A stretch of 64,000 nucleotides of DNA from the NCBI GenBank assembly GCA_024235015.1, contig JACKNG010000003.1, positions 472,397-536,396 of the forward strand, read 5' to 3'. A program made the translations under genes and the position numbers. Origin of the DNA: Gammaproteobacteria bacterium (lineage in GTDB: Bacteria > Pseudomonadota > Gammaproteobacteria > Ga0077536). Shown piece after piece: positions 1 through 64,000 of this stretch (within the stretch, counting starts at the first letter, position 1; each line of letters opens with the position of its first letter). The notes under the pieces were generated by a model that saw only the letters and a program-made list of their open reading frames with translations, searched no databases and was not told where the DNA came from.

Positions 1-452
1 ACACGCTCAAACCGACCATGCCGGCTGCGAGCCCCGCGGTGACCACGAACAAGGCCCGCTCGAAGTCCTCGAAAGCGCTCTCGTCGAGCAGGAAATAAAA
101 CGTCGACGCACCGCGTCGATGAACCTCGACGTGGAACTCGCGGCCATCGAGAACGAGCTCGTCGCCGGCGGGGTCGAAGCCCTGCAGGTAGCCTGGCAGG
201 GTGCTGCGCTCGTCGTCGTCGACATGAAAGACACGGAAGTTCTCGTGCGGCACTTCGGCCAGCGCCGGGTCGCGTTCGTAGAGCGCGAGCAGACTCTGGA
301 TGTCGCGCGCCCGGTAGGTGTCGAACAGCGTGTCCTCGGCGGTTTCGAACGCGACGTAGAGGCCGGCGCTGAACAACAGCGTGACGCCGATACCGAGACC
401 GGCGATGGCTGCGACCAGGCGTTGCCGCAGCGGCCTAGCTGGCGTCTTCATC
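1..452 (-). CDS. Sensor histidine kinase, N-terminal part (runs off window edge); membrane sensor downstream of the OmpR-type regulator
   Basis: Manual translation of the reverse strand from ATG at 452..450 gives MKTPARPLRQRLVAAIAGLGIGVTLLFSAGLYVAFE..., a TM helix followed by soluble sequence with no stop to position 1. Overlaps the response regulator stop by 18 nt (RR-HK operon arrangement). Not in the ORF table because it is open-ended. Confidence 0.45.
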
Positions 453-1121
453 GATGCACAGGCGATAACCCGCCCCGCGGACGGTGTGGATCAGGCGCAC
501 ACCGAACGGCTTGTCGACGGCTTCGCGCAGGGTGTGCACATGAATCTTGAGCGAGTCGGTCTGCGGCGGATCGTCGCCCCAGACCAGGTGTTCGATCTCC
601 CGCCGACTGACCACGCGGTGCGAATTGCGCATCAGGGCCTCGAGGATCTTGCGCCCGGTCGCTGTCAGCGGCAGCAGGCGACCGGCGCGCCTGACCTTGT
701 GCGTCGCGGTGTCGAACTCGAGATCGGCGACACGCAGGCAGGCATCACGGACGGCCCCGCCGGCGCGGCGTACCAGGGCCTCGAGGCGTCCGCCGAGTTC
801 CTCCAGTTCGAACGGCTTGACCACGTAATCATCGGCGCCGTAGCGGAACGCAGCGAGCTTGTCCGGCAGGTCGCTGCGCGCGGTCAGCATGAGGATGGGC
901 ACGGCAGCAAAACCGAGATCGCGCAGGCGCCGACACAACTCCAGCCCCGACAGCCGCGGCAAGGCGATGTCGAGGACGATGACGTCGTGACCGCCGCGCG
1001 TGGCCGATTCCAGTCCGATCGGACCGTCCGGCGCCCACTCGACGGCGTGGCCATCGGCCTCGAAAAAATCACAGACGTTCTGTGCCACGTCGAAATCGTC
1101 CTCGACGAGCAGGATCTTCAT
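435..1121 (-). CDS. OmpR/PhoB-family response regulator (receiver + winged-helix DNA-binding)
   Basis: Translation MKILLVEDDFDVAQ...VLDIALPRLSGLELCRRLR...LTARSDLPDKLAAFRYGADDYVVKPF... with a C-terminal winged-helix (LTATGRKILEALM...RLIHTVRGAGYRL). Start trimmed from the 502-aa ORF to ATG at 1121 (MKILLVEDD); the upstream extension is low-complexity read-through. Confidence 0.9.
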   Translation of the reverse strand: MKILLVEDDFDVAQNVCDFFEADGHAVEWAPDGPIGLESATRGGHDVIVLDIALPRLSGLELCRRLRDLGFAAVPILMLTARSDLPDKLAAFRYGADDYVVKPFELEELGGRLEALVRRAGGAVRDACLRVADLEFDTATHKVRRAGRLLPLTATGRKILEALMRNSHRVVSRREIEHLVWGDDPPQTDSLKIHVHTLREAVDKPFGVRLIHTVRGAGYRLCIDEDAS

Positions 1122-1218
1122 GTGCACGTCCTCTGCGATTGCGCCCCATGCGCCGCCCTGCGTATGCTCCAAGCGTAGCTGCAGGGCACGGCGGCCCGGG
1201 TAAAGCGCAGGTAAAGTT

Positions 1219-3381
1219 TTGGTAAATCGGCACCTGTCACCGGCATGGCCGGGCGGCCCGGCGGATACCCGGCACAGGCACGAGAGCACACTCGGCAGTG
1301 CGCGGCCAGCCACTCGCCGCATCGCGGGACTGGCCGCCGCGATACTCGGCGCCGGCGCTGCCCTGCCGACGCCGGCCGCGGAGGATGCCGCGGGGACCGT
1401 CATCGAGATCGTCGACCGCGACAATACCCGCACCACGCGTCGCGGCACCTTCCTTCCGGGCGCGCCGCGCCGCCTCCCATTCAGCAGTGAGCGTATCGAT
1501 CCGCGGCGCCTCGAGCACCAGCCCGCGGCCGATCTCGGCACCCTGCTCGCGTTTGTCGGCGCGGCCAGCGTGAGCCCCGGCGAGGGCGGCGCGGTCAATG
1601 ATTTCGTGCTGCGCGGTTTTGCCGATACCACGGTGTATCGCAACGGGCTGAACGACTCTCGCGGCATTGCCGCGCCGCGCGACCTGGCCAACATCGAGCA
1701 GGTCGAAGTGCTGCGCGGAGCGGCAGCCGCGCTGTACGGCGACGGCGAGCCGGGCGGCGCCATCAACTTCGTCACCAAGGCGCCGCGCGCGGCCCCGCGT
1801 ACCGAGATCAGCCTGGACGCGGCGCGCTTCGGCGAGCGTTCGTTGCTCGTCGACAGTACCGGGGCGGTGCCCGGCCTGCCCGGGCTCGCCCACCGCGTCG
1901 TCACCAGCCGGCGCCAGGGCGACACCTTCCGCAGCGGGGTCAAGGACGATCACTGGCTGATCGCGCCGGCACTGGCCTGGCACGCCGGCGAGGGTATCGA
2001 TTTCATCGCCAGTGCCGAGTACGTGCGTGACCGGCGCCTGCTGGATGCGGGCATATTCGACTTGCCGGGCGTGCCGTCCGTGGACCCCGCGAACTTCCTC
2101 GGCGAGGCCGCCGCCGGCCCGGCGCGTCACGACGGTTTCAGCACCCAGCTCGAAGCGGGCTTCGCCCTCCCAGATGACTGGAGCCTGTCGTTGCAGGCGG
2201 CCTTCCAACGCACCGTTCTCGGCGGCGCCGCGGTGGAACCGGCGGCCTGGGAAGACGGCCGGCTGCTGCGCGAACTGCAACGGCGGCACGACGCCAGCCA
2301 TGCATGGGAAACCCGCGCCGAACTCGAGCGCAGCCTGCGCCTCGGTGCAACGGAACATGCATTGCGGATGGGCGTCACGGCCATCGTCCTGCGCGAAGCC
2401 ATCAGCCGCGCGACCTCCGACAGTGACGCGTTCCCGTTCGACATCGACCCGTTCGCACGCGCCCGCGACGCCAGTCCCCTGCCCCCGGTCGAGCCCGAGC
2501 GCGACTCGCTCGAACGTCGCCGCCAGTACGCAATCCACTTCAATGATCTCGTCACCCTCTCCGAACATTGGCGCACGCTGTTCGCGCTGCGCTATGACCA
2601 CGTCGCCCAGCGTGGGCGCGATGCCGTCGCTGCGACCCGTTTCGACCAGACATTCGGCCGCGTCAGCCCGCGCCTCGGCGTGGTCTACGACAGCCTGCGC
2701 GGCGCGCTTGCCTACGCCAGTTTCAGCCGCGCATTCGCCGCCAACGAAGGCCTCCAGCCCGACGGCCGGGCGCTCGCACCGACCCGCGCGAACGCCGGTG
2801 AAATCGGTTTGCGCTGGACGCCGCCGACCCTGCCGCTCACGCTCGACGCCGCGTTCTACGCGATCTTCGAACGCGATGTCGCGAACGATGCCCCCGGCAT
2901 GCCCGGCTTCGAGATCCAGAGCGGGCGCCAGCGCAGCCATGGCGTGGAGGTGGACCTGCGCTGGCAGCCGCGGCCGGCACTCGAGCTGCGTGCCCGCTAT
3001 CACTGGCTCGACGCACGCCTGAGCGATGGGCCCCAACTGGCGACCAGCGTCACCCCGCTCAACGCGCCGCGCCACAGCGCAAGCCTGCTCGCGTTCTATC
3101 ATCACCGCGTCGGCGCTACGGCGTTCGACCTGGGCCTCGCCGCGAACTACGTCGGCCGGCGGCGCGCCAGCCTCGATCCGGACGAGCTGGACGTACGCCT
3201 CGGCGACTACCTGCGGTTCGACCTCTTCGCCCGCTGCGCGGTGTCGGCCCACCTCACGGTGCACCTGGGCATCACCAATCTCACCGACACCGCCTACCTC
3301 GCCGGCAGCCAGGGCGATGCGTTCAGCCTCTATCCCGGCGCGCCACGCAGCGTTTCCACAGGCTTACGCCTGCGCTTCTGA
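1219..3381 (+). CDS. TonB-dependent outer-membrane receptor
   Basis: About 700 aa; plug-like region (NDFVLRGF, EQVEVLRGAAAALYG) followed by a long beta-barrel ending in the canonical C-terminal ...STGLRLRF (terminal Phe). The true start may be internal (signal-peptide-like RRIAGLAAAILGAGAALP). Confidence 0.8.
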   Translation: MVNRHLSPAWPGGPADTRHRHESTLGSARPATRRIAGLAAAILGAGAALPTPAAEDAAGTVIEIVDRDNTRTTRRGTFLPGAPRRLPFSSERIDPRRLEHQPAADLGTLLAFVGAASVSPGEGGAVNDFVLRGFADTTVYRNGLNDSRGIAAPRDLANIEQVEVLRGAAAALYGDGEPGGAINFVTKAPRAAPRTEISLDAARFGERSLLVDSTGAVPGLPGLAHRVVTSRRQGDTFRSGVKDDHWLIAPALAWHAGEGIDFIASAEYVRDRRLLDAGIFDLPGVPSVDPANFLGEAAAGPARHDGFSTQLEAGFALPDDWSLSLQAAFQRTVLGGAAVEPAAWEDGRLLRELQRRHDASHAWETRAELERSLRLGATEHALRMGVTAIVLREAISRATSDSDAFPFDIDPFARARDASPLPPVEPERDSLERRRQYAIHFNDLVTLSEHWRTLFALRYDHVAQRGRDAVAATRFDQTFGRVSPRLGVVYDSLRGALAYASFSRAFAANEGLQPDGRALAPTRANAGEIGLRWTPPTLPLTLDAAFYAIFERDVANDAPGMPGFEIQSGRQRSHGVEVDLRWQPRPALELRARYHWLDARLSDGPQLATSVTPLNAPRHSASLLAFYHHRVGATAFDLGLAANYVGRRRASLDPDELDVRLGDYLRFDLFARCAVSAHLTVHLGITNLTDTAYLAGSQGDAFSLYPGAPRSVSTGLRLRF

Positions 3382-3393
3382 ACCGCGACACGC

Positions 3394-3948
3394 TCATTCG
3401 CCCCCGCGCCGCTCCTGGGCCGGCGCAGCCCGCTCTTCCAGCGCGCCGAGCACGCTCATGACGAAGCGCTCCGAGAAGCCCGACACGAAGCACCACACCA
3501 TCAGCTTGCCGAAGTCGGCGATACCGTCCGGGCGCAGGGTCAGCACCATGCGCATGTTCAGGAGTTCGTCCTCGGCCACGGCCGGACGGTTGAAGTTGGG
3601 AAACAGGTTGCTCGTGAACAGGCCGTTGCCACCGTCGCCGGTCAGGATCCCGGACATGAACAGCAGGTAGGTCACCGAGGCCATCAGGCCGCCGTACATC
3701 AGTGGCATCAGGGTCGTGATCCAACTCGCCGCGAGGGCATCGATGGTCGCCGCCTCGGCGCGCGGCAGGCGGCGCAGCAGCGCGATGCTGCCACCCAGGC
3801 AACCGGCCAGGAAGGACAGCGGGAAGGAGCCCAGTTGCCCGGTGAACGCGAACAGGAAGGCGACGAAGCCGGACGCCCCGCCGACGATGACCAGCTGGGC
3901 GACGAACAGGCGCTGGTTGATGACGAATCTCGATGGTTTGTCGCTCAT
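3394..3948 (-). CDS. Hypothetical integral membrane protein
   Basis: 184-aa ORF with several hydrophobic helices (LFVAQLVIVGGASGFVAFLFAF..., LMPLMYGGLMASVTYLLFMSGIL) and non-biased composition. No recognisable family. Confidence 0.55.
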   Translation of the reverse strand: MSDKPSRFVINQRLFVAQLVIVGGASGFVAFLFAFTGQLGSFPLSFLAGCLGGSIALLRRLPRAEAATIDALAASWITTLMPLMYGGLMASVTYLLFMSGILTGDGGNGLFTSNLFPNFNRPAVAEDELLNMRMVLTLRPDGIADFGKLMVWCFVSGFSERFVMSVLGALEERAAPAQERRGGE

Positions 3949-4018
3949 GGCGGCGGTGGCCCTCCCTCAGGACCGTTCCCGTCTCGAAGGCAACTGCCGC
4001 AGCGCCTGCTTCCAGAGA

Positions 4019-4080
4019 GATTTCGGGGACAGACCACGGATTCTGCTGCGGAAAATCCGTGGTCCGTCCCTGAATTCCCC
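4019..4080. repeat. REP/MITE-like palindromic element, family 1, copy 1 (GGGGACAGACCACGGATT ... AATCCGTGGTCCGTCCC)
   Basis: Inverted repeat arms at 4025-4042 and 4054-4070 with an 11-nt loop, flanked by GATTTC/GAATTC. Intergenic, between the membrane-protein gene and the SnoaL-like gene. Confidence 0.7.
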
Positions 4081-4092
4081 ACGCTTCGACCC

Positions 4093-4539
4093 TCAGGTTT
4101 CGACGAAGTCGGTATTGCGCAGGTGCTTGCTCATGTCGCCCATGAGGGGGCGATGCACCACCGTACTCGCGAAGCGCCATCGGCCGTCTTCCCGCACGAA
4201 GGCATCGTGGTAATGGCCGGCGAAGATCGTCTGCAACGGAAAGCCGTCGGTGCCCTGCAGTACGGTCACGTAACGCTGCCCGCGGGCCGTCCCGGCACCT
4301 TCATCGATGTCGAGCTCGATGTTGGTATTGACGTGGCGGGTCCGGGGTGTGCCATCCGGGTAGATGATGATTTTCGACAGCACGTTGTCGTGGATTTCAC
4401 GCGCCCCCCGGCTCGGCCGGTTGCCCTCGACCGACCATTCGCCCTGTTCGAACAGCGCCGCGAACCCGTCGAGGTCACCACCGTCGACGGTAAAACTGTA
4501 GCGATTCAAGAGTGCCAGTATCTCGTCCCTCGCGGACAT
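4093..4539 (-). CDS. SnoaL-like / NTF2-fold domain protein
   Basis: 148-aa product MSARDEILALLNRYSFTVDGGDLDGFAALF... typical of the SnoaL polyketide-cyclase-like fold. Start trimmed to ATG at 4539; the longer 213-aa ORF runs through repeat copy 2. Confidence 0.6.
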   Translation of the reverse strand: MSARDEILALLNRYSFTVDGGDLDGFAALFEQGEWSVEGNRPSRGAREIHDNVLSKIIIYPDGTPRTRHVNTNIELDIDEGAGTARGQRYVTVLQGTDGFPLQTIFAGHYHDAFVREDGRWRFASTVVHRPLMGDMSKHLRNTDFVET

Positions 4540-4601
4540 GCTCGTTCTCCCCGTTCTGCGCGAAACAGACTCAAGAATAGCTTCTCGCGGGGATGATGGC
4601 G

Positions 4602-4694
4602 GAGATTTCGGGGACAGACCATGGTTTCTCTGGCGCGTATCAGTATCGCGGGATGCTGAACGTTCGGAAAATCCGTGGTCTGTCCCCGAATTCC
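4602..4694. repeat. REP/MITE-like palindromic element, family 1, copy 2
   Basis: Arms GGGGACAGACCATGG (4610-4624) and GGAAAATCCGTGGTCTGTCCCCGAATTCC (4666-4694) with a 41-nt loop. Lies in the divergent promoter region between the SnoaL-like and SDR genes. Confidence 0.7.
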
Positions 4695-4790
4695 TTTTCA
4701 ATGACGCCGCAACAACCGGGGTGCTGCCAGGCATGGCGGCACCGAGACTGTGAACACGACGACCCAGGCAGACACAGCGAGGCGCGCATC

Positions 4791-5552
4791 ATGGAAAAAC
4801 TCAACGGCAAAACGGCCATCGTGACCGGGGCAAGTTCGGGCATCGGCCGGGCCACGGCCAGGCTGCTGGCCGCGGAAGGTAGTCGGGTGGTGGTCGGCGC
4901 ACGCCGCGGCGACGAACTCGCATCGCTCGTCGCCGAGATCGAAGCCGACGGCGGCGAAGCCACCGCGCTGGCCGGCGACGTCACCGAGGAATCCTACGCC
5001 GCGGCGCTGGTCGCGCTGGCGGAGGACCGCTTCGGTGGCCTCGACATCGCGGTCAACAACGTCGGCACGCTCGGTCCGCAGACGGCGTTGACCGGCGTCA
5101 CCCTGGCGGACTGGAACCACACGCTCGCGGTCAACCTGACCAGCGCCTTCCTCGGCGCCAAGCACCAGGTGCCCGCGCTCGCGGCGCGCGGCGGTGGGGC
5201 GCTCATCTTCACCGGCACCTTCGTCGGGCACACGGCAGCCTTCCCCGGCCTCGGCGCCTACGGTGCAAGCAAGTCGGGGCTCATCGGCCTCGCGCAAGGG
5301 TTGGCCGTTGACCACGGCGAACAGGGCGTGCGCGTCAACGTCGTCCTACCCGGCGCGACCGACACCGAGATGTTCCGGGAACACAACCCTACTGCCGAGG
5401 CACAGGGCTTCATCGGCCGTCTCACCGCCTTGCGCCGGATTGCACAACCGCTGGAGATCGCACGGGCCGTGCTCTACCTCGCCGCCGACGCCACGTTCAC
5501 CACCGGCACCACGCTGCTCTGCGACGGCGGCGTTTCGATCAACCACACCTGA
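4791..5552 (+). CDS. SDR-family NAD(P)-dependent oxidoreductase
   Basis: MEKLNGKTAIVTGASSGIGRATA... (TGxxxGxG Rossmann motif), NNVG, and catalytic YGASK. 253 aa. Start trimmed to ATG at 4791. Confidence 0.85.
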   Translation: MEKLNGKTAIVTGASSGIGRATARLLAAEGSRVVVGARRGDELASLVAEIEADGGEATALAGDVTEESYAAALVALAEDRFGGLDIAVNNVGTLGPQTALTGVTLADWNHTLAVNLTSAFLGAKHQVPALAARGGGALIFTGTFVGHTAAFPGLGAYGASKSGLIGLAQGLAVDHGEQGVRVNVVLPGATDTEMFREHNPTAEAQGFIGRLTALRRIAQPLEIARAVLYLAADATFTTGTTLLCDGGVSINHT

Positions 5553-5567
5553 ACGGCCGGGAGCGCA

Positions 5568-6341
5568 TTGACGATGAACGACGCAGCCTCTCCGCTCGCC
5601 GGCAAGGTGGCGCTCGTCACCGGCGCCTCGCGCGGTATCGGGCGGGCGATCGCCGCGCGGCTCGCGCGATCCGGCGCCGCGGTGGTGGTCAACTACGCAA
5701 CCGATGAGCGGTCCGCCGCTGATCTGGTCGCCGAAATCCGCGGCACCGGCGACGGCGATGCCATCGCCGTCCGCGCGGATGTCGCCTGTGACGCCGACGT
5801 CGTGCACCTGTTCGAGGCCGCCATCGCCCGCTACGGTCGCCTCGACATCGTCGTCGTCAATGCCGGCTACGCATACTTCGCACCGCTGGCCGAGACACCG
5901 CTGGACGAGTTCGACCGCATGTTCGCCGTCAACACCCGTGGCGCCTTCCTGTGCCTGCGCCAGGCAGCCCGGCAGATCGGCGACGGTGGCCGCATCGTCT
6001 GCATCTCGACCATCGGCACCGTTCTCAACGGACCCGGTGGTGCGTGCTACTTCGGTAGCAAGGCCGCCATCGAGCAGTTCTGCCGCGTCCTGGCGCACGA
6101 ACTCGGCCCGCGCAGGATCACGGTGAACGTCGTCTCGCCGGGTTTCACCGATACCGACATGTTGATCGCGACGGGCGGTAAGGAACCGGCCGCCGCAGCC
6201 TGGATTGACGGCCTCACCCCACTTGGGCGGCTGGGCCGGCCGGCCGAGATCGCCAACGCCGTGCATTTTCTGGTCAATGCGGAAGGCGCCTGGGTCAACC
6301 GGCAGAACCTCGCTGTCGACGGTGGCATCGTCAGCCGCTGA
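5568..6341 (+). CDS. SDR-family oxidoreductase (FabG-like 3-oxoacyl reductase type)
   Basis: LAGKVALVTGASRGIGRAIA, NAG, YFGSKAA and PGFTDTDM motifs. 257 aa. Confidence 0.85.
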   Translation: MTMNDAASPLAGKVALVTGASRGIGRAIAARLARSGAAVVVNYATDERSAADLVAEIRGTGDGDAIAVRADVACDADVVHLFEAAIARYGRLDIVVVNAGYAYFAPLAETPLDEFDRMFAVNTRGAFLCLRQAARQIGDGGRIVCISTIGTVLNGPGGACYFGSKAAIEQFCRVLAHELGPRRITVNVVSPGFTDTDMLIATGGKEPAAAAWIDGLTPLGRLGRPAEIANAVHFLVNAEGAWVNRQNLAVDGGIVSR

Positions 6342-6443
6342 AACGTCACCGCGCTCGATATGAGCATCCGATGTTGCCTGGCCGACAATGAAGCGAAAAA
6401 GGAACTGCTCCTACTCCACCGCACTCCGGTCGTCAGCGCGCTT

Positions 6444-6531
6444 GTTCGGGGACAGACCACGGATTTACCGAACGATCCGAATACCCCGCACCGAATTCCC
6501 GCCAGAGAAACCGTGGTCTGTCCCCGAATTC
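6444..6531. repeat. REP/MITE-like palindromic element, family 1, copy 3
   Basis: Arms GGGGACAGACCACGGATT (6448-6465) and AAACCGTGGTCTGTCCCCGAATTC (6508-6531) with a 42-nt loop containing an extra partial CCCGAATTCCC. Between the convergent SDR and ADH genes. Confidence 0.7.
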
Positions 6532-6548
6532 TTTGCGCCGCCCGCGAA

Positions 6549-7643
6549 TTACTCGAACATCAACACCGTCCGCGTCACCTCGCCCGCCTCCATCGCGCGG
6601 AACGCCTCGCCGACCCGCTCCAGCGGCTCGTGGCGGGTGACCATGCCGTCGAGGTCGAGACGGCCCTGGCGGTAGAGGTCGAGGTAGCGCGGGGCATCGA
6701 TGGTGAAACGGTTGGAGCCCATCATGCAGCCGATGATGCGCTTCTCGGCGAAGAAGTGGTTGGCGATGACCGACACTTTCTCGCCGTGCGGGATGGCGCC
6801 GACCAGTACCGCGGTGCCGTGCGGGGCGAGGCAGTAGAAGGCCTGTTCCAAGAGCTCGGGTACACCGACGGCATCGAAGGCGTAGTCCGGGCCGCCGCGG
6901 CTCATCTTCTTGATCGCCTTGACGAGATTGGACTCGGCGGCGTTCAGGGTCTCGGTCGCGCCGAAGGCGAGCGCGCTCTTCAACTTGGCGTCGTTGAGGT
7001 CGACGGCGATGATCTGCCGCGCGCCGGCGATGCGCGCGCCCTGGATGATGGAGATGCCGACGCCGCCGGCACCGAACACCACCACCGACGAACCGGGTTC
7101 GACCTTGGCCGTGTTGAGCGCGGCGCCGACGCCGGTGGTCACCGCGCAGCCGACGAGCGCGGCGCGGTCGAGCGGGATGTCGGGGTCGATCTTCACCACC
7201 GCGCGGTGGTGCAGCAGCATGCCCTCGGCGAAGGCGGCGAGGTCGGCGTACTGGTGGATGACCTCGTCACCCTTGTGAATGCGCGGCGCCTCGCCCGGCG
7301 CACGCTGGCAGGCGGCGCGATCGGTGCAGAGGTGCGGCCGGCCCTGCACGCACTGGGTGCAGGCGCCGCAGAACATCGAGGTGCAGGCGATGACGTGGTC
7401 GCCCGGGGCAACGTTGCGTACCCGCTCGCCCACCGCCTGCACGATGCCGGCCGGTTCGTGGCCGAGCACTTGCGGGCACGGGGTCAGCATGATGCCGCCG
7501 TTCAGGGCGTGCAGGTCGGAATGGCACACGCCACAGGCGACGGTCTTCACCAGCACCTCGTCCGGGCCGGGGTCGGCCAGTTCGACGTCCTCGATGGTGA
7601 GCGGTTGCTTGATGGCGCGTTGTACGGCGGCCTTGATCTTCAT
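6549..7643 (-). CDS. Zinc-dependent alcohol dehydrogenase (MDR superfamily)
   Basis: GVCHSDLH zinc-ligand motif, structural-zinc cysteines (CGACTQC), and GAGGVG Rossmann motif. 364 aa. Confidence 0.9.
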   Translation of the reverse strand: MKIKAAVQRAIKQPLTIEDVELADPGPDEVLVKTVACGVCHSDLHALNGGIMLTPCPQVLGHEPAGIVQAVGERVRNVAPGDHVIACTSMFCGACTQCVQGRPHLCTDRAACQRAPGEAPRIHKGDEVIHQYADLAAFAEGMLLHHRAVVKIDPDIPLDRAALVGCAVTTGVGAALNTAKVEPGSSVVVFGAGGVGISIIQGARIAGARQIIAVDLNDAKLKSALAFGATETLNAAESNLVKAIKKMSRGGPDYAFDAVGVPELLEQAFYCLAPHGTAVLVGAIPHGEKVSVIANHFFAEKRIIGCMMGSNRFTIDAPRYLDLYRQGRLDLDGMVTRHEPLERVGEAFRAMEAGEVTRTVLMFE

Positions 7644-7678
7644 CGTCGTTCTCCCCTCGCAGATGTCCGCTTACCGCT

Positions 7679-9157
7679 TCAACCGGCCGCGGCGGCGGCG
7701 CGCGGCGCGCTGTCGTAGGCCTCGGTATCGTCGCGCGTGGTACGCGCGGTGTATTCCTCGAGATCGTGCGGCCACTGGGTGACCATGCGACCCGACCTGG
7801 CGTTGTAGTAATGGCCGCAGTTGGCCTGCCACACCTCGACTTGCTTGATGTCCTGCTGCATGACCTCGTTGTAGCGTTGCTCGACGTCGTTGCGCACGTC
7901 GATCCAGGCCAGCCGTTCGCGCATCACGCGCTCGATCTGGCGCACGATGTAGCCGACCTGGCGCTCGATCATGAACAGGATCGAACCGTTGTTGGTATTC
8001 GGCCCGTAGAGCATGAAGAGGTTCGGGAAACCGTGGGTGGTGATGCCGAGATAGGCCTGGGCACCGTCGCTCCAGGCATCGTCGATACGCACCCCGTCGC
8101 GTCCCGTCACCTCGATGGCCGAGAGGTAGCGCGAGACCTGGAAGCCGGTGGCGACGATGACGCAGTCCACTGCGCGCTCGCGGCCATCGGCGGTAACCAC
8201 GCCGTGCGCGCCCAGGCGCTCGATCCGATCGGTAACGAGCTCGACCTGCGGCAGGTTGAACGTCGGGTAATAGAGATTGGAGAACAAGGGGCGTTTGCAG
8301 CCGAAGGGATGCGTCGGCACCAGTGCCTGGCGCACGGCCGGATCCTTCACCACCTCGATGTTCTCGAGCGCGAGGCGGGTGTTCTCGGCCTGCAACTCGG
8401 GATCGTTGAAGAGGATGAACTTGTTCAGGTCCTCGTAGATCTGCCGGCGCGACTCGAAGATGGCGTCCGGATCGTTGACGAAGTGCTCGAGTTCTTCCTG
8501 CGTGTAGGGCGCATCGTCCTTCGGCGCCACCCAGTTGGCGGTACGCTGGAAAACGTGCAGTGCCGCGGTCTTGGGCGCGATCTCGGGCACGAACTGCACC
8601 GCGCTCGCGGCCGAGCCGATGACGGCGACACGTTTACCGGCGAGGTCGTAGTCGTGGTCCCAGCGCGCGGAATGGAACAGCTTGCCCTCGAAGTCGTCGA
8701 GGCCGGCGATGTCGGGCCACTGCAACTCGTTGAACATGCCCATGGCGCTGACCAGGAAAGGCGCACGGAAGACCTCGCCGGCGGCCGTCTCGACCACCCA
8801 CTCGGTGGCCTCGTCGTCCCAGCGCGCCGCGCTGACCGCCTGGTTGAAGCGGCAGTAGGGCAGGATGGCGTACTTCTCCGCCACGTGCTGCATGTAGTCG
8901 AGGATCTCGGCCTGGCCGGCGAAGGGCCGCGACCAGTCGCGCTTGATCTCGAAGGAGAAGGAATACAGGTGCGATTTGACGTCGCACTCGGCGCCGGGAT
9001 AGCGGTTGTGCCACCACGTACCGCCGACCCCGCCGGCCTTCTCCAGGATGACGAAATCCTCGATGCCCGCCTCGCGCAGCTTGATGGCGGTGCACATGCC
9101 GCCCGGGCCGGCGCCGATGACGATGATGCGATGGTGGTGGGTGGACTTGCTGTTCAT
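7679..9157 (-). CDS. Flavin-containing Baeyer-Villiger-type monooxygenase (FAD/NADPH)
   Basis: N-terminal GAGPGG FAD motif, BVMO fingerprint FEGKLFHSARWDHDYD, second Rossmann GSAASAVQ. 492 aa from ATG at 9157 (MNSKSTHHHRIIVIGAGPGG). The 779-aa ORF in the table is a read-through fusion with the regulator upstream. Confidence 0.9.
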   Translation of the reverse strand: MNSKSTHHHRIIVIGAGPGGMCTAIKLREAGIEDFVILEKAGGVGGTWWHNRYPGAECDVKSHLYSFSFEIKRDWSRPFAGQAEILDYMQHVAEKYAILPYCRFNQAVSAARWDDEATEWVVETAAGEVFRAPFLVSAMGMFNELQWPDIAGLDDFEGKLFHSARWDHDYDLAGKRVAVIGSAASAVQFVPEIAPKTAALHVFQRTANWVAPKDDAPYTQEELEHFVNDPDAIFESRRQIYEDLNKFILFNDPELQAENTRLALENIEVVKDPAVRQALVPTHPFGCKRPLFSNLYYPTFNLPQVELVTDRIERLGAHGVVTADGRERAVDCVIVATGFQVSRYLSAIEVTGRDGVRIDDAWSDGAQAYLGITTHGFPNLFMLYGPNTNNGSILFMIERQVGYIVRQIERVMRERLAWIDVRNDVEQRYNEVMQQDIKQVEVWQANCGHYYNARSGRMVTQWPHDLEEYTARTTRDDTEAYDSAPRAAAAAG

Positions 9158-9201
9158 GCGCTCCCCTGTGTCGAACTCGGTTCTCTCGCGGCGTGTATCG
9201 A

Positions 9202-9966
9202 TCAACGGCCGATGACCTGCCGCAGGGTCATCTCGTAATGAAACGTTTCCGGTGGATGCACCGAACGCGAAACCTCGAGCAGGCCGCCGCGCTCGTCGAA
9301 GAAGCGTCGCTCGACGCACATCACCGCGGTACCGGGTGCGAGCTCGAGATCCTGTGCCTCGGCGGCGGTCGCCGCGCTGACCGCGAAGGCCTGGCGGATC
9401 TGCGCGACGTGCACGCCGTAGCGTTGTTCCATGATGGCGAACAGCGGCAGGGCGCTGTCGGCCAGGGCAGCCACCGCGTCGCCGAAGGCGTCCGGCACGT
9501 AGATGCGTGACGAGGCGATGACCGGGCCACCCGCTTCGCGCCAGCGACAGGTGTGCACGGTCCACCAGGCATAGCCCGCTTCGCAGCCGAGCCAGGTGGC
9601 GAGCGCTTCGTCGGCGACGACGCGCTCGATGCCGATCACCCGTCGCGGGGTCGTCGCGTACTGCAGGAGTTCGTCGACCGAGTTGCAGGCGTAGTTGTAG
9701 CGCGGGTCGACCGCCGTCGCCTGCACCACCGAGCCGTGGCCACGCCGGCTGACGATCAGGCCCTTCTCGTAGAGCGAGCGCAACGCCGCGCGCACGGTGT
9801 GGCGGCTGACGCCGAAGCGCCGGCTCAGCTCGGGCTCGGACGGCAGCAAGTCGCCCGGGCGGTAGCGCCCGGCACGGATCTCGTCGATCAGGGTGCTGGC
9901 GAGGGCTGAGTACTTGGGTGCGGCGGCGGACGGCTTGGCCAGGGGCTCGCGCGGCGTGGTAGGCAT
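9202..9966 (-). CDS. GntR-family transcriptional regulator, HutC subfamily (wHTH + UTRA effector domain)
   Basis: LPSEPELSRRFGVSRHTVRAALRSLYEKGLIVSRRGHGSVV is the GntR HTH; the C-terminal half resembles a UTRA domain. Start placed at ATG 9966 (MPTTPREPLA...). Confidence 0.8.
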   Translation of the reverse strand: MPTTPREPLAKPSAAAPKYSALASTLIDEIRAGRYRPGDLLPSEPELSRRFGVSRHTVRAALRSLYEKGLIVSRRGHGSVVQATAVDPRYNYACNSVDELLQYATTPRRVIGIERVVADEALATWLGCEAGYAWWTVHTCRWREAGGPVIASSRIYVPDAFGDAVAALADSALPLFAIMEQRYGVHVAQIRQAFAVSAATAAEAQDLELAPGTAVMCVERRFFDERGGLLEVSRSVHPPETFHYEMTLRQVIGR

Positions 9967-9986
9967 GCCCGGAGTGTAGGGGCGGT

Positions 9987-10060
9987 TGTACGGACAATTC
10001 AACGGAAACCTCCCCCAAGGGGGACGCTGTGGGCCGCTACCCGCTCACCTTGTCCGGACA
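9987..10060. promoter_or_regulatory. Divergent promoter region with two TGTn-CG-GACA palindromes (TGTACGGACA 9987-9996; perfect TGTCCGGACA 10051-10060); candidate GntR operators
   Basis: Perfect 10-bp palindrome at 10051-10060 and a related site 21 bp upstream of the HutC-type regulator start. Fits the GntR-family operator pattern GT-Nx-AC. Location between divergently transcribed regulator and LLM monooxygenase genes. Confidence 0.35.
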
Positions 10061-10144
10061 GATCGCCGCGTGCAATCATCCCGGGTCGCCGCCGCGCCCG
10101 TGCGCGGCGCCATTCTTTGCAGCACACGAGGGGAGTAGCAGCGC

Positions 10145-11347
10145 ATGGAAATCGGCGTCTTTCACCTGCCGACCATCGGCGGCCAGGCACAGCTCGAACA
10201 GGGCATGGCCGGCCGCCGTACCGATCTCTACCAACACATGCTCGGCCATCTCGCCGAGGAGGCCCGCTACCTCGACGAGCACGGCTACTACGGCGTCGCG
10301 TTCACCGAGCACCACTTCCATATCGAGGGCGAGGAAGTCTCGACCAACCCGGTCATGCTCGACCTCTTCCTCGGCATGCAGACGAAGAACCTGCGCGTCG
10401 GCCAGTGCGGCCTGGTCCTGCCCTGCCACAACCCGCTGCGCATCGCCGAGGACGTCGCCATCCTCGACCAGATGACCCAGGGTCGCGCCTTCGCCGGGTT
10501 CGCTCGCGGCTACCAGCCGCGCTGGGTCAACACCCTCGGCCAGCACTATGCGACGCTCGCCGACAGCGACTCCGACCCGGCCGCCTACGAGCAGCTCAAG
10601 AAGGAGCTCTACGAAGAGCACTGGGAGATCATCGTCAAGGCGTGGACCAACGACACCTTCAGCCACCAGGGCAAGCACTGGACCATCCCGACCAAGGACA
10701 CCTTCTGGCAGGCCCACGCGGTGACCCGGGCCTTCGGCCGTGGGGTCGACGAGCGCGGCTACCTGACCGAGATCGGCACCGTCCCCGCGACCTACCAGAA
10801 ACCGCACCCGCCGCTGTTCCAGCCGTTCAGCTTCTCGGAGAGTTCGATCCGCTGGGGGGTTGCCCACGACGCCGTGCCGATCACCGTCGTCTGCGATCAC
10901 GAACTGCTTCACGGCCAGTTCCGCGCCGGCCAGGAAGCGGCCGCCGCGGCGGGCAAGGATTACGCCTACGGCCAGGGCATGGGCATCATCCGCGAGCTGG
11001 TCGTCGCCGACACCGACGCCGAGGCCATGGCGCTCGCGAAGAACGCCGGCGCCTTCATCTGGACCAACTTCTTCGAACCCTTCGGCTTCAACGCCGCCAT
11101 CGCCCACCCGGGCGAAGACCCGGCCAGCATTCCCAACACCTTCGAATCGATGATCGAACGCGGGCTGACCATCGCCGGCAGCCCCGACACGGTGTGCCGC
11201 GCGCTGGAGAAGCTGTTCAAGGAATTCCCGGCCGAGTTCTTCTGGAACTACGTCTACAACGAGATGCTGCCGCACGCCGCCGCGATGCGCAGCCACGAGC
11301 TGTTGACCGAGAAGGTCTGGCCGCATTTCACCGCCAAGGTGCGGTAA
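10145..11347 (+). CDS. Luciferase-like (LLM-class) flavin-dependent monooxygenase
   Basis: 400 aa with typical LLM TIM-barrel features (FTEHHFH, large insertion region, C-terminal TIAGSPDTV). The paralog at 56262-57110 is a shorter F420/flavin LLM. Confidence 0.85.
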   Translation: MEIGVFHLPTIGGQAQLEQGMAGRRTDLYQHMLGHLAEEARYLDEHGYYGVAFTEHHFHIEGEEVSTNPVMLDLFLGMQTKNLRVGQCGLVLPCHNPLRIAEDVAILDQMTQGRAFAGFARGYQPRWVNTLGQHYATLADSDSDPAAYEQLKKELYEEHWEIIVKAWTNDTFSHQGKHWTIPTKDTFWQAHAVTRAFGRGVDERGYLTEIGTVPATYQKPHPPLFQPFSFSESSIRWGVAHDAVPITVVCDHELLHGQFRAGQEAAAAAGKDYAYGQGMGIIRELVVADTDAEAMALAKNAGAFIWTNFFEPFGFNAAIAHPGEDPASIPNTFESMIERGLTIAGSPDTVCRALEKLFKEFPAEFFWNYVYNEMLPHAAAMRSHELLTEKVWPHFTAKVR

Positions 11348-11398
11348 TCAGACACCAGCGAGGGGGTCGCGTCCGGGGGCACGCAAGCGGGGACTGAT

Positions 11399-11463
11399 GG
11401 TGACAGTATACTTTTCGCTCGCGCCGCCCTCGGCGAAAGCGGGTCGAAAAGTATACTGTCACC
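11399..11463. repeat. Palindromic element, family 2: GGTGACAGTATACTTTTCG - 27 nt - CGAAAAGTATACTGTCACC (perfect 19-bp arms)
   Basis: Perfect 19-bp inverted repeat at 11399-11417 and 11445-11463 with a GC-rich sub-hairpin in the spacer. Between the LLM monooxygenase stop and the phosphotransferase start. Related copies at 58086-58230 and a half-site at 28383-28394. Confidence 0.7.
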
Positions 11464-11710
11464 ATTACCGCTGCAGCACTGCGCACTGGCTCCGGGGCCA
11501 CGCCCTCGAGCGGGCGCCGCGCGTGAACCGCGCTGCACGGAACGCACCGAGGACACAGGGGCCTGGTGGGACCGGGAAGGGCTAGTCGACCATCTCGCCG
11601 GCGCGTCCGGCACACGGTAGCCACGAACCCGCAAACCAGCAGGTCGCTGTGTCCTCCGTGCGCTTCGCGCCACGCTCGACCGCATGGTCACGAACGGGAA
11701 GGGTTCGACG

Positions 11711-12859
11711 ATGGTGGATACCTATGAAATGCTCGAGGCGCGCTGGGAGGAAGAACGGCGCAGCTGCCCGCAACCGATCGAGCGCGACGACCTGCCGGTC
11801 GATTACGAGGCCATCACCCCGGCGTGGCTGACCCGGGTGCTCTGCGCGGAGCATCCCGGCGCGGAAATCACGAAGGTCACCCTCGGCCCTACCGACGAAG
11901 GCACCTCGAGCCGGCGCCGCCTGCACCTCGAGTACAACCCCGCCGGGCGCGCCGCCGGCCTGCCGGCCACGGTGTTCTGCAAGTCCACCCACACCCTGAA
12001 GAGCCGCTTCCAGCTCGCCCTGAACGGTTTCGTCGAGGGCGAGGTGCGCTTCTACAACCACATCCAGCCGGTGCTCGGCATCGAATCGCCGCGACCGCTG
12101 TTCGCCAACTTCGACCCGCACACCTTCAACTCGATCGTCATCCTCGAGGACATGGGCGACGCGGTCACCTTCTGCCGCCACGACGAGCCGATGAGCCGCG
12201 CGCGCGCCGAGAGCCAGGTGCGACTGCTGGCGAAGATGCACGCCAAGTACCACGGCAGCGACGCACTCACGCGTGCGTTTCCCTACCTGCGCACCTGGCT
12301 CGACACCTTCACCGCCACCGCCGAGAACGGTTTCGAGGACGCCGGCGCACGCGGCTTCGGCATGGCCGAGAGCGTGATCCCGCCGCGCCTGTTCGCACGT
12401 GAGGCCGAGGTGTGGCCGGCGACCGTGGCCTCCGCCGCCCGCCACGAGCACCTGCCGCACTCGGTCATCCATTCCGACGTGCATCTCAAGAACTGGTACA
12501 TCGCGGCCAGCGGCGAGATGGGCCTGAACGACTGGCAGTGCGTCTGCCGCGGACACTGGGGTCGCGATCTCGCCTACGCCATCTCGACCGCGCTCGAGCC
12601 GGACGACCGGCGCGCCTGGGAACGCGATCTCATTGCGCTCTACCTCGACGAACTGGCCGGCCACGGGGTGGCGAAGATCCCTTTCGACGAGGCCTTCACC
12701 CATTACCGCCAGCAGCTCTTCGGCGCGCTGCTGTGGTGGACCGGCACGCTGGGCCAGCCGCCCAATGCCCCCGAGATGCAGCCGCGCGACAGTTGCCTGC
12801 AGTTCATCGGTCGCATGGCGGTGGCCATCGACGACCTCGACGCCCTGGATGCCTTCTGA
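11711..12859 (+). CDS. Phosphotransferase-family protein (APH/CHK kinase fold)
   Basis: Catalytic-loop motif HSDVHLKNWY (HxDxxxxN) and D-W motif GLNDWQ. About 48% identical paralog at 58252-59406. The start could also be ATG 11684. Confidence 0.8.
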   Translation: MVDTYEMLEARWEEERRSCPQPIERDDLPVDYEAITPAWLTRVLCAEHPGAEITKVTLGPTDEGTSSRRRLHLEYNPAGRAAGLPATVFCKSTHTLKSRFQLALNGFVEGEVRFYNHIQPVLGIESPRPLFANFDPHTFNSIVILEDMGDAVTFCRHDEPMSRARAESQVRLLAKMHAKYHGSDALTRAFPYLRTWLDTFTATAENGFEDAGARGFGMAESVIPPRLFAREAEVWPATVASAARHEHLPHSVIHSDVHLKNWYIAASGEMGLNDWQCVCRGHWGRDLAYAISTALEPDDRRAWERDLIALYLDELAGHGVAKIPFDEAFTHYRQQLFGALLWWTGTLGQPPNAPEMQPRDSCLQFIGRMAVAIDDLDALDAF

Positions 12860-13004
12860 CGGCACGCGCAGCGCGGGGCGGAAGATCGGTGTCCCCTGTG
12901 CAGAGTCGCTCGTGGCCTGGCCGGCGAAGCCGGGTGAATACCTCTACTGCGACCGAATTCGGATGGCTTAACATCGCCGCTTTCCAAGCCGGCACAGCGC
13001 TTCG

Positions 13005-14312
13005 ATGACCGACACTTCCACGCGCCCCTGGTGGGCGGCATTCGGCCCCGGGCTGGTCTTCGCCGGCGCCGCCGTCGGGGTCTCGCACCTGGTGCAGTCC
13101 ACGCGCGCCGGCGCCAGCTTCGGCCTTGCCGCGCTGGTGGTGGTGGTGCTGGCTTGCGCGGTCAAGTTCCCGGCCTTCCGCTTCGGCCCCCTCTATGCTG
13201 GCGCTACCGGCCATTCCCTGCTCGCCGCCTATCGCCGCCAGGGCCGCTGGACGCTGGTGATCTTCGCCCTGCTGACCCTGTGCACCATGTTCACCGTGAC
13301 CGCCGCCGTGACCCTGGTCACCGCCGGTATCGCCATCCCGGTGCTGGGCCTGGGGCCGTGGCTCGCCGCCACCGTCGGCGCCGCGCATGGCCCCCTCGCG
13401 GTCTCCGCCGTGCTGCTCGCCGGCGCGGCCATACTGCTCGCGCTGGGCGGCTATCCCTGGCTCGATCGCTTCATCAAGTTCGTCATGCCCGTGTTGAGCG
13501 TGGCGACCCTGGCCGCGACCCTGCTCGCCCTGCGTCACATCGAGTGGTCCTGGGCCGCGCTGCTGCCCGATCGCACCCTGTTCACCGCCCCCGGCGTCGC
13601 GTTCACCGTGGCCTTGATCGGCTGGATGCCCTCGGCCATCGACATCTCGGTGTGGAGTTCGCTGTGGACGGTGGCGCGGGCGCGCCAGGGCGACGGCATT
13701 GTGCATACGCGCGGCGCACTGCTCGACTTCGATGCCGGCTACGCCGTCACCCTGCTGCTCGCGCTGGCCTTCGTCGTGCTCGGCACCGCCGTGATGCACG
13801 GCCGCGGCATCGGCTTCGAGAACAGTCCGCCGGCGTTCGCGACCCAGGTCATCGATCTCTACGCGAGCATGCTCGGCGACTGGAGTCGACCGGTGATCGG
13901 CGCCTGCGCGCTACTGGTCATGATCTCGACCGTGGTCACGGTCGTCGACGGCTTCCCGCGCGTCATCGCCGCGCTGCTCGCCCAGTGGCAGGCCGAGTTG
14001 CACGGCGCAGCGGCGGCCGGTGAAGGCGACCGCCGGGTCTACCGCGCCGCCTTCGCCGTCGTCGCCCTCGGTGCGCTGGCCATCCTCGCCTTCGGCATGC
14101 AGAGCTTCAAGGGCCTGGTCGACCTCGCCACCACCATCTCCTTCCTCACCGCGCCGGTACTGGCCTGGTTCAACCATCGTGCCGTGCACGGCGACGACGT
14201 CGCACCGGCCTTGCGCCCGGGCGTCGTGCTGCGCCGCTGGAGCCTGGCCGCCATCGCCGTGCAGGCAGCTTTCGCCGCCTGGTTCGTGTGGACGTTCTTC
14301 GTCGCCGGCTGA
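13005..14312 (+). CDS. Nramp-family-related transporter (divergent; DPGN motif not conserved)
   Basis: 435 aa with about 11 TM segments. Segment AAFGPGLVFAGAAVGVSHLVQSTRAGASFGLAALVVVV resembles the MntH TM1-2 region (GPAFI...DPGN...QAGASFGY), but with VGVSH replacing DPGN. Confidence 0.7.
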   Translation: MTDTSTRPWWAAFGPGLVFAGAAVGVSHLVQSTRAGASFGLAALVVVVLACAVKFPAFRFGPLYAGATGHSLLAAYRRQGRWTLVIFALLTLCTMFTVTAAVTLVTAGIAIPVLGLGPWLAATVGAAHGPLAVSAVLLAGAAILLALGGYPWLDRFIKFVMPVLSVATLAATLLALRHIEWSWAALLPDRTLFTAPGVAFTVALIGWMPSAIDISVWSSLWTVARARQGDGIVHTRGALLDFDAGYAVTLLLALAFVVLGTAVMHGRGIGFENSPPAFATQVIDLYASMLGDWSRPVIGACALLVMISTVVTVVDGFPRVIAALLAQWQAELHGAAAAGEGDRRVYRAAFAVVALGALAILAFGMQSFKGLVDLATTISFLTAPVLAWFNHRAVHGDDVAPALRPGVVLRRWSLAAIAVQAAFAAWFVWTFFVAG

Positions 14313-14345
14313 GCGTTCGCCGCAAGCCCGAACCCGCGCCGTGTT

Positions 14346-15161
14346 TCAGCGCGGTGACTCGCCGTAGACCAGGCCGAAGGTCTCCGCCTTGTAGGCGAGC
14401 AGGGTGAGCAGGGTCTCCGAAGCCGCATCGACCACCTGCGCATCGAGGGCAAGAAACCAGTTCTCCTGCGTGCGATACACCGGCGTGGTGTAGAAGGGAA
14501 ACACCGCGGCGCGGCGGGCATCGGCCGAGGTGTTCGCACCGGTGCGGTGCCACAGGCGGCTTTCGAAGGCGAACAGGCTGCCGGCCGGCGCCTCCACCGC
14601 GACGAGCCGGTCGAGGCCTTCACCTTCGCGCGGATTACGATGCAGGCGGTGGCTGCCCGGCACGACCTCGGTGGCACCGTTCTCGCGCGTGAAATCGTCG
14701 ATGCACCAGGCGATGTTGATGCCCTGGACCCGCTTCGGCCAGGGCAGCGGGACGAACACCTGGTCGGCGTGCAGGACGCCGGCCGCGCTGCCGGGGCCGG
14801 TGATGTTGCCGGAAATGTTGCTGAGCAGGGCCGGCCAACCGATCACCCCGCGCACGAGTTCGAGCGCGAGCGGATGCTCGGCGAGCGCGGCGAACAGCGG
14901 ATCGCGGTTCAGCAGGTTCCACACGCGCACGTTGTGGGCGTCCTGGTCGAGGACGAAACCGCTCGCCCGGCGTCCGCGCGCACGGTCGTCGGCGGCGGCC
15001 GCGTAGAGCGCGTCGCGAACCCGCGCCAGGGTGTTGGCATCGAGCACCTCGGGCATCACGCACAGGCCGTGCTCGCCGAGGTCGACGCGGGCGCGGGCAG
15101 GGTCGCGAGTCGGCGCTGGCAGGCTGGCAGTCACGGCGGCAAGCATACTGGTGTCTGACAC
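14346..15161 (-). CDS. Phytanoyl-CoA dioxygenase (PhyH)-family Fe(II)/2-oxoglutarate oxygenase
   Basis: PhyH-like jelly-roll signatures (VLHADQ...H..., WHRTGANTS). 271 aa. GTG at 15161 or ATG at 15146 as start. Confidence 0.7.
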   Translation of the reverse strand: MSDTSMLAAVTASLPAPTRDPARARVDLGEHGLCVMPEVLDANTLARVRDALYAAAADDRARGRRASGFVLDQDAHNVRVWNLLNRDPLFAALAEHPLALELVRGVIGWPALLSNISGNITGPGSAAGVLHADQVFVPLPWPKRVQGINIAWCIDDFTRENGATEVVPGSHRLHRNPREGEGLDRLVAVEAPAGSLFAFESRLWHRTGANTSADARRAAVFPFYTTPVYRTQENWFLALDAQVVDAASETLLTLLAYKAETFGLVYGESPR

Positions 15162-15207
15162 CGGCGGTTAAGTCGTCGAGCGAAGGGGCGCCGGTGTCTG
15201 ACACCGG
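15148..15207. promoter_or_regulatory. Two direct copies of a 17-bp palindrome (CTGGTGTCTGACACCGG at 15148-15164; perfect CCGGTGTCTGACACCGG at 15191-15207), TGTC-T-GACA core; candidate operator pair
   Basis: Perfect 8-bp arms around a central T, repeated 43 bp apart. Copy 1 overlaps the start codon of the PhyH-like gene; copy 2 is in the divergent intergenic region towards the 2OG oxygenase gene. Same TGTCTGACA core as 17412-17420. Confidence 0.4.
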
Positions 15208-15322
15208 GAGGCAAGCGGTTGCCACGGCGGCCGGCAGCGCGGCGCGGGCAGGCGCAGCGCCGAGTCGCCCGGCGGAGTAAGATACGCCGCCGCCCCGCCC
15301 GGGGCCTTGCCGGGATCGTCCC

Positions 15323-15985
15323 TTGGCCATCGAAAGCGCATCGCTCGCCCCTCTGCCCGCCGCCGCGGAGGCGGCGCTGTTCGAGCGCTTTGCCACCGCC
15401 CTGCGCGATCCCGGTTGGGCGGTCGTCCCGGACGCCCTGCCGCCGGCGCTGGGTGCGGCCCTGCTCGAGCACGTCGTCGCGCTCGACGACGATGAATTCG
15501 TGCGCGCCGGCATCGGGCGCCAGGCCGAGCGCGCCACCAACGACTTCGTGCGCCGCAACGCGATCTGCTGGATCAGCGGCGACTGCCCGCCGACCCGCGC
15601 CTGGGTCGAGTTCGCCGCGCGCCTGCGTGCGCACCTCAACCGCAGCCTGATGCTCGGCCTGTTCTCGTTCGAGAGCCATTTCGCGCACTACCCGGTGGGT
15701 GGCTTCTACAAGCGACACGTCGATGCCTTTCGCGGCGAGACCAACCGCGTGGTGTCGCTGGTCACCTACCTCAATCCCGGCTGGGCGCCGCACGACGGCG
15801 GCGAGCTCGTACTCTACCCAGCGGGCGGACCGGATGCCGGCGTCACCGTCACGCCGGCCTTCGGCACCGTGGTGCTGTTCCTGTCCGAGGAGATCCCGCA
15901 CGAGGTCCTGCCGGCACGACGGCCGCGCCGTTCGATCGCCGGCTGGTACCGGGTACGCGCCTTGGACGGCACCTGCCCGGACTGA
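15323..15985 (+). CDS. 2OG-Fe(II) oxygenase superfamily protein (prolyl-hydroxylase-like)
   Basis: HxD...H facial triad context (FYKRHVDAF ... LFLSEEIPHEV) and WYRVRA C-terminus, typical of the P4H-like 2OG oxygenase fold. 220 aa. Confidence 0.7.
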   Translation: MAIESASLAPLPAAAEAALFERFATALRDPGWAVVPDALPPALGAALLEHVVALDDDEFVRAGIGRQAERATNDFVRRNAICWISGDCPPTRAWVEFAARLRAHLNRSLMLGLFSFESHFAHYPVGGFYKRHVDAFRGETNRVVSLVTYLNPGWAPHDGGELVLYPAGGPDAGVTVTPAFGTVVLFLSEEIPHEVLPARRPRRSIAGWYRVRALDGTCPD

Positions 15986-16240
15986 GGTCGCCCGCGCCGG
16001 GGACACGACGACGCGAGCATCGACCGGCCTGCACCGCCCGCCCTCCCCGCCGCTGCGCCGCGCGGCCGCGACCCGCGCGAACGTCTCGCCGCGGCCTGTC
16101 GCGCAGGCGTCGGCGGGCGGTACCGCGTAGCGGCACGGCATGCGGAAAGCGCGCCGCCCGGGACAAAGGCGCGGCGCGTCCCGGCCGGGCCGGCGCTCGC
16201 CACCGGCCCCGAGCGCTCGCTCCGAGCCCGGCCGCTCGGC

Positions 16241-16531
16241 TCAGGCGTCGAAGTCGAGGGCCAGTTCGGCGCTCTCGGGCACGGCCTGGCAGGCCAGCAC
16301 GTAACCCTGCGCGAGTTCGTCGTCGTCGAGGGCGAGATTGCCGAGGAGATGCACACGCCCGGCGGTGAGGCGCGCGCGACAGGTCGAACAACTGCCCGCC
16401 TCGCAGCTCGATGGCAGGTCGATCCCGGCGCCACGCGCGGCCTCCAGCACGGTGCGGCCGTCGCGCGGCATGGCGAAGCTGTCCTCGGTGCCGAACACGC
16501 GTACCCGCACCGTGCAGCGCTCGACGTCCAT
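16241..16531 (-). CDS. Plant-type [2Fe-2S] ferredoxin
   Basis: 96 aa from ATG at 16531. Cys ligand pattern SCEAGSCSTC ... LACQA (Cx4Cx2C...C). Confidence 0.8.
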   Translation of the reverse strand: MDVERCTVRVRVFGTEDSFAMPRDGRTVLEAARGAGIDLPSSCEAGSCSTCRARLTAGRVHLLGNLALDDDELAQGYVLACQAVPESAELALDFDA

Positions 16532-16705
16532 CGTACTCAGCGGGCAGCCGCCCGAAGCCCGCCCACGCAGGCCCCGGCCCGCGTGCGGCAGGCCTGATCG
16601 CGCGCTGCGAGCGCGGCGCTCACCGAACCGCGGGGTCCGTCGCGATGCGGCCGGGCAGCCGCGTGCGTGCATGGTGCGAGGCGGGCCCGCCGCATGGACA
16701 CCTGC

Positions 16706-17371
16706 TCACACCAACCCGGGAATATCGCCGGCGAGCACGCCGGCGCGGCGCACGTGGGCGCGCATCAGCTTTTCCGCCGACGCCGCCCGCCCGCCCAGGA
16801 TCGCCTCGATGATGGCGACGTGCTCACGCGCCGACCTGGCGCGCTCGGCGCGATCGAGCAGGCGCATGAACTGCAGCCGGTAGGCCGGCAGCTCGAACTG
16901 CGCCAGGGTGGCCCGCAGGCGACTGTTGCCGGCCATGGCGACGATACCGTCGTGCAGGGGCACGTTGTTTTCCATGTGCGTGAGCGCGTCGCCGAGCACG
17001 TCGCTGCCCGACCACACGGCGCGCGCCTCGGCCAGCCACGCCCGCTGACTGCTGCTGTCGAGCCGGCGCGCGGCGAGCCCTGCCGCGCAACCCTCGAGCG
17101 CCTCGCGCAGCTCGAACAGCTCGGCCATGTCGGCGCGCGACAAGCGCCGTACGCGCGCGCCGCGCTGGTGCTCGAGCTCGACCAGCCCCTCCGCGGCCAG
17201 CCTGACGAAGGCCTCGCGCAGGCTGGCCCGGCTGACCTCGACATGCGCCAGCAGCTCCGCTTCGATGAGGCGTTGGCCGGGCGCGAGGAAACCCTCGGTG
17301 ATCAGGCGACGAATGTGTCCCGCGGCGACGTCGGCAGCCTTGCGTCCGGCCTCGCGAGTACCCACGCTCAT
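16706..17371 (-). CDS. GntR-family transcriptional regulator, FadR subfamily (wHTH + FCD domain)
   Basis: HTH LIEAELLAHVEVSRASLREAFVRLAAEGLVE plus an all-helical FCD-type C-terminal domain. Upstream of, and co-directional with, the ferredoxin gene. Confidence 0.85.
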   Translation of the reverse strand: MSVGTREAGRKAADVAAGHIRRLITEGFLAPGQRLIEAELLAHVEVSRASLREAFVRLAAEGLVELEHQRGARVRRLSRADMAELFELREALEGCAAGLAARRLDSSSQRAWLAEARAVWSGSDVLGDALTHMENNVPLHDGIVAMAGNSRLRATLAQFELPAYRLQFMRLLDRAERARSAREHVAIIEAILGGRAASAEKLMRAHVRRAGVLAGDIPGLV

Positions 17372-17408
17372 CCCATCGCCTCCTTCGGCCCGATTGACAT
17401 TCGGAGAT

Positions 17409-17421
17409 TAATGTCTGACAT
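17409..17421. promoter_or_regulatory. 13-bp palindrome AATGTCTGACATT between the divergent GntR(FadR) and Rieske oxygenase genes; candidate operator
   Basis: Perfect 6-bp arms AATGTC/GACATT around T. 40 bp upstream of the regulator start and 55 bp upstream of the Rieske start. Same TGTCTGACA core as 15152-15160 and 15195-15203. Confidence 0.4.
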
Positions 17422-17475
17422 TCTCGTCAGTCTAACGATTTTCGGCATGCCCGCAAGCGGCCTGGGGAGGACGTC

Positions 17476-18669
17476 ATGGACAACAGCGGCTTCGTCGACG
17501 CGGCCCTGCTCGCGCGCGTGCGCGTCGGCCGCGAGTACGTCGCCGCCAAGTACGGCTTCCGCAACCACTGGTACCCGGCGCTGTTCGGCCACGAACTGGC
17601 CGAAGGCCAGGCACGCCCGGTCACCCTGCTCGGCGAGAACATCCTGCTCAAGCGTATCGACGGCCGCGTCCATGCCATCCACGATCGCTGCCTGCATCGT
17701 GGCGTGCCCCTGTCACGCAAGCTCGAGTGCTACACCGCGGGTACCGTGACCTGCTGGTACCACGGTTTCACCTATCGCTTCGCCGACGGCGTGCTGTGCG
17801 ACATCGCGGGCACCGCGGGCAGCGCGGTGATCGGGCGCAGGAAGCTGCGCACCTACCCGGTGAGCGAGGCCCAGGGCCTGGTGTTCGTCTTCGTCGGCGA
17901 TGCCGACCACACGCCGCCACCGCTCGCCCACGACGTGCCGCCCGGGTTTCTCGATGCCGAGCTCGCCGTGCACGGCAAGCGACGGGTGGTCGCCGCCAAC
18001 TGGCGTATCGGTTGCGAGAACGGCTTCGATTCCACCCACATCTTCATCCACAAGGACTCGGTGCTGGTCGCGGAAGCCGATCTCGCCCTGCCGCTCGGCC
18101 TGCAGCCGCTGGGGCGCCATGCCTTCCAGCGCCAGCTCGACGACGACGGCCCCAAGGGCGTGTTCGACAATTTCGGTCCCGACGAAGTGCGGCCGGTGTT
18201 CACCGCCACCATCGAAGGCGAGGAAGTCCTGCACGGCGCCATCGGCGGCAGCAACCGCGTACCGCAGGACATCTCCATGTGGCTGCCCTGCGCGCTGCGC
18301 GTACGGCCCTGGCCGGTACCCGAGACCACCCAGTTCGAGTGGTACGTGCCGATCGACGCCGATCACCACCTCTACCTGCAGACCCTCGGCAAGCGCTGTA
18401 CGAACGAGCGCGAGCGCGACGACTGGGCGCGCGAGTTCCACGCGCGCTGGCTGCCCAAGGCGCTCGACGGCTTCAACGACGACGACGTGTGGGCGCGCGA
18501 GGCGACCCAGCCGTTCTATGCCGACGACACCGGCTGGCTCGAAGAGCAGTTGTTCGAGCCGGACGGCAACATCGTCGAGTGGCGCAAGCTCGCCAGCGCC
18601 CACGCGCGTGGCATTCAACGCCCCGAGCACATCGACCCGCCCGGCCACACCGTGCTGAGCGTCGATTGA
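17476..18669 (+). CDS. Rieske [2Fe-2S] non-haem iron oxygenase, alpha subunit (phthalate dioxygenase/KshA-type, no beta subunit)
   Basis: Rieske motif CLHRGVPLS-x15-CWYHGF (CxH...CxxH), N-terminal NHWYP region and a mononuclear-iron catalytic domain. 397 aa. No adjacent small-subunit gene. Confidence 0.9.
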   Translation: MDNSGFVDAALLARVRVGREYVAAKYGFRNHWYPALFGHELAEGQARPVTLLGENILLKRIDGRVHAIHDRCLHRGVPLSRKLECYTAGTVTCWYHGFTYRFADGVLCDIAGTAGSAVIGRRKLRTYPVSEAQGLVFVFVGDADHTPPPLAHDVPPGFLDAELAVHGKRRVVAANWRIGCENGFDSTHIFIHKDSVLVAEADLALPLGLQPLGRHAFQRQLDDDGPKGVFDNFGPDEVRPVFTATIEGEEVLHGAIGGSNRVPQDISMWLPCALRVRPWPVPETTQFEWYVPIDADHHLYLQTLGKRCTNERERDDWAREFHARWLPKALDGFNDDDVWAREATQPFYADDTGWLEEQLFEPDGNIVEWRKLASAHARGIQRPEHIDPPGHTVLSVD

Positions 18670-18697
18670 CATCCACCACGACCCGGAGACCAGGATC

Positions 18698-19564
18698 ATG
18701 AGCTTGTGGCTGGACCTGCTCGGCGCCACGATTCGCACCGTCGACACCAAGACCTGGGGCGCGACGCGCGTCGCCGAGGCCGGCCTCGAACACCCCGAAA
18801 CGGTGATCTTCCTGCACGGCATCGGCGGTCATCTGGAAGCCTACGCGAAGAACGTCGTCGCGCTGGCCGATCGCTTCCACACCGTCGCCTACGATTACAT
18901 CGGTCACGGCCTGTCGGCCAAGCCCGTCATCGACTATTCGCCGCTGGTGCTGGTACAGCACCTGGCCGAATTGATGGATGCGCTCGGCCTCGAGCGCGCA
19001 CACCTGTGCGGCGAATCGCTCGGCGGCTGGACCAGCGGGCTGTTCGCGGTGCACCACCCCGGGCGGGTCGGGCGGCTCATCCTCAACACGGCCGCCGGCC
19101 TGCCCATCGTCACCGAGCAGGGCCGTCGCGACATCGCCGAATTGATCGCACTGAGCGCGAAGGCGGCGACCCAGGGGCCACCGACCTACGCCAGCATCCT
19201 CGCCCGCATGCAGTGGCTGTTCCATCCCGACAACCACGCCATGATCAGCGAGGAGCTGGTCGACACCCGCCTGCGTTTCTACTCGCAAGCGGCGATGAGG
19301 GACGTCGCGCCGCGCGTGCTCGCCATGATCGCGATGCACGACGACTACCTCATCCCGCTCGAGGACATCCGCGCCGAAACCCTGTTCCTGTGGACCGAGG
19401 ACAATCCCGTGCACGACGTCGCCACCGCGCGCGCGGGGGCCGCCCGCGTGCCGGGCGCCCGGCTCTACGTCATGCAGGCGGCGTCCGCGCACTGGCCGCA
19501 GTACGAGGCGCCGCAAGAGTTCAACGACGTCGTCGGCCGTTTCCTCGCCAGTGGCGCCGTTTGA
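18698..19564 (+). CDS. Alpha/beta-hydrolase, meta-cleavage-product (C-C bond) hydrolase type (BphD/HsaD-like)
   Basis: Nucleophile elbow GESLGG, HGIGG oxyanion region, and a lid typical of MCP hydrolases. 288 aa. Immediately downstream of the Rieske oxygenase. Confidence 0.85.
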   Translation: MSLWLDLLGATIRTVDTKTWGATRVAEAGLEHPETVIFLHGIGGHLEAYAKNVVALADRFHTVAYDYIGHGLSAKPVIDYSPLVLVQHLAELMDALGLERAHLCGESLGGWTSGLFAVHHPGRVGRLILNTAAGLPIVTEQGRRDIAELIALSAKAATQGPPTYASILARMQWLFHPDNHAMISEELVDTRLRFYSQAAMRDVAPRVLAMIAMHDDYLIPLEDIRAETLFLWTEDNPVHDVATARAGAARVPGARLYVMQAASAHWPQYEAPQEFNDVVGRFLASGAV

Positions 19565-19604
19565 CCGCACACTGCCGCCACCAGCGCCGCGAGGAACCCC
19601 TGTC

Positions 19605-20510
19605 ATGAGCGACCAGCATCCGCCCGTCACCCCGACCAGCCTCGGCTACTTCGTCATCGGCGCCAGCGACCTCGCCGCCTGGCGCCATTTCGCCGTGCAC
19701 GTGGTGGGCATGATGGCCGGCGACATCGGCGAGACCCTCGCCCTGCGCCTCGACGAGAACGCCCAGCGCCTGCTCGTCGAAGCCGACGATCACGACGACC
19801 TCAACGCGGTCGGCTGGTGCTACGACAGCGAGCGCGAACTCGATGCCGCCATCGACCAGGCCCGGCGGCTCGGCGCCACGGTCGAGGACGGCAGCGCGAC
19901 CCTGTGCGCGACGCGCCACGTCGAACGCCTCGCCCGCCTCGCCGATCCCAACGGCCTCGTCCACGAACTCCACTATGGCCCGGCCATGGCACCGATGGAC
20001 CAGGCCTTCCGCTCCGCGGTGCTGCGCGGCGGCTTCGTCGCCGGCCAGCTCGGCGCCGGCCACTACGTCGCCATCGCGGACGACCGCGCGGCCACCGAAC
20101 GCTTCTACCGCAAGGTGCTGGGCCTGCGCCTGTCCGACTACATCCGCGGCGAGGTCGCGCCGGGAGGGCCAGTCCTCGAGGCCACCTTCCTGCATGCCGC
20201 CAGCGGGCGTCACCACTCGGTGGCCTTCGCCTGCGCACCGGCCGCCAAGCGCATCCATCACATCATGGTCGAGGTCGCCGACATGAACGACGTCGGCCTC
20301 GCCCGCGACCGCTGCCGCGCCGGCGGCGTGCCGCTGATGATGGATCTCGGCCACCACCCCAACGACGGCATGTTCTCCTTCTATTGCGTCACGCCGGGTG
20401 GCTTCGGGCTCGAGATCGGCGCCGGCGGCCGGGTCATCGACGAGGACGCCTGGGCGGTGCGCAGCTACACCCGGCTCAGCGACTGGGGCCACCAGCCGCC
20501 GCCGGGTTGA
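19605..20510 (+). CDS. Type I extradiol ring-cleavage dioxygenase (VOC superfamily; BphC/HsaC-like)
   Basis: Two VOC modules (GYFVIGASDL..., HYVAIADD...), metal-ligand His/Glu context (HHIMVEV). 302 aa from ATG 19605 (MSDQHPPVTPTSLGYFVI); the ORF-table start at 19551 is a GTG inside the upstream hydrolase gene. Confidence 0.85.
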   Translation: MSDQHPPVTPTSLGYFVIGASDLAAWRHFAVHVVGMMAGDIGETLALRLDENAQRLLVEADDHDDLNAVGWCYDSERELDAAIDQARRLGATVEDGSATLCATRHVERLARLADPNGLVHELHYGPAMAPMDQAFRSAVLRGGFVAGQLGAGHYVAIADDRAATERFYRKVLGLRLSDYIRGEVAPGGPVLEATFLHAASGRHHSVAFACAPAAKRIHHIMVEVADMNDVGLARDRCRAGGVPLMMDLGHHPNDGMFSFYCVTPGGFGLEIGAGGRVIDEDAWAVRSYTRLSDWGHQPPPG

Positions 20511-20517
20511 GGGCGGT

Positions 20518-22662
20518 TCAACCCGCCGCGGCGTCGCGGCTGGCGCTGGCCAGGGGCAGTTCGATCCAGAAGCAGCTGCCGGCGCCCGGCGCGCTGCTCA
20601 CGCCGAGTTCGCCGTCCATGGCCTCGACCAGGCGCTTGCTGAGGGCGAGCCCGATACCGGTGCCCTCGGTGCGCTTGTGGTCCTGGCCGAGGCGCTCGAA
20701 CGGCACGAACAGGCGCGCGAGGTCGGCCGGATGGATGCCGGCACCCTGGTCGGCGACCGCGATGCGGCAGCGCCCCGCGCTGCGCGCGACGCTCACCGTC
20801 ACGCCGCCGCCGTCACGGTTGTACTTGATGGCATTGGACAGCAGGTTGAGCAGCACCTGGCGCAGGCGCTGCGGGTCGGCAAGCACGCGCGGCTCGGCGA
20901 TGACGCCCGGCTCGAGTTCGAGAGTCTGAGCGCAGGCGTCGGCCTCGGCGCGGATCAGGTTGACGCATTCCTCGACCAGGGTACCGACGTCGACCTCGCC
21001 GATTTCGACGGTCAGGCGCCCGCTCTCGATGCGTGCGAGATCGAGCATCTCGCCGATCAGGGTCATGAGGTGGCGCCCGGCCTGCAGGACCTCTTCGGCG
21101 TTCTCGCGCTGGCTCTCGCTGAGCGGCTCGGCGGGGTTGCCGAGCAGCAGCTGGGTGAAACCGAGCACGGCGTTCATCGGCGTGCGCAGCTCGTGGCTGA
21201 CGTGGGCGAGGAACTCGCTCTTGGCGCGGCTGGCCTGCTCGGCTTGCTCGCGCGCCTGCACCAGATCGCGGGTGCGTTCGGCGATGCGCCGCTCGAGATT
21301 CTCGTTGGCGCGGCGCAAGGCCTCCTCCATGCGCTTGCGCGCGGTGATGTCGCGCGACACCCCGAACAGCGCGGTGGTGGTGCCAGCGCCATCCGTCTCG
21401 ACCTCGAAATGATGCTCGAGGGTGCGCCTATCGGTGCCCGCCGCCAGGCGGTGCTCAAAGCTGAAGGTCGCCGGGCGCCCGGCGGCGATCGCCCCTTCCA
21501 GCACCGCGCGCACGGCCGCGCGATCGTCGGGATGGACGAGCTCCACGTAGTTGTCGATGGTCGGCTGCATGGCGCCCGGTACGAGCCCGAACAGCCGGTA
21601 CTGCTCGTCGGACCACACGCCGACGCCGTTGACCAGGTTGAGCCGCCAATGACCGAGTCCGCCGACCTGCTGCGCCTTGCGCAGCACGGCCGCATTGCCT
21701 TCGAGCGCAGCGCGCGCCTCGTGCAGCGGCGTCACGTCCTGCACCGTGCCGAAAGCACGCAGCGCACGGCCGTCGGCAGCGTGCTCGACCTCGGTACGCG
21801 TGTGCAGCCATTTCAGCCGCCCGTCGCCCATCTGGTAGGCATGCACCAGGTCGTAGGATTCACCGCCAGCGAGCGCGGCGGCGAAACGCGCCTCGAGTTC
21901 CGCGACCTCCGCAGCCGGCACGTGGGCATAGAAATCCTCGAAGGTCGGCGACGGCGCGTCCGCCGGCCACTCGAGAATGCCCAGCATGCCCTGCGAGGAA
22001 AACACCTCGCCGCTGGCGAGATCGACCTCCCAGCTGCCCAGCGAGGCCACTCGCTCGGCCTGCTCGAGCAGCCGGCGTTGCTGCTCCAGCGCGGCCTGCG
22101 CCACCGCCCGGTCGGTGACGTCGGCGCCGATACCGACGATCTGGACGACCCGCCCGGCATCGTCGAACACCGGGCAGGCAGTTGCCTGCAGGGTACGCCG
22201 GCCACCGTCGCGATCGGGGATCTCGACGTCGGCAACGGCGCGACGCCCCGCCGCGGCCTCGGCGAAGATCCGGCGGATCGCATCCTGGGCCGCCGGCGAA
22301 TGGTTGTAGTAAGGCGTTTCCCAGGCCAGCAGGCCGCGTACTGCTGCGAGGCTGATGCCGCTGGCTTCGCGCGGCGCGCGGTTGACGAACAGGGTGCGGC
22401 CTTCGGGGGTGAACACCCCGGCGGCGAGCTCGAGACTGTCGAGCAGGCGGCAGAGATCGGGTTCGGTGCTCAGCACGCAACCGCCCCCTGCCGGGCGTCC
22501 GGCGCGCCGGGCGAGCAGCGCCGCGGCAGCGCCGAGCAGGCCGGCGGCGAGCCCGCCGTACGCGGCCCAGGCCGGCGGCGCGACGATCGCGACGAGCCCG
22601 CAGGCGAGCGCGCCGGCGCCCGACGCGGCGACCCACCACTGCGGCCTGCCAATGCTCCCCAT
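20518..22662 (-). CDS. Membrane-anchored multi-PAS sensor histidine kinase (HisKA + HATPase_c), no receiver domain
   Basis: N-terminal TM helices; repeated PAS-like blocks; H-box HVSHELRTPMNAV; N/G boxes (LLNLLSNAIKYN, DQGAGI, GTGIGL). 714 aa. Confidence 0.85.
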   Translation of the reverse strand: MGSIGRPQWWVAASGAGALACGLVAIVAPPAWAAYGGLAAGLLGAAAALLARRAGRPAGGGCVLSTEPDLCRLLDSLELAAGVFTPEGRTLFVNRAPREASGISLAAVRGLLAWETPYYNHSPAAQDAIRRIFAEAAAGRRAVADVEIPDRDGGRRTLQATACPVFDDAGRVVQIVGIGADVTDRAVAQAALEQQRRLLEQAERVASLGSWEVDLASGEVFSSQGMLGILEWPADAPSPTFEDFYAHVPAAEVAELEARFAAALAGGESYDLVHAYQMGDGRLKWLHTRTEVEHAADGRALRAFGTVQDVTPLHEARAALEGNAAVLRKAQQVGGLGHWRLNLVNGVGVWSDEQYRLFGLVPGAMQPTIDNYVELVHPDDRAAVRAVLEGAIAAGRPATFSFEHRLAAGTDRRTLEHHFEVETDGAGTTTALFGVSRDITARKRMEEALRRANENLERRIAERTRDLVQAREQAEQASRAKSEFLAHVSHELRTPMNAVLGFTQLLLGNPAEPLSESQRENAEEVLQAGRHLMTLIGEMLDLARIESGRLTVEIGEVDVGTLVEECVNLIRAEADACAQTLELEPGVIAEPRVLADPQRLRQVLLNLLSNAIKYNRDGGGVTVSVARSAGRCRIAVADQGAGIHPADLARLFVPFERLGQDHKRTEGTGIGLALSKRLVEAMDGELGVSSAPGAGSCFWIELPLASASRDAAAG

Positions 22663-22779
22663 CGGGACATTCTAGCCCGCATTCCGCGCCCGTCTCCTAC
22701 GGCGGCTGCCGGCCTGCGCGTCGCGGCGGACGGGCGCCCGGGCCGGCCTCGCCGTCGCCCCGGTGCGTCGCGGCTTGCC

Positions 22780-24711
22780 TCAGCCCTGGCGGCCAGCCGC
22801 CGGTGCTGCTTCGCCGAACATGGCGAAGCGTTCGTCGTCGACCACCCTGAGCGGCATGACGTCGCTGTCGCCGGTGATGATCAGCGAGCGGTCGACGCGC
22901 AGGCAGCTGCCGCCCCAGGCGCCGTTGACCGAGAAGGTGCACAACTGCAGGTTGAAACCGTCCAGCCGCGGCAGCCGCGCCAGCGCCTGGTAGACATGGT
23001 CGCGGTCGCCGAACTGGCCGCCGGTCGCCTCCAGCACCGCGTCGCCGTCGACGATGCGGATGTTGCGGCCCTGGCGGCCGACGATAGGCTTGGCCACGTA
23101 GCCCGCCGCGCGCAGGCCGTCGCCGAGTTCGAACGCCGTCTCCAGCAGGTAGGGGTGGTTGGGGAACAGCGACCACAGCACCGGCAGCATGGCCTTGTTG
23201 CTCGGGATCAGGGTCCACAGGGGTTCGAACACCATCACTTCGCTGCGCAGCAACACGTCGACCAACCGCGGCGGGGCATCGTGCCGGGTACCGGGGCGAT
23301 AGTTCTCGAGGGCCTGTGCATCGTCCGCGCACTCGGCCCGGATCTGGTCGATGGCGGTCTCCCAGGCCCAGGTCTTCCACACCCAGCGGATGGGCTCGCC
23401 GTCGGCATCGAGCACGGCGCCATCGGCACCCCAGCGCAGACCCTGCACGCCGTGGATGATCTTGGTCGGGACGCCGGCCTCGTCCATCGCCTCCTGCATG
23501 AACAGGGCGTGGTAGGTTTCCTCGAGATCGCGGTCCTGCATGATGTGCAGCAGGCCGTCGACCTCGCTCTTGCGCCACGCTTCGCGCAAGTCGTGGTGCA
23601 GCGCCGCGCCCGGGTCGTCGCCGAGGCGGCAACCGAAGTGATCGGCCCACTTGCCCTGGACCTTGCCGCATTCCATGTGGCAGGAAGCCGAGTCGCAGTT
23701 GTATTCGTAGACCTTCAGGCCGCGCGCGGTGAGCGCGAAGTCGAAGCGCCCGGTGATCATCTGGTTGTGGCGGTTGGCCCAGGACTGGCGGATCTTCGGC
23801 CACAGCGCGCGCGGGATACGGAACTTCGCCAGCAGGGCGTCGTCGCGCAGCACGTAGTCGGTGCCGTGCATGAACAACACGTGCAACTGGTTGGTCGCCT
23901 TCTCGAGTTCGTCGTGCACGGTCTGCGAGACGCAGAAGAAGCGATGCTGGTCCTGCCCGGCGCCGGACATCAGGTGTCCGCGCATCATCTCGACGTAGGC
24001 GGCCTCGTCGGGGTTGGCGACGTTGAGCCAGGCGCGACTGGCCTGGCCACGGTCCTCGACTTCGCGTGCGACCAGGTGGAACAAGCCGGGGTCGGGTTCA
24101 TCGACCGGTTCGGCATCGGTATCGTCGTCGGTCTGCATGACCCAGCCGAGGATGGTGGCATCGCCGAACGAGCATTCCAGCCAGAACTCCCCGCTCGGCA
24201 TGACGCTGGCGCGCACCTCGCGCGAGTAGTCCTGGCCCGGCGCCCATACCAGGTGATCGACGTTCTGCTCGCAGAAGCGTACGCGGTCGGGCAGCACCTC
24301 GGTGACGATGGCGACGTGGCCGGTGCGCTCGAACTCGCCGCCCTCGTCCCATACCAGCAGGCAGCCGGGCAACGGGTGGCGCCGCGAACCGTTGCGGAAG
24401 GCGCGCATGGGCCGGCGCGTACCGCGGCGCACGTCGCGCAGCGAGGTCAGTTCGAACAGCTCGTAGGCCATGCCGACTTCATCGAAGATGCAGCCGGTGT
24501 TGAGATAGAGCCAGCGCCGCGCGAACTCCACGCACTGCCACTTGTAGCCCATGTAGATGCCGTCCACGTAGCTGCGGTAGCTGTGGCGATCGGGCAGCTC
24601 GGCGTCGTCGGCCGATTCGTAGTGCGAGGAATAACAGGGGACCCCGCCCGGCGCGACGCCGAGCAGGGTGCCGAACCTGGCCGGGCCAGGCGGTGCGATG
24701 GGTTCCGACAT
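22780..24711 (-). CDS. Bifunctional glutathionylspermidine synthetase/amidase-like protein (CHAP amidase + GspS ATP-grasp)
   Basis: N-terminal CHAP-type region (YKWQCVEFARRW, ...GHVAIV) and a C-terminal GspS-like domain (NKAMLPVLWSLFPNHPYLLETAFE, KPIVGRQGRNIRIV). 643 aa, the same size class as E. coli Gss. Confidence 0.7.
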   Translation of the reverse strand: MSEPIAPPGPARFGTLLGVAPGGVPCYSSHYESADDAELPDRHSYRSYVDGIYMGYKWQCVEFARRWLYLNTGCIFDEVGMAYELFELTSLRDVRRGTRRPMRAFRNGSRRHPLPGCLLVWDEGGEFERTGHVAIVTEVLPDRVRFCEQNVDHLVWAPGQDYSREVRASVMPSGEFWLECSFGDATILGWVMQTDDDTDAEPVDEPDPGLFHLVAREVEDRGQASRAWLNVANPDEAAYVEMMRGHLMSGAGQDQHRFFCVSQTVHDELEKATNQLHVLFMHGTDYVLRDDALLAKFRIPRALWPKIRQSWANRHNQMITGRFDFALTARGLKVYEYNCDSASCHMECGKVQGKWADHFGCRLGDDPGAALHHDLREAWRKSEVDGLLHIMQDRDLEETYHALFMQEAMDEAGVPTKIIHGVQGLRWGADGAVLDADGEPIRWVWKTWAWETAIDQIRAECADDAQALENYRPGTRHDAPPRLVDVLLRSEVMVFEPLWTLIPSNKAMLPVLWSLFPNHPYLLETAFELGDGLRAAGYVAKPIVGRQGRNIRIVDGDAVLEATGGQFGDRDHVYQALARLPRLDGFNLQLCTFSVNGAWGGSCLRVDRSLIITGDSDVMPLRVVDDERFAMFGEAAPAAGRQG

Positions 24712-24945
24712 GCGGGCTGGGAAACTCGTGCGAGCCTCACTGGCAGGGAGCAGTGCCGGGGCGGCCGCGAGCGCGGCCCGGTGACCCGGCGCCGCGCGAG
24801 TTTACGCCGACGCCGGCGTGACGCAAGTACCGCCGTCGCGCGGTCGCGATGGTGTTGCAGGGGCGCTGTCCGCTAGAGTGCCGCAACGTCGCCGGTCGGC
24901 GCCGCGCCGCCCGCGCCCACCCAGCAACAGGGAGTGCCCGAACCC

Positions 24946-25365
24946 ATGCCCCGCAAGACCTTCGCCCTGGCCCTGGCCTGCTGCGCCCTGGCCGGCTGTG
25001 CCAGTAATCGCCCGGTCGTCTATCCCAACGCCCATGCCCGGAGCGTCGGCCAGGCCCGCATCGAGGCCGACATCGCCGACTGCGAGCGCCTCGCACGCGC
25101 GGCCGGCGCTTCGCCGCAGGGCGGCCAGGCCGCCGACGCCGCCCGCGATACCGTCAAGGGCGGCGCCCTGGGTGCGGCGACCGGCGCGGTCGGCGGTGCC
25201 ATCGCCGGCAGCGCCGGACGCGGCGCCGCCATCGGCGCGGCGTCGGGCGCCACGGCCGGCCTGCTCAACCGTCTGTTCACCGGCGGCACGCCCAACCCGG
25301 CCTACCGCAACTTCGTCCAGCGCTGCCTGGGCGAGCGCGGCTACGACATCAGCGGCTGGAACTGA
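24946..25365 (+). CDS. Lipoprotein with glycine-zipper motif
   Basis: Lipobox LALACCALAGCAS; Gly-zipper GGALGAATGAVGGAIAGSAGRGAAIGAASGATAG. ATG 24946 preceded by GGAG. Confidence 0.6.
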   Translation: MPRKTFALALACCALAGCASNRPVVYPNAHARSVGQARIEADIADCERLARAAGASPQGGQAADAARDTVKGGALGAATGAVGGAIAGSAGRGAAIGAASGATAGLLNRLFTGGTPNPAYRNFVQRCLGERGYDISGWN

Positions 25366-25572
25366 ACCGGCGCGGTGCCCGGTCCGCGTCATAGGCCTTC
25401 CGCGGCCACAGGTTCGGATCATTGCTATCGATCGGGGAAGCGACGCCTGGCTTCCCAAGCGTCCCCACTGCGCGGTTCGGAGATCGCTACGAATGTTTTC
25501 AGTCGTCCGGTATGCAGCCCGACCGCCGATCGCTAGACTCGTGGTGACCGACCCCACGCCCCAATCGAGAGC

Positions 25573-26244
25573 TTGCCCATGGAACACGCTAACCCTCGTC
25601 GGATGACATTAGGCCTGGCCGCGATACTCGCCGCCGCGCTCTTCGCATCGTCCAGTCACGCAGCCTTGATCACATTCGACACCCTCGTCAGTGGCCAAAC
25701 CAGCTTCGGCTACGACGGCGACGGCGATGCCATCAACGACGTGATTTTCTCGACCGCGGACCCGTTCGGATTCAACACCGCGGGCCCCGGCCCGAACATG
25801 TCCTTCATTGACGAACCGGGCATCGAAGGAACCTCCCTGCTGAACCCGGATTTACGTGTCGATTTCCTGAACGGCGCAGTGAACACGCTGTCGTTCGGTT
25901 TCGCCGTCAACGCGTCGTTCGAAGCCCCGGCCAATGGCGTCACATTCTCGGTGTTCAATGCGGCCAACCAGTTGCTGGGCTCGCAAAGCGTGCAGGCCCT
26001 GTTCACCGCGACGGGCTCCGGCACGAGCAACTTTCCGGAGGGCCGCGTGACCCTCAGTTTCGCCGGTGTCGCGAGCTACGCGTTATTCGACTTCGTCTCA
26101 CCATCGCGCTACATCGTGGACAACTTCGAGGGCACGTTCGGTAGCACAGAAGACATCACGCCCACAGTACCCGAACCCATGAGCCTCGCCCTCGCCATAC
26201 TCGGTATCGCCACCACGTGGCGTAGCCGTCGCTGGCGCCGCTGA
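25573..26244 (+). CDS. Secreted PEP-CTERM sorting-domain protein (exosortase substrate)
   Basis: Signal peptide MTLGLAAILAAALFASSSHA; C-terminus ...TVPEPMSLALAILGIATTWRSRRWRR is VPEP + TM helix + Arg cluster, i.e. canonical PEP-CTERM. 223 aa. Confidence 0.75.
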   Translation: MPMEHANPRRMTLGLAAILAAALFASSSHAALITFDTLVSGQTSFGYDGDGDAINDVIFSTADPFGFNTAGPGPNMSFIDEPGIEGTSLLNPDLRVDFLNGAVNTLSFGFAVNASFEAPANGVTFSVFNAANQLLGSQSVQALFTATGSGTSNFPEGRVTLSFAGVASYALFDFVSPSRYIVDNFEGTFGSTEDITPTVPEPMSLALAILGIATTWRSRRWRR

Positions 26245-26307
26245 GCCGCGCTGGCAAACTGCAAGAGCCGGGCACGTTCATCCTAACCTTACCGGCACTG
26301 GCCGCCC

Positions 26308-26333
26308 GGTAGCGCCCACCACCGGGCGCTACC
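26308..26333. terminator. Perfect 10-bp-stem hairpin GGTAGCGCCC-ACCACC-GGGCGCTACC between convergent genes; likely bidirectional terminator
   Basis: Perfect inverted repeat downstream of the PEP-CTERM gene and of the convergent GH114-like gene. No U-tract, as is common in high-GC genomes. Confidence 0.35.
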
Positions 26334-26440
26334 CCTCGAGCATCCAGGCGGAACCATTTGCGGTCGAGGTGGCACTGGCCAGCCGCCGCGGCTTGCGGAA
26401 TTCCAGTCGAACGCTCAGAGACTGGGACCGTACGCGACGC

Positions 26441-27433
26441 TCAACGTGCCGCCCGCGCGCAGCGTGGCGGCGGCGCCGCGGTGCCGAGCCCGGTGAGGGC
26501 GCGATCGGCGAACAGCAACAGGTGACCGCGGGCGGCAGCCGCACTGCGCGCGCGTTCGCGTAGCGCCGCGTCGGCCGCGTACTCGACCACGAAGACGGGT
26601 TTGCCGGCATCGATCAGCGGCTTCAGATCGCTTTCGACCGTCGCCGTGTGGGTCGCTGCCTGCGGTTCGTCACCGAGGGTGTAGAGGTCCTCGACCGCGA
26701 TGCCGTCGACGGCCGCCGCGTACTCGGGGAACGCGAGCAAGGCGGAACCGTTCTGCGGTACCACCACGAAGCCCGGGCGGCGCCGGCGCGCGTGGGCAGC
26801 GATGGCCACGACCCAGCGCACCATGTCCTCGCGGTAGCTGCGCCCGGTCTCGGGGTTGATGCGCAGGGCCTGCCAGGTGTCGCTGACCGGGTCTTGCTCG
26901 AAGTACTGGAAGGCATCGACGATGTCGAGGTAGACGCCGTCGAACTCCTGCTCGAGCAGGTCGTCGAGATCGGCCAGCACGAGCTGCTGCCAGCGCTCGT
27001 CCCAGTAGCGCACCTTGTAGTTGCCGGGCCAGTCGGGATTGGGGGCGACGATGAAATCGGGGGTCGCCGCGCTCGGCCTGCCGGCGCCGTCGAAACGCCA
27101 GCCGGCCTGCCAGTACGGGCGGTAGTCCTCGGCCTCGCCGATGGAGAGATAGGACACGACGCTGCGGCCGGGCGCGGCATAGCGCATCGATTCCAGCTCG
27201 GGAATGCTCCAGCGCGCATCGCCGCCGCCGTAGGCGCGGTCGAGCACGAGCACGTCGCGCCCCGATCTCGCCAGCAGGTCGACCGCGGCGAGCCGGTTGG
27301 GTGACAACCGGTCGGCCTGCAGCACGTAGCCGATGCTGCACGGCGGGCTCGCCGCCCACGGTGCGATGTCACCGCCGTCGGCGCCGGCCAGTGGACTGAC
27401 CAGGACGAGCAGCAACGCCGGCAGGCGCGCCAA
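26441..27433 (-). CDS. Secreted GH114 / TM1410-family TIM-barrel glycoside hydrolase-like protein (PelA hydrolase-domain-like endo-alpha-1,4-polygalactosaminidase type)
   Basis: Motifs YLSIGEAEDYRPYW and EFDGVYLDIVDAFQYF recall GH114 (PelA hydrolase domain/Ega3). Signal peptide ARLPALLLVLVSPLAGA. Start uncertain: no ATG upstream of the signal peptide without entering the antisense of the response-regulator gene, so TTG at 27433 is proposed. The 510-aa ORF N-terminus is antisense read-through. Confidence 0.5.
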   Translation of the reverse strand: MARLPALLLVLVSPLAGADGGDIAPWAASPPCSIGYVLQADRLSPNRLAAVDLLARSGRDVLVLDRAYGGGDARWSIPELESMRYAAPGRSVVSYLSIGEAEDYRPYWQAGWRFDGAGRPSAATPDFIVAPNPDWPGNYKVRYWDERWQQLVLADLDDLLEQEFDGVYLDIVDAFQYFEQDPVSDTWQALRINPETGRSYREDMVRWVVAIAAHARRRRPGFVVVPQNGSALLAFPEYAAAVDGIAVEDLYTLGDEPQAATHTATVESDLKPLIDAGKPVFVVEYAADAALRERARSAAAARGHLLLFADRALTGLGTAAPPPRCARAAR

Positions 27434-27463
27434 GCCGCGCAGTGCACGGTAGACTACGCGCCC

Positions 27464-27865
27464 ATGACACCTCCGCCGCTCAAGAAAATCCTTCACGTCG
27501 ACGACTCCGACGACATTCGCGAACTGGTCCGCCACGGTCTCGAACGCGACGACAAGTACACCCTGATGTTCTGTGCCTCGACCGACGAGGCGATCGATCG
27601 CGCGCCGACCTTCGGTCCCGACCTGCTCCTGCTCGATTCCATCATGCCGGACATCTCCGGCGTCGGCCTGTACGAGAAGATCCGCGCACAGCCGGGGCTC
27701 GAAAACACCCCGGTGATCTTCCTCACCACGCAGGCCGAGACGCTCGATTTCACTTCCTTCCTGCGCGTCGGCGCCATCGACGTCATCGGCAAGCCCTTCG
27801 ACGTCAACACCCTGGCCGACACCATCGACGAAATCTGGCGCGAGCACTGGGCGCGGCAGGCCTAG
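27464..27865 (+). CDS. Single-domain response regulator (CheY-like receiver only)
   Basis: KKILHVDDSDDIRELV...LLLLDSIMPDISG...IFLTTQ...KPFD: Asp pocket, phospho-acceptor Asp and conserved Thr/Lys positions. 133 aa, no output domain. Confidence 0.8.
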   Translation: MTPPPLKKILHVDDSDDIRELVRHGLERDDKYTLMFCASTDEAIDRAPTFGPDLLLLDSIMPDISGVGLYEKIRAQPGLENTPVIFLTTQAETLDFTSFLRVGAIDVIGKPFDVNTLADTIDEIWREHWARQA

Positions 27866-27932
27866 CCCGCGGCGGGGCGGTGGCCGCCGGCACTTGCCGC
27901 AGATCTCGCCAGCGCGGGTCCATCGCATCTCG

Positions 27933-28322
27933 TCACTCGGCGCCGCCAGGCGCAGAATCGCCTCCGATCGCACCGCCGCGGTGGGGGCGGATGGTGCCCA
28001 TGCAGGTCACGCGGAACTTGGCCGGGACCGGCCCGCGCCTGACCCGGATCATCTCGGTATCGAGGGGACAGGTCACGATGCTGCGCACGTATTTGCAGGT
28101 GTAGCGCAGGATGCCGGTGTCACTGGGCAGGACCACCTCCTCGCGCTTGGCGGCCGGATAGAGCTTCTTCGATCCGCTGGCCTGGAGGTAGACGTCGCCG
28201 TGGGCACAGGTGAACTCCCGCTTACCGAGTTCGGTGAGTCCCACCACGGAAAACGGCACGAGCGCCATTAAACCGCCGAGTAACGCCACGCGCCAACCAC
28301 GGTTCACGTTCCGGTCGGGCAT
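27933..28322 (-). CDS. Hypothetical small protein with N-terminal TM/signal and four Cys (TCAHG, YTCKY, VTCPL, VTCMG)
   Basis: Non-biased composition (K, Y, I present) in a locally lower-GC stretch. Start ATG 28322 (MPDRNVNRGWRVALLGGLMALVPF). No family recognised. Confidence 0.4.
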   Translation of the reverse strand: MPDRNVNRGWRVALLGGLMALVPFSVVGLTELGKREFTCAHGDVYLQASGSKKLYPAAKREEVVLPSDTGILRYTCKYVRSIVTCPLDTEMIRVRRGPVPAKFRVTCMGTIRPHRGGAIGGDSAPGGAE

Positions 28323-28541
28323 GCGTGGTCTCCCGGCCTCATCCGAATACTGCATGGTTGCCCCAACGCGCTAGAAACACGCGGGGACAGTATAGGAATA
28401 TCCGGCGCCGCGCGATGCGGCGCATATACCTGCACCGTACGCAGCGCTCATCGCGCAGCGCAAGCGGCGCCCCGACGCGCGATGCCGCGACACCCGTGGC
28501 TGGGCATCGTCGTCCCTCCTCCCCGGCTTCACCGGCCCGCC

Positions 28542-29924
28542 TCAACCACGGATCGACGCGTTGTGCCGCACGAAGGTCTGGTACGGCAGGTCGGCGAGGA
28601 AACGCGCGGTCACCGCGTAGGCGACGATGAAGGTCAGCAGGCAGGCGAGAAAGAAACCGTAGCCGTAGTAGGCGAAGCCGAACTGCAGGCTGGCCCAGGC
28701 GAAGGCCGCATTGGCGGCGAGGAAGAAGGCCTGGATGATCACCACCGGCGCGCGGAAGTCGAAGTAGGCCAGCACGATCAACAGCATCAGTATCAGCACC
28801 TGGAACAGCGAACCGAGCACGCCGAGACGGAAGATGCCGAGCTGCAGGAAATCGATGCCGAAGATCTCGAAGATCTGCGGCGCGAGCAGGATGATGGCCA
28901 GGCTCACCGTACCCTGGATGACCATCATGTTGCGCACGCCGTCGACCAGGGTGCGTACCAGCAGGCGATGGTTGGCGCGGATGTGCTCGAGGTTGGCGTG
29001 GCGCTGCAATTCGCGGAAGAAGTGGATGTATGCCTCGTAGAAACGCGTCTCCACGATCATCATGAAGATCGCCATCGACGGCGTGATGGTGAGGTAGGCG
29101 AGGAACATCGCGCTGTCGTACTGCGGAAAGGTGACCAGCCCGCTGGCCGGATGCACGGCCTCGGGCGCCGTCCACATCACGAACTTGTCGACCCAGATGG
29201 CGGCGTTGTAGGCGAAGCCGGACAGGGCCAGCAGCCAGTAGGGTCGGAACGCCGGCAGGAAGGCGAACGGGCGCGTCACGGCGTAGGGATACTCGGCCAG
29301 GATCTTGGCCAGCAGCATGCTCACCGTCACCACCAGCCCGAGGGTGAAGGCGAGCAGCAGGCCCGCCGCGGTCGGCGCGTTGGCCATCGCGATGCCGGTC
29401 CCCAGCGCCGTGCCCATGCCGAACAGGAAGGCATGGGTGATGCTGCGGTAGTCCTTGAGCGCCGAGAGAAAGATCGAGACCAGCCACATGCAGCCGATGG
29501 CGACGAGGTTGATCACCGCCAGGGTCGCCACGGCCGGGGCGAGATCGGCAAAGCCGAAATACAGCGCGATGGCGAACGGCACCTGGGTGAGCAGCACGAC
29601 CGCGGTCGCACCGACCAGCATGGAGGGAGCGGCGCGCACGTCGGCGGCGTAGATGGCATCGGCCAGCACCCGGGTCAGCACGATCAGCAACGGCCCGCTC
29701 AACACCAGCGAGAAAGCGAAGTTGTAGATGATGACGGTGCGGAACTCTTCCAGCGCGGCGCGGTTGCCGCTGCCGGCGGCGTAGACCGACAGCCCGCCGA
29801 GCGCCAGTACGGTGAACAGCCACGGCCCGTTCGAGGCCATGGCGGAATGGGCGAAGCCCTGCAGGATGCCGAGCAGGTCGTCCTTGCGCGTCAGCTTGCG
29901 CAGGACGAAACCGATCCCGGCCAT
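28542..29924 (-). CDS. pelG: Pel exopolysaccharide locus: PelG-like 12-TM transporter (MATE/PST-like)
   Basis: 461 aa polytopic membrane protein from ATG 29924 (MAGIGFVLRKLTRKDDLLG..., recalled N-terminal signature of PelG). Start overlaps the pelF stop (ATGA). The other-frame ORFs 28339-30156 and 28482-29981 are rejected. Confidence 0.75.
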   Translation of the reverse strand: MAGIGFVLRKLTRKDDLLGILQGFAHSAMASNGPWLFTVLALGGLSVYAAGSGNRAALEEFRTVIIYNFAFSLVLSGPLLIVLTRVLADAIYAADVRAAPSMLVGATAVVLLTQVPFAIALYFGFADLAPAVATLAVINLVAIGCMWLVSIFLSALKDYRSITHAFLFGMGTALGTGIAMANAPTAAGLLLAFTLGLVVTVSMLLAKILAEYPYAVTRPFAFLPAFRPYWLLALSGFAYNAAIWVDKFVMWTAPEAVHPASGLVTFPQYDSAMFLAYLTITPSMAIFMMIVETRFYEAYIHFFRELQRHANLEHIRANHRLLVRTLVDGVRNMMVIQGTVSLAIILLAPQIFEIFGIDFLQLGIFRLGVLGSLFQVLILMLLIVLAYFDFRAPVVIIQAFFLAANAAFAWASLQFGFAYYGYGFFLACLLTFIVAYAVTARFLADLPYQTFVRHNASIRG

Positions 29925-31450
29925 CAGGCCACCGCCTCGTCGCGCGGCGCCGCCCCAGCCGCGTCGGGCATCTCGATGTAGCGCGCGTAGCGTTCGCCGT
30001 AGGCGACCATGACGTCGCGCTCCTGGTAGTAGCAGCGCACGCGTTCGCGGATCGCGGCACTGGCCTCGGCATACCACTCGGCGTCGAGCAGCAGGCGCGC
30101 CACCGCCTGCGCCGTGGCCTCGGGGTCGGACAGGCGCACCACCGCGCCGGCCGCACCCAGCGGCGGCGACTCGTCGCTGCGTCCGAACAGGATTTCCCGG
30201 CACGAACCGACGTCGGTCGCCACCGAGGGAATGCCGACCGCCCCGGCCTCGAGCAGGACCAGCGGCTGGGCTTCGCTGATCGAGGTCAGCACGATGACGT
30301 CGATGCCGCCGAGGTAGTCGTCGAGCCGCACGCGCCCGGTGAAACTCACGCTATCGCCGAGGCCGAGATGCTCGACCATCGCCACGCATTCCTCGTAGTA
30401 CTCCTCGTCCTCCTCGGTCGGCCCCATCACCAGCGCGCGCAGCTCCGGCACCGACTCGCGCAGGCGTGCGACCGCGCGGAGGTAGGACTTGACGTCCTTG
30501 ATCGGCACCACGCGCCCGATCAGGGCGATGGTCGGTGCGCGGCCCTCGCGCGAATGGGTGAGTGCCGAGAAACGCGGGAAGTCGATGCCGTTCGGTACCA
30601 CGGCGAGCTTGGCCGGGTCGGCGCCGTCGGCGATCTGGAAGGCCTGGTTGCCCTCGTAGAGGGTGATGATCTCGTCGCAGGCGTCGTAGCAGGCGCGTGA
30701 ATAACCTTCGAAGGCGGCGATCCAGAAGTCCTTCAGATCGAGCGCCGGGCGATCGATGCCGAGCCCCACCAGGGGCAGCTCGAACAGCCAGTCGGCCATC
30801 GCGATCTCGATGCGCCGCTCGTTGGTGTAGATGCCATGCTCGGTGACGATGGCCGGGCGTCCGGTCTCGATGCGCGCCCGCGCGGCGAACAGGCCGGCGT
30901 AACCCGTCGACACCGTGTGATAGACCCGCGCCCGCGGCATCGGCGCCACGATCAGGCTGAACAGCCCGCCCATCAATGCCCGCCATGACCAGAAGTAATC
31001 GAGGAAGGAGGTCTCGTGGTAGGTGTCGCTGTACATGTCGACGAGGAGCTGCCAGGCCTCGCGCGAATCGAGCAGCACGTCCTGGCCGAGCTCGTGGCGG
31101 CGCGGACCGATGATGTCGATGATGCGCGCCAGCGCCTGCGCCCCGCCACCCTGGACGAGATCCTCGATCGGGGCCCGCAGGCTGGTCAGCAGGCGGCGCT
31201 GGCCACGTACGCGGCGGCGGCCGCGCGCCAGCCGCTGCAGCGTCACCGGGGTCACCGCGACGACGTTGTCGGGCAGCTCGTAGCGGTGCACGAGGTCGGC
31301 GCCGGGCGGCATCAGGGTGAGGATGTGGAACGACAGCCCCGGCAGGCCGCGGATCAGATCGTGGGTCCAGGTCGACACGCCGCCGGCGACGTAGGGATAG
31401 GTGCCCTCCAGCACCAGGCAGACGTCGGCGCTGTGCGCCGCCCGGTTCAC
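29924..31450 (-). CDS. pelF: PelF-like GT4 glycosyltransferase
   Basis: N-terminus SADVCLVLEGTYPYVAGGVSTWTHDLIRGL matches the PelF signature; GT4 fold with EX7E-like C-terminal region. Proposed GTG start at 31450 overlapping the pelE stop (GTGA) gives 508 aa. The ATG at 31492 would overlap pelE by 46 nt. Confidence 0.8.
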   Translation of the reverse strand: MNRAAHSADVCLVLEGTYPYVAGGVSTWTHDLIRGLPGLSFHILTLMPPGADLVHRYELPDNVVAVTPVTLQRLARGRRRVRGQRRLLTSLRAPIEDLVQGGGAQALARIIDIIGPRRHELGQDVLLDSREAWQLLVDMYSDTYHETSFLDYFWSWRALMGGLFSLIVAPMPRARVYHTVSTGYAGLFAARARIETGRPAIVTEHGIYTNERRIEIAMADWLFELPLVGLGIDRPALDLKDFWIAAFEGYSRACYDACDEIITLYEGNQAFQIADGADPAKLAVVPNGIDFPRFSALTHSREGRAPTIALIGRVVPIKDVKSYLRAVARLRESVPELRALVMGPTEEDEEYYEECVAMVEHLGLGDSVSFTGRVRLDDYLGGIDVIVLTSISEAQPLVLLEAGAVGIPSVATDVGSCREILFGRSDESPPLGAAGAVVRLSDPEATAQAVARLLLDAEWYAEASAAIRERVRCYYQERDVMVAYGERYARYIEMPDAAGAAPRDEAVA

Positions 31451-32583
31451 GCCCCCGCCTCCTGGCCGCGGCGCGGCGCGAGGCCGGCCCACATCCGCGC
31501 GCTGTCACTGAGCACGTCGCGCGCGGCGCGACCCTGTGCACCGCGTGCCATTTCCTGGGCCAGCGCGCGCACCGCGTCGAAGTCGCCGCGGCGGTAGTGC
31601 GCCTCGAGCAGCCAGTTGTCGATGCTCGGATGGACGCCGTGACGCTCGCGCGTGGCGAGCAGCCAGTCGCGCGCCGCGTCGACCTCGCCGGCGCGCAGCA
31701 GCAGGCGGCCGACGGCGACGCGCGAATAGAGGTCGTCCGGTTCGTCGTCGAGGTAGCGGCGGTAAGTCTCGATGGCGCGCGTGCGTACGCGCTGCGTGCG
31801 GTCGCCATCGAGCAGGCCGGAGAAGGCATAGCGATCGAGGTGGCGGGCGAGTTCGAGCAGGTGCTTCGGCGCGGGATCGCGCGCGATACGCTTGTCCAGC
31901 GTCATCACGCGGTCGGCGAACTGGCTCTCGAGGTTGGTGATGGCCGTCGCCGCCTGGATGCGCACCGAGTTGTCGGTGTCTTCCAGCGCGCGCTTGAGTA
32001 CCGGCGCGAACGGTGGTTCGAAGTGGCGGCTCATCATGCTGATGGCGAGCTGCTTCTGTTCGCGGCTGCCGTAGTTGATGACGTCGGCGAAGGGGATCAC
32101 CGGCGACTTCGACTCGCGTTGCCGCACCGTCAGCATCAGCTCGTCGTAGATGCGTTCGTAGATGCGCCGGCCGCGCTCGGGAAAGAGTTCCTTGTACCAG
32201 TCCTCGAATGGCCGCGAGCTGCGCAGGTGACGCACGTAGAGCACGAACGCGAGCCCCGTGCTGGCGCTGCCGAGCGGCCCGAACAGCGCGGTCGCGAAGG
32301 CCAGGTACCAGGCCCAGAAGATGCGCGCCGCGTTGCGCCGCCGGAACTCGCTCACGCGCAGGCCGGGCTCCGCGCGGTCGGCATGCAGGCGGTCCTGGAA
32401 GCGATGGGTGTAGAGCGCGGCGTAGGTCGTGCACGCGCCGACGGTCAGCAGGTGGATGACCAGGGCGTCCTGCCACACCGGCCGGGCCTGGACGAACTCC
32501 AGCACGGCCGGCAGGTCGGCGATGGTGGCGACCGCGCACATGCCGACGAAGGCGCTGTTCCAGGCCAGGTCGATGCGCGTCAT
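31447..32583 (-). CDS. pelE: PelE-like inner-membrane TPR protein
   Basis: 378 aa from ATG 32583 (MTRIDLAWNSAFVGMCAVATIADL...). Two N-terminal TM helices and a helical TPR-like C-terminal region. Position between pelD and pelF. Start overlaps the pelD stop (ATGA). Confidence 0.7.
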   Translation of the reverse strand: MTRIDLAWNSAFVGMCAVATIADLPAVLEFVQARPVWQDALVIHLLTVGACTTYAALYTHRFQDRLHADRAEPGLRVSEFRRRNAARIFWAWYLAFATALFGPLGSASTGLAFVLYVRHLRSSRPFEDWYKELFPERGRRIYERIYDELMLTVRQRESKSPVIPFADVINYGSREQKQLAISMMSRHFEPPFAPVLKRALEDTDNSVRIQAATAITNLESQFADRVMTLDKRIARDPAPKHLLELARHLDRYAFSGLLDGDRTQRVRTRAIETYRRYLDDEPDDLYSRVAVGRLLLRAGEVDAARDWLLATRERHGVHPSIDNWLLEAHYRRGDFDAVRALAQEMARGAQGRAARDVLSDSARMWAGLAPRRGQEAGA

Positions 32584-34055
32584 GGCCGCCCCATGCCAGG
32601 CCGGAATGGCGCCGGGCCGCCGGCCGCGGCGGCCGCGTAATCGGGCTCGTGAATGGCGCGGGTGTCGAACGCCACGTCGACGCCGTCGAGTTCCGTCGGC
32701 AGGCGCTCGCGGAAGGCCGCGCACAGGCGCCGGCCGACCTGCTCGGCCTGGGACGGCCCGGCCAGCGGCAGCACGATGTCGAAATGGTGGCCGCTGTCGT
32801 CGCGTTCGAAGGCGAGGTCGGTATCGCGCAGCGAGGCCTGTACCGCCGCACTCAGGCTGCCGGCGATGACCGCGCGCTGGGTGCGCTCGCGCCCGGCCTG
32901 GTCGGCCACCGCGATCGAGACCACCGCGACGGGGAAGCGCGCACGTTCGGCGATCGCGCGCAGCAGTTGCTCCATGCGCGGGAAGAAGGTGCCGGCGTAG
33001 AGCTGGGTCTCGACATCGAGCGCGCGCTCGAGCTGGCCCTGGCGGTAGCGCTGGGCATTGGCATAGAACGCACCGACCCACTCGCACAGGACGCGGAAGA
33101 TCTCGACCGTGCTGAGGTTGAGATCGAGGAAGCCCATGTCCTCGATCTTGATCATGCCGCGCACCTCGCCGGTATCGGGATTGACCAGCGGCCCGGCGAC
33201 GATGCCCTGGCCGGCGAGGATTTCCTGGTCGGCCGGGTCGCTCACGCAGACCACGCGGGCGCGGCCGATGACTTCCTGGAACAGCGGCTGGTCGGCGCGG
33301 AAATTGCGCTTGTAACGATCGCGGCGATGCCAGCCCGACTGGATGGCGGCTTCGAGCTCGTCGCCGGCAAGCAGGTAGATGGAGCACTTCTGCGGGTTGA
33401 TCACCGCCTTGACGTTGTCGATCGCGCCGGTCAGGACCTGGGCCGGCTCCATGCTCTCGACGGCGCGCGCCGCGGTGTACATCGAGACCACGGTGCGCAG
33501 CTGGCCGGCGACGCGCACCTCGAGCTGGCTCTTGGTCTCGTTGAGCGATTCGTAGGCGGCGGCAATGGTGCCGGCGCGGGTGCGCGCCGCCTCGAGATCA
33601 CCACGCAGGTTGTCGCGTTCGCGGATCTGGCGCATGCGCAGCTCACCGAGCAGTACCGCGCTGACCGCCCACATCAGCGGCAGCCGCGCGAGCTCGAACA
33701 GCCAGGCGTAGAGATCCTGGCTCAGGCGCTGTTCGGGGACGTGGCCGGCGAACAGGGCGACGGCGCTGAAGCCGGCCGCCATCAGGCCTTCGCGCGAACC
33801 GTACTGGGTGGCGACGAAGACGACCAGGATCCAGAACGGGTGCGGCTGCCAGCTCCAGTAGCCGTTGCCGTCGAGCAGCAGCAGGTCGATACCGACCAGC
33901 AGGGCGAGGAAGCCGACGATCTCGGCCAGCGCGTTGCCGCGGAACCGCGGGCGCGCGGCGCTGCCGGCGGCGGCTGCCTCGGCTTCCGCCGCTTCCAGCT
34001 CCGCCTCGAGGTCGGGCTGGTCGGTCGCGGGCTGCTCGTCGCCGTGTTCGATCAT
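32580..34055 (-). CDS. pelD: PelD-like c-di-GMP receptor (TM + GAF + degenerate GGDEF)
   Basis: 491 aa. N-terminal TM helices (IVGFLALLVGIDLLLL, FWILVVFVATQY), central GAF-like and C-terminal degenerate cyclase-like region with RxxD-type context. Synteny with pelC/pelE. Confidence 0.7.
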   Translation of the reverse strand: MIEHGDEQPATDQPDLEAELEAAEAEAAAAGSAARPRFRGNALAEIVGFLALLVGIDLLLLDGNGYWSWQPHPFWILVVFVATQYGSREGLMAAGFSAVALFAGHVPEQRLSQDLYAWLFELARLPLMWAVSAVLLGELRMRQIRERDNLRGDLEAARTRAGTIAAAYESLNETKSQLEVRVAGQLRTVVSMYTAARAVESMEPAQVLTGAIDNVKAVINPQKCSIYLLAGDELEAAIQSGWHRRDRYKRNFRADQPLFQEVIGRARVVCVSDPADQEILAGQGIVAGPLVNPDTGEVRGMIKIEDMGFLDLNLSTVEIFRVLCEWVGAFYANAQRYRQGQLERALDVETQLYAGTFFPRMEQLLRAIAERARFPVAVVSIAVADQAGRERTQRAVIAGSLSAAVQASLRDTDLAFERDDSGHHFDIVLPLAGPSQAEQVGRRLCAAFRERLPTELDGVDVAFDTRAIHEPDYAAAAAGGPAPFRPGMGRP

Positions 34056-34143
34056 GGACGCTGGTGGCTGATTTCGCGAAACCTGGAACTGGTCGCCGGC
34101 GGCGCCGTCCCCGCTTCGGCCGCTGGGCCGCCGCGCCGCACGT

Positions 34144-34725
34144 TCAGGGCGCGCCGACGCGGCTCTGCAGGATGCTCACCATTTCGCCGACCAGGCGCTG
34201 GGCCGCGGCATTGACGCTGTCGCGCGCGATGTAGCCGCGCCCGGTGGTGGAATGGCTGGCGGCCCACAACACCTCGCCGGCAGCGCCGACCAGGCGCAGG
34301 TTGATCCCCACCACCGGTTCTTCGTGCAGGCCGTGCTGGTAGCCGTATTCCGACACGCTGCCGACCAGCACGGCATCGACGCCGAGCCGCCCGGCCAGCT
34401 CGGCGGCGCCGACCGATTCGGCGAGGTCGGCGGGTTCGATGTCGAGCCCGCCGAGCGCCTTGCGCAGCGCGGTACCCTCGGTCAGGTCGAACAACTGGCG
34501 CCGGTAGAGTTCGCTGGCGACCAGCTCGCCGACGATGAGGCCGGCCTTGGGGTAATTGGTGAGATTCTCCAGCGGGACCACGGCGACCCGCTGGCGCGCA
34601 CTCGCGCCCGTGCCGACGTAATCGACGGCATAACGGGTATCGGCGCACCCATTCAACAGGAGCGCCAGCACGGCACACAGCACGGCGGCGCCGCGGCACC
34701 GGGCAAGGGGACGGGTTCGACTCAC
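34144..34725 (-). CDS. pelC: PelC-like outer-membrane lipoprotein
   Basis: Lipobox VLALLLNGCAD. About 190 aa, as for PelC. Proposed GTG start at 34725; the ORF-table ATG at 34776 adds 17 residues. Confidence 0.65.
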   Translation of the reverse strand: MSRTRPLARCRGAAVLCAVLALLLNGCADTRYAVDYVGTGASARQRVAVVPLENLTNYPKAGLIVGELVASELYRRQLFDLTEGTALRKALGGLDIEPADLAESVGAAELAGRLGVDAVLVGSVSEYGYQHGLHEEPVVGINLRLVGAAGEVLWAASHSTTGRGYIARDSVNAAAQRLVGEMVSILQSRVGAP

Positions 34726-34849
34726 GTTCTGGCCTTGTTCTTCTTCCACTGCAACAACTTGCGTCCGTTCATCCACGGCCGGGACGGCGCGGCCGATTAT
34801 GGCAGTATCGGCACGCGCGGTGCCATTCCTTACCGGCCGCCAGCGCGCC

Positions 34850-36436
34850 TCACAAGCGGATCATGAGGAAACCGCCGACGCTGTTCAGCTCGTTGGCGCC
34901 GCCGCGCGACGAGGTGATGCTCTGGTTGAAGCGCGCGCCGAGCTCGAGCCCGGGCAGCGGCTGCCAGGCGAGGTCCACGCCGAAATGGTGGCCGCGGCCG
35001 TTGTAACGATCGACGGTGTAGCCGCCGCGCACGCCGACGCGGACGTAATCGGTGAGCTGTTCGTTCCAGGCCAGCTGGAGCTGGTGCACCTCGCGATCGT
35101 TGAAGCCGATCGGCGCGTAGCGGTTGCCGGCAGCGTCGAAGCGCTCGCGCACGTTGCCGAACCGCTCGGTGTCGAAGTAGTACTCCAGCGTGATGCGCGG
35201 CGCGGCGTTCCACAGCGTGTAGGCGGTGGCGAGCTGCAGGCCCCAGGCGTCGGCCAGGGCGGCGTCGCCATCGAGGCCGTAACGGCTGCCGTGCAGGGCG
35301 GTTTCGAGCGTCCACGGTTCGTGCATGCGCCAGCGGTGGGTGAGCTCGGCGCGGTGACGGTAACCGCCATGGGCGATGCCCTCGACGAAGTCCCAGTAGG
35401 GTCGCCAGGCGTCGAGCCGGAAGCGCGTGGTGCCCGGGTTCCAGCCGCGCGCCCAGCCGAGGGTGAGTCCCGGCCGCCCGCCGCCCTCGTGGATCTCCAG
35501 CCGCCCCTCGCCGCCGCCCGGCACGGGCCGTTCGAGGTAGAGGCTGGCGAACTCGCGCCGCCCGCTGAACGACTCGACGAAGCCGGCCGGGTTCTGCACC
35601 TGGGGGTCGTCGACGTCGCGGTACTCGAAGCGCAGGCCGGCGACGGTGTCGGCGCCGGCGAAGGCGCGCGATTCGAGCACCCAGATGAGCTGCTCGTCCT
35701 CCTCCTTGACGTCGCTCAGGTCGAAACTCGCGCGCACCATGGGGCCGTACTCGTAGAGCAGCGCGGCCTTGCCCTCGATCATGAACGGCGCGTCGGCATC
35801 GAGGGCCAGCGCGCGGTTGTACAGCGCGATGGCATCGCGCCAGCGGCCGAGCTCGCGTTCCTGCTCGACCAGGTCGAGCAGGGTCTGCACGTCCTGCGGG
35901 TGACGTTCCATGAGATCACGCAGGCGGGCCCGGGCGCCGGTGCGATCGCCGGCGCGACCGCGGGTCAGGGCCTCGAGACGATCGAGGCGCAGCGCCGAAC
36001 CGTCGTCGACGGCGGCCGGCGCGACCGCCGCGGCGGCGCTGCGCACCAGCCAGATCTCGTGCACCCCGGGGCCGGCGCGCAATTCGACCCGCGCATCGCG
36101 CACCGGCTCGAGGTAGAGGCTGTCGAAGCCGTAGCGCAGGTCCTGGATCCAGCCCGGGTAGCGCTCGCCGAGCCCGGCCAGCACGCTGGCGTCGAAGGCG
36201 GCCGGGAAGCGCACCACCACGCCGCGGCCCGCGAGGTCGATGGCGACGTCGCCGCGCTGGGGGATCGGGATCACCAGGCGCAGGGCGCGCGGTTCGGCCG
36301 CGGCGCTGATCACCGGGACGGTCGGCGCGGTCGTCGCTGCCGGCGCGCCAACCGGCGCCTGCGCCGCCGCGCCGTGGGCCACGCCGGCGAGCAGCGACGC
36401 CAGCAGTGCCCGCCGTATCGACCGTACCGCGCTCAT
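34850..36436 (-). CDS. PelB C-terminal-like outer-membrane beta-barrel (porin) protein encoded as a separate ORF with its own signal peptide
   Basis: ATG at 36436 (MSAVRSIRRALLASLLAGVAHGAAAQAP, good Sec signal peptide) overlaps the stop of the upstream TPR ORF (ATGA). A TPR-like stretch is followed by an alternating amphipathic beta-strand pattern rich in aromatic residues (WRPYW..., LQLATAYTLW..., GVDLAWQPL...). 528 aa. The longer 788-aa ORF-table version is an antisense-type extension. Confidence 0.6.
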   Translation of the reverse strand: MSAVRSIRRALLASLLAGVAHGAAAQAPVGAPAATTAPTVPVISAAAEPRALRLVIPIPQRGDVAIDLAGRGVVVRFPAAFDASVLAGLGERYPGWIQDLRYGFDSLYLEPVRDARVELRAGPGVHEIWLVRSAAAAVAPAAVDDGSALRLDRLEALTRGRAGDRTGARARLRDLMERHPQDVQTLLDLVEQERELGRWRDAIALYNRALALDADAPFMIEGKAALLYEYGPMVRASFDLSDVKEEDEQLIWVLESRAFAGADTVAGLRFEYRDVDDPQVQNPAGFVESFSGRREFASLYLERPVPGGGEGRLEIHEGGGRPGLTLGWARGWNPGTTRFRLDAWRPYWDFVEGIAHGGYRHRAELTHRWRMHEPWTLETALHGSRYGLDGDAALADAWGLQLATAYTLWNAAPRITLEYYFDTERFGNVRERFDAAGNRYAPIGFNDREVHQLQLAWNEQLTDYVRVGVRGGYTVDRYNGRGHHFGVDLAWQPLPGLELGARFNQSITSSRGGANELNSVGGFLMIRL

Positions 36437-39400
36437 GAACCACCGCGCTCGGCCAGGACCTGGCGCGCGCGCCCCAGGCGCTCGGCATCGAGCAGCATGG
36501 TGACGTAGTCGGCGCGCAGGTGACCCTCGCCCGGGCGCTCGTCGAGCAAGGCCTCGAAAGCGGCCAGGGCAGCCTCTTCGTGGCCGAGCCGGTGCAGGGT
36601 CTGGGCACGCACCACGCGGGCGCGGAAACCCGGGTCCGCTGAGGTCGCGAGCAGGGCGAGGATGCGCTCGTAGTGCGGCTCGGCGCGGTTGTGGAAGCCG
36701 CGTTCCTCGAGCGCCTCGGCATAGAAGAAATGTGCCTCGTAGTCGTCGTCGATGCGCGCGAGGTAGCGCTCCAGGTACTGTTCGGCGTCGCCGCGACGCC
36801 CGGCATCGAAAGCGGCCAGGCCGACCTCGCGCAGCGCCCGCGGATCGTCCGGGACGATCTCCAGCAGCGCCAGCCAGGCGCGCTGCGCGACCCGCACGAG
36901 GTCGGCCTCGGAGGCGGTGCGCGCGGCCCAGTGCAGCATCGCCCGGCGCGGCGCGCGGGCGACGTACGCGGCGAGAAAGGCCTCCAACTCGCCGCGCGCG
37001 CCGGCGTCGAGCAACGCGCGCGCGTAGCGTTCCACCACCAGCGGCTCCGGTTGCGCGCCGCGCGCCGCGGCGGCCAGCAGCTCGGCGGCACGCCGCGGCG
37101 CACCGAGCTCGGCGAGCAGCGCCGCCCAGGCCGCGCGCGTTCGGCCGCTGCTCGCCGCCGCCCGCGCCGCCAGCCAGTCGAGGGCGGCCGGCGGCGGCCG
37201 CGGCCCCCACAACCACAACAGGGTGTCGACGCTCTCCCCGCCCGGCGCCTCGTCGGCGGCGAGGGCGAGATGAATGGCCACCGCGCCCGCCTTGTCGCCC
37301 GCTTCGAGCAGGCGCGTGGCAAGCAGGCGGCGCAGCGATCCGGGCAGGTGCGCGTCGCCGGCATGGACCCGCGCGAACGCGAGCAGGCCGCTGCTATCGC
37401 CACCCGCCGCGAGCCAGTCGACGTAGTGCTCGCCCCAACGCGCAGGGTTGGCGGCGACGAGTTCGTCGAGGACCGGGCCGACCGCGTCGCGCGCCGGGCT
37501 CGCCAGCAGGGCATCGCGATAGAGCGCGGCGAGGCCGGCATCGGTCTCGCCCGCGCGCAGGCGGGCGGCGACGAACTCGACGACGCGGGCGGCTGCACCG
37601 GCCTGGTCCGCGGCCGCCTCGAAGGCATAGAAGGCCTCGCGCCGCGCGGCCGCGCCACCCTGCGCCGCGGCAGCCTCGAGGTAGGGCAGCGCGCGCGCCG
37701 GCCCGCCCAGCTCGGCGAGGTCGAAGCGCCAGGTCGCGGCCAGGGCATCGCCGGGCGCGGCGGCATCCAGCCAGGCCGCGAGGCGCACGGCCACCCAGTC
37801 TGCATCGTGCTGCTGCAGGGCGAGATCGCGCCACTGGTAATAGGCGGCCTCGCGCGCCGCCGGTTCGCCGCCGCGGTCGGCCACGCTGGAAGCCAGCGCC
37901 GGCAGCAGCAGCTCGCCGCCGCCGAGACGCCCGAGGTCGTAGACGTAGTTGTCGTGCAGCGGGTCGGCTGGCCCGGCGGCGAGACGCGGGGCAACGAAGG
38001 CGAAGAAGGCCTCGCGCTCGTCGCTGGCGAGGCTGGCGTCGCGGAAGGCGTCGTACCACTGCACGGGGTCGCGTTCGACCAGGGTCGCGAGCAGGGTCTC
38101 GGCCTGCGGCCAGGCGCCGGCGTCGATGAGGTCGTAGGCGAGGGTGCGCGCCTGCACGGAGCCGGCGTCACCCGCCGCCAGGGTCGCCGCGACCAGGTGG
38201 TCGAAGCCGGCCGCGAGGCCGGCCAGGCCCTCGCGTACCGTGCGGCGCTGGCGCAGCAGTGCGAACAGGGCGTCCTGGAACAATTGCCGGCTGGTCGCAT
38301 CGTGGGCCACGCGCGGCGCGGTCAGGGCGACGGCCTGCTCGAAGCGCCCGGCGGCGTGGACCAGGCGCTGGGCCTCGAGATCGCGCACCGGCAGGCGCGC
38401 TCCGGCCCGCGCCGCGACGGCCTGCGCCAGGCCTTCGTCGTCGGCCGCGAGGGCGACCAGGCCGAGTTCGCACAGCAACGCGTCGACGCTGGCGGCCGGT
38501 GCGGCCGGCGCGCTGGCGCGCAGCCACGCGCGCACCGCGTCGCGCTCGCCGGCGCCGGCGGCGAGCAGCGCCCACGCCGCCTGCGCGGGGCCGTCGTCGC
38601 GGGCCACGAGCGCCGGGCCGAGGCGCGCGTAGCCGCGCGCGGCCTGGCCGAGGTCGTGGTAGACCCAGGCCAGCGCCGGGTAGTCGGCCGCCGGCCAGGC
38701 CGCGTCGGCGAGCAGTGCCGCGACGGTCGTCGGGTCACCCAGCGCCAGGGCCAGGTTGAGGCGGCGCAGGCGGGTCGCCGGTGGCGCGGTGTCGATCGCG
38801 GCGTAGGCGGCACGCGCACCCGCGACATCGCCGGCGAGCAGGCGGAACTCCGCCGCGCGTAGCGGCGCGGCGAGCGCGGGCGCGTCGACCAGTACCGGCG
38901 CCGCCAGCCGCGCCAGGGTGGCATCGCCGGCCTCGACCAGGGCGACCGCCAGGCCGCCGCCGACGAGCGCGGCGAGACGCCCTTCGTCACGCAGGGTGTG
39001 CAACAACGCGAGGGCGCGCGGCGACAAGGGCGGTACCGCGCGTCCACCCTGGCGCAGGGCACGCAAGCCGGTGTCGGCATCCAGGGTCGCCACGTAGTCG
39101 CTGAAGATGGCGGGCTCGCCCAGCACCGCGCCCAGCGCCAGCGCCGGCGCCAGCAGGTCGGCACGGCCCGGTCGCTGCGCCAGCACCATGCGCAAAGTCG
39201 GGCCGGCGGCCGCGGCCTGCTGCCGCGCGACCAGGGCGGCCAGGGCCTGCATGAAGCCGTCGGCGTCGTCGGCCGCCTCGACCCAGCGGCGCGCGACGTG
39301 CGCCATGGCGTCCGCGTGTCCGGCGGCAGCGTAGACGTCGAGGGCAAACAGGCTGGCATTGGCGTCGGGCCGGCCGCCGGCACGGCCGCGCCAGGAATCT

Positions 39401-39942
39401 AGCGCCGCCACCGCGCCGTCGACGTCGCCGTCGACCCACAGCAGGCGGGCCAGGCGCAGGGTTTCGGCGTCGTCCGCATCGCCACGTTCGACCAGGCGGG
39501 CGAGCGCGCCGGCTTCGCCATCGCGGTCGCCGGCAAAGGCGTAGAGGCTGGCCAGCTCGCGTACCAGCGCGGTGCTCGGCACGAGCTCGACGCGGCGCGC
39601 CAGCGCGGCGCGGTAGCGTGCCGGCTGCATGGTGTCGCGGTAGACCTCGAGCGCGAGGTCGTAGGCCTCGAGGTCGTCGGGGCGCTCGGCCAGGGTCCGG
39701 TCCATGGCCTCGACGGCGGCCTCGACCTCGCCCTGCTGCAGGTAGAGCTTGTTGAGCGGCACGACCACCGTGGGCCGTGCGCCGTGGGCCAGGAATTCGC
39801 GCTCGAAGCCACTCAGGGCATCGCGGTAGCGCTTGGCCTTGTAATACATGAGCGCGAGTTCCTGTCCGCGCGGCACCAGCAGCACGCTGAGCGCGAGCGC
39901 CGCGACACTCAGCGTGACGAGGAAGACGACGTGGCGCCACAT
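36433..39942 (-). CDS. pelB: PelB-like TPR-repeat scaffold protein (N-terminal TM anchor + about 1100 aa of TPR), lacking the porin domain
   Basis: 1169 aa. N-terminal MWRHVVFLVTLSVAALALSVLLV TM helix followed by uniform helical Ala/Leu-rich TPR-like repeats through to the C-terminus (…AEALEERGFHNRAEPHYERILALL…). The stop at 36433 overlaps the next ATG. Confidence 0.75.
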   Translation of the reverse strand: MWRHVVFLVTLSVAALALSVLLVPRGQELALMYYKAKRYRDALSGFEREFLAHGARPTVVVPLNKLYLQQGEVEAAVEAMDRTLAERPDDLEAYDLALEVYRDTMQPARYRAALARRVELVPSTALVRELASLYAFAGDRDGEAGALARLVERGDADDAETLRLARLLWVDGDVDGAVAALDSWRGRAGGRPDANASLFALDVYAAAGHADAMAHVARRWVEAADDADGFMQALAALVARQQAAAAGPTLRMVLAQRPGRADLLAPALALGAVLGEPAIFSDYVATLDADTGLRALRQGGRAVPPLSPRALALLHTLRDEGRLAALVGGGLAVALVEAGDATLARLAAPVLVDAPALAAPLRAAEFRLLAGDVAGARAAYAAIDTAPPATRLRRLNLALALGDPTTVAALLADAAWPAADYPALAWVYHDLGQAARGYARLGPALVARDDGPAQAAWALLAAGAGERDAVRAWLRASAPAAPAASVDALLCELGLVALAADDEGLAQAVAARAGARLPVRDLEAQRLVHAAGRFEQAVALTAPRVAHDATSRQLFQDALFALLRQRRTVREGLAGLAAGFDHLVAATLAAGDAGSVQARTLAYDLIDAGAWPQAETLLATLVERDPVQWYDAFRDASLASDEREAFFAFVAPRLAAGPADPLHDNYVYDLGRLGGGELLLPALASSVADRGGEPAAREAAYYQWRDLALQQHDADWVAVRLAAWLDAAAPGDALAATWRFDLAELGGPARALPYLEAAAAQGGAAARREAFYAFEAAADQAGAAARVVEFVAARLRAGETDAGLAALYRDALLASPARDAVGPVLDELVAANPARWGEHYVDWLAAGGDSSGLLAFARVHAGDAHLPGSLRRLLATRLLEAGDKAGAVAIHLALAADEAPGGESVDTLLWLWGPRPPPAALDWLAARAAASSGRTRAAWAALLAELGAPRRAAELLAAAARGAQPEPLVVERYARALLDAGARGELEAFLAAYVARAPRRAMLHWAARTASEADLVRVAQRAWLALLEIVPDDPRALREVGLAAFDAGRRGDAEQYLERYLARIDDDYEAHFFYAEALEERGFHNRAEPHYERILALLATSADPGFRARVVRAQTLHRLGHEEAALAAFEALLDERPGEGHLRADYVTMLLDAERLGRARQVLAERGGS

Positions 39943-39966
39943 GTCAGCCGGACCCGTGCCGCCGGC

Positions 39967-42261
39967 TCACGGCGCCGCCGCCAGCGCGGCGTCGACGCGG
40001 GCGATGGTGAAACGCACCGGGGCGTAGGCGGCCTCGCCGAGGCTGAAACGCAGCCGGCCGGCAGCGTCGGCGACGACCTCGAAGCGCCGCGGCGCGGGCC
40101 CGTCCACCACCGTCACCACGTAGTGCTGGCCGGGCTGTCCCTGCCAGCTCATCTCGCCCTCGCCGTAACCGCCGGCGGTGGCCTCGACGTGCCCGGCGGC
40201 GAGACTGCAATCGTGCACGTCCCAGCGCGATTCGACCAGGTAGAGCGGCGCCGCGACACCCGGCGCGGCGCCGAGCGCCACGCGCGGCGTCGTCACCGCG
40301 GCATCGAGCGCGACGTAGAGGCTGCCCTGGTAGCGCCGCCGCCCGATCACGCCGTGCGAGCCGGCCCAGTCGACGTCGCGCTGGTCGGCGTCGTCGAAGC
40401 GCAGCGTCTGCAGGCCGCCACGGTCGTGCACCGTCCACGTCGCTGGCCCTGCGCTGACCAGGCGGGTGGTGAAGAAGCCGGCGCCGATGCTGGCGTAGCG
40501 GCTGGTCTCGATCGGGATCAGGGAATGGCGGCGGACCCACTGCAGGTTCTTCAGCAGCGCGCGCAGCGCCGCCTGCCGCTCGCCGGAATACATGTGGTAG
40601 TAGACGTTGGCGGCACGCACGCGCCGCGGCGACTCGGTGCGTTCGAGGGTCTCCGGCAGGAAACCGAAGGCGTAGTACCGGCTGCGCCACAGATCGGTGT
40701 AGGTGTTCTCGTTGCTGTTGCTCGAGTAGACCTGCCAGTACGGTCCGATCCGCCGCCCGACCGGGGCGACGAAGGCATAGGAGGGGAAATCGCCGTCGAA
40801 ACGCGAGTCGCCGCCGTTGATGTTGCCGAGACCGGCGGCGGCGGTGGCGGCCATCACCGCTGCGAAAGGCAGGGTGTCGCCAGACCACTGGATCACCCGG
40901 CAACGCTTGCCGGGTGGCGCCAGGCGCTCGACGATGGCGACCGAGCCGCCGACCTCGAGGTTGATGTCGAACGGCGCGAGCGCATAGGCGCGGGGCACGT
41001 AGGCGGCGGTGTAGCTGACCTCGTCCTCGTCTTCGGCGAGTAGCTGGGCGTGCTGCTTCTCGAGGCCCTCCCAGCCGAAGTAGCGCCCACCCTGCATGGT
41101 TTCGTAGCGCGGCAGGTAGGCCGCCTCGCGCTGCGCTTCGTAGTGTTCGAAGAAACCCCAGGCGAAGGGATGGGTATGGGTGTGCGTACCGAGCTCGACC
41201 TGCGGCAGGGCGAACAGGTCGCGCGCCGCGGCACGCGCGGCCTCGTCGCCGTACCAGGCGGGATCGAGGTCGGCGGTGATCGGCGAGACCGTCACCGGCA
41301 GGTCGGGGAAGGGACGGATGGCTTCCTCCAGGATCACCCGCGCCGAGATCACCTGGTGGCCGGCATACTCGTCGGCCAGCGAGACGTTACGCCAGCCGTC
41401 GCCGTCGATGTGGCTGTAGTAGATGCGCCGCCCGGCCAGGGTCGTCGTATCCGGCTTGGGCAGGTCGTCGGTGGCAAAGGCGGCGCGCAGGAAGGCGAAG
41501 GGATCGATAATCCACTGCCGCTGCGCGTTCTCCACGCCGCGATAGAGGGCGTAGTCGGCGGCGACGTAGCCACCGGCCGCGCCGGTGACCACGAGATCGG
41601 CGACCTCGGCCGCTCCCGGCTCCGGGCGCACCGCGAGGTGGCTGGTCGCGCCGGGTACGCGCCGGGTCATGACGAAATAGGGCAGCGGCGCGACGAGCGG
41701 GCGTTCGAAACCGATCAACGCCGGGTCGGCGCGCTCGACGCGGGCATCCGCGCCGACCCGCTCGGCGCTGTCGTCGACCGCGATGCCGAGGTGGGTGAGC
41801 ACGCGGTCGAGGCGTTCGCGGTCGACGTAGCGGCCGAAGCGATCGGTCGCGGCGACGAGGTCGCCGAGGATGGCCACGCGCTTGCCGGCGTTCAGCACGC
41901 CCGCCAGCCAGTCGAGGAAGGCGTCGGGGTCGGCGACGTCGGGCGAACGCTGCCACATCACCACCCCGCGCACGTCATCGCGCGCGCCGATGTCGGGCAG
42001 CGGCTGGGCGAGGTCGTGGAACTCGAAGACGAGGCCGAGGTGATTGGCCGGCATTTCCAGGAAGCGATGCAGCGAGGTGGCGTGCCGCGGCCCGCGGCGC
42101 GCATCGTAGAGCGCGACGACGACCCGCGGTACCGCCGCACCCGGCGCGGCGGCGGGCGCCGCCCGTAGCGGCGCGACCGCGAGCAGGCACCAGCACGCGC
42201 ACGCCAGCACGATGCCGCACGAGGTACGGCCACGGCCGTGGGTCTGGTCTGCCTGGATCAT
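39967..42261 (-). CDS. pelA: PelA-like polysaccharide deacetylase (CE4 domain) protein
   Basis: Signal peptide (IVLACACWCLLAVAPLRAAPA). CE4-like motifs YYSHIDGDGW and ELGTHTHTHP. 765 aa versus about 948 for P. aeruginosa PelA; the N-terminal region shows no obvious GH114 motif. ATG 42261 chosen as start. Confidence 0.7.
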   Translation of the reverse strand: MIQADQTHGRGRTSCGIVLACACWCLLAVAPLRAAPAAAPGAAVPRVVVALYDARRGPRHATSLHRFLEMPANHLGLVFEFHDLAQPLPDIGARDDVRGVVMWQRSPDVADPDAFLDWLAGVLNAGKRVAILGDLVAATDRFGRYVDRERLDRVLTHLGIAVDDSAERVGADARVERADPALIGFERPLVAPLPYFVMTRRVPGATSHLAVRPEPGAAEVADLVVTGAAGGYVAADYALYRGVENAQRQWIIDPFAFLRAAFATDDLPKPDTTTLAGRRIYYSHIDGDGWRNVSLADEYAGHQVISARVILEEAIRPFPDLPVTVSPITADLDPAWYGDEAARAAARDLFALPQVELGTHTHTHPFAWGFFEHYEAQREAAYLPRYETMQGGRYFGWEGLEKQHAQLLAEDEDEVSYTAAYVPRAYALAPFDINLEVGGSVAIVERLAPPGKRCRVIQWSGDTLPFAAVMAATAAAGLGNINGGDSRFDGDFPSYAFVAPVGRRIGPYWQVYSSNSNENTYTDLWRSRYYAFGFLPETLERTESPRRVRAANVYYHMYSGERQAALRALLKNLQWVRRHSLIPIETSRYASIGAGFFTTRLVSAGPATWTVHDRGGLQTLRFDDADQRDVDWAGSHGVIGRRRYQGSLYVALDAAVTTPRVALGAAPGVAAPLYLVESRWDVHDCSLAAGHVEATAGGYGEGEMSWQGQPGQHYVVTVVDGPAPRRFEVVADAAGRLRFSLGEAAYAPVRFTIARVDAALAAAP

Positions 42262-42502
42262 GGTGTCGCTGTTCGCTTCCTGCCGCGGCGGCATCGTCGC
42301 GCCGGGCCGTGTCGGCTGTTGCGCCGCATCAACGGGGTAGCGGCCCTTCGCGCCCGCAATGAACCCCGGCGGCGGGATAGTAGTCGCTCGCCGCCGGCGT
42401 TAGAACCGGGCCGGTGCGGGGGCACCGCCGGCGCACGGTGATAGCATGCGCGGCGGCCGGCCGCGCGTGCGACCGGCGCCACCCTGAAGCCCGGAGAAGA
42501 CC

Positions 42503-43660
42503 ATGAAGCTCGAAGGCGTGCGCGTGCTCGACCTGTCCCTGTTCCTGCCCGGCCCCGTGATGACCCAGATGATGGCCGATCACGGTGCCGAGGTGATCAA
42601 GCTCGAACCGCTGGCAGGCGAACCCAACCGCGAGATCGGGCCGAAGCGCGACGGCCTCACCGTCTACTTCGCCAACACCCATCGCAACAAGCGCTCCATC
42701 CAGCTCAACCTCAAGACCGCCGCCGGGCGCGCCGCCGCGCTCGATCTCGCCGCGACCTGCGACGTCGTCGTCGAGGCCTTCCGTCCCGGCGTGATCGAGC
42801 GCCTGGGACTCGGCTACGAGGCGGTGCGCGCGCGCAATCCCGGTGTCGTCTACTGCTCGATGTCGGCCTGGGGCCAGGACGGACCCTACGTGCAGGTGCC
42901 GGCCCACGACCTCGCCTGCGAAGCCGTCGCCGGCGTGTTGAGCCTGAACCGCGGTGCGGACGGCAGCCCGGCCATCCCCGGCATCGCCGGCGCCGACATG
43001 CTGTCCTCGATGATGACGCTCTCGGCCATCCTGATGGCGCTGCTCAGGCGCAAGGACACCGGCGCAGGCGACTACGTCGACGTCGCCATGGCCGATTCGC
43101 TGATCGCCGCGCTGGCCAACAACATGGGCACGACCTTCGCCGACAAGACGCCGCCCGACCTCGCCCACGAACGCGCGCTGGGCGGCTATGCCATGTACAA
43201 CATCTACCCGACCAAGGGCGGCGGCCACCTCGTGCTCGGCGGCTCGGAGATCCACTTCGCCGAGGCCATCCTCGAGCGCCTCGGCCGTCCCGACCTGCTC
43301 GAACTGTGCCAGCCGCCGCCGGGGCCGCGCCAGGAGCCGGTCAAGGACTTCCTGCGCGAGACCTTCCTCACCCGTACCCGCGACGAGTGGATGGAATTCT
43401 TTCGCGGCATCAATGCCTCGGTCGCCCCGCTGAACGATCTCCGCGAGGCGGTGGACGACCCGCAGCTGCGCCACCGTCAGATGATCGTCGAGGACGAACG
43501 CGGCTGGGAGCACATCGGCACGCCGCTCAAGTTCCGCCACGAACCGGGCGAGTTGAAGTTCACCTTCGCGCAACCCGGCGAGCACACCGAGACCGTGCTG
43601 CGCGAACTCGGTTACGACGCTGCCGCGATCGCCGCCATGAAGGCCGAAGGCGCGTTCTGA
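42503..43660 (+). CDS. CoA-transferase family III (CaiB/BaiF; alpha-methylacyl-CoA racemase-like)
   Basis: MKLEGVRVLDLSLFLPGPVMTQMMADHGAEVIKLE... is the classic family III N-terminus; conserved Asp region. 385 aa. Confidence 0.9.
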   Translation: MKLEGVRVLDLSLFLPGPVMTQMMADHGAEVIKLEPLAGEPNREIGPKRDGLTVYFANTHRNKRSIQLNLKTAAGRAAALDLAATCDVVVEAFRPGVIERLGLGYEAVRARNPGVVYCSMSAWGQDGPYVQVPAHDLACEAVAGVLSLNRGADGSPAIPGIAGADMLSSMMTLSAILMALLRRKDTGAGDYVDVAMADSLIAALANNMGTTFADKTPPDLAHERALGGYAMYNIYPTKGGGHLVLGGSEIHFAEAILERLGRPDLLELCQPPPGPRQEPVKDFLRETFLTRTRDEWMEFFRGINASVAPLNDLREAVDDPQLRHRQMIVEDERGWEHIGTPLKFRHEPGELKFTFAQPGEHTETVLRELGYDAAAIAAMKAEGAF

Positions 43661-43788
43661 CGGCGCGGTTCGACCCCCGCCTGCGCCGCGATCCGCCCGT
43701 AAGACCCGGCGGCGCGGTCGGGGATCTGACCCCGGCCGCGGCCGTCGCCGAACGTCCTCCGGACCACGGCGGCGCCGCGCCGTTGCCA

Positions 43789-44685
43789 TCAGCGCTGGCT
43801 GCCGGGCGCGAGCGCCTCACGCAGCGCGGCACGGAACAGGCGCAGGCGATGACTCACCAGGCGGGCGTCGGTCGTCAGCAGGCTGACGGGCTGCGGCGGC
43901 GGTTCGAACGCCGCCAGGACGATTTCGAGCCGCCCCTGCTGCACCAGGTCGCGCACCTGGTATTCGAGAAAGCGGCCGAACCCGAGTCCCGCGGCGCAGG
44001 CGTCGGCGGCCGACGGTGCGTGATTCACGCTGAGCCGCGGGCTGACCGGCACCTGCACCCGTCGACCCTCGACCATGAACGCCCAGTGGCTGACGCCGAC
44101 GCCGCCGTGGAATTGCACGCAGGGCAGGCTCGCCAGTGCCTGCGGCACGGCCGGCACACCGTGGCGCTCGAGCAGCTGCGGGCTGGCGGCGACGACCAGG
44201 CGCATGCTGCCGGCGGGCAGCGCGACCATCGTCGAATCGGCCAGCGGCCCGATGCGCACGGCCAGATCGATGCCCTCCTCGTGCAGGTTGACCGGGCGGT
44301 CGAGCAGCAGCAGGTCGATGCTCACCTCGGGCCAGCGCCGCACGAAGTCGGTGACGGCCGGCATCACGTGGCGGTGGCCGAAGGTGACCGGCGCCGTTAC
44401 CCGGAGCAGGCCGGCCGGTGCCGGGTGGGCAGCGTCGAGCACGCGCTCGGCCTCGTCGACATCGGCCAGGATGCGCCGGCAGCGTTCGAGGTAGTCGCGC
44501 CCTTCCGGTGTGAGGGCGAGCCGCCGCGTGGTCCGTCGCAGCAGGCGCACGCCGAGGTGTGCCTCGAGATTGGCCAGGCTGCGCACCATGGTCGGCTGTG
44601 CCTTGCCGAGCGCCTCGGCCGCGGCGGTCAGGCTGCCGCGATCGACGATCTCGACGAAGGCGGCCATGGCGGCGAGCTTGTCCAT
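43789..44685 (-). CDS. LysR-family transcriptional regulator
   Basis: N-terminal HTH MAAFVEIVDRGSLTAAAEALGKAQPTMVRSLANLEAHLGVRLLRRTTRRLALT and a LysR substrate-binding domain. Divergent from the VOC/FNR operon. Confidence 0.9.
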   Translation of the reverse strand: MDKLAAMAAFVEIVDRGSLTAAAEALGKAQPTMVRSLANLEAHLGVRLLRRTTRRLALTPEGRDYLERCRRILADVDEAERVLDAAHPAPAGLLRVTAPVTFGHRHVMPAVTDFVRRWPEVSIDLLLLDRPVNLHEEGIDLAVRIGPLADSTMVALPAGSMRLVVAASPQLLERHGVPAVPQALASLPCVQFHGGVGVSHWAFMVEGRRVQVPVSPRLSVNHAPSAADACAAGLGFGRFLEYQVRDLVQQGRLEIVLAAFEPPPQPVSLLTTDARLVSHRLRLFRAALREALAPGSQR

Positions 44686-44809
44686 GCCGATTAATCATTT
44701 TTCCTGATAGATAAAATGAAAATTAGCACATTTATTCCCAGGCATTGATGCACGACCCTGCGTGGCAGGCCGGCGATGGTCGCCCGCCACGATCACGGGA
44801 GGCCCTGCC

Positions 44810-45226
44810 ATGGCCCACACAGCACCACCCAACCCGCCGGCCACGCGCGGCGTCCACCATGTCGGCTTGAGCGTGCCCGACCTCGCCGCCGCCCGCGCCT
44901 TCTTCGTCGACGCCCTCGACTACACCGTGGTCGGCGAGAAACCCGACTACCCGGCGGTCTTCGTCAGCGACGGCGCCGTCATGGTCACCCTGTGGCAGTG
45001 CGCCGCCGACGCCGCGCCGTTCGACCGTCGCCGCCAGGTCGGCCTGCATCACCTGGCGCTCCGCGTCGCCGATCTCGAGGTGCTGGCCGAGCGCCTCGCC
45101 GGGCGGCCGGACACGATCGTGGAGTTCGCGCCCGAACCGCTCGGCGACAGCGGCACCCGGCACATGATGTGCGCGATCCCCGGTGGCATCCGCGTCGAGT
45201 TCATCGCCCCGGCGGGAGGTGCCTGA
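44810..45226 (+). CDS. VOC-family (glyoxalase/bleomycin-resistance/dioxygenase fold) protein
   Basis: GVHHVGLSVPDLAAARAFF ... GLHHLALRVAD. 138 aa from ATG 44810. Confidence 0.8.
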   Translation: MAHTAPPNPPATRGVHHVGLSVPDLAAARAFFVDALDYTVVGEKPDYPAVFVSDGAVMVTLWQCAADAAPFDRRRQVGLHHLALRVADLEVLAERLAGRPDTIVEFAPEPLGDSGTRHMMCAIPGGIRVEFIAPAGGA

Positions 45227-45227
45227 C

Positions 45228-46832
45228 ATGCCTGCCACCAGCCCCTTCCACGTCGGCGAGACGCAGATCCAGGCGCGCCTCGGCGTGCGCGAGGCCGTCG
45301 CCGGCTTCGCCCGGCGCATGGTGCGCGACCACATGCCGGAGCAGCACCGCGAGTTCTACCGCCAGTTGCCCTGCGTGGTCGTCGCCGCCCGCGACGGCGA
45401 CGGCCGCCCCTGGGCCACCCTCATCGCCGACCCGGCCGGGGTCGTCACCTCGCCCGCGCCCGACCGTCTCGACTTCAAAGCCGGCCCGGTCACGGGCGAC
45501 GCGCTCGCGGGCGCGTTCGTCGCCGGCCGCGACGTCGGTGTACTCGGCATCGAGTTCGCAACCCGCCGCCGCAACCGCGTCAACGGTCGCGTCAGCGACG
45601 CCGACGGCCACGGTTTCGGCTTCCGCGTCGACCAGAGCTTTGGCAACTGCCCGCAATACATCCACGACCGCCACTGGCGGCCGGCCGCGCCGGCCGCGTC
45701 ACCGCGACGACGGCTCGGCGCCGAACTCGACGCGGTTCAACAGGCCTGGATCGCGGACGCCGACACCGTCTTCCTGGCCTCGGGTTTCCGCGGCGACGGC
45801 GAGGACCCGGCCTTCGGCATGGATGCCTCCCATCGCGGCGGCCCGCCCGGCTTCGTCCGCGTCCTCGATGCCCACACCCTGGCCTGGCCGGAGTACGCCG
45901 GCAACAACCACTACAACACGCTCGGCAACCTCGTCATGGATCCGCGCATCGGCCTGCTGTTCGTCGACTTCGCCAGCGGCAGCCTGTTACAGCTGAGCGG
46001 GCGCGCGCGCATCGACTTCTCGCCCGATGCGGCGCGCTGGCCCGGCGCGCAACGCGTGGTCGAGGTCAGGGTGGAAGCGGTCAACGACCTGCACGAGGCG
46101 CTGCCGCTGCGCTGGCACGCGCCCGCCGCGCTCGAAGTCGAGGTGGACGAAGTGGTGGACGAAAGCGCCGGGGTGCGCTCGTTCTGGCTGGTCGGCGCCG
46201 ATGGCGCATCCTTGCCGCCCTTCCAGGCCGGCCAGCATGTTCCGCTGGAGGTGACGCTGGGCGGAGTCCGGGCGCTGCGCACCTACTCGCTGTCGTCGGC
46301 GCCGACGGCGCCGCGCTGGCGCATCAGTGTGCGCGCGCTGGCCGGTGGCCGCGTGTCGTCGCACCTGCACGCGGCCGCGACGCCCGGCGCGCGCCTGCGA
46401 GCCGGCCTGCCGGCCGGGCAGTTCGTGCTCGATGGCGGCGCCGGACCGCTCGTGCTGGTGGCCGGCGGGATCGGTGTCACGCCGCTGGCCAGCATGCTCG
46501 CCGAGGCGGTGGCCCGCGGCCGACCGGTCACCTTCGTCTACGCCGCGCGGCACGGCGGCGAGGCGCCCTTGCTGGACGAGGTGCGTGGCCTCGCCCGCAG
46601 CCACGGCGTGCGCCTGCACGTCGCCTTCAGTCGGCCCGCGCCGGGCGAACGTCCCGGCATCGATTTCGACAGCGCCGGCCGCCTCGGCCCCGCCGCGGTG
46701 CAGGCCCTGCTGCCGACCAGCGCGTGCGACGCCCGCGTGTGCGGCCCGCCCGGCTTCGTCGCCGCCGTCACGCACGCACTGGAGGGTGGCGGTGTCGCCG
46801 CCGCGCGGATCCGCGGCGAGACCTTTGGTTGA
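45228..46832 (+). CDS. Fusion protein: PNPOx-like FMN-binding split-barrel + ferredoxin-NADP reductase-type FAD/NAD module
   Basis: N-terminal PNPOx-like domain; C-terminal FNR-like module with RTYSLSS (RxYS FAD motif) and GGIGVTP NAD(P) motif. Start ATG 45228, 2 nt after the VOC stop. Confidence 0.8.
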   Translation: MPATSPFHVGETQIQARLGVREAVAGFARRMVRDHMPEQHREFYRQLPCVVVAARDGDGRPWATLIADPAGVVTSPAPDRLDFKAGPVTGDALAGAFVAGRDVGVLGIEFATRRRNRVNGRVSDADGHGFGFRVDQSFGNCPQYIHDRHWRPAAPAASPRRRLGAELDAVQQAWIADADTVFLASGFRGDGEDPAFGMDASHRGGPPGFVRVLDAHTLAWPEYAGNNHYNTLGNLVMDPRIGLLFVDFASGSLLQLSGRARIDFSPDAARWPGAQRVVEVRVEAVNDLHEALPLRWHAPAALEVEVDEVVDESAGVRSFWLVGADGASLPPFQAGQHVPLEVTLGGVRALRTYSLSSAPTAPRWRISVRALAGGRVSSHLHAAATPGARLRAGLPAGQFVLDGGAGPLVLVAGGIGVTPLASMLAEAVARGRPVTFVYAARHGGEAPLLDEVRGLARSHGVRLHVAFSRPAPGERPGIDFDSAGRLGPAAVQALLPTSACDARVCGPPGFVAAVTHALEGGGVAAARIRGETFG

Positions 46833-47214
46833 GACCGCAGTGGCACGCGGCAGCCCCGCCGCCTTCTCAGGCCACGTCTGTGGCGTGCTGCGACGGCCGC
46901 CGGCACGGCGCGACGTACGTTCCATCACAGGGGTCGTCGCGTTCCGGCTGGAACCGCTAGCGTCGGGTCGTGGGTGTGCGGGGCCCGCGGGGGTGGTCCG
47001 CCGGTCGCGCTACGGCGGCGTGCTCGGCCCGGATGTCACGGCGGTCGGGCGAATGTAACAAATTGTCACGTTTCAGCCGGCGGCCGGCGGTCGACTGAAC
47101 CCGCTCGCCGATTCCGCTATCGTCCTCCTGTCGGAGTCGTAGCCTCGGCCAGCCATGCGACAGCGCGGCCAGCGTGGGGTGCCCTGTCAGGATCGCAACG
47201 GAGGGGGAATCCTC

Positions 47215-50200
47215 ATGGTCGCCAGGTATAGCCGCGCCATCGCGCTCAGTCTCCTAGTCACCGCTGCCGGCACGCGTGCGGCCATGGCGGACGTTGTCAG
47301 CAGTTGCGTCTTCACGGGCGATCTCGGTACGGCTTGGAGTGTCGCCGCCAATTGGGACTGCTTCGGGCTCCCCGGGCCGCCAAACAACGCACCGCCACAA
47401 CGCTGGTTCGCGGTCATTCCCCAGGACGCCATCGCACACCTCGACCAGGACGCCGCCATCGACAAGCTCGCCATCGACAGTGGCGGCCAGTTGCACATCG
47501 ACAACATCCGGCACCTGCGCCTCGAGAACAGCGGTGAGCCCGACTCCGGCGCCCACCAGATCACCGGGACCCTGTTTCTGGATTCGGTCGGCAACCTCAC
47601 CGATCTCGAGTTCGCCGGCGGCCACGGCATCGGGACGCTCAGCCACGGCCTCATCCAGCTCTCCAACAATACCCAGAACCGTATCCGCGGCTTCAGCGGG
47701 GGTGGCGCCGATACGCTGGTCCTCGACGGCGTCGACGTGCGCGGCGCCGGGCAGTTCGGCGTCAACTCGCTCGTCATCTATACCAATGCACTGGTCGACG
47801 CCAACGTCGCGAACCCGCTGGTCGTCGATCCCGACGAGACCGGCGGCGCCAAGTTCACCAACGACGGTATCCTGCAATCGAGCGCCAACGGCACGCTGGT
47901 GCTGCAGTTCGGCACGTTCGACAACCGCAACGGCACGATCCGGGCGCTCGACGATGGCCAGACCGTGCTCAGCACGGTGACCGTCGAGGGTGGGCAGCTG
48001 ACCACGGGAGGCAACGGCCGCGTTCGTGTGTCCGGCGTCGCCGTGCTCGATGGCAGCGCGGATCTCGTCAACGACGCCGTCATCGACGTGCCCAACTTCC
48101 AGGCCCTCGACCTCCTCGGTCACATCACCAACAACGGCACCATCAACCTGCAGTCGGTCGGCAACGTCACCAGCCTGCGCCTGCGCGACGACGTCACCCT
48201 CGACGGCAACGGCACCGTCAATCTCAGCAACAACTCCGAGAACGAGTTGCGCTCGACCGGCGGCGTCTTCACCCTCACCAACGAGAGCAACCTCCTGCGC
48301 GGCTCGGGACGACTCGGCGCCAACACCCTCGGCCTCGTCAACCGCGGCACTGTCCGCGCCGACCAGCCCAACGCCCTCGTCGTCGACCCCGACGATGCAC
48401 GCGGCGTCGTCAACGCCGGCCTCATGGAAGCCACCGCCGGCGGCACGCTCACCCTCGCCGACGGCCTGTTCCAGAACTTCGAGGGACCCGTCGACGGCAC
48501 CATCCAGGCCACCGACGGCACCGTCGAGGTCAACGGCGCCACCGTCGATGGCGGCAACGTCGCCACCCATGGCAGCGCCACCCTGCGTCTCGTCAACGGC
48601 ACCGTCCACGGCGGCACCCTCGTCAACGGCGCCGGCAGCACCGTGCGTGCCGCTTCCGGCACCTCCCGCCTCGGCGGTGCCGTCACCTTCGACACCGGCT
48701 CGTTCGTCGTCGTCGACAACTTCGCCACCCTCGACCTCGAGGCCAGCGCCGGCGCCACCAGCTACCTCAACGACGGCCGCATCGCCCTCAACTCCGTCGG
48801 CAACGTCACCACCCTGCGCCTGCTCGGCGACGTCACCCTCGACGGCAGCGGCGAACTCCTGCTCAACGGCAACACCGAGAACTACGTCCGCGGCCTCGCC
48901 GGCACCGAGCGCCTCACCCTCAACGGCCAACTCGTCCACGGCGGCGGACGCCTCGGCAACAACCTCCTGAGCCTCACCCTCGACGCCAACACCGTCCTCG
49001 ACGCCGACCTCGCCGGCCGTATCCTCTTCGTCGACCCCGCCGCCTCCGGCGACGTCACCAACCTCGGCCTCATGCGCGCCTCCAACGGCGGCACCCTCGA
49101 ACTCGGCGACGGCCAGGTCTTCAATGCCGGCGGCACCATCGCCGCCGACGACGCCTCGCGCGTGCGCCTGAGCAACGTCAACATCGCCGGCGGCCACCTC
49201 GACTCGACCGGCTCGGGCCGCTTCGAGATCGTCGGCAACACCGTCCTCGACGGCATCGGCCTGGTCAACGACGCCGTCATCGACGTGCCCAACTTCCAGG
49301 CCCTCGACCTCCTCGGTCACATCACCAACAACGGCACCATCAACCTGCAGTCGGTCGGCAACGTCACCAGCCTGCGCCTGCGCGACGACGTCACCCTCGA
49401 CGGCAACGGCACCGTCAATCTCAGCAACAACTCCGAGAACGAGTTGCGCTCGACCGGCGGCGTCTTCACCCTCACCAACGAGAGCAACCTCCTGCGCGGC
49501 TCGGGACGACTCGGCGCCAACACCCTCGGCCTCGTCAACCGCGGCACTGTCCGCGCCGACCAGCCCAACGCCCTCGTCGTCGACCCCGACGATGCACGCG
49601 GCGTCGTCAACGCCGGCCTCATGGAAGCCACCGCCGGCGGCACGCTCACCCTCGCCGACGGCCTGTTCCAGAACTTCGAGGGACCCGTCGACGGCACCAT
49701 CCAGGCCACCGACGGCACCGTCGAGGTCAACGGCGCCACCGTCGATGGCGGCAACGTCGCCACCCATGGCAGCGCCACCCTGCGTCTCGTCAACGGCACC
49801 GTCCACGGCGGCACCCTCGTCAACGGCGCCGGCAGCACCGTGCGTGCCGCTTCCGGCACCTCCCGCCTCGGCGGTGCCGTCACCTTCGACACCGGCTCGT
49901 TCGTCGTCGTCGACAACTTCGCCACCCTCGACCTCGAGGCCAGCGCCGGCGCCACCAGCTACCTCAACGACGGCCGCATCGCCCTCAACTCCGTCGGCAA
50001 CGTCACCACCCTGCGCCTGCTCGGCGACGTCACCCTCGACGGCAGCGGCGAACTCCTGCTCAACGGCAACACCGAGAACTACGTCCGCGGCCTCGCCGGC
50101 ACCGAGCGCCTCACCCTCAACGGCCAACTCGTCCACGGCGGCGGACGCCTCGGCAACAACCTCCTGAGCCTCACCCTCGACGCCAACACCGTCCTCGACG

Positions 50201-52653
50201 CCGACCTCGCCGGCCGTATCCTCTTCGTCGACCCCGCCGCCTCCGGCGACGTCACCAACCTCGGCCTCATGCGCGCCTCCAACGGCGGCACCCTCGAACT
50301 CGGCGACGGCCAGGTCTTCAATGCCGGCGGCACCATCGCCGCCGACGACGCCTCGCGCGTGCGCCTGAGCAACGTCAACATCGCCGGCGGCCACCTCGAC
50401 TCGACCGGCTCGGGCCGCTTCGAGATCGTCGGCAACACCGTCCTCGACGGCATCGGCCTGGTCAACGACGCCGTCATCGACGTGCCCAACTTCCAGGCCC
50501 TCGACCTCCTCGGTCACATCACCAACAACGGCACCATCAACCTGCAGTCGGTCGGCAACGTCACCAGCCTGCGCCTGCGCGACGACGTCACCCTCGACGG
50601 CAACGGCACCGTCAATCTCAGCAACAACTCCGAGAACGAGTTGCGCTCGACCGGCGGCGTCTTCACCCTCACCAACGAGAGCAACCTCCTGCGCGGCTCG
50701 GGACGACTCGGCGCCAACACCCTCGGCCTCGTCAACCGCGGCACTGTCCGCGCCGACCAGCCCAACGCCCTCGTCGTCGACCCCGACGATGCACGCGGCG
50801 TCGTCAACGCCGGCCTCATGGAAGCCACCGCCGGCGGCACGCTCACCCTCGCCGACGGCCTGTTCCAGAACTTCGAGGGACCCGTCGACGGCACCATCCA
50901 GGCCACCGACGGCACCGTCGAGGTCAACGGCGCCACCGTCGATGGCGGCAACGTCGCCACCCATGGCAGCGCCACCCTGCGTCTCGTCAACGGCACCGTC
51001 CACGGCGGCACCCTCGTCAACGGCGCCGGCAGCACCGTGCGTGCCGCTTCCGGCACCTCCCGCCTCGGCGGTGCCGTCACCTTCGACACCGGCTCGTTCG
51101 TCGTCGTCGACAACTTCGCCACCCTCGACCTCGAGGCCAGCGCCGGCGCCACCAGCTACCTCAACGACGGCCGCATCGCCCTCAACTCCGTCGGCAACGT
51201 CACCACCCTGCGCCTGCTCGGCGACGTCACCCTCGACGGCAGCGGCGAACTCCTGCTCAACGGCAACACCGAGAACTACGTCCGCGGCCTCGCCGGCACC
51301 GAGCGCCTCACCCTCAACGGCCAACTCGTCCACGGCGGCGGACGCCTCGGCAACAACCTCCTGAGCCTCACCCTCGACGCCAACACCGTCCTCGACGCCG
51401 ACCTCGCCGGCCGTATCCTCTTCGTCGACCCCGCCGCCTCCGGCGACGTCACCAACCTCGGCCTCATGCGCGCCTCCAACGGCGGCACCCTCGAACTCGG
51501 CGACGGCCAGGTCTTCAATGCCGGCGGCACCATCGCCGCCGACGACGCCTCGCGCGTGCGCCTGAGCAACGTCAACATCGCCGGCGGCCACCTCGACTCG
51601 ACCGGCTCGGGCCGCTTCGAGATCGTCGGCAACACCGTCCTCGACGGCATCGGCCTGGTCAACGACGCCGTCATCGACGTGCCCAACTTCCAGGCCCTCG
51701 ACCTCCTCGGTCACATCACCAACAACGGCACCATCAACCTGCAGTCGGTCGGCAACGTCACCAGCCTGCGCCTGCGCGACGACGTCACCCTCGACGGCAA
51801 CGGCACCGTCAATCTCAGCAACAACTCCGAGAACGAGTTGCGCTCGACCGGCGGCGTCTTCACCCTCACCAACGAGAGCAACCTCCTGCGCGGCTCGGGA
51901 CGACTCGGCGCCAACACCCTCGGCCTCGTCAACCGCGGCACTGTCCGCGCCGACCAGCCCAACGCCCTCGTCGTCGACCCCGACGATGCACGCGGTTTCG
52001 TCAACGAGGGCACCCTCGAGGCCGTCGGGATAGGCACACTCACCCTGGCGTCAGGTGCCTTCTCGACCAGTGGCGTCGTCACGGTCGCGTCGACCGCTAA
52101 GCTCCTGCGTCAAGGTCTCTACCGTCAGACCGCCGGTGTGACCCAGGTCGACGGCCTGCTCACGGCGACGGGCGGCGTCCTCATCGAAGGTGGACTGCTG
52201 GGCGGCCACGGCACCGTCGCGGGTGACGTCGACAACGGCGGGCAAGTCGGCCCGGGCGGCTCGATCGGCCAACTCGACATCAGCGGGAACTACGTCCAGC
52301 GCAGTGCCGGCGAACTGCTGATCGAGATTGCCGGGCTCGGCGTCAACGACGTTCTCGCCGTCACCGGCGAGGCGAGCCTGGGCGGCCTGGTCGCGGTCGA
52401 TCTCGATCCAGGCTACCTGCCGGCGCTCGGCGACAGCTTCGTCTTCCTGCTCGCCGACACGATTGCGAACGGCTTCGACGGTATCGCCTGCATCAGCTGC
52501 AACGGCCGCCAGTTCGAGTTGCTCTACGGTACCGATTTCGCCGCGCTGGTCGTGACCTCGGCGGTCCCGCTACCACCCGCCCTGTGGATGACACTGGGGG
52601 CACTGGTCACGCTCGCCGCGCGCCGGCGCGACGCCACGCCCGGGACGCGCTGA
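47215..52653 (+). CDS. Giant secreted beta-helical repeat protein (adhesin-like), 1812 aa, with PEP-CTERM-like C-terminal sorting signal
   Basis: RBS GGAGGGGG then ATG 47215; signal peptide MVARYSRAIALSLLVTAAGTRAAMA. About 200-aa Gly/Asn/Thr/Leu-rich modules (…SVGNVT.LRL.DDVTLDG.G…LVVDPDDARGVVNAGL…GGTLTL.DG…), beta-helix-like. C-terminal autotransporter-associated beta-strand-repeat-like segment (GQLDISGNYVQRSAGELLIEIAG...LAVTGEASLGGLVAVDL) and tail VPLPPALWMTLGALVTLAARRRD. Confidence 0.85.
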   Translation: MVARYSRAIALSLLVTAAGTRAAMADVVSSCVFTGDLGTAWSVAANWDCFGLPGPPNNAPPQRWFAVIPQDAIAHLDQDAAIDKLAIDSGGQLHIDNIRHLRLENSGEPDSGAHQITGTLFLDSVGNLTDLEFAGGHGIGTLSHGLIQLSNNTQNRIRGFSGGGADTLVLDGVDVRGAGQFGVNSLVIYTNALVDANVANPLVVDPDETGGAKFTNDGILQSSANGTLVLQFGTFDNRNGTIRALDDGQTVLSTVTVEGGQLTTGGNGRVRVSGVAVLDGSADLVNDAVIDVPNFQALDLLGHITNNGTINLQSVGNVTSLRLRDDVTLDGNGTVNLSNNSENELRSTGGVFTLTNESNLLRGSGRLGANTLGLVNRGTVRADQPNALVVDPDDARGVVNAGLMEATAGGTLTLADGLFQNFEGPVDGTIQATDGTVEVNGATVDGGNVATHGSATLRLVNGTVHGGTLVNGAGSTVRAASGTSRLGGAVTFDTGSFVVVDNFATLDLEASAGATSYLNDGRIALNSVGNVTTLRLLGDVTLDGSGELLLNGNTENYVRGLAGTERLTLNGQLVHGGGRLGNNLLSLTLDANTVLDADLAGRILFVDPAASGDVTNLGLMRASNGGTLELGDGQVFNAGGTIAADDASRVRLSNVNIAGGHLDSTGSGRFEIVGNTVLDGIGLVNDAVIDVPNFQALDLLGHITNNGTINLQSVGNVTSLRLRDDVTLDGNGTVNLSNNSENELRSTGGVFTLTNESNLLRGSGRLGANTLGLVNRGTVRADQPNALVVDPDDARGVVNAGLMEATAGGTLTLADGLFQNFEGPVDGTIQATDGTVEVNGATVDGGNVATHGSATLRLVNGTVHGGTLVNGAGSTVRAASGTSRLGGAVTFDTGSFVVVDNFATLDLEASAGATSYLNDGRIALNSVGNVTTLRLLGDVTLDGSGELLLNGNTENYVRGLAGTERLTLNGQLVHGGGRLGNNLLSLTLDANTVLDADLAGRILFVDPAASGDVTNLGLMRASNGGTLELGDGQVFNAGGTIAADDASRVRLSNVNIAGGHLDSTGSGRFEIVGNTVLDGIGLVNDAVIDVPNFQALDLLGHITNNGTINLQSVGNVTSLRLRDDVTLDGNGTVNLSNNSENELRSTGGVFTLTNESNLLRGSGRLGANTLGLVNRGTVRADQPNALVVDPDDARGVVNAGLMEATAGGTLTLADGLFQNFEGPVDGTIQATDGTVEVNGATVDGGNVATHGSATLRLVNGTVHGGTLVNGAGSTVRAASGTSRLGGAVTFDTGSFVVVDNFATLDLEASAGATSYLNDGRIALNSVGNVTTLRLLGDVTLDGSGELLLNGNTENYVRGLAGTERLTLNGQLVHGGGRLGNNLLSLTLDANTVLDADLAGRILFVDPAASGDVTNLGLMRASNGGTLELGDGQVFNAGGTIAADDASRVRLSNVNIAGGHLDSTGSGRFEIVGNTVLDGIGLVNDAVIDVPNFQALDLLGHITNNGTINLQSVGNVTSLRLRDDVTLDGNGTVNLSNNSENELRSTGGVFTLTNESNLLRGSGRLGANTLGLVNRGTVRADQPNALVVDPDDARGFVNEGTLEAVGIGTLTLASGAFSTSGVVTVASTAKLLRQGLYRQTAGVTQVDGLLTATGGVLIEGGLLGGHGTVAGDVDNGGQVGPGGSIGQLDISGNYVQRSAGELLIEIAGLGVNDVLAVTGEASLGGLVAVDLDPGYLPALGDSFVFLLADTIANGFDGIACISCNGRQFELLYGTDFAALVVTSAVPLPPALWMTLGALVTLAARRRDATPGTR
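48067..51996. repeat. Tandem array of nucleotide-identical 1197-bp (399-codon) repeats: 3 full copies (48067, 49264, 50461) plus a 339-bp partial 4th copy, inside the giant gene
   Basis: Period measured from recurrence of gacgccgtcatcgacgtgcccaacttccagg at 48073/49270/50467/51664. Identical translated blocks on both strands in the ORF track (three identical 212-aa and three identical 136-aa antisense ORFs). Copy 4 diverges at about 51997. Confidence 0.9.
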
Positions 52654-52721
52654 GCGAGACGCGGCTGCCGCGCCGCGGGTCAGCAGCCTGCCCCGCGGAC
52701 CCGGGCGCCACGGCCGGCGGC

Positions 52722-53729
52722 TCACAGTTCGATGACGATCTTGCCGAAGTGCCCCGCCTGCTGCATGCAATGGAAGGCCTCGCGCGCCTCGGCGAGCGGG
52801 AAGCGGCGATCGATGACGGGCTCGAGGCCATTGGCGGCGAAGGCCGCGTTCATGTTCTCGAACATCTCGCGGCTGCCGACGTAGATGCCCTGCACGTCGA
52901 CGCTCTTGAACAGCACGGGCATGGGATCGATGGCGTTCTCGAAGCCGGTCAGGACGCCGATCAGCCACACGTGACCACCGTAGGCGGTGGCGTTGATCGA
53001 CTTCGCGAGCGTACCCGAGCCGCCGACCTCGACGACGTGGTCGACGCCGCGCCCGCCGGTGAGTTCGAGTACGGCCTGGTCCCAGTCCGGGGTATCGCGA
53101 TAGTTGATGGTCTCGTCCGCGCCGAGGGCGCGGGCACGGGCGATCTTGGCGTCGCTGCTGGAGGTGAGAATGACCCGCGCGCCGTGCATCTTCGCGATCT
53201 GCAGCGCGAACAGCGACACGCCGCCCGTACCGAGCACGAGCACCGTCTCGCCGGCCATCAAGCGGCCCTTGGCGACCAGGGCGTGCCACGCGGTCAGCGC
53301 CGCGCACGGCAGCGTCGCGGCCTGCGCCGCGGTCCAGCCCGGGGGCACGTGCACGGCGCCGTCCTCGTGCAGGCAGACGTGCTCGGCGAGCATGCCGGGC
53401 AGGCGCCCGCCGAGGGCCGATTCCATCACCTCGCCAGTGATGCGCCCGGCCGGCCAGCGCTGGAAGAAGGTGCCGGCGACGAGGTCACCGACCTTGAAGC
53501 GCGTCACCGCCGGCCCCACCGCGACGACCTCGCCGGCGCCGTCCGAACAGGGCACCAGCGGCCAGCGATCCTGGTCGACCACGCCGAGCACGTGCAGCAG
53601 GTCGCGGTAGTTGAGCGAAACCGCGCGCACGCGCACGATGACGTCGTACGGGCCGGGTGCGGGAACCTCGCGGGTCACGGGCACGAGCGCGTCGATGCCG
53701 CCGTCTGATCGGATTTCCCAGGCATTCAT
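52722..53729 (-). CDS. MDR-family NAD(P)H:quinone oxidoreductase / Zn-independent alcohol dehydrogenase-like (Qor type)
   Basis: 335 aa from ATG 53729 (MNAWEIRSDGGIDALV...). LVLGTGGVSLFALQIAK Rossmann motif; no catalytic Zn ligands. Confidence 0.85.
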   Translation of the reverse strand: MNAWEIRSDGGIDALVPVTREVPAPGPYDVIVRVRAVSLNYRDLLHVLGVVDQDRWPLVPCSDGAGEVVAVGPAVTRFKVGDLVAGTFFQRWPAGRITGEVMESALGGRLPGMLAEHVCLHEDGAVHVPPGWTAAQAATLPCAALTAWHALVAKGRLMAGETVLVLGTGGVSLFALQIAKMHGARVILTSSSDAKIARARALGADETINYRDTPDWDQAVLELTGGRGVDHVVEVGGSGTLAKSINATAYGGHVWLIGVLTGFENAIDPMPVLFKSVDVQGIYVGSREMFENMNAAFAANGLEPVIDRRFPLAEAREAFHCMQQAGHFGKIVIEL

Positions 53730-53857
53730 TCGCCGCTCTCCTTGGAACTGATGGGGCGGGATTATGGCGTGCGCGACCGGCGCGGGGAACCGCGTGCAGC
53801 GATGGCGCGGGCCGGCGGGCGGTGCTAGCGTTGCCGTCGTTTCAAGGAGATCGTGCG

Positions 53858-55696
53858 ATGACCCGCCTGCTGCCCCTGCTCGCGCTGCTCGTTCTCGTGC
53901 CGGCCCGCGCCGACGGTCCGCCCGACGGCGCCGCGCTGTTCGCCGCGCGCTGCCAGGGCTGCCACGATCTCGGCGTGCTGGCGCCGACGCGCGAACAGCT
54001 CGGCCGCCTGACCGTGGAGGAGATCGAGGCCGCGCTGTGGCACGGCACCATGCAGGAACACGCCAACGGCCTGACCCGCCCCGAGCGGCTCGCCATCGCG
54101 CGCCTGCTCGGCCGCCCCGACGACCAGCCCACCGATCGCTCCGCCGGGGTGACGGCCTGTACCGACGGCGCCCCGGCGAGCGCGCCGGCAAGCAGCGCCT
54201 GGCCGGGCTGGTCGCGCGACAATCGCTTCACACGCCATCTCGACGATCCCGCGCTGACGGCCGTGCGCTTCGCCGGCCTCGAACTGGCCTGGGCGCATCC
54301 TTTTCCCGAGCACTCGGCCTTCTCCGGCGCCGGCAATGCGGTGGCGGTGCGCGACGGCACCGTCTATACCGGCAACCTGAACCACTGGGTCTACGCGCTC
54401 GACGCCGCGCGCGGCTGCGCGCACTGGGCCTTCCACGCCGAGGGCCGGGTGCGCTCCAACGTCGCGCTGGAAGGCGACACCCTGGTGTTCGGCGACCTCC
54501 TCGCCAACGTCTACGGCCTCGATGCCAGGACCGGCCGCCTGCGCTGGCGCACGCGCGTCGACTGGACGCCGGGCGCGCGCATCACCGGCAACGTGACCCT
54601 CGACGCCGGCCAGGTGTTCGTGCCGGTCTCGAGCCTGGAGGAAGTCCAGGCCATGCGCATGGACCTGCCCTGCTGCACCTTCCGCGGCGCGGTCGTCGCG
54701 CTCGACGCCGCCACCGGCGAGGTGCGCTGGAAGACCCATACCATCGAGCAGTACGCCGAGTACCTCGGCGAGAACGACATGGGCGTGGCGCGCTTCGGCC
54801 CGTCCGGCGTGCCGGTGTGGTCCGGTATCGCCGTCGACCGTAAGCGTGGCGTGGTCTACGTCGGCAACGGCAACCAGTTCACCGAGCCGCGCGTGGACGA
54901 ATCCGATGCGGTCATGGCGCTCGACATCGCCACCGGCGCCAAGCGCTGGGTCATGAGCCTGGCGCCCGTGCAGATGGGCGGCGCCGACATCTACCACCTC
55001 GCCTGCGAGGCGTGGTGGGACGAGGAACGCAAGAACTGCTCGCCGGAGAACCCCGAGGGCCACGGCGACCGCGATCTGGGCGCGCCGCCGCTGCTGGTCG
55101 AGCGCGCCGACGGCCGCGAGATCGTCGTCGCCGGCAGCAAGGACGGCATGCTCTACGCACTCGACCCGGATGCCGCCGGCCAGGTGTTGTGGTCGGTCCG
55201 CGTGGGGCGCGGCGGCGAGGCCGGCGGTATCGAGTTCGGCATCGCCGCCGACGGCCGTTACGCCTACGCCCCGGTCACCGACATCGACATCGATCTCGCT
55301 TCGCGCGGTTCGCTGACCGCGGTCGACCTGGTGACGGGTGAACCGGCCTGGCGCGTCGATGACATCGCCCCGCGCTGTGCGGGCAAACCCACCCCGCCCT
55401 GCGGCAACGGCGTCGCCACGCCGCCGACAGTAGCCGGCGAGGTGGTGCTGGTCGGCCTGCTCGACGGCACCCTGCGCGGCTACCGCCGCGACGACGGCAG
55501 CGCAGTGTTCGTGCTCGACACCGCGCAGGACTTCGCCGGGGTCAACGGCCGCAGCGGCCACGGTGGCGCGCTCGGCAACGGCGGCCCGGTGGTCGCCGGT
55601 GACTACGTGTACCTGAACAGCGGCTTCAACATTCTCAACGTCGGCCTGCCCGGCAACGTGCTGCTCGCCTACCGCCTGCCGGCGGCGGCGCGCTGA
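53858..55696 (+). CDS. PQQ-dependent quinohemoprotein dehydrogenase (N-terminal cytochrome c + PQQ beta-propeller; PVA-dehydrogenase-like architecture)
   Basis: RBS AAGGAGA; signal peptide MTRLLPLLALLVLVPARA; haem motif CQGCH; repeated PQQ-propeller W-motifs (VYALDAARG..W, VYGLDARTGRLRW, VVALDAATGEVRW, LYALDPDAAGQVLW). 612 aa. Confidence 0.85.
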   Translation: MTRLLPLLALLVLVPARADGPPDGAALFAARCQGCHDLGVLAPTREQLGRLTVEEIEAALWHGTMQEHANGLTRPERLAIARLLGRPDDQPTDRSAGVTACTDGAPASAPASSAWPGWSRDNRFTRHLDDPALTAVRFAGLELAWAHPFPEHSAFSGAGNAVAVRDGTVYTGNLNHWVYALDAARGCAHWAFHAEGRVRSNVALEGDTLVFGDLLANVYGLDARTGRLRWRTRVDWTPGARITGNVTLDAGQVFVPVSSLEEVQAMRMDLPCCTFRGAVVALDAATGEVRWKTHTIEQYAEYLGENDMGVARFGPSGVPVWSGIAVDRKRGVVYVGNGNQFTEPRVDESDAVMALDIATGAKRWVMSLAPVQMGGADIYHLACEAWWDEERKNCSPENPEGHGDRDLGAPPLLVERADGREIVVAGSKDGMLYALDPDAAGQVLWSVRVGRGGEAGGIEFGIAADGRYAYAPVTDIDIDLASRGSLTAVDLVTGEPAWRVDDIAPRCAGKPTPPCGNGVATPPTVAGEVVLVGLLDGTLRGYRRDDGSAVFVLDTAQDFAGVNGRSGHGGALGNGGPVVAGDYVYLNSGFNILNVGLPGNVLLAYRLPAAAR

Positions 55697-55736
55697 CACC
55701 GGCCGGCCCGCCCACTGCAAGCGAGGAAGACACTCC

Positions 55737-56195
55737 ATGACCCGCATGCCCGCGCAGCCCGGCTGCGATCTCTACGACCACGCCATCGACTGGCAACCCT
55801 TCGCCGGCATCGACAACCTCGAACTCTCCCTGCTCGAAGTCGACGAGCCGCGCGGGGTGGTGGACCTGCTGGTGCGCTTCGCGCCGAACAAGACCGTCAC
55901 CCTGCACAACCACCTCGCGCAGACCAACATGTTCATCGTGCAGGGCGAATTGTGCATGTACGAGCCGGACGGCTCGGTGCGCGAAATCCGCGCGGCCGGG
56001 CGCTACTACCGCGGACGCACCGACGACGCCCACAGCGAGGGCGGCGGCGCGGAGGGCGCGGTGGTGTTCTACAGCGTGCGAACCGACGGCGCCCACGAGG
56101 TGCTCGACATCATGGACGACGACGGCGCCGTCACCGCCACGCTCACCATGGACGACATCCACGCCGCGTGGGCAGCGCAGCGTGGCATGGGCTGA
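55737..56195 (+). CDS. Cupin-domain protein
   Basis: Cupin-like core (TVTLHNHLAQTNMFIVQGEL). 152 aa. Low specificity. Confidence 0.55.
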   Translation: MTRMPAQPGCDLYDHAIDWQPFAGIDNLELSLLEVDEPRGVVDLLVRFAPNKTVTLHNHLAQTNMFIVQGELCMYEPDGSVREIRAAGRYYRGRTDDAHSEGGGAEGAVVFYSVRTDGAHEVLDIMDDDGAVTATLTMDDIHAAWAAQRGMG

Positions 56196-56261
56196 GCGGA
56201 CCGCAGCGGCGCGTGCCGCGGCACGCGACGCGCGCTTGCTCGGCACCGCGGTCGCCCGCGC

Positions 56262-57110
56262 TCAGCGGTAACGTTCGATGAGCGGCGCGGCGGCGTCCAT
56301 CACCTGCAGTGCGACGTCGGCGGAATCCGGCGGCAACCACACGATGGTTCGCTCGACCCCGGCGGCGGCGTAGCGCTCGACCAGCGCGGCGTCGACGACC
56401 CGGGTGGCGAATACCGTCATCGAGATGGACTCGCGCGCGCGCCCGCGCGCCGCGCACAACACGTCCAGCTCGCGCGTGGCGCGTTCCAGCGAATCGTCGT
56501 TGGGGTCGACCAGCAGCCAGCCGTCGCAGTAGTCCACCACGCGCTTCAAGCCCGCCTTGCTCACCGCGCCGAGGTAGATCGGCGGGTGCGGTTTCTGCAC
56601 CGGCTTGGGGTAGCACCAGATCGGTTCGAAGTCGACGAATTCGCCGTGGAAGCTGGCCTGCTCCTCGGTCCACATCGCCTTCAGCGCGGCGACCCGCTCG
56701 CGCAGGATCTTCCAGCGCTGCTCGAAGGCGGTGCCGTGGTTGGCCATCTCCTCGCGGTTCCAGCCGCCGCCGATGCCGAACATGACGCGCCCCCCGCTGA
56801 GGTAGTCGAGCGTGGCCACGGCCTTGGCGACGACGATCGGGTCGTGCTCGACGAGCAGGCAGATGCCGGCCGCGACCTTGAGCGTGGTCGTCGCCATCGC
56901 GGCGGCGGTCATGGACACGAACAAGTCCATGAAATGCTTGTATTCCTCGGGCAGCTCGCCGCCGAGCGGGAACGGCGTCTCGCGGCTGACCGGGATATGG
57001 GTGTGCTCGGGCAGCCAGATCGACTCGTAGCCGCGGGCCTCGGCCTCGCGCGCGGCGACGTCGGGCCGGATACCGTACTCGGTGTTGTAGCTGACGATGC
57101 CGAATTTCAT
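56262..57110 (-). CDS. LLM-class F420/flavin-dependent oxidoreductase (luciferase-like)
   Basis: MKFGIVSYNTEYGIRPDVAAREAEARGYESIWLPEHTHIP..., the typical short LLM TIM-barrel of about 280 aa. Confidence 0.85.
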   Translation of the reverse strand: MKFGIVSYNTEYGIRPDVAAREAEARGYESIWLPEHTHIPVSRETPFPLGGELPEEYKHFMDLFVSMTAAAMATTTLKVAAGICLLVEHDPIVVAKAVATLDYLSGGRVMFGIGGGWNREEMANHGTAFEQRWKILRERVAALKAMWTEEQASFHGEFVDFEPIWCYPKPVQKPHPPIYLGAVSKAGLKRVVDYCDGWLLVDPNDDSLERATRELDVLCAARGRARESISMTVFATRVVDAALVERYAAAGVERTIVWLPPDSADVALQVMDAAAPLIERYR

Positions 57111-57201
57111 GCCGCGGTGCTCCCCGGCGCCGCTGCCCGCGTGGCAGCGCGCGTGCTGAGCGATGGCGGCGGCGGCCGACGCGGTCGTCGCGCGCCGCGC
57201 A

Positions 57202-58062
57202 TCACAGGTGAGCCCGATACCAGGCCGTCGCGGCGGCCGCGGCCTCGGGCAGGTGGTCCATGTAGACGTCGTAGTGGCGACAGTCGATCTCGACCAGCTC
57301 GCTGGTGCCGCCGATGGTGGCGAAGGTCTCGTGCTGCCATGCAGTCGGCGTGGTGGTGTCCCGCGCGGCGATGATCATCATCAGCGGGGTCGGTGCGATG
57401 GCCGGCGCGAAACTGGCCGGCTCGTAGGTGCGCAGCAGGTCGAAGCTGCGCAGGGTGAGCTGGTTGAGATAGCGGCCGTCGACGTCCTTGCGCTCGACCC
57501 ACTCGGCGGTCTCCGAACCGCGCGTGGCGGCCGCGGTCACCGCCGGCGGTTCGCCGCGGCGGCGCGCGTCGCGATCGGCATCGAGGCGGGCGCGGAAGGC
57601 TTCCTGCTTGGCCGCCGGCACCCAGGTGTCGAACGTGCGCGACCCGGAGGTCAGCGGCACCTGCGACACCGCGCAGCGCACGCGGCGATCGAGGGCGCTG
57701 ACCGTCAGCACGTGGCCGCCGCCGTAGCTCGTGCCCCACAGGCCGATGCGTTGCGGGTCGATGCCCGGCAGCGTACGCGCAAAGGAGATCGCCTCGCGCA
57801 GATCGGCGACCTGGCGCCAGGGATCGGTCTCACCGCGCGGCCAGCCGGCGCTGCGCCCCCAGTTGCGGTGGTCGTAGGCAAGGCAGGCATAGCCCGCGGC
57901 GACGAAGTGCTCGGCGTACTCGGCGAGATCGAGGTCGACGATACCGGACAGGCCGTGCACCAGGATGACCAGCGGGCTCGGCGCCTCGCTCGCGGATGGT
58001 CGCGCCAGCCAGCCGACCAGCGCCGTGCCCTCGGCTTCGAAGATGATGTCCTGTCGTCCCAT
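57202..58062 (-). CDS. Alpha/beta-hydrolase (dienelactone-hydrolase-like)
   Basis: Nucleophile elbow GTSYGG, oxyanion-region HGLSG. 286 aa. Confidence 0.8.
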   Translation of the reverse strand: MGRQDIIFEAEGTALVGWLARPSASEAPSPLVILVHGLSGIVDLDLAEYAEHFVAAGYACLAYDHRNWGRSAGWPRGETDPWRQVADLREAISFARTLPGIDPQRIGLWGTSYGGGHVLTVSALDRRVRCAVSQVPLTSGSRTFDTWVPAAKQEAFRARLDADRDARRRGEPPAVTAAATRGSETAEWVERKDVDGRYLNQLTLRSFDLLRTYEPASFAPAIAPTPLMMIIAARDTTTPTAWQHETFATIGGTSELVEIDCRHYDVYMDHLPEAAAAATAWYRAHL

Positions 58063-58085
58063 GCACTACCCTCCCCCGGTACCGG

Positions 58086-58230
58086 CAACGGGGACAGTAT
58101 ACTTTCGCACGACATGCTGCCGCGGCTGGGCAACGGGGACAGTATACTTTTGCACAACATGGCGCAGCGGCTGAGGCGCGGGGAAAAGTATACTGTCCCC
58201 GTTGCGGCCCCGTTGCCGCCGTCCCCGTTG
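58086..58230. repeat. Composite palindromic element, family 2: two direct copies GCAACGGGGACAGTATACTTT(T)GCAC (58086-58111, 58130-58155), one inverted copy GGGGAAAAGTATACTGTCCCCGTTGC (58180-58205), then CCCCGTTGC x3
   Basis: Shares the GACAGTATACTTTT / AAAAGTATACTGTC core with the element at 11399-11463. Located between the phosphotransferase paralog stop and the hydrolase gene start (same strand). Confidence 0.7.
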
Positions 58231-58251
58231 CGGCCGCGGCCGCGCCGTACG

Positions 58252-59406
58252 TCAGCCGAAGCTGTCCAGCGCGTCGAGATCGTCGATGGCGATGCAGGTG
58301 CGGCGGATGAACTCGAGCGAGGTTTCCGGCGGCTGCATCTTGGGCGCTTCCGGCGGCTGGCCGAGCGTACCCGACCACCACGCCAGCGCGGCGAAGAGCT
58401 GCTGGCGATACCACTTGAAGACGACGTCGAAATCGAGGCGCGGCCCGCCGCGCGCGGCGAACTCCTCGATGTAGTAGGCGAGCAGGTCGCGCTCCCACTG
58501 GCGCCGCTTCTCCGGCGTCACCGCGGTCGAGATGCAGTAGGCGAGGTCACGGCTGCCGTTGCCCTGGCAGGTGTTCTGCCAATCGTTGATGCCCATCTCG
58601 CCGTCCGGGCGGATGTACCAGTTCTTGAGATGGACGTCGTTGTGGGTGATGCCGCGCGGCATCACCTCGTGCATGTCGGCGGCGCGCAAGGTCGCCGGCC
58701 ACACCTCGGGTTCGCGCGCGAACAGGCGCGCGGGCACGACCGCCTCGGCCTGGCTGAAGCCGCGGATACAGGCCTCCTCGAAGCCCGCATCGAAGGCGAC
58801 GATGCGGAAGAAGTCCTCCCACTTGGTGAAGATGCGCAGGCGGCCGACCAGTTCCGCGCTGGTGTAGTACTTGGCGTGGAGCTGCGCGAGCAGGCGCATC
58901 TGGCTCTGGCAGTGGGCGAACTCGAGGTCGGTCTCCATGGTGTTGAACGAGACTTTCTCGCTCAGGTCCTCGAGTACGATGATCGAGTTCAACGTCTCGG
59001 GGTGGTAGCGCGCAAACAGCGGCGTCGGCGCGATCACGTCGACCTCGGGGTAGAGCACGTTGTAGAAATCGACCTCGGCCTGTACCCCGCCCGCCATGCC
59101 CAGCATGTAGCGGCTCTCCAGACTGGGCGTGCCCTTGCAGAACACGCTCGCCGGCAGCCCGGCCGCCTGCCCGGCCTCGTTCCACTCGAGGTAGATGAAA
59201 CGCCGGTTGGAGGTGCCGTCGTCGCGCGGGCCGAGGCGATGCGAGACGACCGCGGCACCCGGCACCGCGTGGCCGAGCACGTCGGTCAGCCACTCTGCCG
59301 TGATCGACTCGTAGTTCGGCGGCATGTCCTCGCGCGTGCGCGGCACGATGGGATGGGCCTGCTCGGCCTCGAAACGGGCCTTGATCTGTTCGAAGGTGAC
59401 GGGCAT
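58252..59406 (-). CDS. Phosphotransferase-family protein (APH/CHK fold), paralog of 11711-12859
   Basis: 384 aa from ATG 59406 (MPVTFEQIKARFEAE...). HNDVHLKNWY catalytic loop, GINDWQ. Collinear with the 11711-12859 product along its whole length. The 979-aa ORF-table entry is this gene fused to antisense of the GMC gene. Confidence 0.8.
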   Translation of the reverse strand: MPVTFEQIKARFEAEQAHPIVPRTREDMPPNYESITAEWLTDVLGHAVPGAAVVSHRLGPRDDGTSNRRFIYLEWNEAGQAAGLPASVFCKGTPSLESRYMLGMAGGVQAEVDFYNVLYPEVDVIAPTPLFARYHPETLNSIIVLEDLSEKVSFNTMETDLEFAHCQSQMRLLAQLHAKYYTSAELVGRLRIFTKWEDFFRIVAFDAGFEEACIRGFSQAEAVVPARLFAREPEVWPATLRAADMHEVMPRGITHNDVHLKNWYIRPDGEMGINDWQNTCQGNGSRDLAYCISTAVTPEKRRQWERDLLAYYIEEFAARGGPRLDFDVVFKWYRQQLFAALAWWSGTLGQPPEAPKMQPPETSLEFIRRTCIAIDDLDALDSFG

Positions 59407-59562
59407 CGACGGAACCTCGCTGGACGTACCTGGCGCGGCGATTAGAACAAACCGTGTGCTCGACGACCATCTGCCCCGGGGGTCGCAGCGACACGCGTTA
59501 GAATCGCCGGGCGCCGATCGCTGCCGCCAGCCTCGGCACCGCACACCGCACGGACCCGAAGC

Positions 59563-61182
59563 ATGGAATACGACTACATCATCGTCGGCGCCGGCACAGC
59601 CGGCTGCGTGCTGGCCAACCGCTTGTCGGCCGAGCGCGAGGCCAGCGTGCTGCTGATCGAGGCCGGCGGGCGCGACGACTATTTCTGGATCGACATCCCG
59701 GTCGGTTACCTCTACACCATCGGCAATCCACGCACCGACTGGTGCTACCGCACCGAGCCGGATGACGGCCTCAACGGCCGCAGCATCGGCTACGCGCGCG
59801 GTCGCGTGCTCGGCGGTTGCTCCTCGATCAACGCCATGATCTACATGCGCGGCCAGGCTGCCGATTACGACCACTGGGCCGCGCTCGGCAACCGCGGCTG
59901 GGGCTGGAACGACGTGTTGCCGGTGTTCAGGCAGAGCGAGGACTACCAGCACGGCGCCAGCGAGTACCACGGCGCCGGCGGCGAGCTGCGCGTCGAGGAA
60001 CGGCGCGTCAACTGGCCCATCCTCGACGCCTGGCGCGAGGCCGCGGTGGCCTGCGGCATCCCGCGCATCGACGAGTTCAACCGCGGCGACAATACCGGCA
60101 CGGCCTATTTCCAGATGAACCAGCGCAAGGGCCGGCGCTGGAGTGCGGTGCGCGCCTTCCTCGACCCGGTCCGCAATCGCCCCAACCTCGAGATCATGCT
60201 GCGTACGCAGGTCGAGGGCATCGACCTCGAACGGCGGGACGGCGGCCTGCGCGCCCGCGGGGTCAGCGTGCGTCGCGACGACGGCACGCGGCCGCGGCTC
60301 GTCGCCCGGCGCGAGCTCATCCTCGCCGCCGGCGCCATCGGCTCGCCGCAACTCCTGCAGCTCTCCGGCATCGGTGCACCCGCCCTCCTCGGCGAGCTGG
60401 GCATCGAGGTCGCCCACGCCCTGCCCGGGGTCGGCGAGAACCTGCACGATCACCTGCAGGTGCGCACCGTCTACCAGGTCTCCAACACCGTGACCTTGAA
60501 CCGCCGCGCCAACTCGCTCGTCGGCCGCATCGCCATGGGCCTGGAGTACCTGCTGTTCCGCCGCGGCCCGCTGACCATGCCGCCCTCGCAGCTCGGCGCT
60601 TTCGCGCGCAGTGACGAATCGCTGGAGACGCCCGACCTCGAATGGCACGTGCAGCCGCTGTCGCTGGACAAGTTCGGTGACCCGCTGCATCCCTGGGACG
60701 CCATCACGCCCTCGGTGTGCAACCTGCGCCCGACCAGCCGCGGGCACGTGCGCATCCGCTCGCGCGACGCCCACGAGCATCCGGCGATCACGCTCAACTA
60801 CCTCGCGACGGACGCCGACCGCGCCGCGGCCGTGACCGGCCTGCGCGTCACCCGCCGGATCATGGCCGCGGCGCCGCTGGCACCGTTCACACCGCGCGAG
60901 ATCAAGCCCGGGCCGGACATCGACGGCGACACGGCGCTGGCACGCGCTGCCGGCGACCTCGGCACCACCATCTTTCACCCGGTCGGCACCTGCAAGATGG
61001 GGCAGGACGACCGCGCCGTGGTCGACGACCGCCTGCGCGTGCGCGGCGTGGCCGGCCTGCGCGTCATCGACGCCTCGATCATGCCGCGCATCACCTCCGG
61101 TAATACCAACGCGCCGACGGTGATGATCGCCGAACAGGGCGCGGCTTTCGTGCGCGCGGCGGCGCGCGGGGACGACCGTTGA
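59563..61182 (+). CDS. GMC-family FAD oxidoreductase (choline/alcohol dehydrogenase-like)
   Basis: MEYDYIIVGAGTAGCVLANRLS (GxGxxG), GGCSSINAMIYMRG, C-terminal active-site His region (IFHPVGTCKMG). 539 aa. Confidence 0.9.
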   Translation: MEYDYIIVGAGTAGCVLANRLSAEREASVLLIEAGGRDDYFWIDIPVGYLYTIGNPRTDWCYRTEPDDGLNGRSIGYARGRVLGGCSSINAMIYMRGQAADYDHWAALGNRGWGWNDVLPVFRQSEDYQHGASEYHGAGGELRVEERRVNWPILDAWREAAVACGIPRIDEFNRGDNTGTAYFQMNQRKGRRWSAVRAFLDPVRNRPNLEIMLRTQVEGIDLERRDGGLRARGVSVRRDDGTRPRLVARRELILAAGAIGSPQLLQLSGIGAPALLGELGIEVAHALPGVGENLHDHLQVRTVYQVSNTVTLNRRANSLVGRIAMGLEYLLFRRGPLTMPPSQLGAFARSDESLETPDLEWHVQPLSLDKFGDPLHPWDAITPSVCNLRPTSRGHVRIRSRDAHEHPAITLNYLATDADRAAAVTGLRVTRRIMAAAPLAPFTPREIKPGPDIDGDTALARAAGDLGTTIFHPVGTCKMGQDDRAVVDDRLRVRGVAGLRVIDASIMPRITSGNTNAPTVMIAEQGAAFVRAAARGDDR

Positions 61183-61249
61183 CGAAACCAATCGGCCGCG
61201 CGACGCCGCACGGCCGGATCACTTGACACGACCCGGCGAGGAGCAAGAC

Positions 61250-62029
61250 ATGGATTCTGGATTATTCGATCTGGCCGGCAAGGTCGCCGTGGTCACCGGC
61301 GGCTCGCGCGGCATCGGCCTGATGTTCGCACGTGCCTACGTCGAGGCCGGCATGCGCGTGTACATCGTCGCGCGCAACGCCGAGCGTTGCGACGCCGTCG
61401 CCGCCGAACTGTCCGCGCAGGGCGGCGCGTGCAGCGCGCTGCCGGGCGAATTGTCACGTCTCGACGAGGTCGAGCGCATCGCCGCCGAGTTCCGCGCGCG
61501 CGAACCGGCCCTGCACGTGCTGGTCAACAATGCCGGCACCGCCTGGGGCGATCATCTCGACACCTTTCCCGAGAAGGGCTGGGACAAGGTCATGGACCTC
61601 AACCTCAAGTCGCCGTTCTTTCTCATGCAGAAACTGCTGCCGCAGCTCGAAGCGGCCGCGCGCCCCGACGACCCGGCGCGCGTGCTCAACCTCGGCTCGG
61701 TCGACGGCCTGCACGTGCCCTTGTTCGAGAACTTCTCCTACGCCGCCGCCAAGGCCGGCCTGCATCATCTGACGCGCATGCTGGCCAGCCATCTCGCTGC
61801 GCGCCACATCAACGTCAATGCCGTCGCGCCGGGCTACTTCGACACCGACATGACCGCGCCCATGCTCGGCAAGATGGGGCTGGACGCGTTGCTCGACATC
61901 GTGCCGCAGAAGCGTCTTGGCCAGCACGACGACATGGCCGGCGTGGCGGTGTTCCTCGCCGCCCGCGCCTCGGCCTTCGTCACCGGGGTCACGCTGGCCG
62001 TCGATGGCGGACTGATCGGGGGGAGTTGA
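61250..62029 (+). CDS. SDR-family oxidoreductase
   Basis: RBS GAGGAG; LAGKVAVVTGGSRGIGL, NNAG, YAAAKAG, PGYFDTDM. 259 aa. Confidence 0.85.
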   Translation: MDSGLFDLAGKVAVVTGGSRGIGLMFARAYVEAGMRVYIVARNAERCDAVAAELSAQGGACSALPGELSRLDEVERIAAEFRAREPALHVLVNNAGTAWGDHLDTFPEKGWDKVMDLNLKSPFFLMQKLLPQLEAAARPDDPARVLNLGSVDGLHVPLFENFSYAAAKAGLHHLTRMLASHLAARHINVNAVAPGYFDTDMTAPMLGKMGLDALLDIVPQKRLGQHDDMAGVAVFLAARASAFVTGVTLAVDGGLIGGS

Positions 62030-62245
62030 GCACCGGGCCTGTCCGTGCGCACAACCCGGCGCACGGCCGCCGCGGTCGCCTGGCCTCAACCGCCGAGCAG
62101 GGCGACGCAAAGCGTGGCGAGGACGGCCGGATGCAAGGCGTCGTGCGCGCCGAGCACCGCAGTTCACTGGAGTAAATGAGGCGCGCAGGCGCGCGCGCAA
62201 CACAGCAGACGGCCGCCGCAGTCGCTTTGCGTCGTCCTGCCACCC

Positions 62246-63010
62246 CTAGGGGACGACGTACCCCCCATCCACCGTCAACGCGTGCCCCGTCGTGAACGAG
62301 GCCTCGTCCGAGCACAGCCACACCACCGCGCGCGCCACCTCCTCGGCCACGCCGAAGCGACCGGCCGGATGGCGCGCGAGCAGGATGTCGTGCACGCGCC
62401 CTTCGCTCTGCGTGGCCGGCGCCCCCATCGGGGTGTCGATGACGCCCGGGCACACCGCGTTGACGCGGATGCCCTGGCGCGCGTAGTCGAGCGCGGCACC
62501 GCGGGTGAGACCGACCACGCCGTGCTTGGTCGCGGTGTAGATCGACGAACTCTTCCAGCCGACCAGGCCGGCCACCGAGGCGGTGTTGACGATGGCGCCG
62601 CCCGTGCCCTGCGCGAGCATGTCGCGGATCTCGCGGCGCAGGCACAACCAGACACCCTTCAGGTTGATCGCATTGACGCGATCCCATTCGTCCTCGCTGG
62701 TGTCGGCGAGGTTGGTGCTGCTGTCGGCGACGCCGGCGTTGTTGAACGCACAGTCGAGCCGTCCCCAGCGCGCCTTGACGGCATCGAACAGGGCGTCGAC
62801 GGCAGCGGCGCGGGCGACGTCGGTGGCGACGAACAAGGCCTCGCCGCCGCGCGCCTCGATCTCGCCCACCAGCGCCGTGCCGGCCGCCTCGCTGAGGTCG
62901 GCGATCGCGACCCGCGCACCGGCCGTACTCATCGCCAACGCGGTGGCGTGCCCGATACCGCTCGCGCCGCCTGTCACCACCGCGACTTTCCCCGTCAGTT
63001 CGACCCCCAT
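62246..63010 (-). CDS. SDR-family oxidoreductase
   Basis: LTGKVAVVTGGASGIGHATA, NNAG, YTATKHG, PGVIDTPM. 254 aa. Confidence 0.9.
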   Translation of the reverse strand: MGVELTGKVAVVTGGASGIGHATALAMSTAGARVAIADLSEAAGTALVGEIEARGGEALFVATDVARAAAVDALFDAVKARWGRLDCAFNNAGVADSSTNLADTSEDEWDRVNAINLKGVWLCLRREIRDMLAQGTGGAIVNTASVAGLVGWKSSSIYTATKHGVVGLTRGAALDYARQGIRVNAVCPGVIDTPMGAPATQSEGRVHDILLARHPAGRFGVAEEVARAVVWLCSDEASFTTGHALTVDGGYVVP

Positions 63011-63151
63011 GCAATCCCCCCTTGTTTCGTGTGCGAATTATTCAACGACGTTGGTGCGGGATTGTAATCGAGCCACCGTCGCCGCCTAGGCGCGGCCCGG
63101 CACACGCGTTAGAGTGCACTGCCTTGTCCCCCCTCTGCGAGGAACGCTTTG

Positions 63152-64000
63152 ATGACAACCACCGTGCTCTACGACGATCGCGTCACCGCGGTCGCCGGCG
63201 CCCGGGTCGCGGGCGATCACCTGTGGCTGGCGCCCGACGCGATGGCCGCCGCCACCGGCTGGAAGCTCGAGCCCCAGGGCCTGTGCCGCGGCGATGCCTG
63301 CGTGCGCACCGACGCCACCTGGGTCGACGCCGACGGCCACGTCGATCTCACCGCCTTCGCCACCCACATGGGCCAGCCCGTCGTCCACGACGGCGATGCC
63401 TGGGCCGTTGGCGAGTCGGCCGGTGTACGCCGCGACGCCCTGCTCTCGACCCAGGCCCCCGACTTCGAACTGCCCGATCTCGACGGCAAGCTGCACAAGC
63501 TGTCGGACTACCGTGGCAAGAAGGTCTACCTCTATTCCTGGGGCTCCTACTGAGGCTGCAGCTTTGACCTGCCCGTGTGGCAGGCAATCTACGAAGAACT
63601 GCGCGGCGCTGGACTTGAAATCATCGCCGTGGCCTTCGACGCAGCCGGTACCGCCGCGGTCGAAGCGAAAATCCGTTGCCCGGACATTGCCGAGCGGCCG
63701 ACCATGATCGCCGACCTCATGGGCTGGAGCCCGGAGCTGTGGGCGCAGCAGGCGCCGCCGACCTATCCCTGCCTCATCGACGAAACCCACCTCGTCGCCG
63801 AACTCTACGGCATGGTCAACGTGCCGCAGGGCGTGTGGATCGACGAGCAGGGACGCATCGTGCGCCCGGCCGAGTCGGCCGGCACCATCGACATGGTGCG
63901 GCACCTCAACCGCGAGACGCTGGAACTACCGGATGCGGCGGTGAAGGCAGGCGCCAGCGCCCGCATGGCCTACATCGACGCCCTGCGCGACTGGGTGAAG
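63152..64000 (+). CDS. Thioredoxin-fold (TlpA/redoxin-like) protein with in-frame TGA (63551-63553) at the redox-motif position: candidate selenocysteine-containing oxidoreductase; 3' end beyond window
   Basis: The ORF reads ...LHKLSDYRGKKVYLYSWGSY-TGA-GCSFDLPVWQAIYEELRGAGLEIIAVAFD...LIDETHLVAELYGMVNVPQGVWIDEQGRIVRPAE... in one frame with no further stop to the window end. The flanking sequence matches the TlpA/ResA/redoxin pattern (…L..y.GK.v.l.FWasWC.pC…v.ID..G.iv), and TGA falls where the first Cys of the redox motif is expected (W-G-S-Y-U-G-C). RBS GAGGAA before ATG 63152. Confidence 0.5.
63562..63588 (+). promoter_or_regulatory. Candidate bacterial SECIS-like hairpin downstream of the in-frame UGA (CCUGCC-CGUGU-GGCAGG, extendable with a bulged A)
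   Basis: Perfect 6-bp stem at 63568-63573 / 63579-63584 with a 5-nt loop containing GU. Stem begins 15 nt after the UGA. Lower extension cUUG(a)...CAAg. Confidence 0.3.

Follow-up and report, generated by a model that had tools for sequence, protein, structure and literature searches.

PelB of Pseudomonas aeruginosa is a single polypeptide, and the locus described here raises the question of whether the same exporter can be made as two. In the Pel system, the TPR region of PelB binds PelA, a dodecamer of PelC encircles the porin end, and PelB exports a cationic GalNAc/GalN polymer. In the window (the whole stretch of 64,000 nucleotides that was analyzed, from an uncultured gammaproteobacterium), the place of pelB is taken by two adjacent ORFs, here called PelB-N and PelB-C. 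The initial annotation had offered a genuine split gene, a very recent frameshift and an assembly error as explanations. The relevant features are as follows.

36433-39942, minus strand: PelB-N, a scaffold of 1169 aa with a hydrophobic N-terminal helix and a long helical-repeat/TPR region (weak Pfam TPR matches, collinearity with fused PelB-like proteins, third-position GC (GC3) of 0.83-0.98)
36433-36436, minus strand: ATGA stop/start overlap (read directly from the sequence; the same NTGA occurs in loci L001/L002, L003, L006/L007, L009 and L013)
34850-36436, minus strand: PelB-C, a predicted outer-membrane porin subunit of 528 aa with its own export (AlphaFold2 model, Foldseek, sub-threshold match to PF24604)
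36362-36436, minus strand: predicted Sec-type signal peptide of PelB-C, residues 1 to about 25 (sequence features, model, homologues)
36041-36307, minus strand: eight-stranded (4+4) beta-sandwich, PelB-C residues 44-132 (full AlphaFold2 model and a model of the isolated domain, pLDDT 87)
35747-35998, minus strand: five helices forming two TPRs and a stalk helix, PelB-C residues 147-230 (Pfam, AlphaFold2 model)
34856-35740, minus strand: 16-stranded beta-barrel, PelB-C residues 233-527 (DSSP of the AlphaFold2 model, Foldseek)

The arrangement that had first been noticed, two ORFs meeting in an ATGA overlap, was reproduced in every coordinate and length by the ORF listing: 1169 aa from an ATG start at 36433-39942, and 528 aa plus a stop at 34850-36436. 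The open frame that holds PelB-C extends over 34850-37216 on the minus strand, and the ATG at 36436 yields exactly the 528 aa plus stop. The junction reads ...GGT GGT TCA TGA / ATG AGC..., with the ATG (36436-36434) sharing bases with the TGA (36435-36433), and a Shine-Dalgarno-like GGTGG lies directly 5' of the PelB-C start. GC3 is high in the PelB-N frame up to about 36550 (0.83-0.98) and in the PelB-C frame from 36400 to 35050 (0.87-0.98), and the switch between frames coincides with the junction. Both ORFs are coding, and the overlap would be expected to couple their translation.

PelB-N is 100% identical to the NCBI protein H6977_09675, which is annotated as a "hypothetical protein". The claim that it is a TPR scaffold holds at its two ends, where Pfam TPR models match residues 35-95 and 1018-1140, every match being below the gathering score. 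Pfam detects no TPR motif in the middle 900 residues, and their assignment as helical repeat is presumptive, from homology to fused PelB-like proteins. A hydrophobic helix occupies residues 5-23 or so; because no AXA site is present, this helix is probably a signal anchor.

The second ORF had been credited with a signal peptide of its own, and the sequence features are consistent with this: the N-terminus of PelB-C (MSAVRSIRRALLASLLAGVAHGAAAQAP) contains three arginines, followed by a hydrophobic core of 11 residues and the motif AAA|Q, and homologues are alike. Cleavage probably occurs at AAA|Q. In the AlphaFold2 model of PelB-C (pLDDT 92.1, pTM 0.77), residues 2-24 form an isolated helix followed by a disordered, low-confidence linker. 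The rest of the model consists of a small beta-sandwich, two TPRs with a stalk helix, and a 16-stranded barrel, so that the porin predicted for this ORF was recovered by structure prediction, together with helical elements and an N-terminal beta-sandwich that had not been foreseen. In the database the protein is annotated merely as a "tetratricopeptide repeat protein".

The beta-sandwich carries a conserved motif, W..(D/E)(L/V)RYG(Y/F)D. None of 35 members of the group matches a Pfam family in this domain at E<=5, and a profile search of the PDB gave no match. Foldseek finds weak structural similarity to the alpha-crystallin domain of small heat shock proteins (E about 2e-4, rmsd 10-13 Å) and to the AMIN domain of AmiC (4bin; TM 0.54, rmsd 4.4 Å, E 0.012), and the AMIN likeness, seen in the model, may serve as a lead. 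The helices that follow are matched by Pfam TPR_14 (24.3 bits) and TPR_19 (24 bits) within residues 155-225. In the cryo-EM structure of P. aeruginosa PelBC, the corresponding terminal TPRs and stalk helix lie within the PelC ring (PMC12141448).

Among PDB structures, the PelB-C model most resembles P. aeruginosa PelB as solved together with PelC (9h80_M; E 2.4e-16, TM 0.72 on the target), with BcsC and then PgaA as the next matches. A short helix (residues 351-356) between barrel strands 7 and 8 of the model occupies the position of Plug-I, which has been described for PelB (PMC12141448). The last residue of PelB-C is leucine; beta-signals usually end in an aromatic residue. At the level of sequence the relationship is much fainter. 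The Pfam model of the PelB barrel, PF24604, scores 21.2 bits on PelB-C against a gathering score of 31 bits (E 2.4e-4, profile positions 126-210 only), and just 9 of 66 family members match it at E<0.01 (best 8e-7). A barrel-only profile run against the PDB retrieved neither 9h80_M nor BcsC nor PgaA, even at E 10, and sequence searches of the PDB with PelB-N and PelB-C returned generic TPR matches only. Since similarity in the barrel sequence is either sub-threshold or undetected, the assignment of PelB-C as a PelB-type porin draws on fold and context.

That context is a genuine pel operon, in which the PelB pair is positioned between pelA and pelC. The gene order is PelA-like, PelB-N, PelB-C, PelC, PelD, PelE, PelF, PelG and a GH114 hydrolase, and the product is presumably a polymer of the Pel type. 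The remaining genes are listed here.

39967-42294, minus strand: PelA-like modification enzyme, 775 aa, without the N-terminal hydrolase domain (phmmer against the PDB)
34144-34776, minus strand: PelC lipoprotein with lipobox LLLNGC (phmmer against the PDB: 9h80_C, E 1.4e-10; 5t11, E 2.3e-10)
32580-34055, minus strand: PelD-like c-di-GMP receptor, GAF plus degenerate GGDEF (Pfam GAF_3, 52 bits; PelD_GGDEF, weak at 16.6 bits)
31505-32583, start approximate, minus strand: PelE-like protein with C-terminal TPR (GC3 frame; TPR_16, 27 bits; position)
29924-31492, minus strand: PelF glycosyltransferase (Pfam DUF3492, 277 bits, plus GT4 domains)
28542-29924, minus strand: PelG (Pfam PF16933, 417 bits; its start Met overlaps the pelF stop)
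26441-27420, start approximate, minus strand: separate periplasmic GH114-family hydrolase (Pfam PF03537, 85 bits; TM1410 GH114, E 1.5e-32)

The PelA-like protein has no Pfam match, and its residues 55-667 align to residues 255-813 of PelA (9cgy_A, E 2.9e-60). The GH114 hydrolase is the counterpart of the domain that this protein lacks; the upstream part of its long ORF is covered by a response regulator on the opposite strand. The PelE-like gene lies between pelD and pelF, as it does in L001 and L006, and the pel gene order of the window recurs in L001, L003 and L006. Elsewhere in the window, a gene of 1836 aa contains 100%-identical tandem repeats of 1.2 kb, a possible sign of assembly problems; Tandem Repeats Finder gave no result for this gene, the period being greater than 500 nt, and a general repeat search did find the repeats.

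The two-gene PelB is a real, conserved and widespread form, not a sequencing error. The exact 528-aa PelB-C is public under two accessions (MCB1748302.1 and MCP5200273.1), and at least two assemblies contain it, on 4 contigs in all. In independent metagenome-assembled genomes, relatives with 42-91% identity retain both ORFs and the 4-nt ATGA/GTGA overlap; gene order and NTGA overlap are identical in L001-L003, L006/L007, L009 and L013, and at least six further assemblies, produced in different studies, show the architecture. Standalone PelB-C homologues (500-800 aa) form about 120 clusters, compared to 15 clusters of larger proteins, and nearly all of the standalone clusters have a signal-peptide-like N-terminus. 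The arrangement differs in some lineages: the PelB-N and PelB-C genes are at least 120 nt apart in Magnetococcales, the TPR part is itself divided into two ORFs elsewhere, and in L017 the 5.8 kb 5' of the porin contain no large TPR ORF on its strand. Of the explanations originally offered, the genuine split is thus the one upheld by the loci of relatives, and the conserved split together with the identical copies in at least two assemblies excludes the frameshift and the assembly error.

Single-chain relatives locate the break. Metagenomes contain "long PelB" proteins of 1415-1545 aa (P0047, 1519 aa; P0048, 1545 aa; others, 1415-1483 aa), and P0048 is encoded in a pel locus with GH114, PelA-like, PelD, PelE, PelF and PelG proteins. 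PelB-N aligns collinearly with P0047 and P0048 over their first 1020-1050 residues, including the N-terminal helix, with 35-37% identity across the last 340-400 aa, and PelB-C aligns to residues 1031-1542 of P0048. These homologues are covalently fused, in contrast to the two chains found here; most have the beta-sandwich and a few do not. Alignment places the break in the linker preceding the beta-sandwich, where the window has a stop, the signal peptide and an Ala/Pro linker (about 45 extra residues) and the fused forms have a short linker, with no segment like the PelB-C signal peptide at the matching position. The two chains together, at 1697 aa, do exceed the 1193 aa of P. aeruginosa PelB, as had been pointed out, but the single-chain relatives in this clade are already 1415-1545 aa long. 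In a neighbor-joining tree of 144 barrel modules, the fused forms fall into several small groups among the split ones; because the branches are long and unsupported, neither the direction (fission or fusion) nor the number of events is claimed.

These results bear on each of the other ways in which such a locus might arise. A 1-nt indel near 36435 in a single-chain pelB, with the signal peptide a coincidence, would be a natural thought given that collinear single-chain relatives exist. Such a recent frameshift or pseudogene would not explain why the split and its 4-nt overlap persist down to 42% identity in independent genomes, nor why standalone homologues so regularly begin with signal-peptide-like sequences; moreover, the extra residues at the junction go beyond a simple indel and GC3 is high in both ORFs (0.83-0.98), which leaves this explanation highly improbable. 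An artificial stop at 36433 from misassembly or a sequencing error is even harder to credit. The window does come from a metagenome-assembled genome, and the perfect repeats in another gene (see above) might raise suspicion, but the same error would have to recur in the different assemblies behind the two accessions and in the assemblies from other studies that share the architecture. Programmed frameshifting or stop bypass, by which cells would additionally make a single-chain PelB, could make use of the overlapping ORFs, and the fused relatives show that a covalent link is functional. Yet no slippery heptamer was found at GGTGGTTCATGA, and in the fusion product a hydrophobic signal peptide would interrupt a periplasmic domain. 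The alternation of ATGA and GTGA and the intergenic gap in Magnetococcales fit re-initiation rather than frameshifting. Programmed frameshifting, for which there is little room, was rejected on two grounds, the missing slippery site and the signal peptide of the downstream ORF.

The remaining alternative accepts both genes and denies that their products meet: PelB-C would be a self-sufficient exporter, and the 1169-aa protein a periplasmic or inner-membrane accessory in its own right, such as a PelA anchor or a partner resembling PelE, which never docks on the porin. PelB-C alone does have all the elements that cryo-EM of PelBC resolved, and the lineages described above in which the TPR part is divided, or in which no large TPR ORF adjoins the porin (L017), could be read in the same way. 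This view is nonetheless unlikely, given that the fused relatives connect the two parts by a short linker only, that in the clade of the window the genes are always adjacent and always share the 4-nt overlap, and that the TPR region of P. aeruginosa PelB is required for PelA localization and biofilm formation (PMC12022489).

Very probably, then, PelB is encoded here by two translationally coupled genes, a stable and inherited architecture whose halves would be expected to rebuild the conduit of the single-chain protein. PelB-N would remain in the inner membrane by its N-terminal helix, with its long TPR/alpha-solenoid reaching into the periplasm. Judging from P. aeruginosa PelB, PelB-N may guide the nascent polymer there and hold the PelA deacetylase. 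PelB-C would be exported independently by Sec, lose its signal peptide, and form a 16-stranded barrel in the outer membrane, with its two TPRs and stalk helix seated in the ring of PelC lipoproteins. The ATGA overlap would coordinate production of the two proteins. The halves would be expected to re-associate non-covalently where the linker used to be, the final TPRs of PelB-N meeting the beta-sandwich/TPR end of PelB-C, and so to restore a continuous conduit.

The single-chain PelB has an inner-membrane anchor at one end and an outer-membrane fold at the other, and a natural version that is divided precisely in the linker between domains, and whose porin has a signal peptide of its own, argues that the covalent link is dispensable. 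The cut also defines the smallest autonomous porin unit, made up of the beta-sandwich, the two TPRs, the stalk and the barrel, and provides a natural system for analyzing how scaffold and porin find each other. With PF24604 below threshold on PelB-C, surveys can under-count complete pel systems. A broader joint reading can be put forward tentatively: most Pel porins of environmental Proteobacteria, Nitrospinota and Magnetococcales may be of the split kind, a PelB-C with a signal peptide and a beta-sandwich, and standard PelB models may miss them; the beta-sandwich may be a new module for docking or for (AMIN-like) peptidoglycan anchoring. If this doubtful but possible reading were true, many pel loci would have been scored as lacking an exporter, the beta-sandwich would let a separately exported porin capture a scaffold anchored in the inner membrane, and the trans-envelope conduit would be reversible rather than covalent. 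The two-gene PelB leaves the understanding of the Pel export mechanism unchanged, and its interest is modest.

The form described here has partial precedents among known systems. A "pelB fission" operon clade, along with pelA rearrangements, was reported by Bundalovic-Torma et al. (2020, PLoS Comput Biol, Fig 5iii; PMC7112194); among the parts of that article drawn on here, the fission is stated only in the figure legend, for "aquatic thermophilic species". The legend says neither where pelB is divided nor anything about signal peptides or domains, and the split in that clade may differ from the present one. A table in the same article has one operon with matches to PelA, PelA, PelC, PelF and PelG and none to PelB, in which the numbering of the protein IDs leaves room for two more genes between PelA and PelC; this entry suggests that the PelB model of the survey can miss divergent pelB genes (PMC7112194). 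The split itself has precedent: pelB fission was published in 2020, and AlgK and AlgE of the alginate system represent a scaffold/porin split.

Characterized members of two other systems, BcsC (cellulose) and PgaA (PNAG), likewise have a 16-stranded barrel after a TPR region, but they are single chains and belong to different operons that serve different polymers. In the alginate system, AlgK is an outer-membrane lipoprotein with no inner-membrane anchor, and AlgE is an 18-stranded barrel without TPRs. Homology of the present pair to AlgK and AlgE is limited to the TPR and barrel folds, and the porin here retains two TPRs. As in the two-gene PelB, scaffold and barrel are separate and separately exported in that system, where they assemble non-covalently (PMC9734138, PMC12022489).

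The closest comparison is with P. aeruginosa PelB itself (single chain, 1193 aa; PelBC structure 9h80). That protein is typified as one polypeptide with an inner-membrane helix, about 19 TPRs and a porin; here every module is present, distributed over two chains. Both forms share the position between pelA and pelC, the inner-membrane helix, the long TPR region, and two terminal TPRs and a stalk helix ahead of a 16-stranded barrel that has a helix between strands 7 and 8. The form in the window differs in having a porin with its own predicted signal peptide, a total length greater by about 500 aa, an extra beta-sandwich before the terminal TPRs, and barrel sequence similarity below the Pfam cut-off. 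The PelBC cryo-EM structure was obtained with PelB 762-1193, from which the TPR domain had been removed (PMC12141448; PMC12022489). This engineered construct is a precedent for a truncated porin that works alone, and the two TPRs, stalk and barrel of PelB-C match it.

The two-gene PelB of this locus is a genuine split-gene architecture, in which a scaffold (PelB-N) and a predicted porin (PelB-C) are encoded by separate ORFs, both on the minus strand of a window with 70% GC. With reading frames set by a GC3 frame plot, matches of the predicted products identify the locus as a minus-strand pel operon; the genes flanking it are ordinary.

Genes of the pel locus and its flanks
43789-44685, minus: LysR regulator
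42503-43660, plus: family III CoA-transferase
39967-42294, minus: PelA-like protein (phmmer against PDB: 9cgy_A PelA, E 2.9e-60, residues 55-667 to PelA 255-813)
36433-39942, minus: PelB-N, 1169 aa, ATG start (ORF listing)
34850-37216, minus: open frame containing PelB-C (ORF listing)
34144-34776, minus: PelC (match to 9h80 PelC, E 1.4e-10; lipobox LLLNGC)
in the operon, minus: PelD-like GAF protein (Pfam)
in the operon, minus: PelE-like TPR protein
in the operon, minus: PelF (Pfam DUF3492, 277 bits, and GT4 domains)
in the operon, minus: PelG (PF16933, 417 bits)
27464-27865, plus: single-domain response regulator, 133 aa (PF00072, 79 bits), between pelG and the GH114 gene
26441 to ~27420, minus: GH114-family hydrolase, a separate gene after pelG with its own signal-peptide-like N-terminus
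22780-24801, minus: glutathionylspermidine synthase/CHAP protein
20518-22671, minus: PAS histidine kinase

The PelC gene lies directly downstream of that for PelB-C. PelA is also split: the first gene of the operon corresponds to PelA ~255-813 (the mixed alpha/beta and deacetylase region, with the HMMER envelope extending to ~847) and has no hydrolase domain. The layout of PelA-like gene and separate GH114 gene recurs in two related loci, L001 and L006, and in a third (L008) the GH114 gene directly precedes the PelA-like gene. The response regulator, found at the same position on the opposite strand in L001 and L006, is a possible regulator of the pel locus alongside the c-di-GMP receptor PelD. 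The CoA-transferase gene adjoins the pel locus in L001-L003 too. Elsewhere in the window, an 1836-aa ORF (47143-52653, plus), for which no Pfam match was found, contains at 48064-51954 at least 3.25 copies of a 1197-nt unit with 100% nucleotide identity, each with two ~300-nt sub-repeats that are 64% identical. Two readings fit this ORF: a giant surface protein built of repeats, or a repeat array that was misassembled.

Starting at the ATG at 36436, PelB-C translates to exactly 528 aa and a stop, and the junction reads GGT GGT TCA TGA in the PelB-N frame and ATG AGC in the other, an ATGA overlap directly preceded by a Shine-Dalgarno-like GGTGG. GC3 in the PelB-N frame is 0.83-0.98 from 39850 down to ~36550, where the PelB-C frame replaces it (0.87-0.98, 36400 to 35050), so that the stretch of the open frame before 36436 does not code and this ATG is the sensible start. 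ORF listing, translation and GC3 plot all agree with the initial annotation, which had described ORFs of 1169 and 528 aa joined by an ATGA overlap. The pelF stop and pelG start also overlap, by one base (29922-29926, minus; likewise in L001, at 16354), arguing that several junctions of the operon, PelB-N/PelB-C among them, are built for translational coupling.

The initial annotation left three explanations for the division: a genuine split, a recent frameshift or an assembly error. An error of assembly is contradicted by the occurrence of the exact 528-aa protein under two NCBI accessions, on four contigs and in at least two assemblies; PelB-N matches H6977_09675, encoded on a contig of 675 kb, at 100% identity. 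A frameshift is opposed by the junction alignment. In fused (single-chain) relatives a short linker leads from the last TPR into a beta-sandwich, and at the same junction the window has ~45 extra residues, with the stop followed by a predicted signal peptide and then a linker rich in Ala/Pro, which a single-base indel would not yield.

The genuine split is borne out not only by the assemblies and this alignment but also by a conserved overlap and a family of standalone porins. In relatives of 42-91% identity from independent gammaproteobacterial MAGs, the gene order is PelA-like, ~1180 aa, 524-542 aa, PelC-G and GH114, and the pelB ORFs share the same four-base overlap, either ATGA or GTGA. 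When 1.84 billion cluster representatives were searched exhaustively with HMMER, 515 matched at E<=1e-3, of which 82 reached E<=1e-30. Among 157 proteins (150 from this search, the rest from another), ~120 have 500-800 aa and 15 at least 900 aa, and nearly all standalone members of full length have an N-terminus resembling a signal peptide, basic at first and then hydrophobic.

In more distant lineages the arrangement varies. The scaffold and porin genes of Magnetococcales are at least 120 nt apart. The TPR part is itself cut into two ORFs ahead of a standalone porin in a metagenome contig (L004, 671-7108, 801+634 aa), Nitrospinaceae (L014, 907-7407, 800+644 aa) and Magnetococcales (L015, 163-7527, 996+514 aa), so that PelB there consists of three polypeptides. 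In the closest species-level relative (L009, 5881-7449; mature protein 91% identical) the porin subunit has a different N-terminus, MNSPLTALGIALTLVFAAVGC, ending in a lipobox-like AVGC, and may be a lipoprotein rather than a plain Sec substrate.

The sequence of PelB-C points only weakly to a PelB-type porin. Pfam finds TPRs at residues 155-225, and the PelB C-terminal barrel model PF24604 scores 21.2 bits, below its 31-bit cut-off; only 9 of 66 family members match that model (best E 8e-7), and a barrel-only profile run against the PDB did not find 9h80_M. A confident AlphaFold2 model built with 66 homologues as input (mean pLDDT 92.1, pTM 0.77) predicts the following elements.

Elements of the PelB-C model (AlphaFold2)
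residues 2-24: helix of the putative signal peptide
after this helix: disordered Ala/Pro linker
residues 44-132: eight-stranded beta-sandwich
residues 147-230: five helices
residues 233-527: 16-stranded barrel
residues 351-356: short helix between strands 7 and 8

The best Foldseek match in the PDB is P. aeruginosa PelB of PelBC (9h80_M, E 2.4e-16, target-normalised TM 0.72, 17% identity), followed by BcsC and PgaA. Cryo-EM of PelBC showed two TPRs and a 'stalk' within the PelC ring, and a barrel of 16 strands (residues 877-1193) with Plug-I between strands 7 and 8 (PMC12141448). The PelB-C model has the same elements, with the beta-sandwich as an extra. Together, model, Foldseek match and cryo-EM structure argue that PelB-C corresponds to the porin end of PelB plus this sandwich; judged from its modelled fold, the downstream gene encodes a porin of the PelB type that carries a predicted export signal, in line with the porin-like region predicted initially.

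Modelled in isolation, the beta-sandwich has a pLDDT of 87. Foldseek shows a weak resemblance to the AMIN domain of AmiC (TM 0.54, rmsd 4.4 Å, E 0.012); small-heat-shock alpha-crystallin domains give a better E-value but an rmsd of 10-13 Å. Pfam and PDB profile searches found no sequence-family match for it. The sandwich is missing from some fused relatives in the junction alignment, arguing that it is an accessory module.

PelB-N begins with a 19-residue hydrophobic stretch, VVFLVTLSVAALALSVLLV, without an AXA site, features that speak for a signal anchor rather than a signal peptide that is cleaved. The stretch corresponds to the inner-membrane helix that residues 1-36 of P. aeruginosa PelB are proposed to form (PMC12022489). 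Pfam detects only weak TPRs, at both ends. BLASTP aligns PelB-N collinearly to the N-terminal part (1020-1050 residues) of two single-chain relatives from metagenomes, P0047 (1519 aa) and P0048 (1545 aa, encoded in a pel locus), with the N-terminal helix aligned too and 35-37% identity across the last 340-400 residues; PelB-C aligns to P0047 1054-1518 and P0048 1031-1542. Such fused relatives show that PelB-N and PelB-C correspond to parts of a single functional unit.

In the working we propose, PelB-N would be anchored in the inner membrane, its helical-repeat scaffold guiding Pel and holding the PelA-like deacetylase; TPRs 9-15 of P. aeruginosa PelB bind PelA (PMC12022489). PelB-C would cross via Sec and be assembled into the outer membrane, ringed by PelC, and the two would re-associate at the former linker. 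The ATGA overlap would couple translation of both genes, presumably matching their synthesis. The PelBC structure was obtained with an engineered construct, PelB 762-1193 (PMC12141448), which supports the idea that the porin end can assemble by itself.

The concept of a split PelB is already known, and splitting of pelB is reported as fact by Bundalovic-Torma et al. (PMC7112194). Their supplementary table includes one operon with PelA, PelA, PelC, PelF and PelG matches and no PelB match, in which the protein IDs leave a gap of two genes between PelA and PelC, a hint that the PelB model of that survey can fail to detect a divergent pelB. What appears to be new to the literature is that the break falls in a domain linker, that the predicted signal peptide and the 4-nt overlap are conserved, that an additional beta-sandwich is present, and that standalone forms outnumber fused ones in this divergent PelB clade. 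In the alginate system the scaffold and porin are likewise separate proteins, AlgK and AlgE; split PelB converges on the same functional layout, but its ancestry is that of PelB, not AlgK/AlgE.

What the first reader, a model, noticed from the sequence alone, without database searches (positions are those of the whole stretch)
47215..52653. 1812-aa secreted beta-helical repeat protein with three 100%-identical 1197-bp tandem repeats (plus a partial fourth) and a PEP-CTERM-like tail
The repeats are identical at the nucleotide level over 3.6 kb (period 1197 bp, starting 48067/49264/50461, with a partial copy to about 51997). This implies very recent expansion or ongoing gene conversion. Such arrays are hotspots for copy-number (phase/antigenic) variation and are also prone to assembly collapse, so the true copy number is uncertain. 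The N-terminal quarter contains older, diverged copies of the same about 200-aa module. The C-terminus resembles autotransporter-associated beta-strand repeats and ends with VPLPPALWMTLGALVTLAARRR, a PEP-CTERM-like motif (P-x-P, TM helix, Arg cluster). Large adhesin-like exosortase cargo next to a pel locus suggests a surface/biofilm matrix protein.
Basis: partly seen in the sequence, partly recalled or inferred. Interest (0 to 1): 0.65.

Follow-up and report, generated by a model that had tools for sequence, protein, structure and literature searches.

The report
Length-variable beta-helix surface protein gene
This is a gene for a very long, rod-shaped secreted protein of an uncultured gammaproteobacterium, in which a 1.2-kb block has recently been copied three times without error; such repeat arrays are well known in bacterial surface proteins, so the case is real but ordinary.

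Summary
ORF 47215-52653 (+) encodes 1812 aa, and a period-1197 array spans 48067-51995 (3.28 units) with no mismatch.

The window is a MAG contig. A second MAG of the same species (99.7% identical flanks) carries the same gene with exactly two units fewer (1014 aa). There the first and last repeat heads differ at 4 of 338 nt. Copy number therefore differs between assemblies. The perfect identity reflects either very recent unequal crossover plus conversion, or consensus polishing.

AlphaFold models (pLDDT 96.7 and 92.2) show a continuous beta-helix. Its nearest solved folds are autotransporter passengers (Ag43, TibA, Ssp, the IcsA autochaperone), but there is no beta-barrel.

The tail VPLPPALWMTLGALVTLAARRR has the motif/TM/Arg layout and aligns column for column with true PEP-CTERM tails of distant homologues. 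It nevertheless fails the curated PEP-CTERM and VPLPA-CTERM models.

The pel locus is real. However, the gene lies in a 9-kb block that is absent at this site in the nearest relative, so the adjacency carries no weight. No exosortase lies in the window, and the rest of the genome could not be searched.

The repeat module belongs to a large family (about 10,000 cluster representatives) with no Pfam or NCBIfam model.

Verdict: new member of a known kind, of modest interest.

The parts
43661..52711 (.). 9.05-kb accessory block carrying a LysR regulator (43789-44685, -), a glyoxalase (44762-45226), a PNPOx/FNR flavoprotein (45183-46832) and the target gene. It is absent at this site in the nearest relative.
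   Evidence: blastn of the window against L002 matches window 32508-43660 to L002 1-11158, and window 52712-59999 to L002 11368-18739. tblastn with P0001 found no homologue in any of the 80 related loci.
46833..47214 (+). 382-nt 5' intergenic region containing an AT-rich island (about 47034-47075) with three TGT[AC]AC hexamers. No recognised promoter or RNA element was found.
   Evidence: Sequence read. There was no sigma-70 consensus, no sigma-54 -24/-12 match and no Rfam match. A large upstream gap and a single-gene arrangement are typical of PEP-CTERM genes (PMC1569441).
47200..47208 (+). Shine-Dalgarno sequence GGAGGGGGA, 6 nt before the ATG at 47215.
   Evidence: Both public annotations start at MVARYSR.
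47215..52653 (+). Coding sequence of 1812 aa plus stop. It is identical to MCP5200280.1 (H6977_09705, 'hypothetical protein', MAG Gammaproteobacteria bacterium).
47215..47289 (+). Predicted Sec signal peptide MVARYSRAIALSLLVTAAGTRAAMA, with an A-M-A cleavage motif.
   Evidence: Inspection of the translation. No signal-peptide predictor was available.
47290..48066 (+). N-terminal cap (W..AANWDC motif region) and one old, diverged module (m0).
   Evidence: m0 is 37% identical to half-module a and 38% to half-module b.
48067..49263 (+). Repeat unit 1 (399 aa: half-modules a of 213 aa and b of 186 aa).
   Evidence: AlphaFold model of this unit has pLDDT 96.7 and is all-beta.
49264..50460 (+). Repeat unit 2, 100% identical to unit 1.
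50461..51657 (+). Repeat unit 3, 100% identical to unit 1.
51658..51995 (+). Partial fourth unit (338-nt 'head' of half-module a), 100% identical to the other heads. Together with the head of unit 1 it is the homology that allows unequal crossover.
51996..52563 (+). Diverged remainder of the last module, followed by a C-terminal beta-helix cap that resembles the autochaperone/junction region of autotransporter passengers.
   Evidence: AlphaFold pLDDT 92.2. Foldseek matches: Ssp 8e7f E=9.6e-7, Hap, EspC, pertactin, IcsA 3ml3. The cap is shared across the family. There is weak sequence similarity to autotransporter EprS (E=9.4e-4).
52564..52650 (+). Tripartite C-terminal tail VPLPP-ALWMTLGALVTLAA-RRR-DATPGTR (motif, TM helix, Arg cluster).
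   Evidence: It aligns with VPEP...RRR tails of P0002-5 and P0007. AlphaFold predicts a helix at residues 307-320 of the C-terminal model. It fails TIGR02595 and TIGR03370.
25579..26244 (+). Context: a second, small secreted ORF ending TVPEPMSLALAILGIATTWRSRRWRR, which is near-canonical PEP-CTERM.
   Evidence: (TIGR02595 13.9 bits against a cut-off of 16).
26441..42294 (-). Context: the pel polysaccharide locus (GH114, PelG, PelF, a GAF/PelD-like gene, PelB-like TPR plus barrel, and a presumed PelA).
   Evidence: Pfam scans.

Best explanation
The gene encodes a Sec-exported, rod-like right-handed beta-helix protein of the autotransporter-passenger fold class. It ends not in a beta-barrel but in a PEP-CTERM-type tripartite tail (VPLPP motif, membrane helix, RRR).

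The likely route is as follows (inferred). The signal peptide takes the protein across the inner membrane, and the C-terminal helix holds it there. An exosortase-type enzyme cleaves at the VPLP motif and passes the protein to the cell surface or matrix, where the rod acts as an adhesin or aggregation/matrix protein.

The 1197-bp unit codes for a self-contained stretch of about 15 helix rungs (roughly 7 nm; inferred from a rung period of about 26-27 residues and the standard 4.8 A rise per rung). RecA-type unequal crossover between the 338-nt head of unit 1 and the identical head after the last unit adds or removes whole units in frame. This changes rod length (about 17 nm with 1.28 units against about 32 nm with 3.28 units) without breaking the fold.

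Shown here: the repeats, the beta-helix fold, the length difference between two assemblies, and the positional homology of the tail. Inferred: processing by an exosortase, surface location and adhesive role.
For: - Repeat array: 3.28 perfect units, each 399 codons.
- Second assembly: a MAG contig (L001, GCA_020444845.1) is 99.7% identical over the flanks and carries 1.28 units, giving a protein of 1014 aa = 1812 - 2x399.
- Head variants: at unit offsets 100/169/181/246/286 the other MAG reads A,A,C,C,G in head 1 and G,T,C,A,A in head 2. All four window heads read G,T,T,A,G. That is the head-2(5')/head-1(3') hybrid expected from an unequal crossover between offsets 246 and 286, plus one private change present in every copy.
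- Fold: AlphaFold pLDDT 96.7 and 92.2, all-beta, then a terminal helix. Foldseek matches Ag43, TibA, Ssp, Hap, pertactin and the IcsA autochaperone.
- Tail: it aligns to VPEP-TM-RRR tails of homologues that score 33 bits on TIGR02595. Of 264 family members, 78 end in PxP-TM-basic tails, mostly PEP.
- Clade context: relatives carry tails that pass VPLPA-CTERM (38.8, 29.0, 26.3 bits) or PEP-CTERM. The window itself holds a second, near-canonical VPEP tail.
- Family trait: recent module amplification is common. The median best internal identity is 75%, against 30-37% between proteins, and 9 of 120 members are at or above 90%.
- Literature: PEP-CTERM proteins are needed for floc formation (PMC9850573, PMC9012009) and typically sit in single-gene operons after large intergenic gaps (PMC1569441).
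Against: - The tail gives no TIGR02595 hit at E<=10 and only 6.3-6.5 bits on TIGR03370. The near-invariant Glu is replaced by Leu, and the helix lacks the usual Gly-rich pattern.
- No exosortase lies in the 64-kb window or in 1.3 Mb of related loci screened crudely. The rest of the genome could not be searched.
- No sigma-54 site of the kind described upstream of proteobacterial PEP-CTERM genes was found.
- Both assemblies are MAGs. The 1.28-unit version could be a collapsed short-read path, and the perfect identity in the window could come from consensus polishing.
- Fold matches have low TM-scores (0.2-0.5), so the similarity is at the class level.
- No functional data exist for any member of this family.
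Confidence: 0.6

Rival explanations
1. Assembly artefact. The array is real, but its state in the window (exactly 3.28 units, 100% identical) is produced by metagenome assembly and consensus polishing. The true units differ slightly and/or the copy number differs or is heterogeneous in the population.
For: The window protein is identical to a MAG protein on a 674,665-bp contig. The other MAG of the species shows 4 differences in 338 nt between first and last heads. The window heads equal the majority call expected if the internal heads are crossover hybrids. Head 1 differs from the other MAG at 1.2%, against 0.24% in the flanks.
Against: A private substitution (T at offset 181) is present in all four copies. 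The 859 nt of each unit outside the head are identical between the two MAGs anyway. Near-identical internal repeats occur in independent family members. Gene conversion gives the same pattern.
Confidence: 0.3
2. The tail is only a C-terminal inner-membrane anchor, or a decayed sorting signal. The beta-helix stays tethered in the periplasm and is not exosortase cargo.
For: The tail fails both curated tail models, and Glu is replaced by Leu in the motif that is thought to be the recognition site (PMC1569441). No exosortase was seen locally.
Against: The tail sits exactly where homologues have functional-looking PEP-CTERM tails. It is identical in both MAGs. E-to-hydrophobic variants (VPVP, VPLPA) recur in the family and in the clade, and several pass the curated models. 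A 30-nm rod is hard to fit in a periplasm (inference).
Confidence: 0.15
3. The beta-helix is an enzyme acting on polysaccharide (lyase, hydrolase or tailspike-like depolymerase) rather than a structural adhesin.
For: Weaker fold matches to PL6 alginate lyases, HK620/9NA tailspikes, polygalacturonases and a capybara-gut beta-helix domain. Each module has conserved Asn/Asp/Gly positions.
Against: These matches are weaker (E of 0.009 and above for the unit, apart from 7jvi) than those to adhesin passengers. The same module is repeated 8 times here and up to 13 times in relatives, which is typical of structural repeats. No Pfam or NCBIfam enzyme family hit was found.
Confidence: 0.07

Closest known systems
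PEP-CTERM / exosortase cargo proteins (TIGR02595; Haft et al. 2006, PMC1569441)
   Same: N-terminal signal peptide. An extreme C-terminal tail with a P-x-P motif abutting a TM helix, followed by an Arg cluster. A single gene after a >200-nt intergenic gap, with no other known domain. Distant homologues with the same architecture carry bona fide VPEP tails in the aligned position.
   Different: The motif is VPLPP, not VPEP. The curated HMM gives no hit. No sigma-54 upstream site was found, and an exosortase was not demonstrated.
VPLPA-CTERM sorting-domain proteins (TIGR03370)
   Same: A V-P-L-P start and a Trp three residues later. Relatives of this clade carry tails that pass this model (38.8, 29.0, 26.3 bits).
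   Different: This tail scores 6.3-6.5 bits against a cut-off of 25.35. It has Pro where the model expects Ala, and its membrane helix is Gly-poor.
Self-associating autotransporter passengers (Ag43, TibA, AIDA-I type) and other T5aSS passengers (Ssp, Hap, pertactin, IcsA)
   Same: A right-handed three-faced beta-helix rod. The C-terminal cap resembles the autochaperone/junction region.
   Different: There is no C-terminal beta-barrel translocator and no Pfam autotransporter or PATR hit. Sequence identity is 14-25% and TM-scores are 0.2-0.5. The export route must differ.
Surface proteins with nucleotide-identical long tandem repeats and strain-to-strain copy-number variation (e.g. streptococcal alpha C/Rib, staphylococcal SasG/Aap, Bap-type proteins; from general knowledge)
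   Same: In-frame repeats more than 200 nt long and identical at DNA level. Copy number differs between isolates. The repeats encode self-contained structural modules that set the length of a surface rod.
   Different: The fold differs (beta-helix rather than Ig-like/G5-E domains). The unit is much longer (1197 bp). The host is Gram-negative with a PEP-CTERM-type tail. Variation is seen so far only between two MAGs.

Membership tests
PEP-CTERM sorting domain (TIGR02595 / PF07589) | Score at or above the curated cut-off of the domain model | tested here: not met
   No TIGR02595 hit at E<=10 for the tail alone or in longer contexts, and no PF07589 hit. Control tails from homologues score 33.2, 24.0 and 21.5 bits (cut-off 16).
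PEP-CTERM sorting domain (TIGR02595 / PF07589) | Near-invariant Pro-Glu-Pro signature directly before the TM helix | tested here: not met
   The sequence is V-P-L-P-P. It aligns to V-P-E-P of homologues, with Leu in the Glu column.
PEP-CTERM sorting domain (TIGR02595 / PF07589) | Tripartite layout at the extreme C-terminus (motif, about 14-20 hydrophobic residues, basic cluster) plus an N-terminal signal peptide | tested here: met
   VPLPP / ALWMTLGALVTLAA / RRR, followed by 7 residues to the stop. AlphaFold predicts a helix over the hydrophobic part. The signal peptide is judged by inspection.
PEP-CTERM sorting domain (TIGR02595 / PF07589) | Exosortase (EpsH/Xrt family) encoded in the same genome | not testable with these tools
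   None among the ORFs of the 64-kb window. A crude multi-TM screen of 80 related loci found none.
PEP-CTERM sorting domain (TIGR02595 / PF07589) | Several proteins with the tail per genome | tested here: inconclusive
   One further ORF in the window (25579-26244) ends in VPEP-TM-RR but scores 13.9 bits against a cut-off of 16. Only 64 kb of the genome was seen.
VPLPA-CTERM sorting domain (TIGR03370) | Score at or above the curated cut-off (25.35 bits) | tested here: not met
   6.5 and 6.3 bits. Tails from relatives L011, L018 and L022 score 38.8, 29.0 and 26.3.
Classical autotransporter (type Va secretion) | C-terminal 12-stranded beta-barrel translocator domain | tested here: not met
   No Pfam or NCBIfam autotransporter barrel hit. 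The protein ends 9 residues after a single TM helix, and the C-terminal model has no barrel.
Classical autotransporter (type Va secretion) | Beta-helical passenger with autochaperone-like C-terminal cap | tested here: met
   Foldseek matches: Ag43 7koh E=7e-5, TibA 4q1q, Ssp 8e7f E=1e-6, IcsA autochaperone 3ml3 with TM 0.57. TM-scores are low, so the resemblance is at fold-class level.
Two-partner secretion exoproteins (FHA/TpsA) | N-terminal TPS domain / filamentous haemagglutinin repeats | tested here: not met
   Only a sub-threshold fil_hemag_20aa match (11.2 bits, cut-off 18). HMW1 and EtpA TPS domains appear only at E>0.1.
Autotransporter-associated beta-strand repeat (PATR, PF12951) | Pfam PF12951 match | tested here: not met
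   No hit at E<=1 on the full protein, or at E<=0.01 on the C-terminus.

The most novel reading that the evidence does not exclude
The roughly 380-400-aa double-module beta-helix super-repeat is an undescribed, very large domain family: about 10,000 50%-identity clusters and no Pfam or NCBIfam model. It would act as a length-adjustable spacer joined to interchangeable C-terminal anchors (PEP-CTERM, VPLPA-like, dockerin and several unannotated endings). On this reading the VPLPP tail is a functional, not yet modelled flavour of exosortase signal, and in this lineage rod length is actively tuned by recombination.
Probability: 0.15. Interest if true: 0.5.

Novelty: new member of a known kind. Interest (0 to 1): 0.3.

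Why it matters
The case has practical value rather than conceptual value.

- It is a clean, checkable example of how a 1.2-kb perfect tandem repeat is represented differently in two metagenome assemblies of one species (1014 aa against 1812 aa). This matters for anyone comparing MAG proteomes or counting adhesin repeats.
- It shows that a very common beta-helix module of environmental bacteria has no curated family model, so such proteins are annotated as 'hypothetical'.
- It shows that curated C-terminal sorting-signal models miss divergent tails that are positionally homologous to true ones.
- If the protein is a surface rod, unit number would set how far it reaches from the cell, which could be tested in floc- or biofilm-forming relatives.

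Tried and rejected
- Pfam and NCBIfam scans of the whole protein and its parts gave nothing above threshold. The TrkA and adenovirus pIX hits are composition noise.
- Searches for orthologous loci with P0001 in genome contigs and metagenome contigs found none.
- A protein-database search with the C-terminal 217 aa returned only two weak hits and missed the exact matches.
- A profile of the unit against PDB sequences gave only a 13-bit 'possible adhesin' match.
- Regulatory signals were absent: no sigma-70 or terminator consensus near the gene, no sigma-54 -24/-12 site upstream, and no Rfam family, including c-di-GMP riboswitches.
- Exosortase hunt: none among the window ORFs. A multi-TM plus C.G/N..R/H...G screen of 1.3 Mb of related loci picked out only PelG and one unrelated ORF. 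Gene lists around VPLPA-tail genes in L011, L018, L022 and L026 showed no candidate.
- A suspected PelB frameshift, considered as a sign of assembly error, was rejected because the same two-ORF layout is present in L002.
- The long antisense ORF 47254-51714 was rejected as a GC-rich artefact.
- Functional linkage to pel by neighbourhood was rejected on synteny.
- The genomic contexts of two homologues (P0007, P0089) show no conserved partners.
- Papers mentioning VPLPA-CTERM gave no information on its processing enzyme.
Full report
**Observation.** Between 44 and 56 kb the only long frame with coding-type composition (GC3 0.92) is 47155..52653 on the + strand. The ATG at 47215 is preceded by GGAGGGGGA at 47200-47208 and is the start used in two public annotations. 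A base-by-base test of period 1197 shows w[i]=w[i+1197] for every i from 48067 to 50798. The array therefore runs 48067-51995, which is three complete units (starts 48067, 49264, 50461) and a 338-nt fourth head, with no mismatch in 3929 nt. Each unit is itself two older half-modules of 639 and 558 nt that are 64% identical in DNA and 42% in protein. One further diverged module (37-38% identity) lies in the N-terminal 284 aa, and the last, partial unit continues into a diverged version of half-module a. The unit is 399 codons, so changes in unit number stay in frame.

**Source of the window, and a second copy of the locus.** The protein is identical over all 1812 residues to MCP5200280.1, 'MAG: hypothetical protein H6977_09705 [Gammaproteobacteria bacterium]', on a 674,665-bp contig. 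The window is therefore a metagenome-assembled contig. The best database hit, P0001 (MCB1746825.1, KDK06_06600, another Gammaproteobacteria MAG, GCA_020444845.1), is 1014 aa, which equals 1812 minus exactly 2 x 399. Its 9,971-bp contig (L001) aligns without gaps to window 40553 onward. There are 18 mismatches in the 7,514 nt before the array (0.24%) and 3 in the 922 nt after it. It holds 1.28 units.

In that MAG the head of unit 1 and the terminal head differ at 4 of 338 nt. At unit offsets 100/169/181/246/286 the readings are:
- MAG head 1: A,A,C,C,G.
- MAG terminal head: G,T,C,A,A.
- All four window heads: G,T,T,A,G.

The window state is what an unequal crossover between the two heads, with a breakpoint between offsets 246 and 286, would create for the internal heads. 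It also carries one private change (T at 181) that is present in every copy. For the first and last heads to carry this state too requires either gene conversion or consensus polishing of a multi-copy repeat. I cannot separate these two without reads. Likewise, the 1.28-unit version may be real or may be a single pass through a collapsed loop in a short-read graph. What is shown is that two assemblies of one species differ by exactly two units, and that the heads are the recombination substrate.

**What the protein is.** No Pfam or NCBIfam family reaches threshold on the whole protein or on its parts. Both MAG annotations call it hypothetical. Distant homologues (at most 37% identity, 1000-3000 aa) are numerous and come from Planctomycetota, Verrucomicrobia, Acidobacteria-type and proteobacterial MAGs. 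They share the same double-module super-repeat.

With a 26-row alignment of such double modules, AlphaFold2 models one unit at pLDDT 96.7 and pTM 0.93 as an uninterrupted all-beta solenoid. Strand spacing suggests rungs of about 26-27 residues. That gives about 15 rungs, or about 7 nm per unit at the standard 4.8 A rise (inference). The best solved-structure matches are the beta-helix passengers of the self-associating autotransporters Ag43 (7koh, 4kh3) and TibA (4q1q). PL6 lyases and phage tailspikes follow. E-values are modest and TM-scores are 0.2-0.4, so this is a fold-class assignment.

The C-terminal 331 aa model at pLDDT 92.2. The helix continues to about residue 302 of the model and is followed by an alpha-helix over PALWMTLGALVTLA. 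Its best matches are again autotransporter passengers (Ssp 8e7f E=1e-6, Hap, EspC, IgA1 protease, pertactin) and the IcsA autochaperone fragment 3ml3 (TM 0.57, rmsd 3.3 A).

**The tail.** VPLPPALWMTLGALVTLAARRRDATPGTR has the three parts that define C-terminal sorting domains: a motif, a TM helix and an Arg cluster (PMC1569441; bioRxiv 10.1101/2023.06.07.544157). In phmmer and MAFFT alignments the roughly 190-aa cap and the tail align through to within 3-5 residues of the ends of P0002-P0005 and P0007. V-P-L-P falls on their V-P-E-P, and RRR on their RRR.

Tested against the curated models, however, the tail gives no TIGR02595 hit at E<=10. It scores 6.3-6.5 bits on VPLPA-CTERM (cut-off 25.35) and 14.6 on MYXO-CTERM, where only the TM/Arg part matches. 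Control tails from homologues score 33.2 (VPEP) and 24.0, 21.5 and 15.3 (VPVP variants) on TIGR02595.

Three further observations bear on the tail:
- Of 264 family members, 78 end in PxP-TM-basic tails, at least 61 of them PEP and a handful with a hydrophobic residue in place of Glu.
- A regex scan of the window and of 1.3 Mb from relatives found proteins ending VPLPAAAWLF..., VPVPTALWLF..., VPVPGAVWML... and similar. Three pass VPLPA-CTERM and three pass PEP-CTERM.
- The same scan found a second ORF in the window (25579-26244) ending VPEPMSLALAILGIATTWRSRRWRR, at 13.9 bits, just under the cut-off.

My reading is that the tail is a divergent member of the PEP/VPLPA-CTERM class. Membership by the curated definitions is not met, and function as a signal is inferred.

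**Surroundings.** The pel locus is real: GH114, PelG, PelF, a GAF/PelD-like gene and PelB-like TPR plus barrel lie at 26.4-42.3 kb on the minus strand. It ends 4.9 kb upstream of the gene. A CoA-transferase, a LysR regulator, a glyoxalase and a flavoprotein lie between them. No exosortase family hit occurs in any window ORF scanned.

Using the CoA-transferase as a handle, 80 related loci were fetched. In the nearest (L002, 94% aa identity), window 32508-43660 and 52712-59999 are collinear. The 9.05 kb between them (LysR, glyoxalase, flavoprotein and the target) is replaced by a 218-bp spacer with REP-like palindromes. More distant relatives lack still more of the region, and none of the 80 loci encodes a homologue. 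The block has ordinary composition (70.8% GC) and no mobility genes. The gene is thus part of a variable block, and its position near pel is not conserved. Homologues elsewhere are likewise lone genes among unrelated metabolic genes.

Upstream of the gene is a 382-nt gap, typical of PEP-CTERM genes (PMC1569441). It has no sigma-54 match, no sigma-70 consensus and no Rfam element.

**Family-level context.** A profile of the unit searched against 1.84 billion cluster representatives finds 9,991 proteins at E<=1e-3 and 3,615 at E<=1e-30, usually with 3-13 end-to-end matches per protein. Within proteins, the best 150-aa internal repeat identity has a median of 75% and is at least 90% in 9 of 120 members. 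Identity between proteins is 30-37%. Lineage-specific amplification or homogenisation of modules is therefore a family habit, and the present array is its extreme.

**Mechanism, rivals and verdict.** The best-supported account has four steps:
- Sec export of the protein.
- A transient C-terminal membrane anchor.
- Exosortase-type processing and surface or matrix display of a beta-helix rod.
- Rod length set by in-frame gain and loss of 399-aa units through homologous recombination between the heads.

The last step is supported by the sequence data. The middle steps rest on homology and on what is known of PEP-CTERM systems (PMC1569441, PMC9850573, PMC9012009, PMC12188702).

Rivals are an assembly or polishing origin of the perfect identity or of the copy number (0.3), a mere membrane anchor or decayed signal (0.15), and an enzymatic beta-helix (0.07).

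Nucleotide-identical long repeats with variable copy number in surface proteins are a well-known phenomenon, and large beta-helical PEP-CTERM proteins are common. I therefore rate this a new member of a known kind, with interest 0.3. Its main value is as a documented repeat-collapse or expansion case, and as a pointer to an unmodelled, very large beta-helix family.

Noticed in passing
window 25579-26244 (+): A small (about 221 aa) secreted ORF beside the GH114/pel genes ends in TVPEPMSLALAILGIATTWRSRRWRR. This is a near-canonical PEP-CTERM tail that scores 13.9 bits on TIGR02595 (cut-off 16), with a weak match to the FxDxF PEP-CTERM family.
   Followed up: partly
homologues P0016, 32, 33, 36, 37, 39, 44, 45, 47, 49, 51, 60; P0020, 27, 35, 40, 41, 52, 54, 62, 65, 70, 83; P0009, 19, 23, 29, 67; P0026, 43, 57, 113: Members of the same beta-helix family end in several recurrent, unannotated C-terminal sequences (…MARLYVCAYLPSTVGHTMGCN; …PVKILPPMLPRITR; …DPDSPDAL.IGYMTYT.SH; …GF.FP..H.SKP..GF..E) or in dockerin-like ends. 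The rod appears to be combined with many different anchors or terminal modules.
   Followed up: no
L002 11159-11367: The 218-bp spacer that replaces the window's 9-kb block in the closest relative contains three REP-like palindromic copies (CACTTGACCGNCGGTGTCAGNCACC…).
   Followed up: no
L011 14208-16230 (-), L018 6961-7668 (-), L022 8995-9915 (+) and 13594-17844 (+), L026 8877-9914 (+): Relatives of this gammaproteobacterial clade encode proteins with VP[LV]P-x-A-x-[WP] tails close to the CoA-transferase gene. Three tails pass VPLPA-CTERM and three pass PEP-CTERM. One of the proteins is 1416 aa and is not homologous to the target.
   Followed up: partly
window 34850-36433 (-) and 36433-39942 (-): The PelB-like function is split over two ORFs: a 1169-aa TPR protein, and a roughly 530-aa TPR protein with a weak PelB C-terminal barrel match. 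The same layout occurs in L002, so it is not a frameshift. The 775-aa ORF in the PelA position (39967-42294) has no Pfam hit, while a separate GH114 gene lies at 26441-28006.
   Followed up: partly
window 47034-47075: An AT-rich island with three TGT[AC]AC hexamers sits in the otherwise 70% GC upstream region of the gene. It may be a regulator site.
   Followed up: no
window 47254-51714 (-): A 1486-aa antisense ORF spans the repeats, with many shorter periodic antisense ORFs. These are a by-product of GC-rich repetitive coding sequence and not a gene (GC3 below the coding range).
   Followed up: yes
(tool behaviour): The word-indexed protein search with the C-terminal 217 aa did not return P0001 or P0265, although both contain the query exactly. 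The 1812-aa entry was found only by listing the members of P0001's cluster.
   Followed up: yes

Follow-up and report, generated by a model that had tools for sequence, protein, structure and literature searches.

The window analyzed here, a stretch of 64,000 nucleotides, very probably carries at its 3′ end a real selenocysteine (Sec)-encoding gene for a thioredoxin-fold redox protein, and an ordinary example of its family. We think it highly likely, from comparison with related sequences, that a single selenoprotein of 390 residues, presumably cytoplasmic, is made from the region, as opposed to a stub of 133 residues and the product of a separate gene behind it. The core proposal of the initial annotation of this DNA, namely a selenoprotein in which UGA stands for the first catalytic Cys of a TlpA/redoxin fold and is followed by a SECIS hairpin, thus finds strong comparative support. 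The gene belongs to an already catalogued U-G-C selenoprotein family, of which the spacing between Sec and Cys is the defining feature and not a novelty of this locus.

The open reading frame starts on the + strand with an ATG at 63152 and runs through 133 sense codons to an in-frame TGA (63551–63553), past which the same frame stays open for a further 149 codons, up to base 64000 at the window edge; the initial annotation had described this arrangement, and translation confirms it. The residues around the TGA read ...KKVYLYSWGSY-U-GCSFDLPVWQ..., and two Pfam models, AhpC-TSA (PF00578; E = 7.6e-15; 55.4 bits, cutoff 26) and Redoxin (E = 1.3e-9), match residues 100–237, crossing the TGA, in agreement with the thioredoxin-fold similarity earlier noticed beyond that codon. 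TGA is the usual stop codon in the window, ending 37 of the 46 called genes, so that any recoding would be site-specific and the genetic code unchanged. The window edge falls inside the gene (Table 1), and the full-length protein of 390 amino acids was rebuilt from a contig of the same population (L001), which is 99.5% identical to the window at the nucleotide level over 1428 nt and is the only source of the C-terminal 107 residues.

Table 1. Features of the predicted selenoprotein gene, in window coordinates
Feature	Position	Strand	Remarks
Shine-Dalgarno-like GAGGA	63139..63143	+	8 nt 5′ of ATG, direct sequence reading
Predicted selenoprotein gene, ResA-like WAxxUGC family	63152..64000	+	First 849 nt (283 codons) of 1173 nt/390 residues
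N-terminal beta-rich domain, ~95 residues, motif GLCRxxACV	63152..63436	+	Invariant Cys pair
C45 and C50	63284..63286 and 63299..63301	+	Both invariant in 62 full-length homologs
Thioredoxin-fold (ResA/TlpA/AhpC-TSA-like) domain, residues 100–237, across UGA	63449..63862	+	Pfam PF00578, PDB matches
UGA codon, U134, presumed attacking residue of U-G-C redox motif	63551..63553	+	Cys-aligned in full-length homologs
TGC, Cys136, presumed resolving Cys of U-G-C motif	63557..63559	+	62/62 Cys forms, 77/77 Sec forms
Candidate bacterial SECIS core hairpin: 5′ arm CCUGCC 63568–63573, apical loop CGUGU 63574–63578, 3′ arm GGCAGG 63579–63584	63568..63584	+	Comparative pairing; overlaps codons D-L-P-V-W-Q-A
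Cys207, YPCLID strand of thioredoxin fold, nearly invariant	63770..63772	+	Invariant in alignment A1; at least 90% of A3 sequences

The evidence that carries the Sec reading comes from relatives of the gene. The matches from a homolog search across 5.8 billion proteins fall into two classes: full-length proteins of 360–420 aa with 45–57% identity to the query, and fragments of ~249 aa with 71–99% identity, which are confined to the part 3′ of the TGA and thereby bear the signature of gene callers cutting the gene at the UGA. The full-length homologs have Cys exactly in the TGA column (SWGSYCGCSFDLPVWQ or TWASWCGCRLDLPVWQ), and C-G-C is thus the usual motif of the family; it is found in 61 of 62 Cys forms, U-G-C is found in 77/77 Sec forms, and the G-C is invariant. 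The alignment of this column, which the initial annotation had proposed as a check, yields either Cys or TGA. It also refutes the view, held there, that the U-x-C spacing is unusual and could mark a new variant, since U-G-C/C-G-C is near-invariant and the curated model NF041054 is named for the motif.

At the nucleotide level, the comparison comprised 84 sequences, namely the window, three contigs from the same population (L001–L003) and 80 related loci drawn from one-genome-per-species contigs. The codon in question is TGA in 80 of the 84 sequences and in 76 of the 80 related loci; the remaining four loci, all betaproteobacterial, have TGC. TGA forms occur in Gammaproteobacteria, in Binataceae and other “delta” lineages, and in Methylomirabilota, Tepidiformaceae (Chloroflexota), Myxococcota, Vulcanimicrobiota and others. 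When the window gene is compared with ten gammaproteobacterial orthologs, dN/dS lies at 0.07–0.36 over 45 codons before the TGA and at 0.07–0.18 over 35 codons after it, with synonymous differences near saturation (pS 0.4–0.77). Closer to the window itself, the TGA is present in all three of L001–L003, which were assembled independently and share 99.4–99.8% nucleotide identity with the window, and in three more assemblies (L089–L091) the same 133-residue ORF was called, ending at that TGA; in six independent metagenome assemblies of near-identical populations, then, the TGA is either present or marks the end of the called upstream ORF.

Just downstream of the UGA lies a hairpin that probably serves as a bacterial SECIS element. 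It starts, as the initial annotation had it, 15 nt after the UGA, in the sense that its first base is the 15th nucleotide and 14 nt lie between. In the bSECIS model, as quoted in PMC13188914, the loop has 3–9 nt with a G within its first two positions, the upper stem has 4–16 bp, 16–37 nt separate the UGA from the loop, and the minimum free energy is at most −7.5 kcal/mol. The window hairpin has a 5-nt loop with G-U at loop positions 2–3, a 6-bp stem and 20 nt between UGA and loop, and its energy ranges from −9.3 kcal/mol for the core to −11.3 kcal/mol. The comparison with the bSECIS consensus that had been suggested earlier therefore comes out in favor of the hairpin on all four criteria, as it does for the downstream hairpins of 228 of the 1175 TGA triplets in the window (19%). 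Folding of the single sequence (66 nt) likewise gives z = 0.08 relative to shuffled sequences, no excess over what is expected by chance in DNA of 70% GC. As the hairpin alone is not above chance, the case for it depends on comparison with relatives.

When the six pairs of the stem are followed through 74 distinct Sec-form sequences, 444 of 444 cells prove to be paired. The stem has undergone 35 changes on one side only, each giving G·U, and three double changes from C-G to U-A, all three at the closing pair, which is the sole stem pair with true two-sided covariation. Unguided, RNAalifold predicts the same helix; the alignment fold revealed no conserved lower stem or bulged U. Given that the stem overlaps conserved codons, the conservation of the hairpin must in part reflect constraint on the protein, and the Cys forms offer a way to separate the two. 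The L, V and Q encoded by the hairpin are each invariant in 77/77 Sec forms, and the P changes in these forms only to S, with the pairing kept through a G·U wobble. The same positions in 62 Cys forms hold L in 38 and P in 24, V in 45 and other residues in 17, and Q in 33, E in 27 and R in two; Fisher tests of Sec against Cys forms give p = 2e-10, 3e-7 and 6e-13 for L, V and Q, respectively, values that are uncorrected for phylogeny and may be inflated by phylogenetic clustering of the Sec forms. The same peptide is encoded by three distinct Cys-form genes, in all of which the Gln codon is CAA while the Leu codons are mixed; these genes fold to between −0.1 and −8.0 kcal/mol (the Cys form L087 to −8.0 kcal/mol) versus −11.3 kcal/mol in the window, and an equivalent hairpin is absent from the TGC loci encoding DPPVWE. 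The hairpin is, in short, lost or weakened in Cys forms.

Several other explanations of the TGA need to be weighed against this picture. A pseudogene, in which a Cys codon (TGC or TGT) has recently mutated to TGA and left only a truncated 133-residue protein, would require no more than a one-base change from the TGC that four related loci retain, and would sit well with a window in which no Sec machinery is seen; we nevertheless regard it as very improbable, given a TGA shared by 80 of 84 sequences in several phyla, purifying selection on both halves of the gene at near-saturated synonymous divergence, and a downstream hairpin conserved in TGA forms only. The recently inactivated Cys codon, which the initial annotation had entertained alongside a new variant, is accordingly excluded by the occurrence of TGA across phyla and by dN/dS values of ~0.07–0.36. 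A sequencing or assembly error at the TGA might be suspected on account of the apparently metagenome-assembled source (the nearest named protein comes from a gammaproteobacterial MAG), but the independent assemblies described above either carry the TGA or end the 133-residue ORF at that very codon, making such an error extremely improbable. Public annotation, for its part, implies two genes, the 133-aa ORF and a 249-aa “hypothetical protein” initiated at an internal Met or Val (MWQAIY...), and gene callers have made exactly this split in dozens of clusters, as in P0016, “hypothetical protein H6977_09760”. Such a split, however, puts strand beta1 and helix alpha1 of the thioredoxin fold on separate pieces, neither of which keeps the active site; the 21 nt treated as “intergenic” preserve the frame and code for the invariant G-C; and Cys-form homologs are single polypeptides. 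A pair of separate genes is therefore highly unlikely.

A subtler alternative is that the UGA is recoded, only not as Sec, being read either as Cys, by a SelB-like factor and a tRNA-Sec-like tRNA-Cys, or as Trp through near-cognate read-through. Cys-recoding systems exist, Sec insertion at U134 is deduced here from sequence, and the window contains no visible Sec-specific gene: ARAGORN, Rfam and tblastn revealed no selA, selB, selD or tRNA-Sec within its 64 kb. The tblastn searches used approximate E. coli SelA, SelB and SelD queries against the window and all loci and were intended to provide leads only; they gave no match in the window. ARAGORN did call two 95-nt tRNAs, one at 36302–36396 (“Cys-GCA”) and one at 42386–42480 (“Asp-AUC”), the first of which could be taken to favor Cys insertion. 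Considered as candidates for a tRNA-Sec or allo-tRNA, both calls were rejected as false positives, with no Rfam match at the gathering score or even at E ≤ 1, and the call at 36302–36396 sits within signal-peptide-like coding sequence. Canonical Sec genes, on the other hand, were found near orthologs, where tblastn matches were confirmed with curated HMMs: in L031, SelD (TIGR00476, 290 bits against a cutoff of 125) is encoded 2.3 kb away from the ortholog, and in L061, SelB (TIGR00475, 327 bits, cutoff 242) is encoded on the ortholog's contig. Whereas SelD by itself could also be there for the synthesis of selenouridine, SelB has its role in Sec decoding only. As both curators and selenoproteome surveys further class the family as Sec-containing, we consider recoding to another amino acid improbable and retain Sec as the preferred reading of U134. 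Other TGA-interrupted genes were also sought in the window, and none was convincing, the candidates being either neighboring genes that share a frame or antisense frames of high GC3.

The architecture of the protein can be approached through its Cys-form homologs. An AlphaFold2 model of one of them (P0001), based on a 62-sequence alignment (pLDDT 94.8, pTM 0.92), has three parts: a beta-rich N-terminal domain, a thioredoxin fold and a helical, TPR-like C-terminal domain. C45 and C50 lie in this model on neighboring strands (43–46 and 49–51), and the CGC motif is located between strand 128–134 and helix 139–157 (alpha1). Only the central domain was matched by Foldseek, with ResA (1su9, 2f9s, 1st9) at E of about 1e-9 and target-normalized TM-scores of 0.71–0.75, and the N-terminal domain had no PDB counterpart in this search. 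By sequence, the closest solved relatives in the PDB are Etrx1/2, ResA and TlpA; in the HMMER alignment to the CSIC of Etrx, the CG-C requires a one-residue gap, so that U-G-C amounts to a CxxC with one residue fewer. The N-terminus, MTTTVLYDDRVTAVAGARVAGDH, has by inspection no hydrophobic segment and forms part of the folded beta-rich domain in the model; the protein is therefore probably cytoplasmic, unlike ResA and TlpA.

Taken together, these features suggest a plausible route from decoding to chemistry. During translation, the hairpin would act as a bacterial SECIS: as the ribosome arrives at the UGA, SelB·GTP·Sec-tRNA(Sec) would bind the apical loop with its conserved G-U, and selenocysteine would be delivered at the UGA to give U134. 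Placed at the N-terminal end of helix alpha1, U134 could then serve as the attacking selenolate, with a disulfide, a sulfenate or a peroxide as its target. C136 would resolve the intermediate to produce a strained selenenylsulfide, which may in turn be re-reduced by a cellular thiol system or via the N-terminal Cys pair, such that the protein would act as a thiol/selenol-disulfide oxidoreductase or as a thiol peroxidase-type reductant. A bolder idea is that this is a mechanistically distinct cytoplasmic selenoenzyme, which combines a strained U-G-C selenenylsulfide with an N-terminal CxxxxC relay and whose chemistry or substrate is unlike those of ResA/TlpA or the peroxiredoxins. We view this as rather unlikely, though worth stating, and if true it would hold for the known family as a whole and would not be peculiar to this locus.

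The surroundings of the gene add little. Its neighbors in the window are oxidoreductases of various kinds (a GMC oxidoreductase, two SDRs, a PQQ dehydrogenase and a luciferase-like monooxygenase), and among the 80 loci no neighbor is held in common beyond closely related genomes, so that genomic context gives no clue to function; a convergent ORF downstream of the gene, seen on contigs of at most 3 kb, has no Pfam match. As biology, the locus offers little that is new, being a further member of a family with a curated model and published selenoproteome tables. Its value lies more in annotation, where public calls split the gene at the UGA into the 133-aa ORF and the 249-aa “hypothetical protein” across dozens of protein clusters, which leaves Sec use understated in uncultured Gammaproteobacteria, Binatota, Methylomirabilota and Chloroflexota. 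The divergence between Sec and Cys forms at D-L-P-V-W-Q furthermore makes for a clean case of a coding-region SECIS constraining protein sequence, and the NF041054/UGC family, catalogued so far from sequence only, is a reasonable target for biochemistry.

As to identity, the full-length protein scores 307.2 bits against NCBIfam NF041054, an equivalog model with a cutoff of 300, and the 283 aa within the window score 228.5 bits. NF041054 is “ResA-like WAxxUGC motif-containing protein”, or WAxxUGC_long, a curated model named after the motif. The window protein shares with it the W-[AG]-x-x-U-G-C motif, PF00578, the alternation of Sec and Cys at the first position and the “long” three-domain architecture; it differs from the WAxxUGC of the name at the second position, where its W130-G-S-Y-U134-G-C136 has G and not A, a trait of 35 of the 77 Sec forms. 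Judging from shared domain and motif, NF041054 appears to be the “UGC-containing Prx-like/TlpA” family, which has the same Pfam domain and has figured in selenoproteome surveys since 2008 (PMC2398784, PMC9312934, PMC13188914). The Sargasso Sea survey had one “UXC” Prx-like selenoprotein (PMC1088965), and the GOS survey listed “Prx-like (UGC-containing)” under pfam00578 and the motif UGC, counted 46 Sec and 855 Cys sequences for it, and found it to be commoner in non-marine samples (PMC2398784). A 2022 review describes such families as mostly bioinformatic predictions whose functions are not established. A literature search found the term “WAxxUGC” in no paper, and the literature searched held no experiments on the NF041054/UGC family.

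Comparison with better-known systems places both the RNA element and the protein. Like SECIS elements of the E. coli fdhF type and the bSECISearch model, the window hairpin is situated within coding sequence, immediately 3′ of the UGA, and has a small apical loop with G-U; relative to the fdhF type, its conserved core is short, comprising 6 bp and a 5-nt loop. With ResA, TlpA and Etrx (PDB 1st9, 1su9, 1jfu, 4hqs), the protein shares the thioredoxin-fold topology, an active site at the N-terminus of helix alpha1 and similar flanks (WASWC..C..LP). It departs from these proteins in having U-G-C, one residue shorter than their CxxC and with the first Cys replaced by Sec, in its additional N-terminal (CxxxxC) and C-terminal (TPR-like) domains, and, by inspection, in having no evident signal peptide or membrane anchor where they are extracytoplasmic; its scores against the ResA HMM NF002854 (68–69.5 bits, cutoff 170) and the TlpA HMM NF047696 (31 bits, cutoff 230) are correspondingly below threshold. 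The PrxQ and PrxU HMMs also place it far below their cutoffs. Its likeness to Sec-containing peroxiredoxins and Prx-like UxxC selenoproteins consists in an AhpC/TSA-type thioredoxin fold, an active-site Sec and Cys homologs that far outnumber the Sec forms. In place of the peroxiredoxin signature P-x-x-x-T/S-x-x-C(U), however, it reads V-Y-L-Y-S-W-G-S-Y-U, with no Pro at −7 and with G131 at −3, and its predicted Sec occupies a CxxC-like position, whereas that of Sec-peroxiredoxins occupies the peroxidatic position.

Public gene calls systematically cut the target selenoprotein gene at its UGA, in P0016 ("hypothetical protein H6977_09760") and roughly 50 other protein clusters. The split leaves a 133-aa ORF and a 249-aa piece called either a "hypothetical protein" or a "TPR repeat protein", as on L001, a near-identical contig from the same population. 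Among the related loci fetched for comparison, two carry genes of the Sec pathway beside the ortholog: selD on L031, a gammaproteobacterial MAG whose record label, "Klebsiella pneumoniae", is probably wrong, and selB on L061, an Acidiferrales MAG.

In some cases one genome contains two or three Sec-form paralogs of the gene, all of which keep both the TGA and the hairpin. A homolog in the Cys form (TGC at the same column), at L087:1501-2628, still folds into a hairpin (-8.0 kcal/mol) where the Sec forms have their SECIS, with U-A in place of a C-G pair; this hairpin may be a relic from a Sec-form ancestor.

Features of the target gene, its homologs and the window
Feature	Location	Strand	Remark
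Split calls of target gene	L001:580-981 and L001:1003-1752		public gene calls
selD	L031:6793-7692	-	2.3 kb upstream of target ortholog
selB	L061:10257-11297	+	~9 kb downstream of target ortholog
Sec-form paralogs, one genome	L020, L022		OZ257136.1
Sec-form paralogs, one genome	L015, L033		CAMATU01
Sec-form paralogs, one genome	L010, L034, L035		JBLFWZ01
ORF, 1832 aa	window 47155-52653	+	GC3 0.92
ORF, 1169 aa	window 36433-39942	-	GC3 0.90
ORF, 775 aa	window 39967-42294	-	GC3 0.90
Overlapping high-GC3 ORF pair	window 28542-30203 and 29924-31492	-	
Overlapping high-GC3 ORF pair	window 26441-27973 and 27933-28355	-	
ARAGORN "tRNA" Cys-GCA	window 36302-36396	-	95 nt
ARAGORN "tRNA" Asp-AUC	window 42386-42480	-	95 nt

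Elsewhere in the window, the 1832-aa ORF, without a match in a Pfam search, contains four 100%-identical copies with a period of 1197 nt (at 48064, 49261, 50458 and 51655), each unit consisting of two sub-repeats with a mutual identity of 64% and spacings of 639 and 558 nt. It could encode a giant repeat protein, or the repeats could have been collapsed or duplicated in assembly. The 1169-aa and 775-aa ORFs are neighbors that share a reading frame, with a TGA and a short gap between them, and neither has a Pfam match at E<=1e-5. The same-strand overlaps of 40-280 nt within the two overlapping pairs may be genuine, or they may stem from frameshifts or wrongly called starts.

Both tRNA calls were rejected as false positives of GC-rich DNA, since Rfam returned no tRNA at either site even at E<=1 and the Cys-GCA call sits within signal-peptide-like coding sequence. 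The length shared by the two calls is that of tRNA-Sec.
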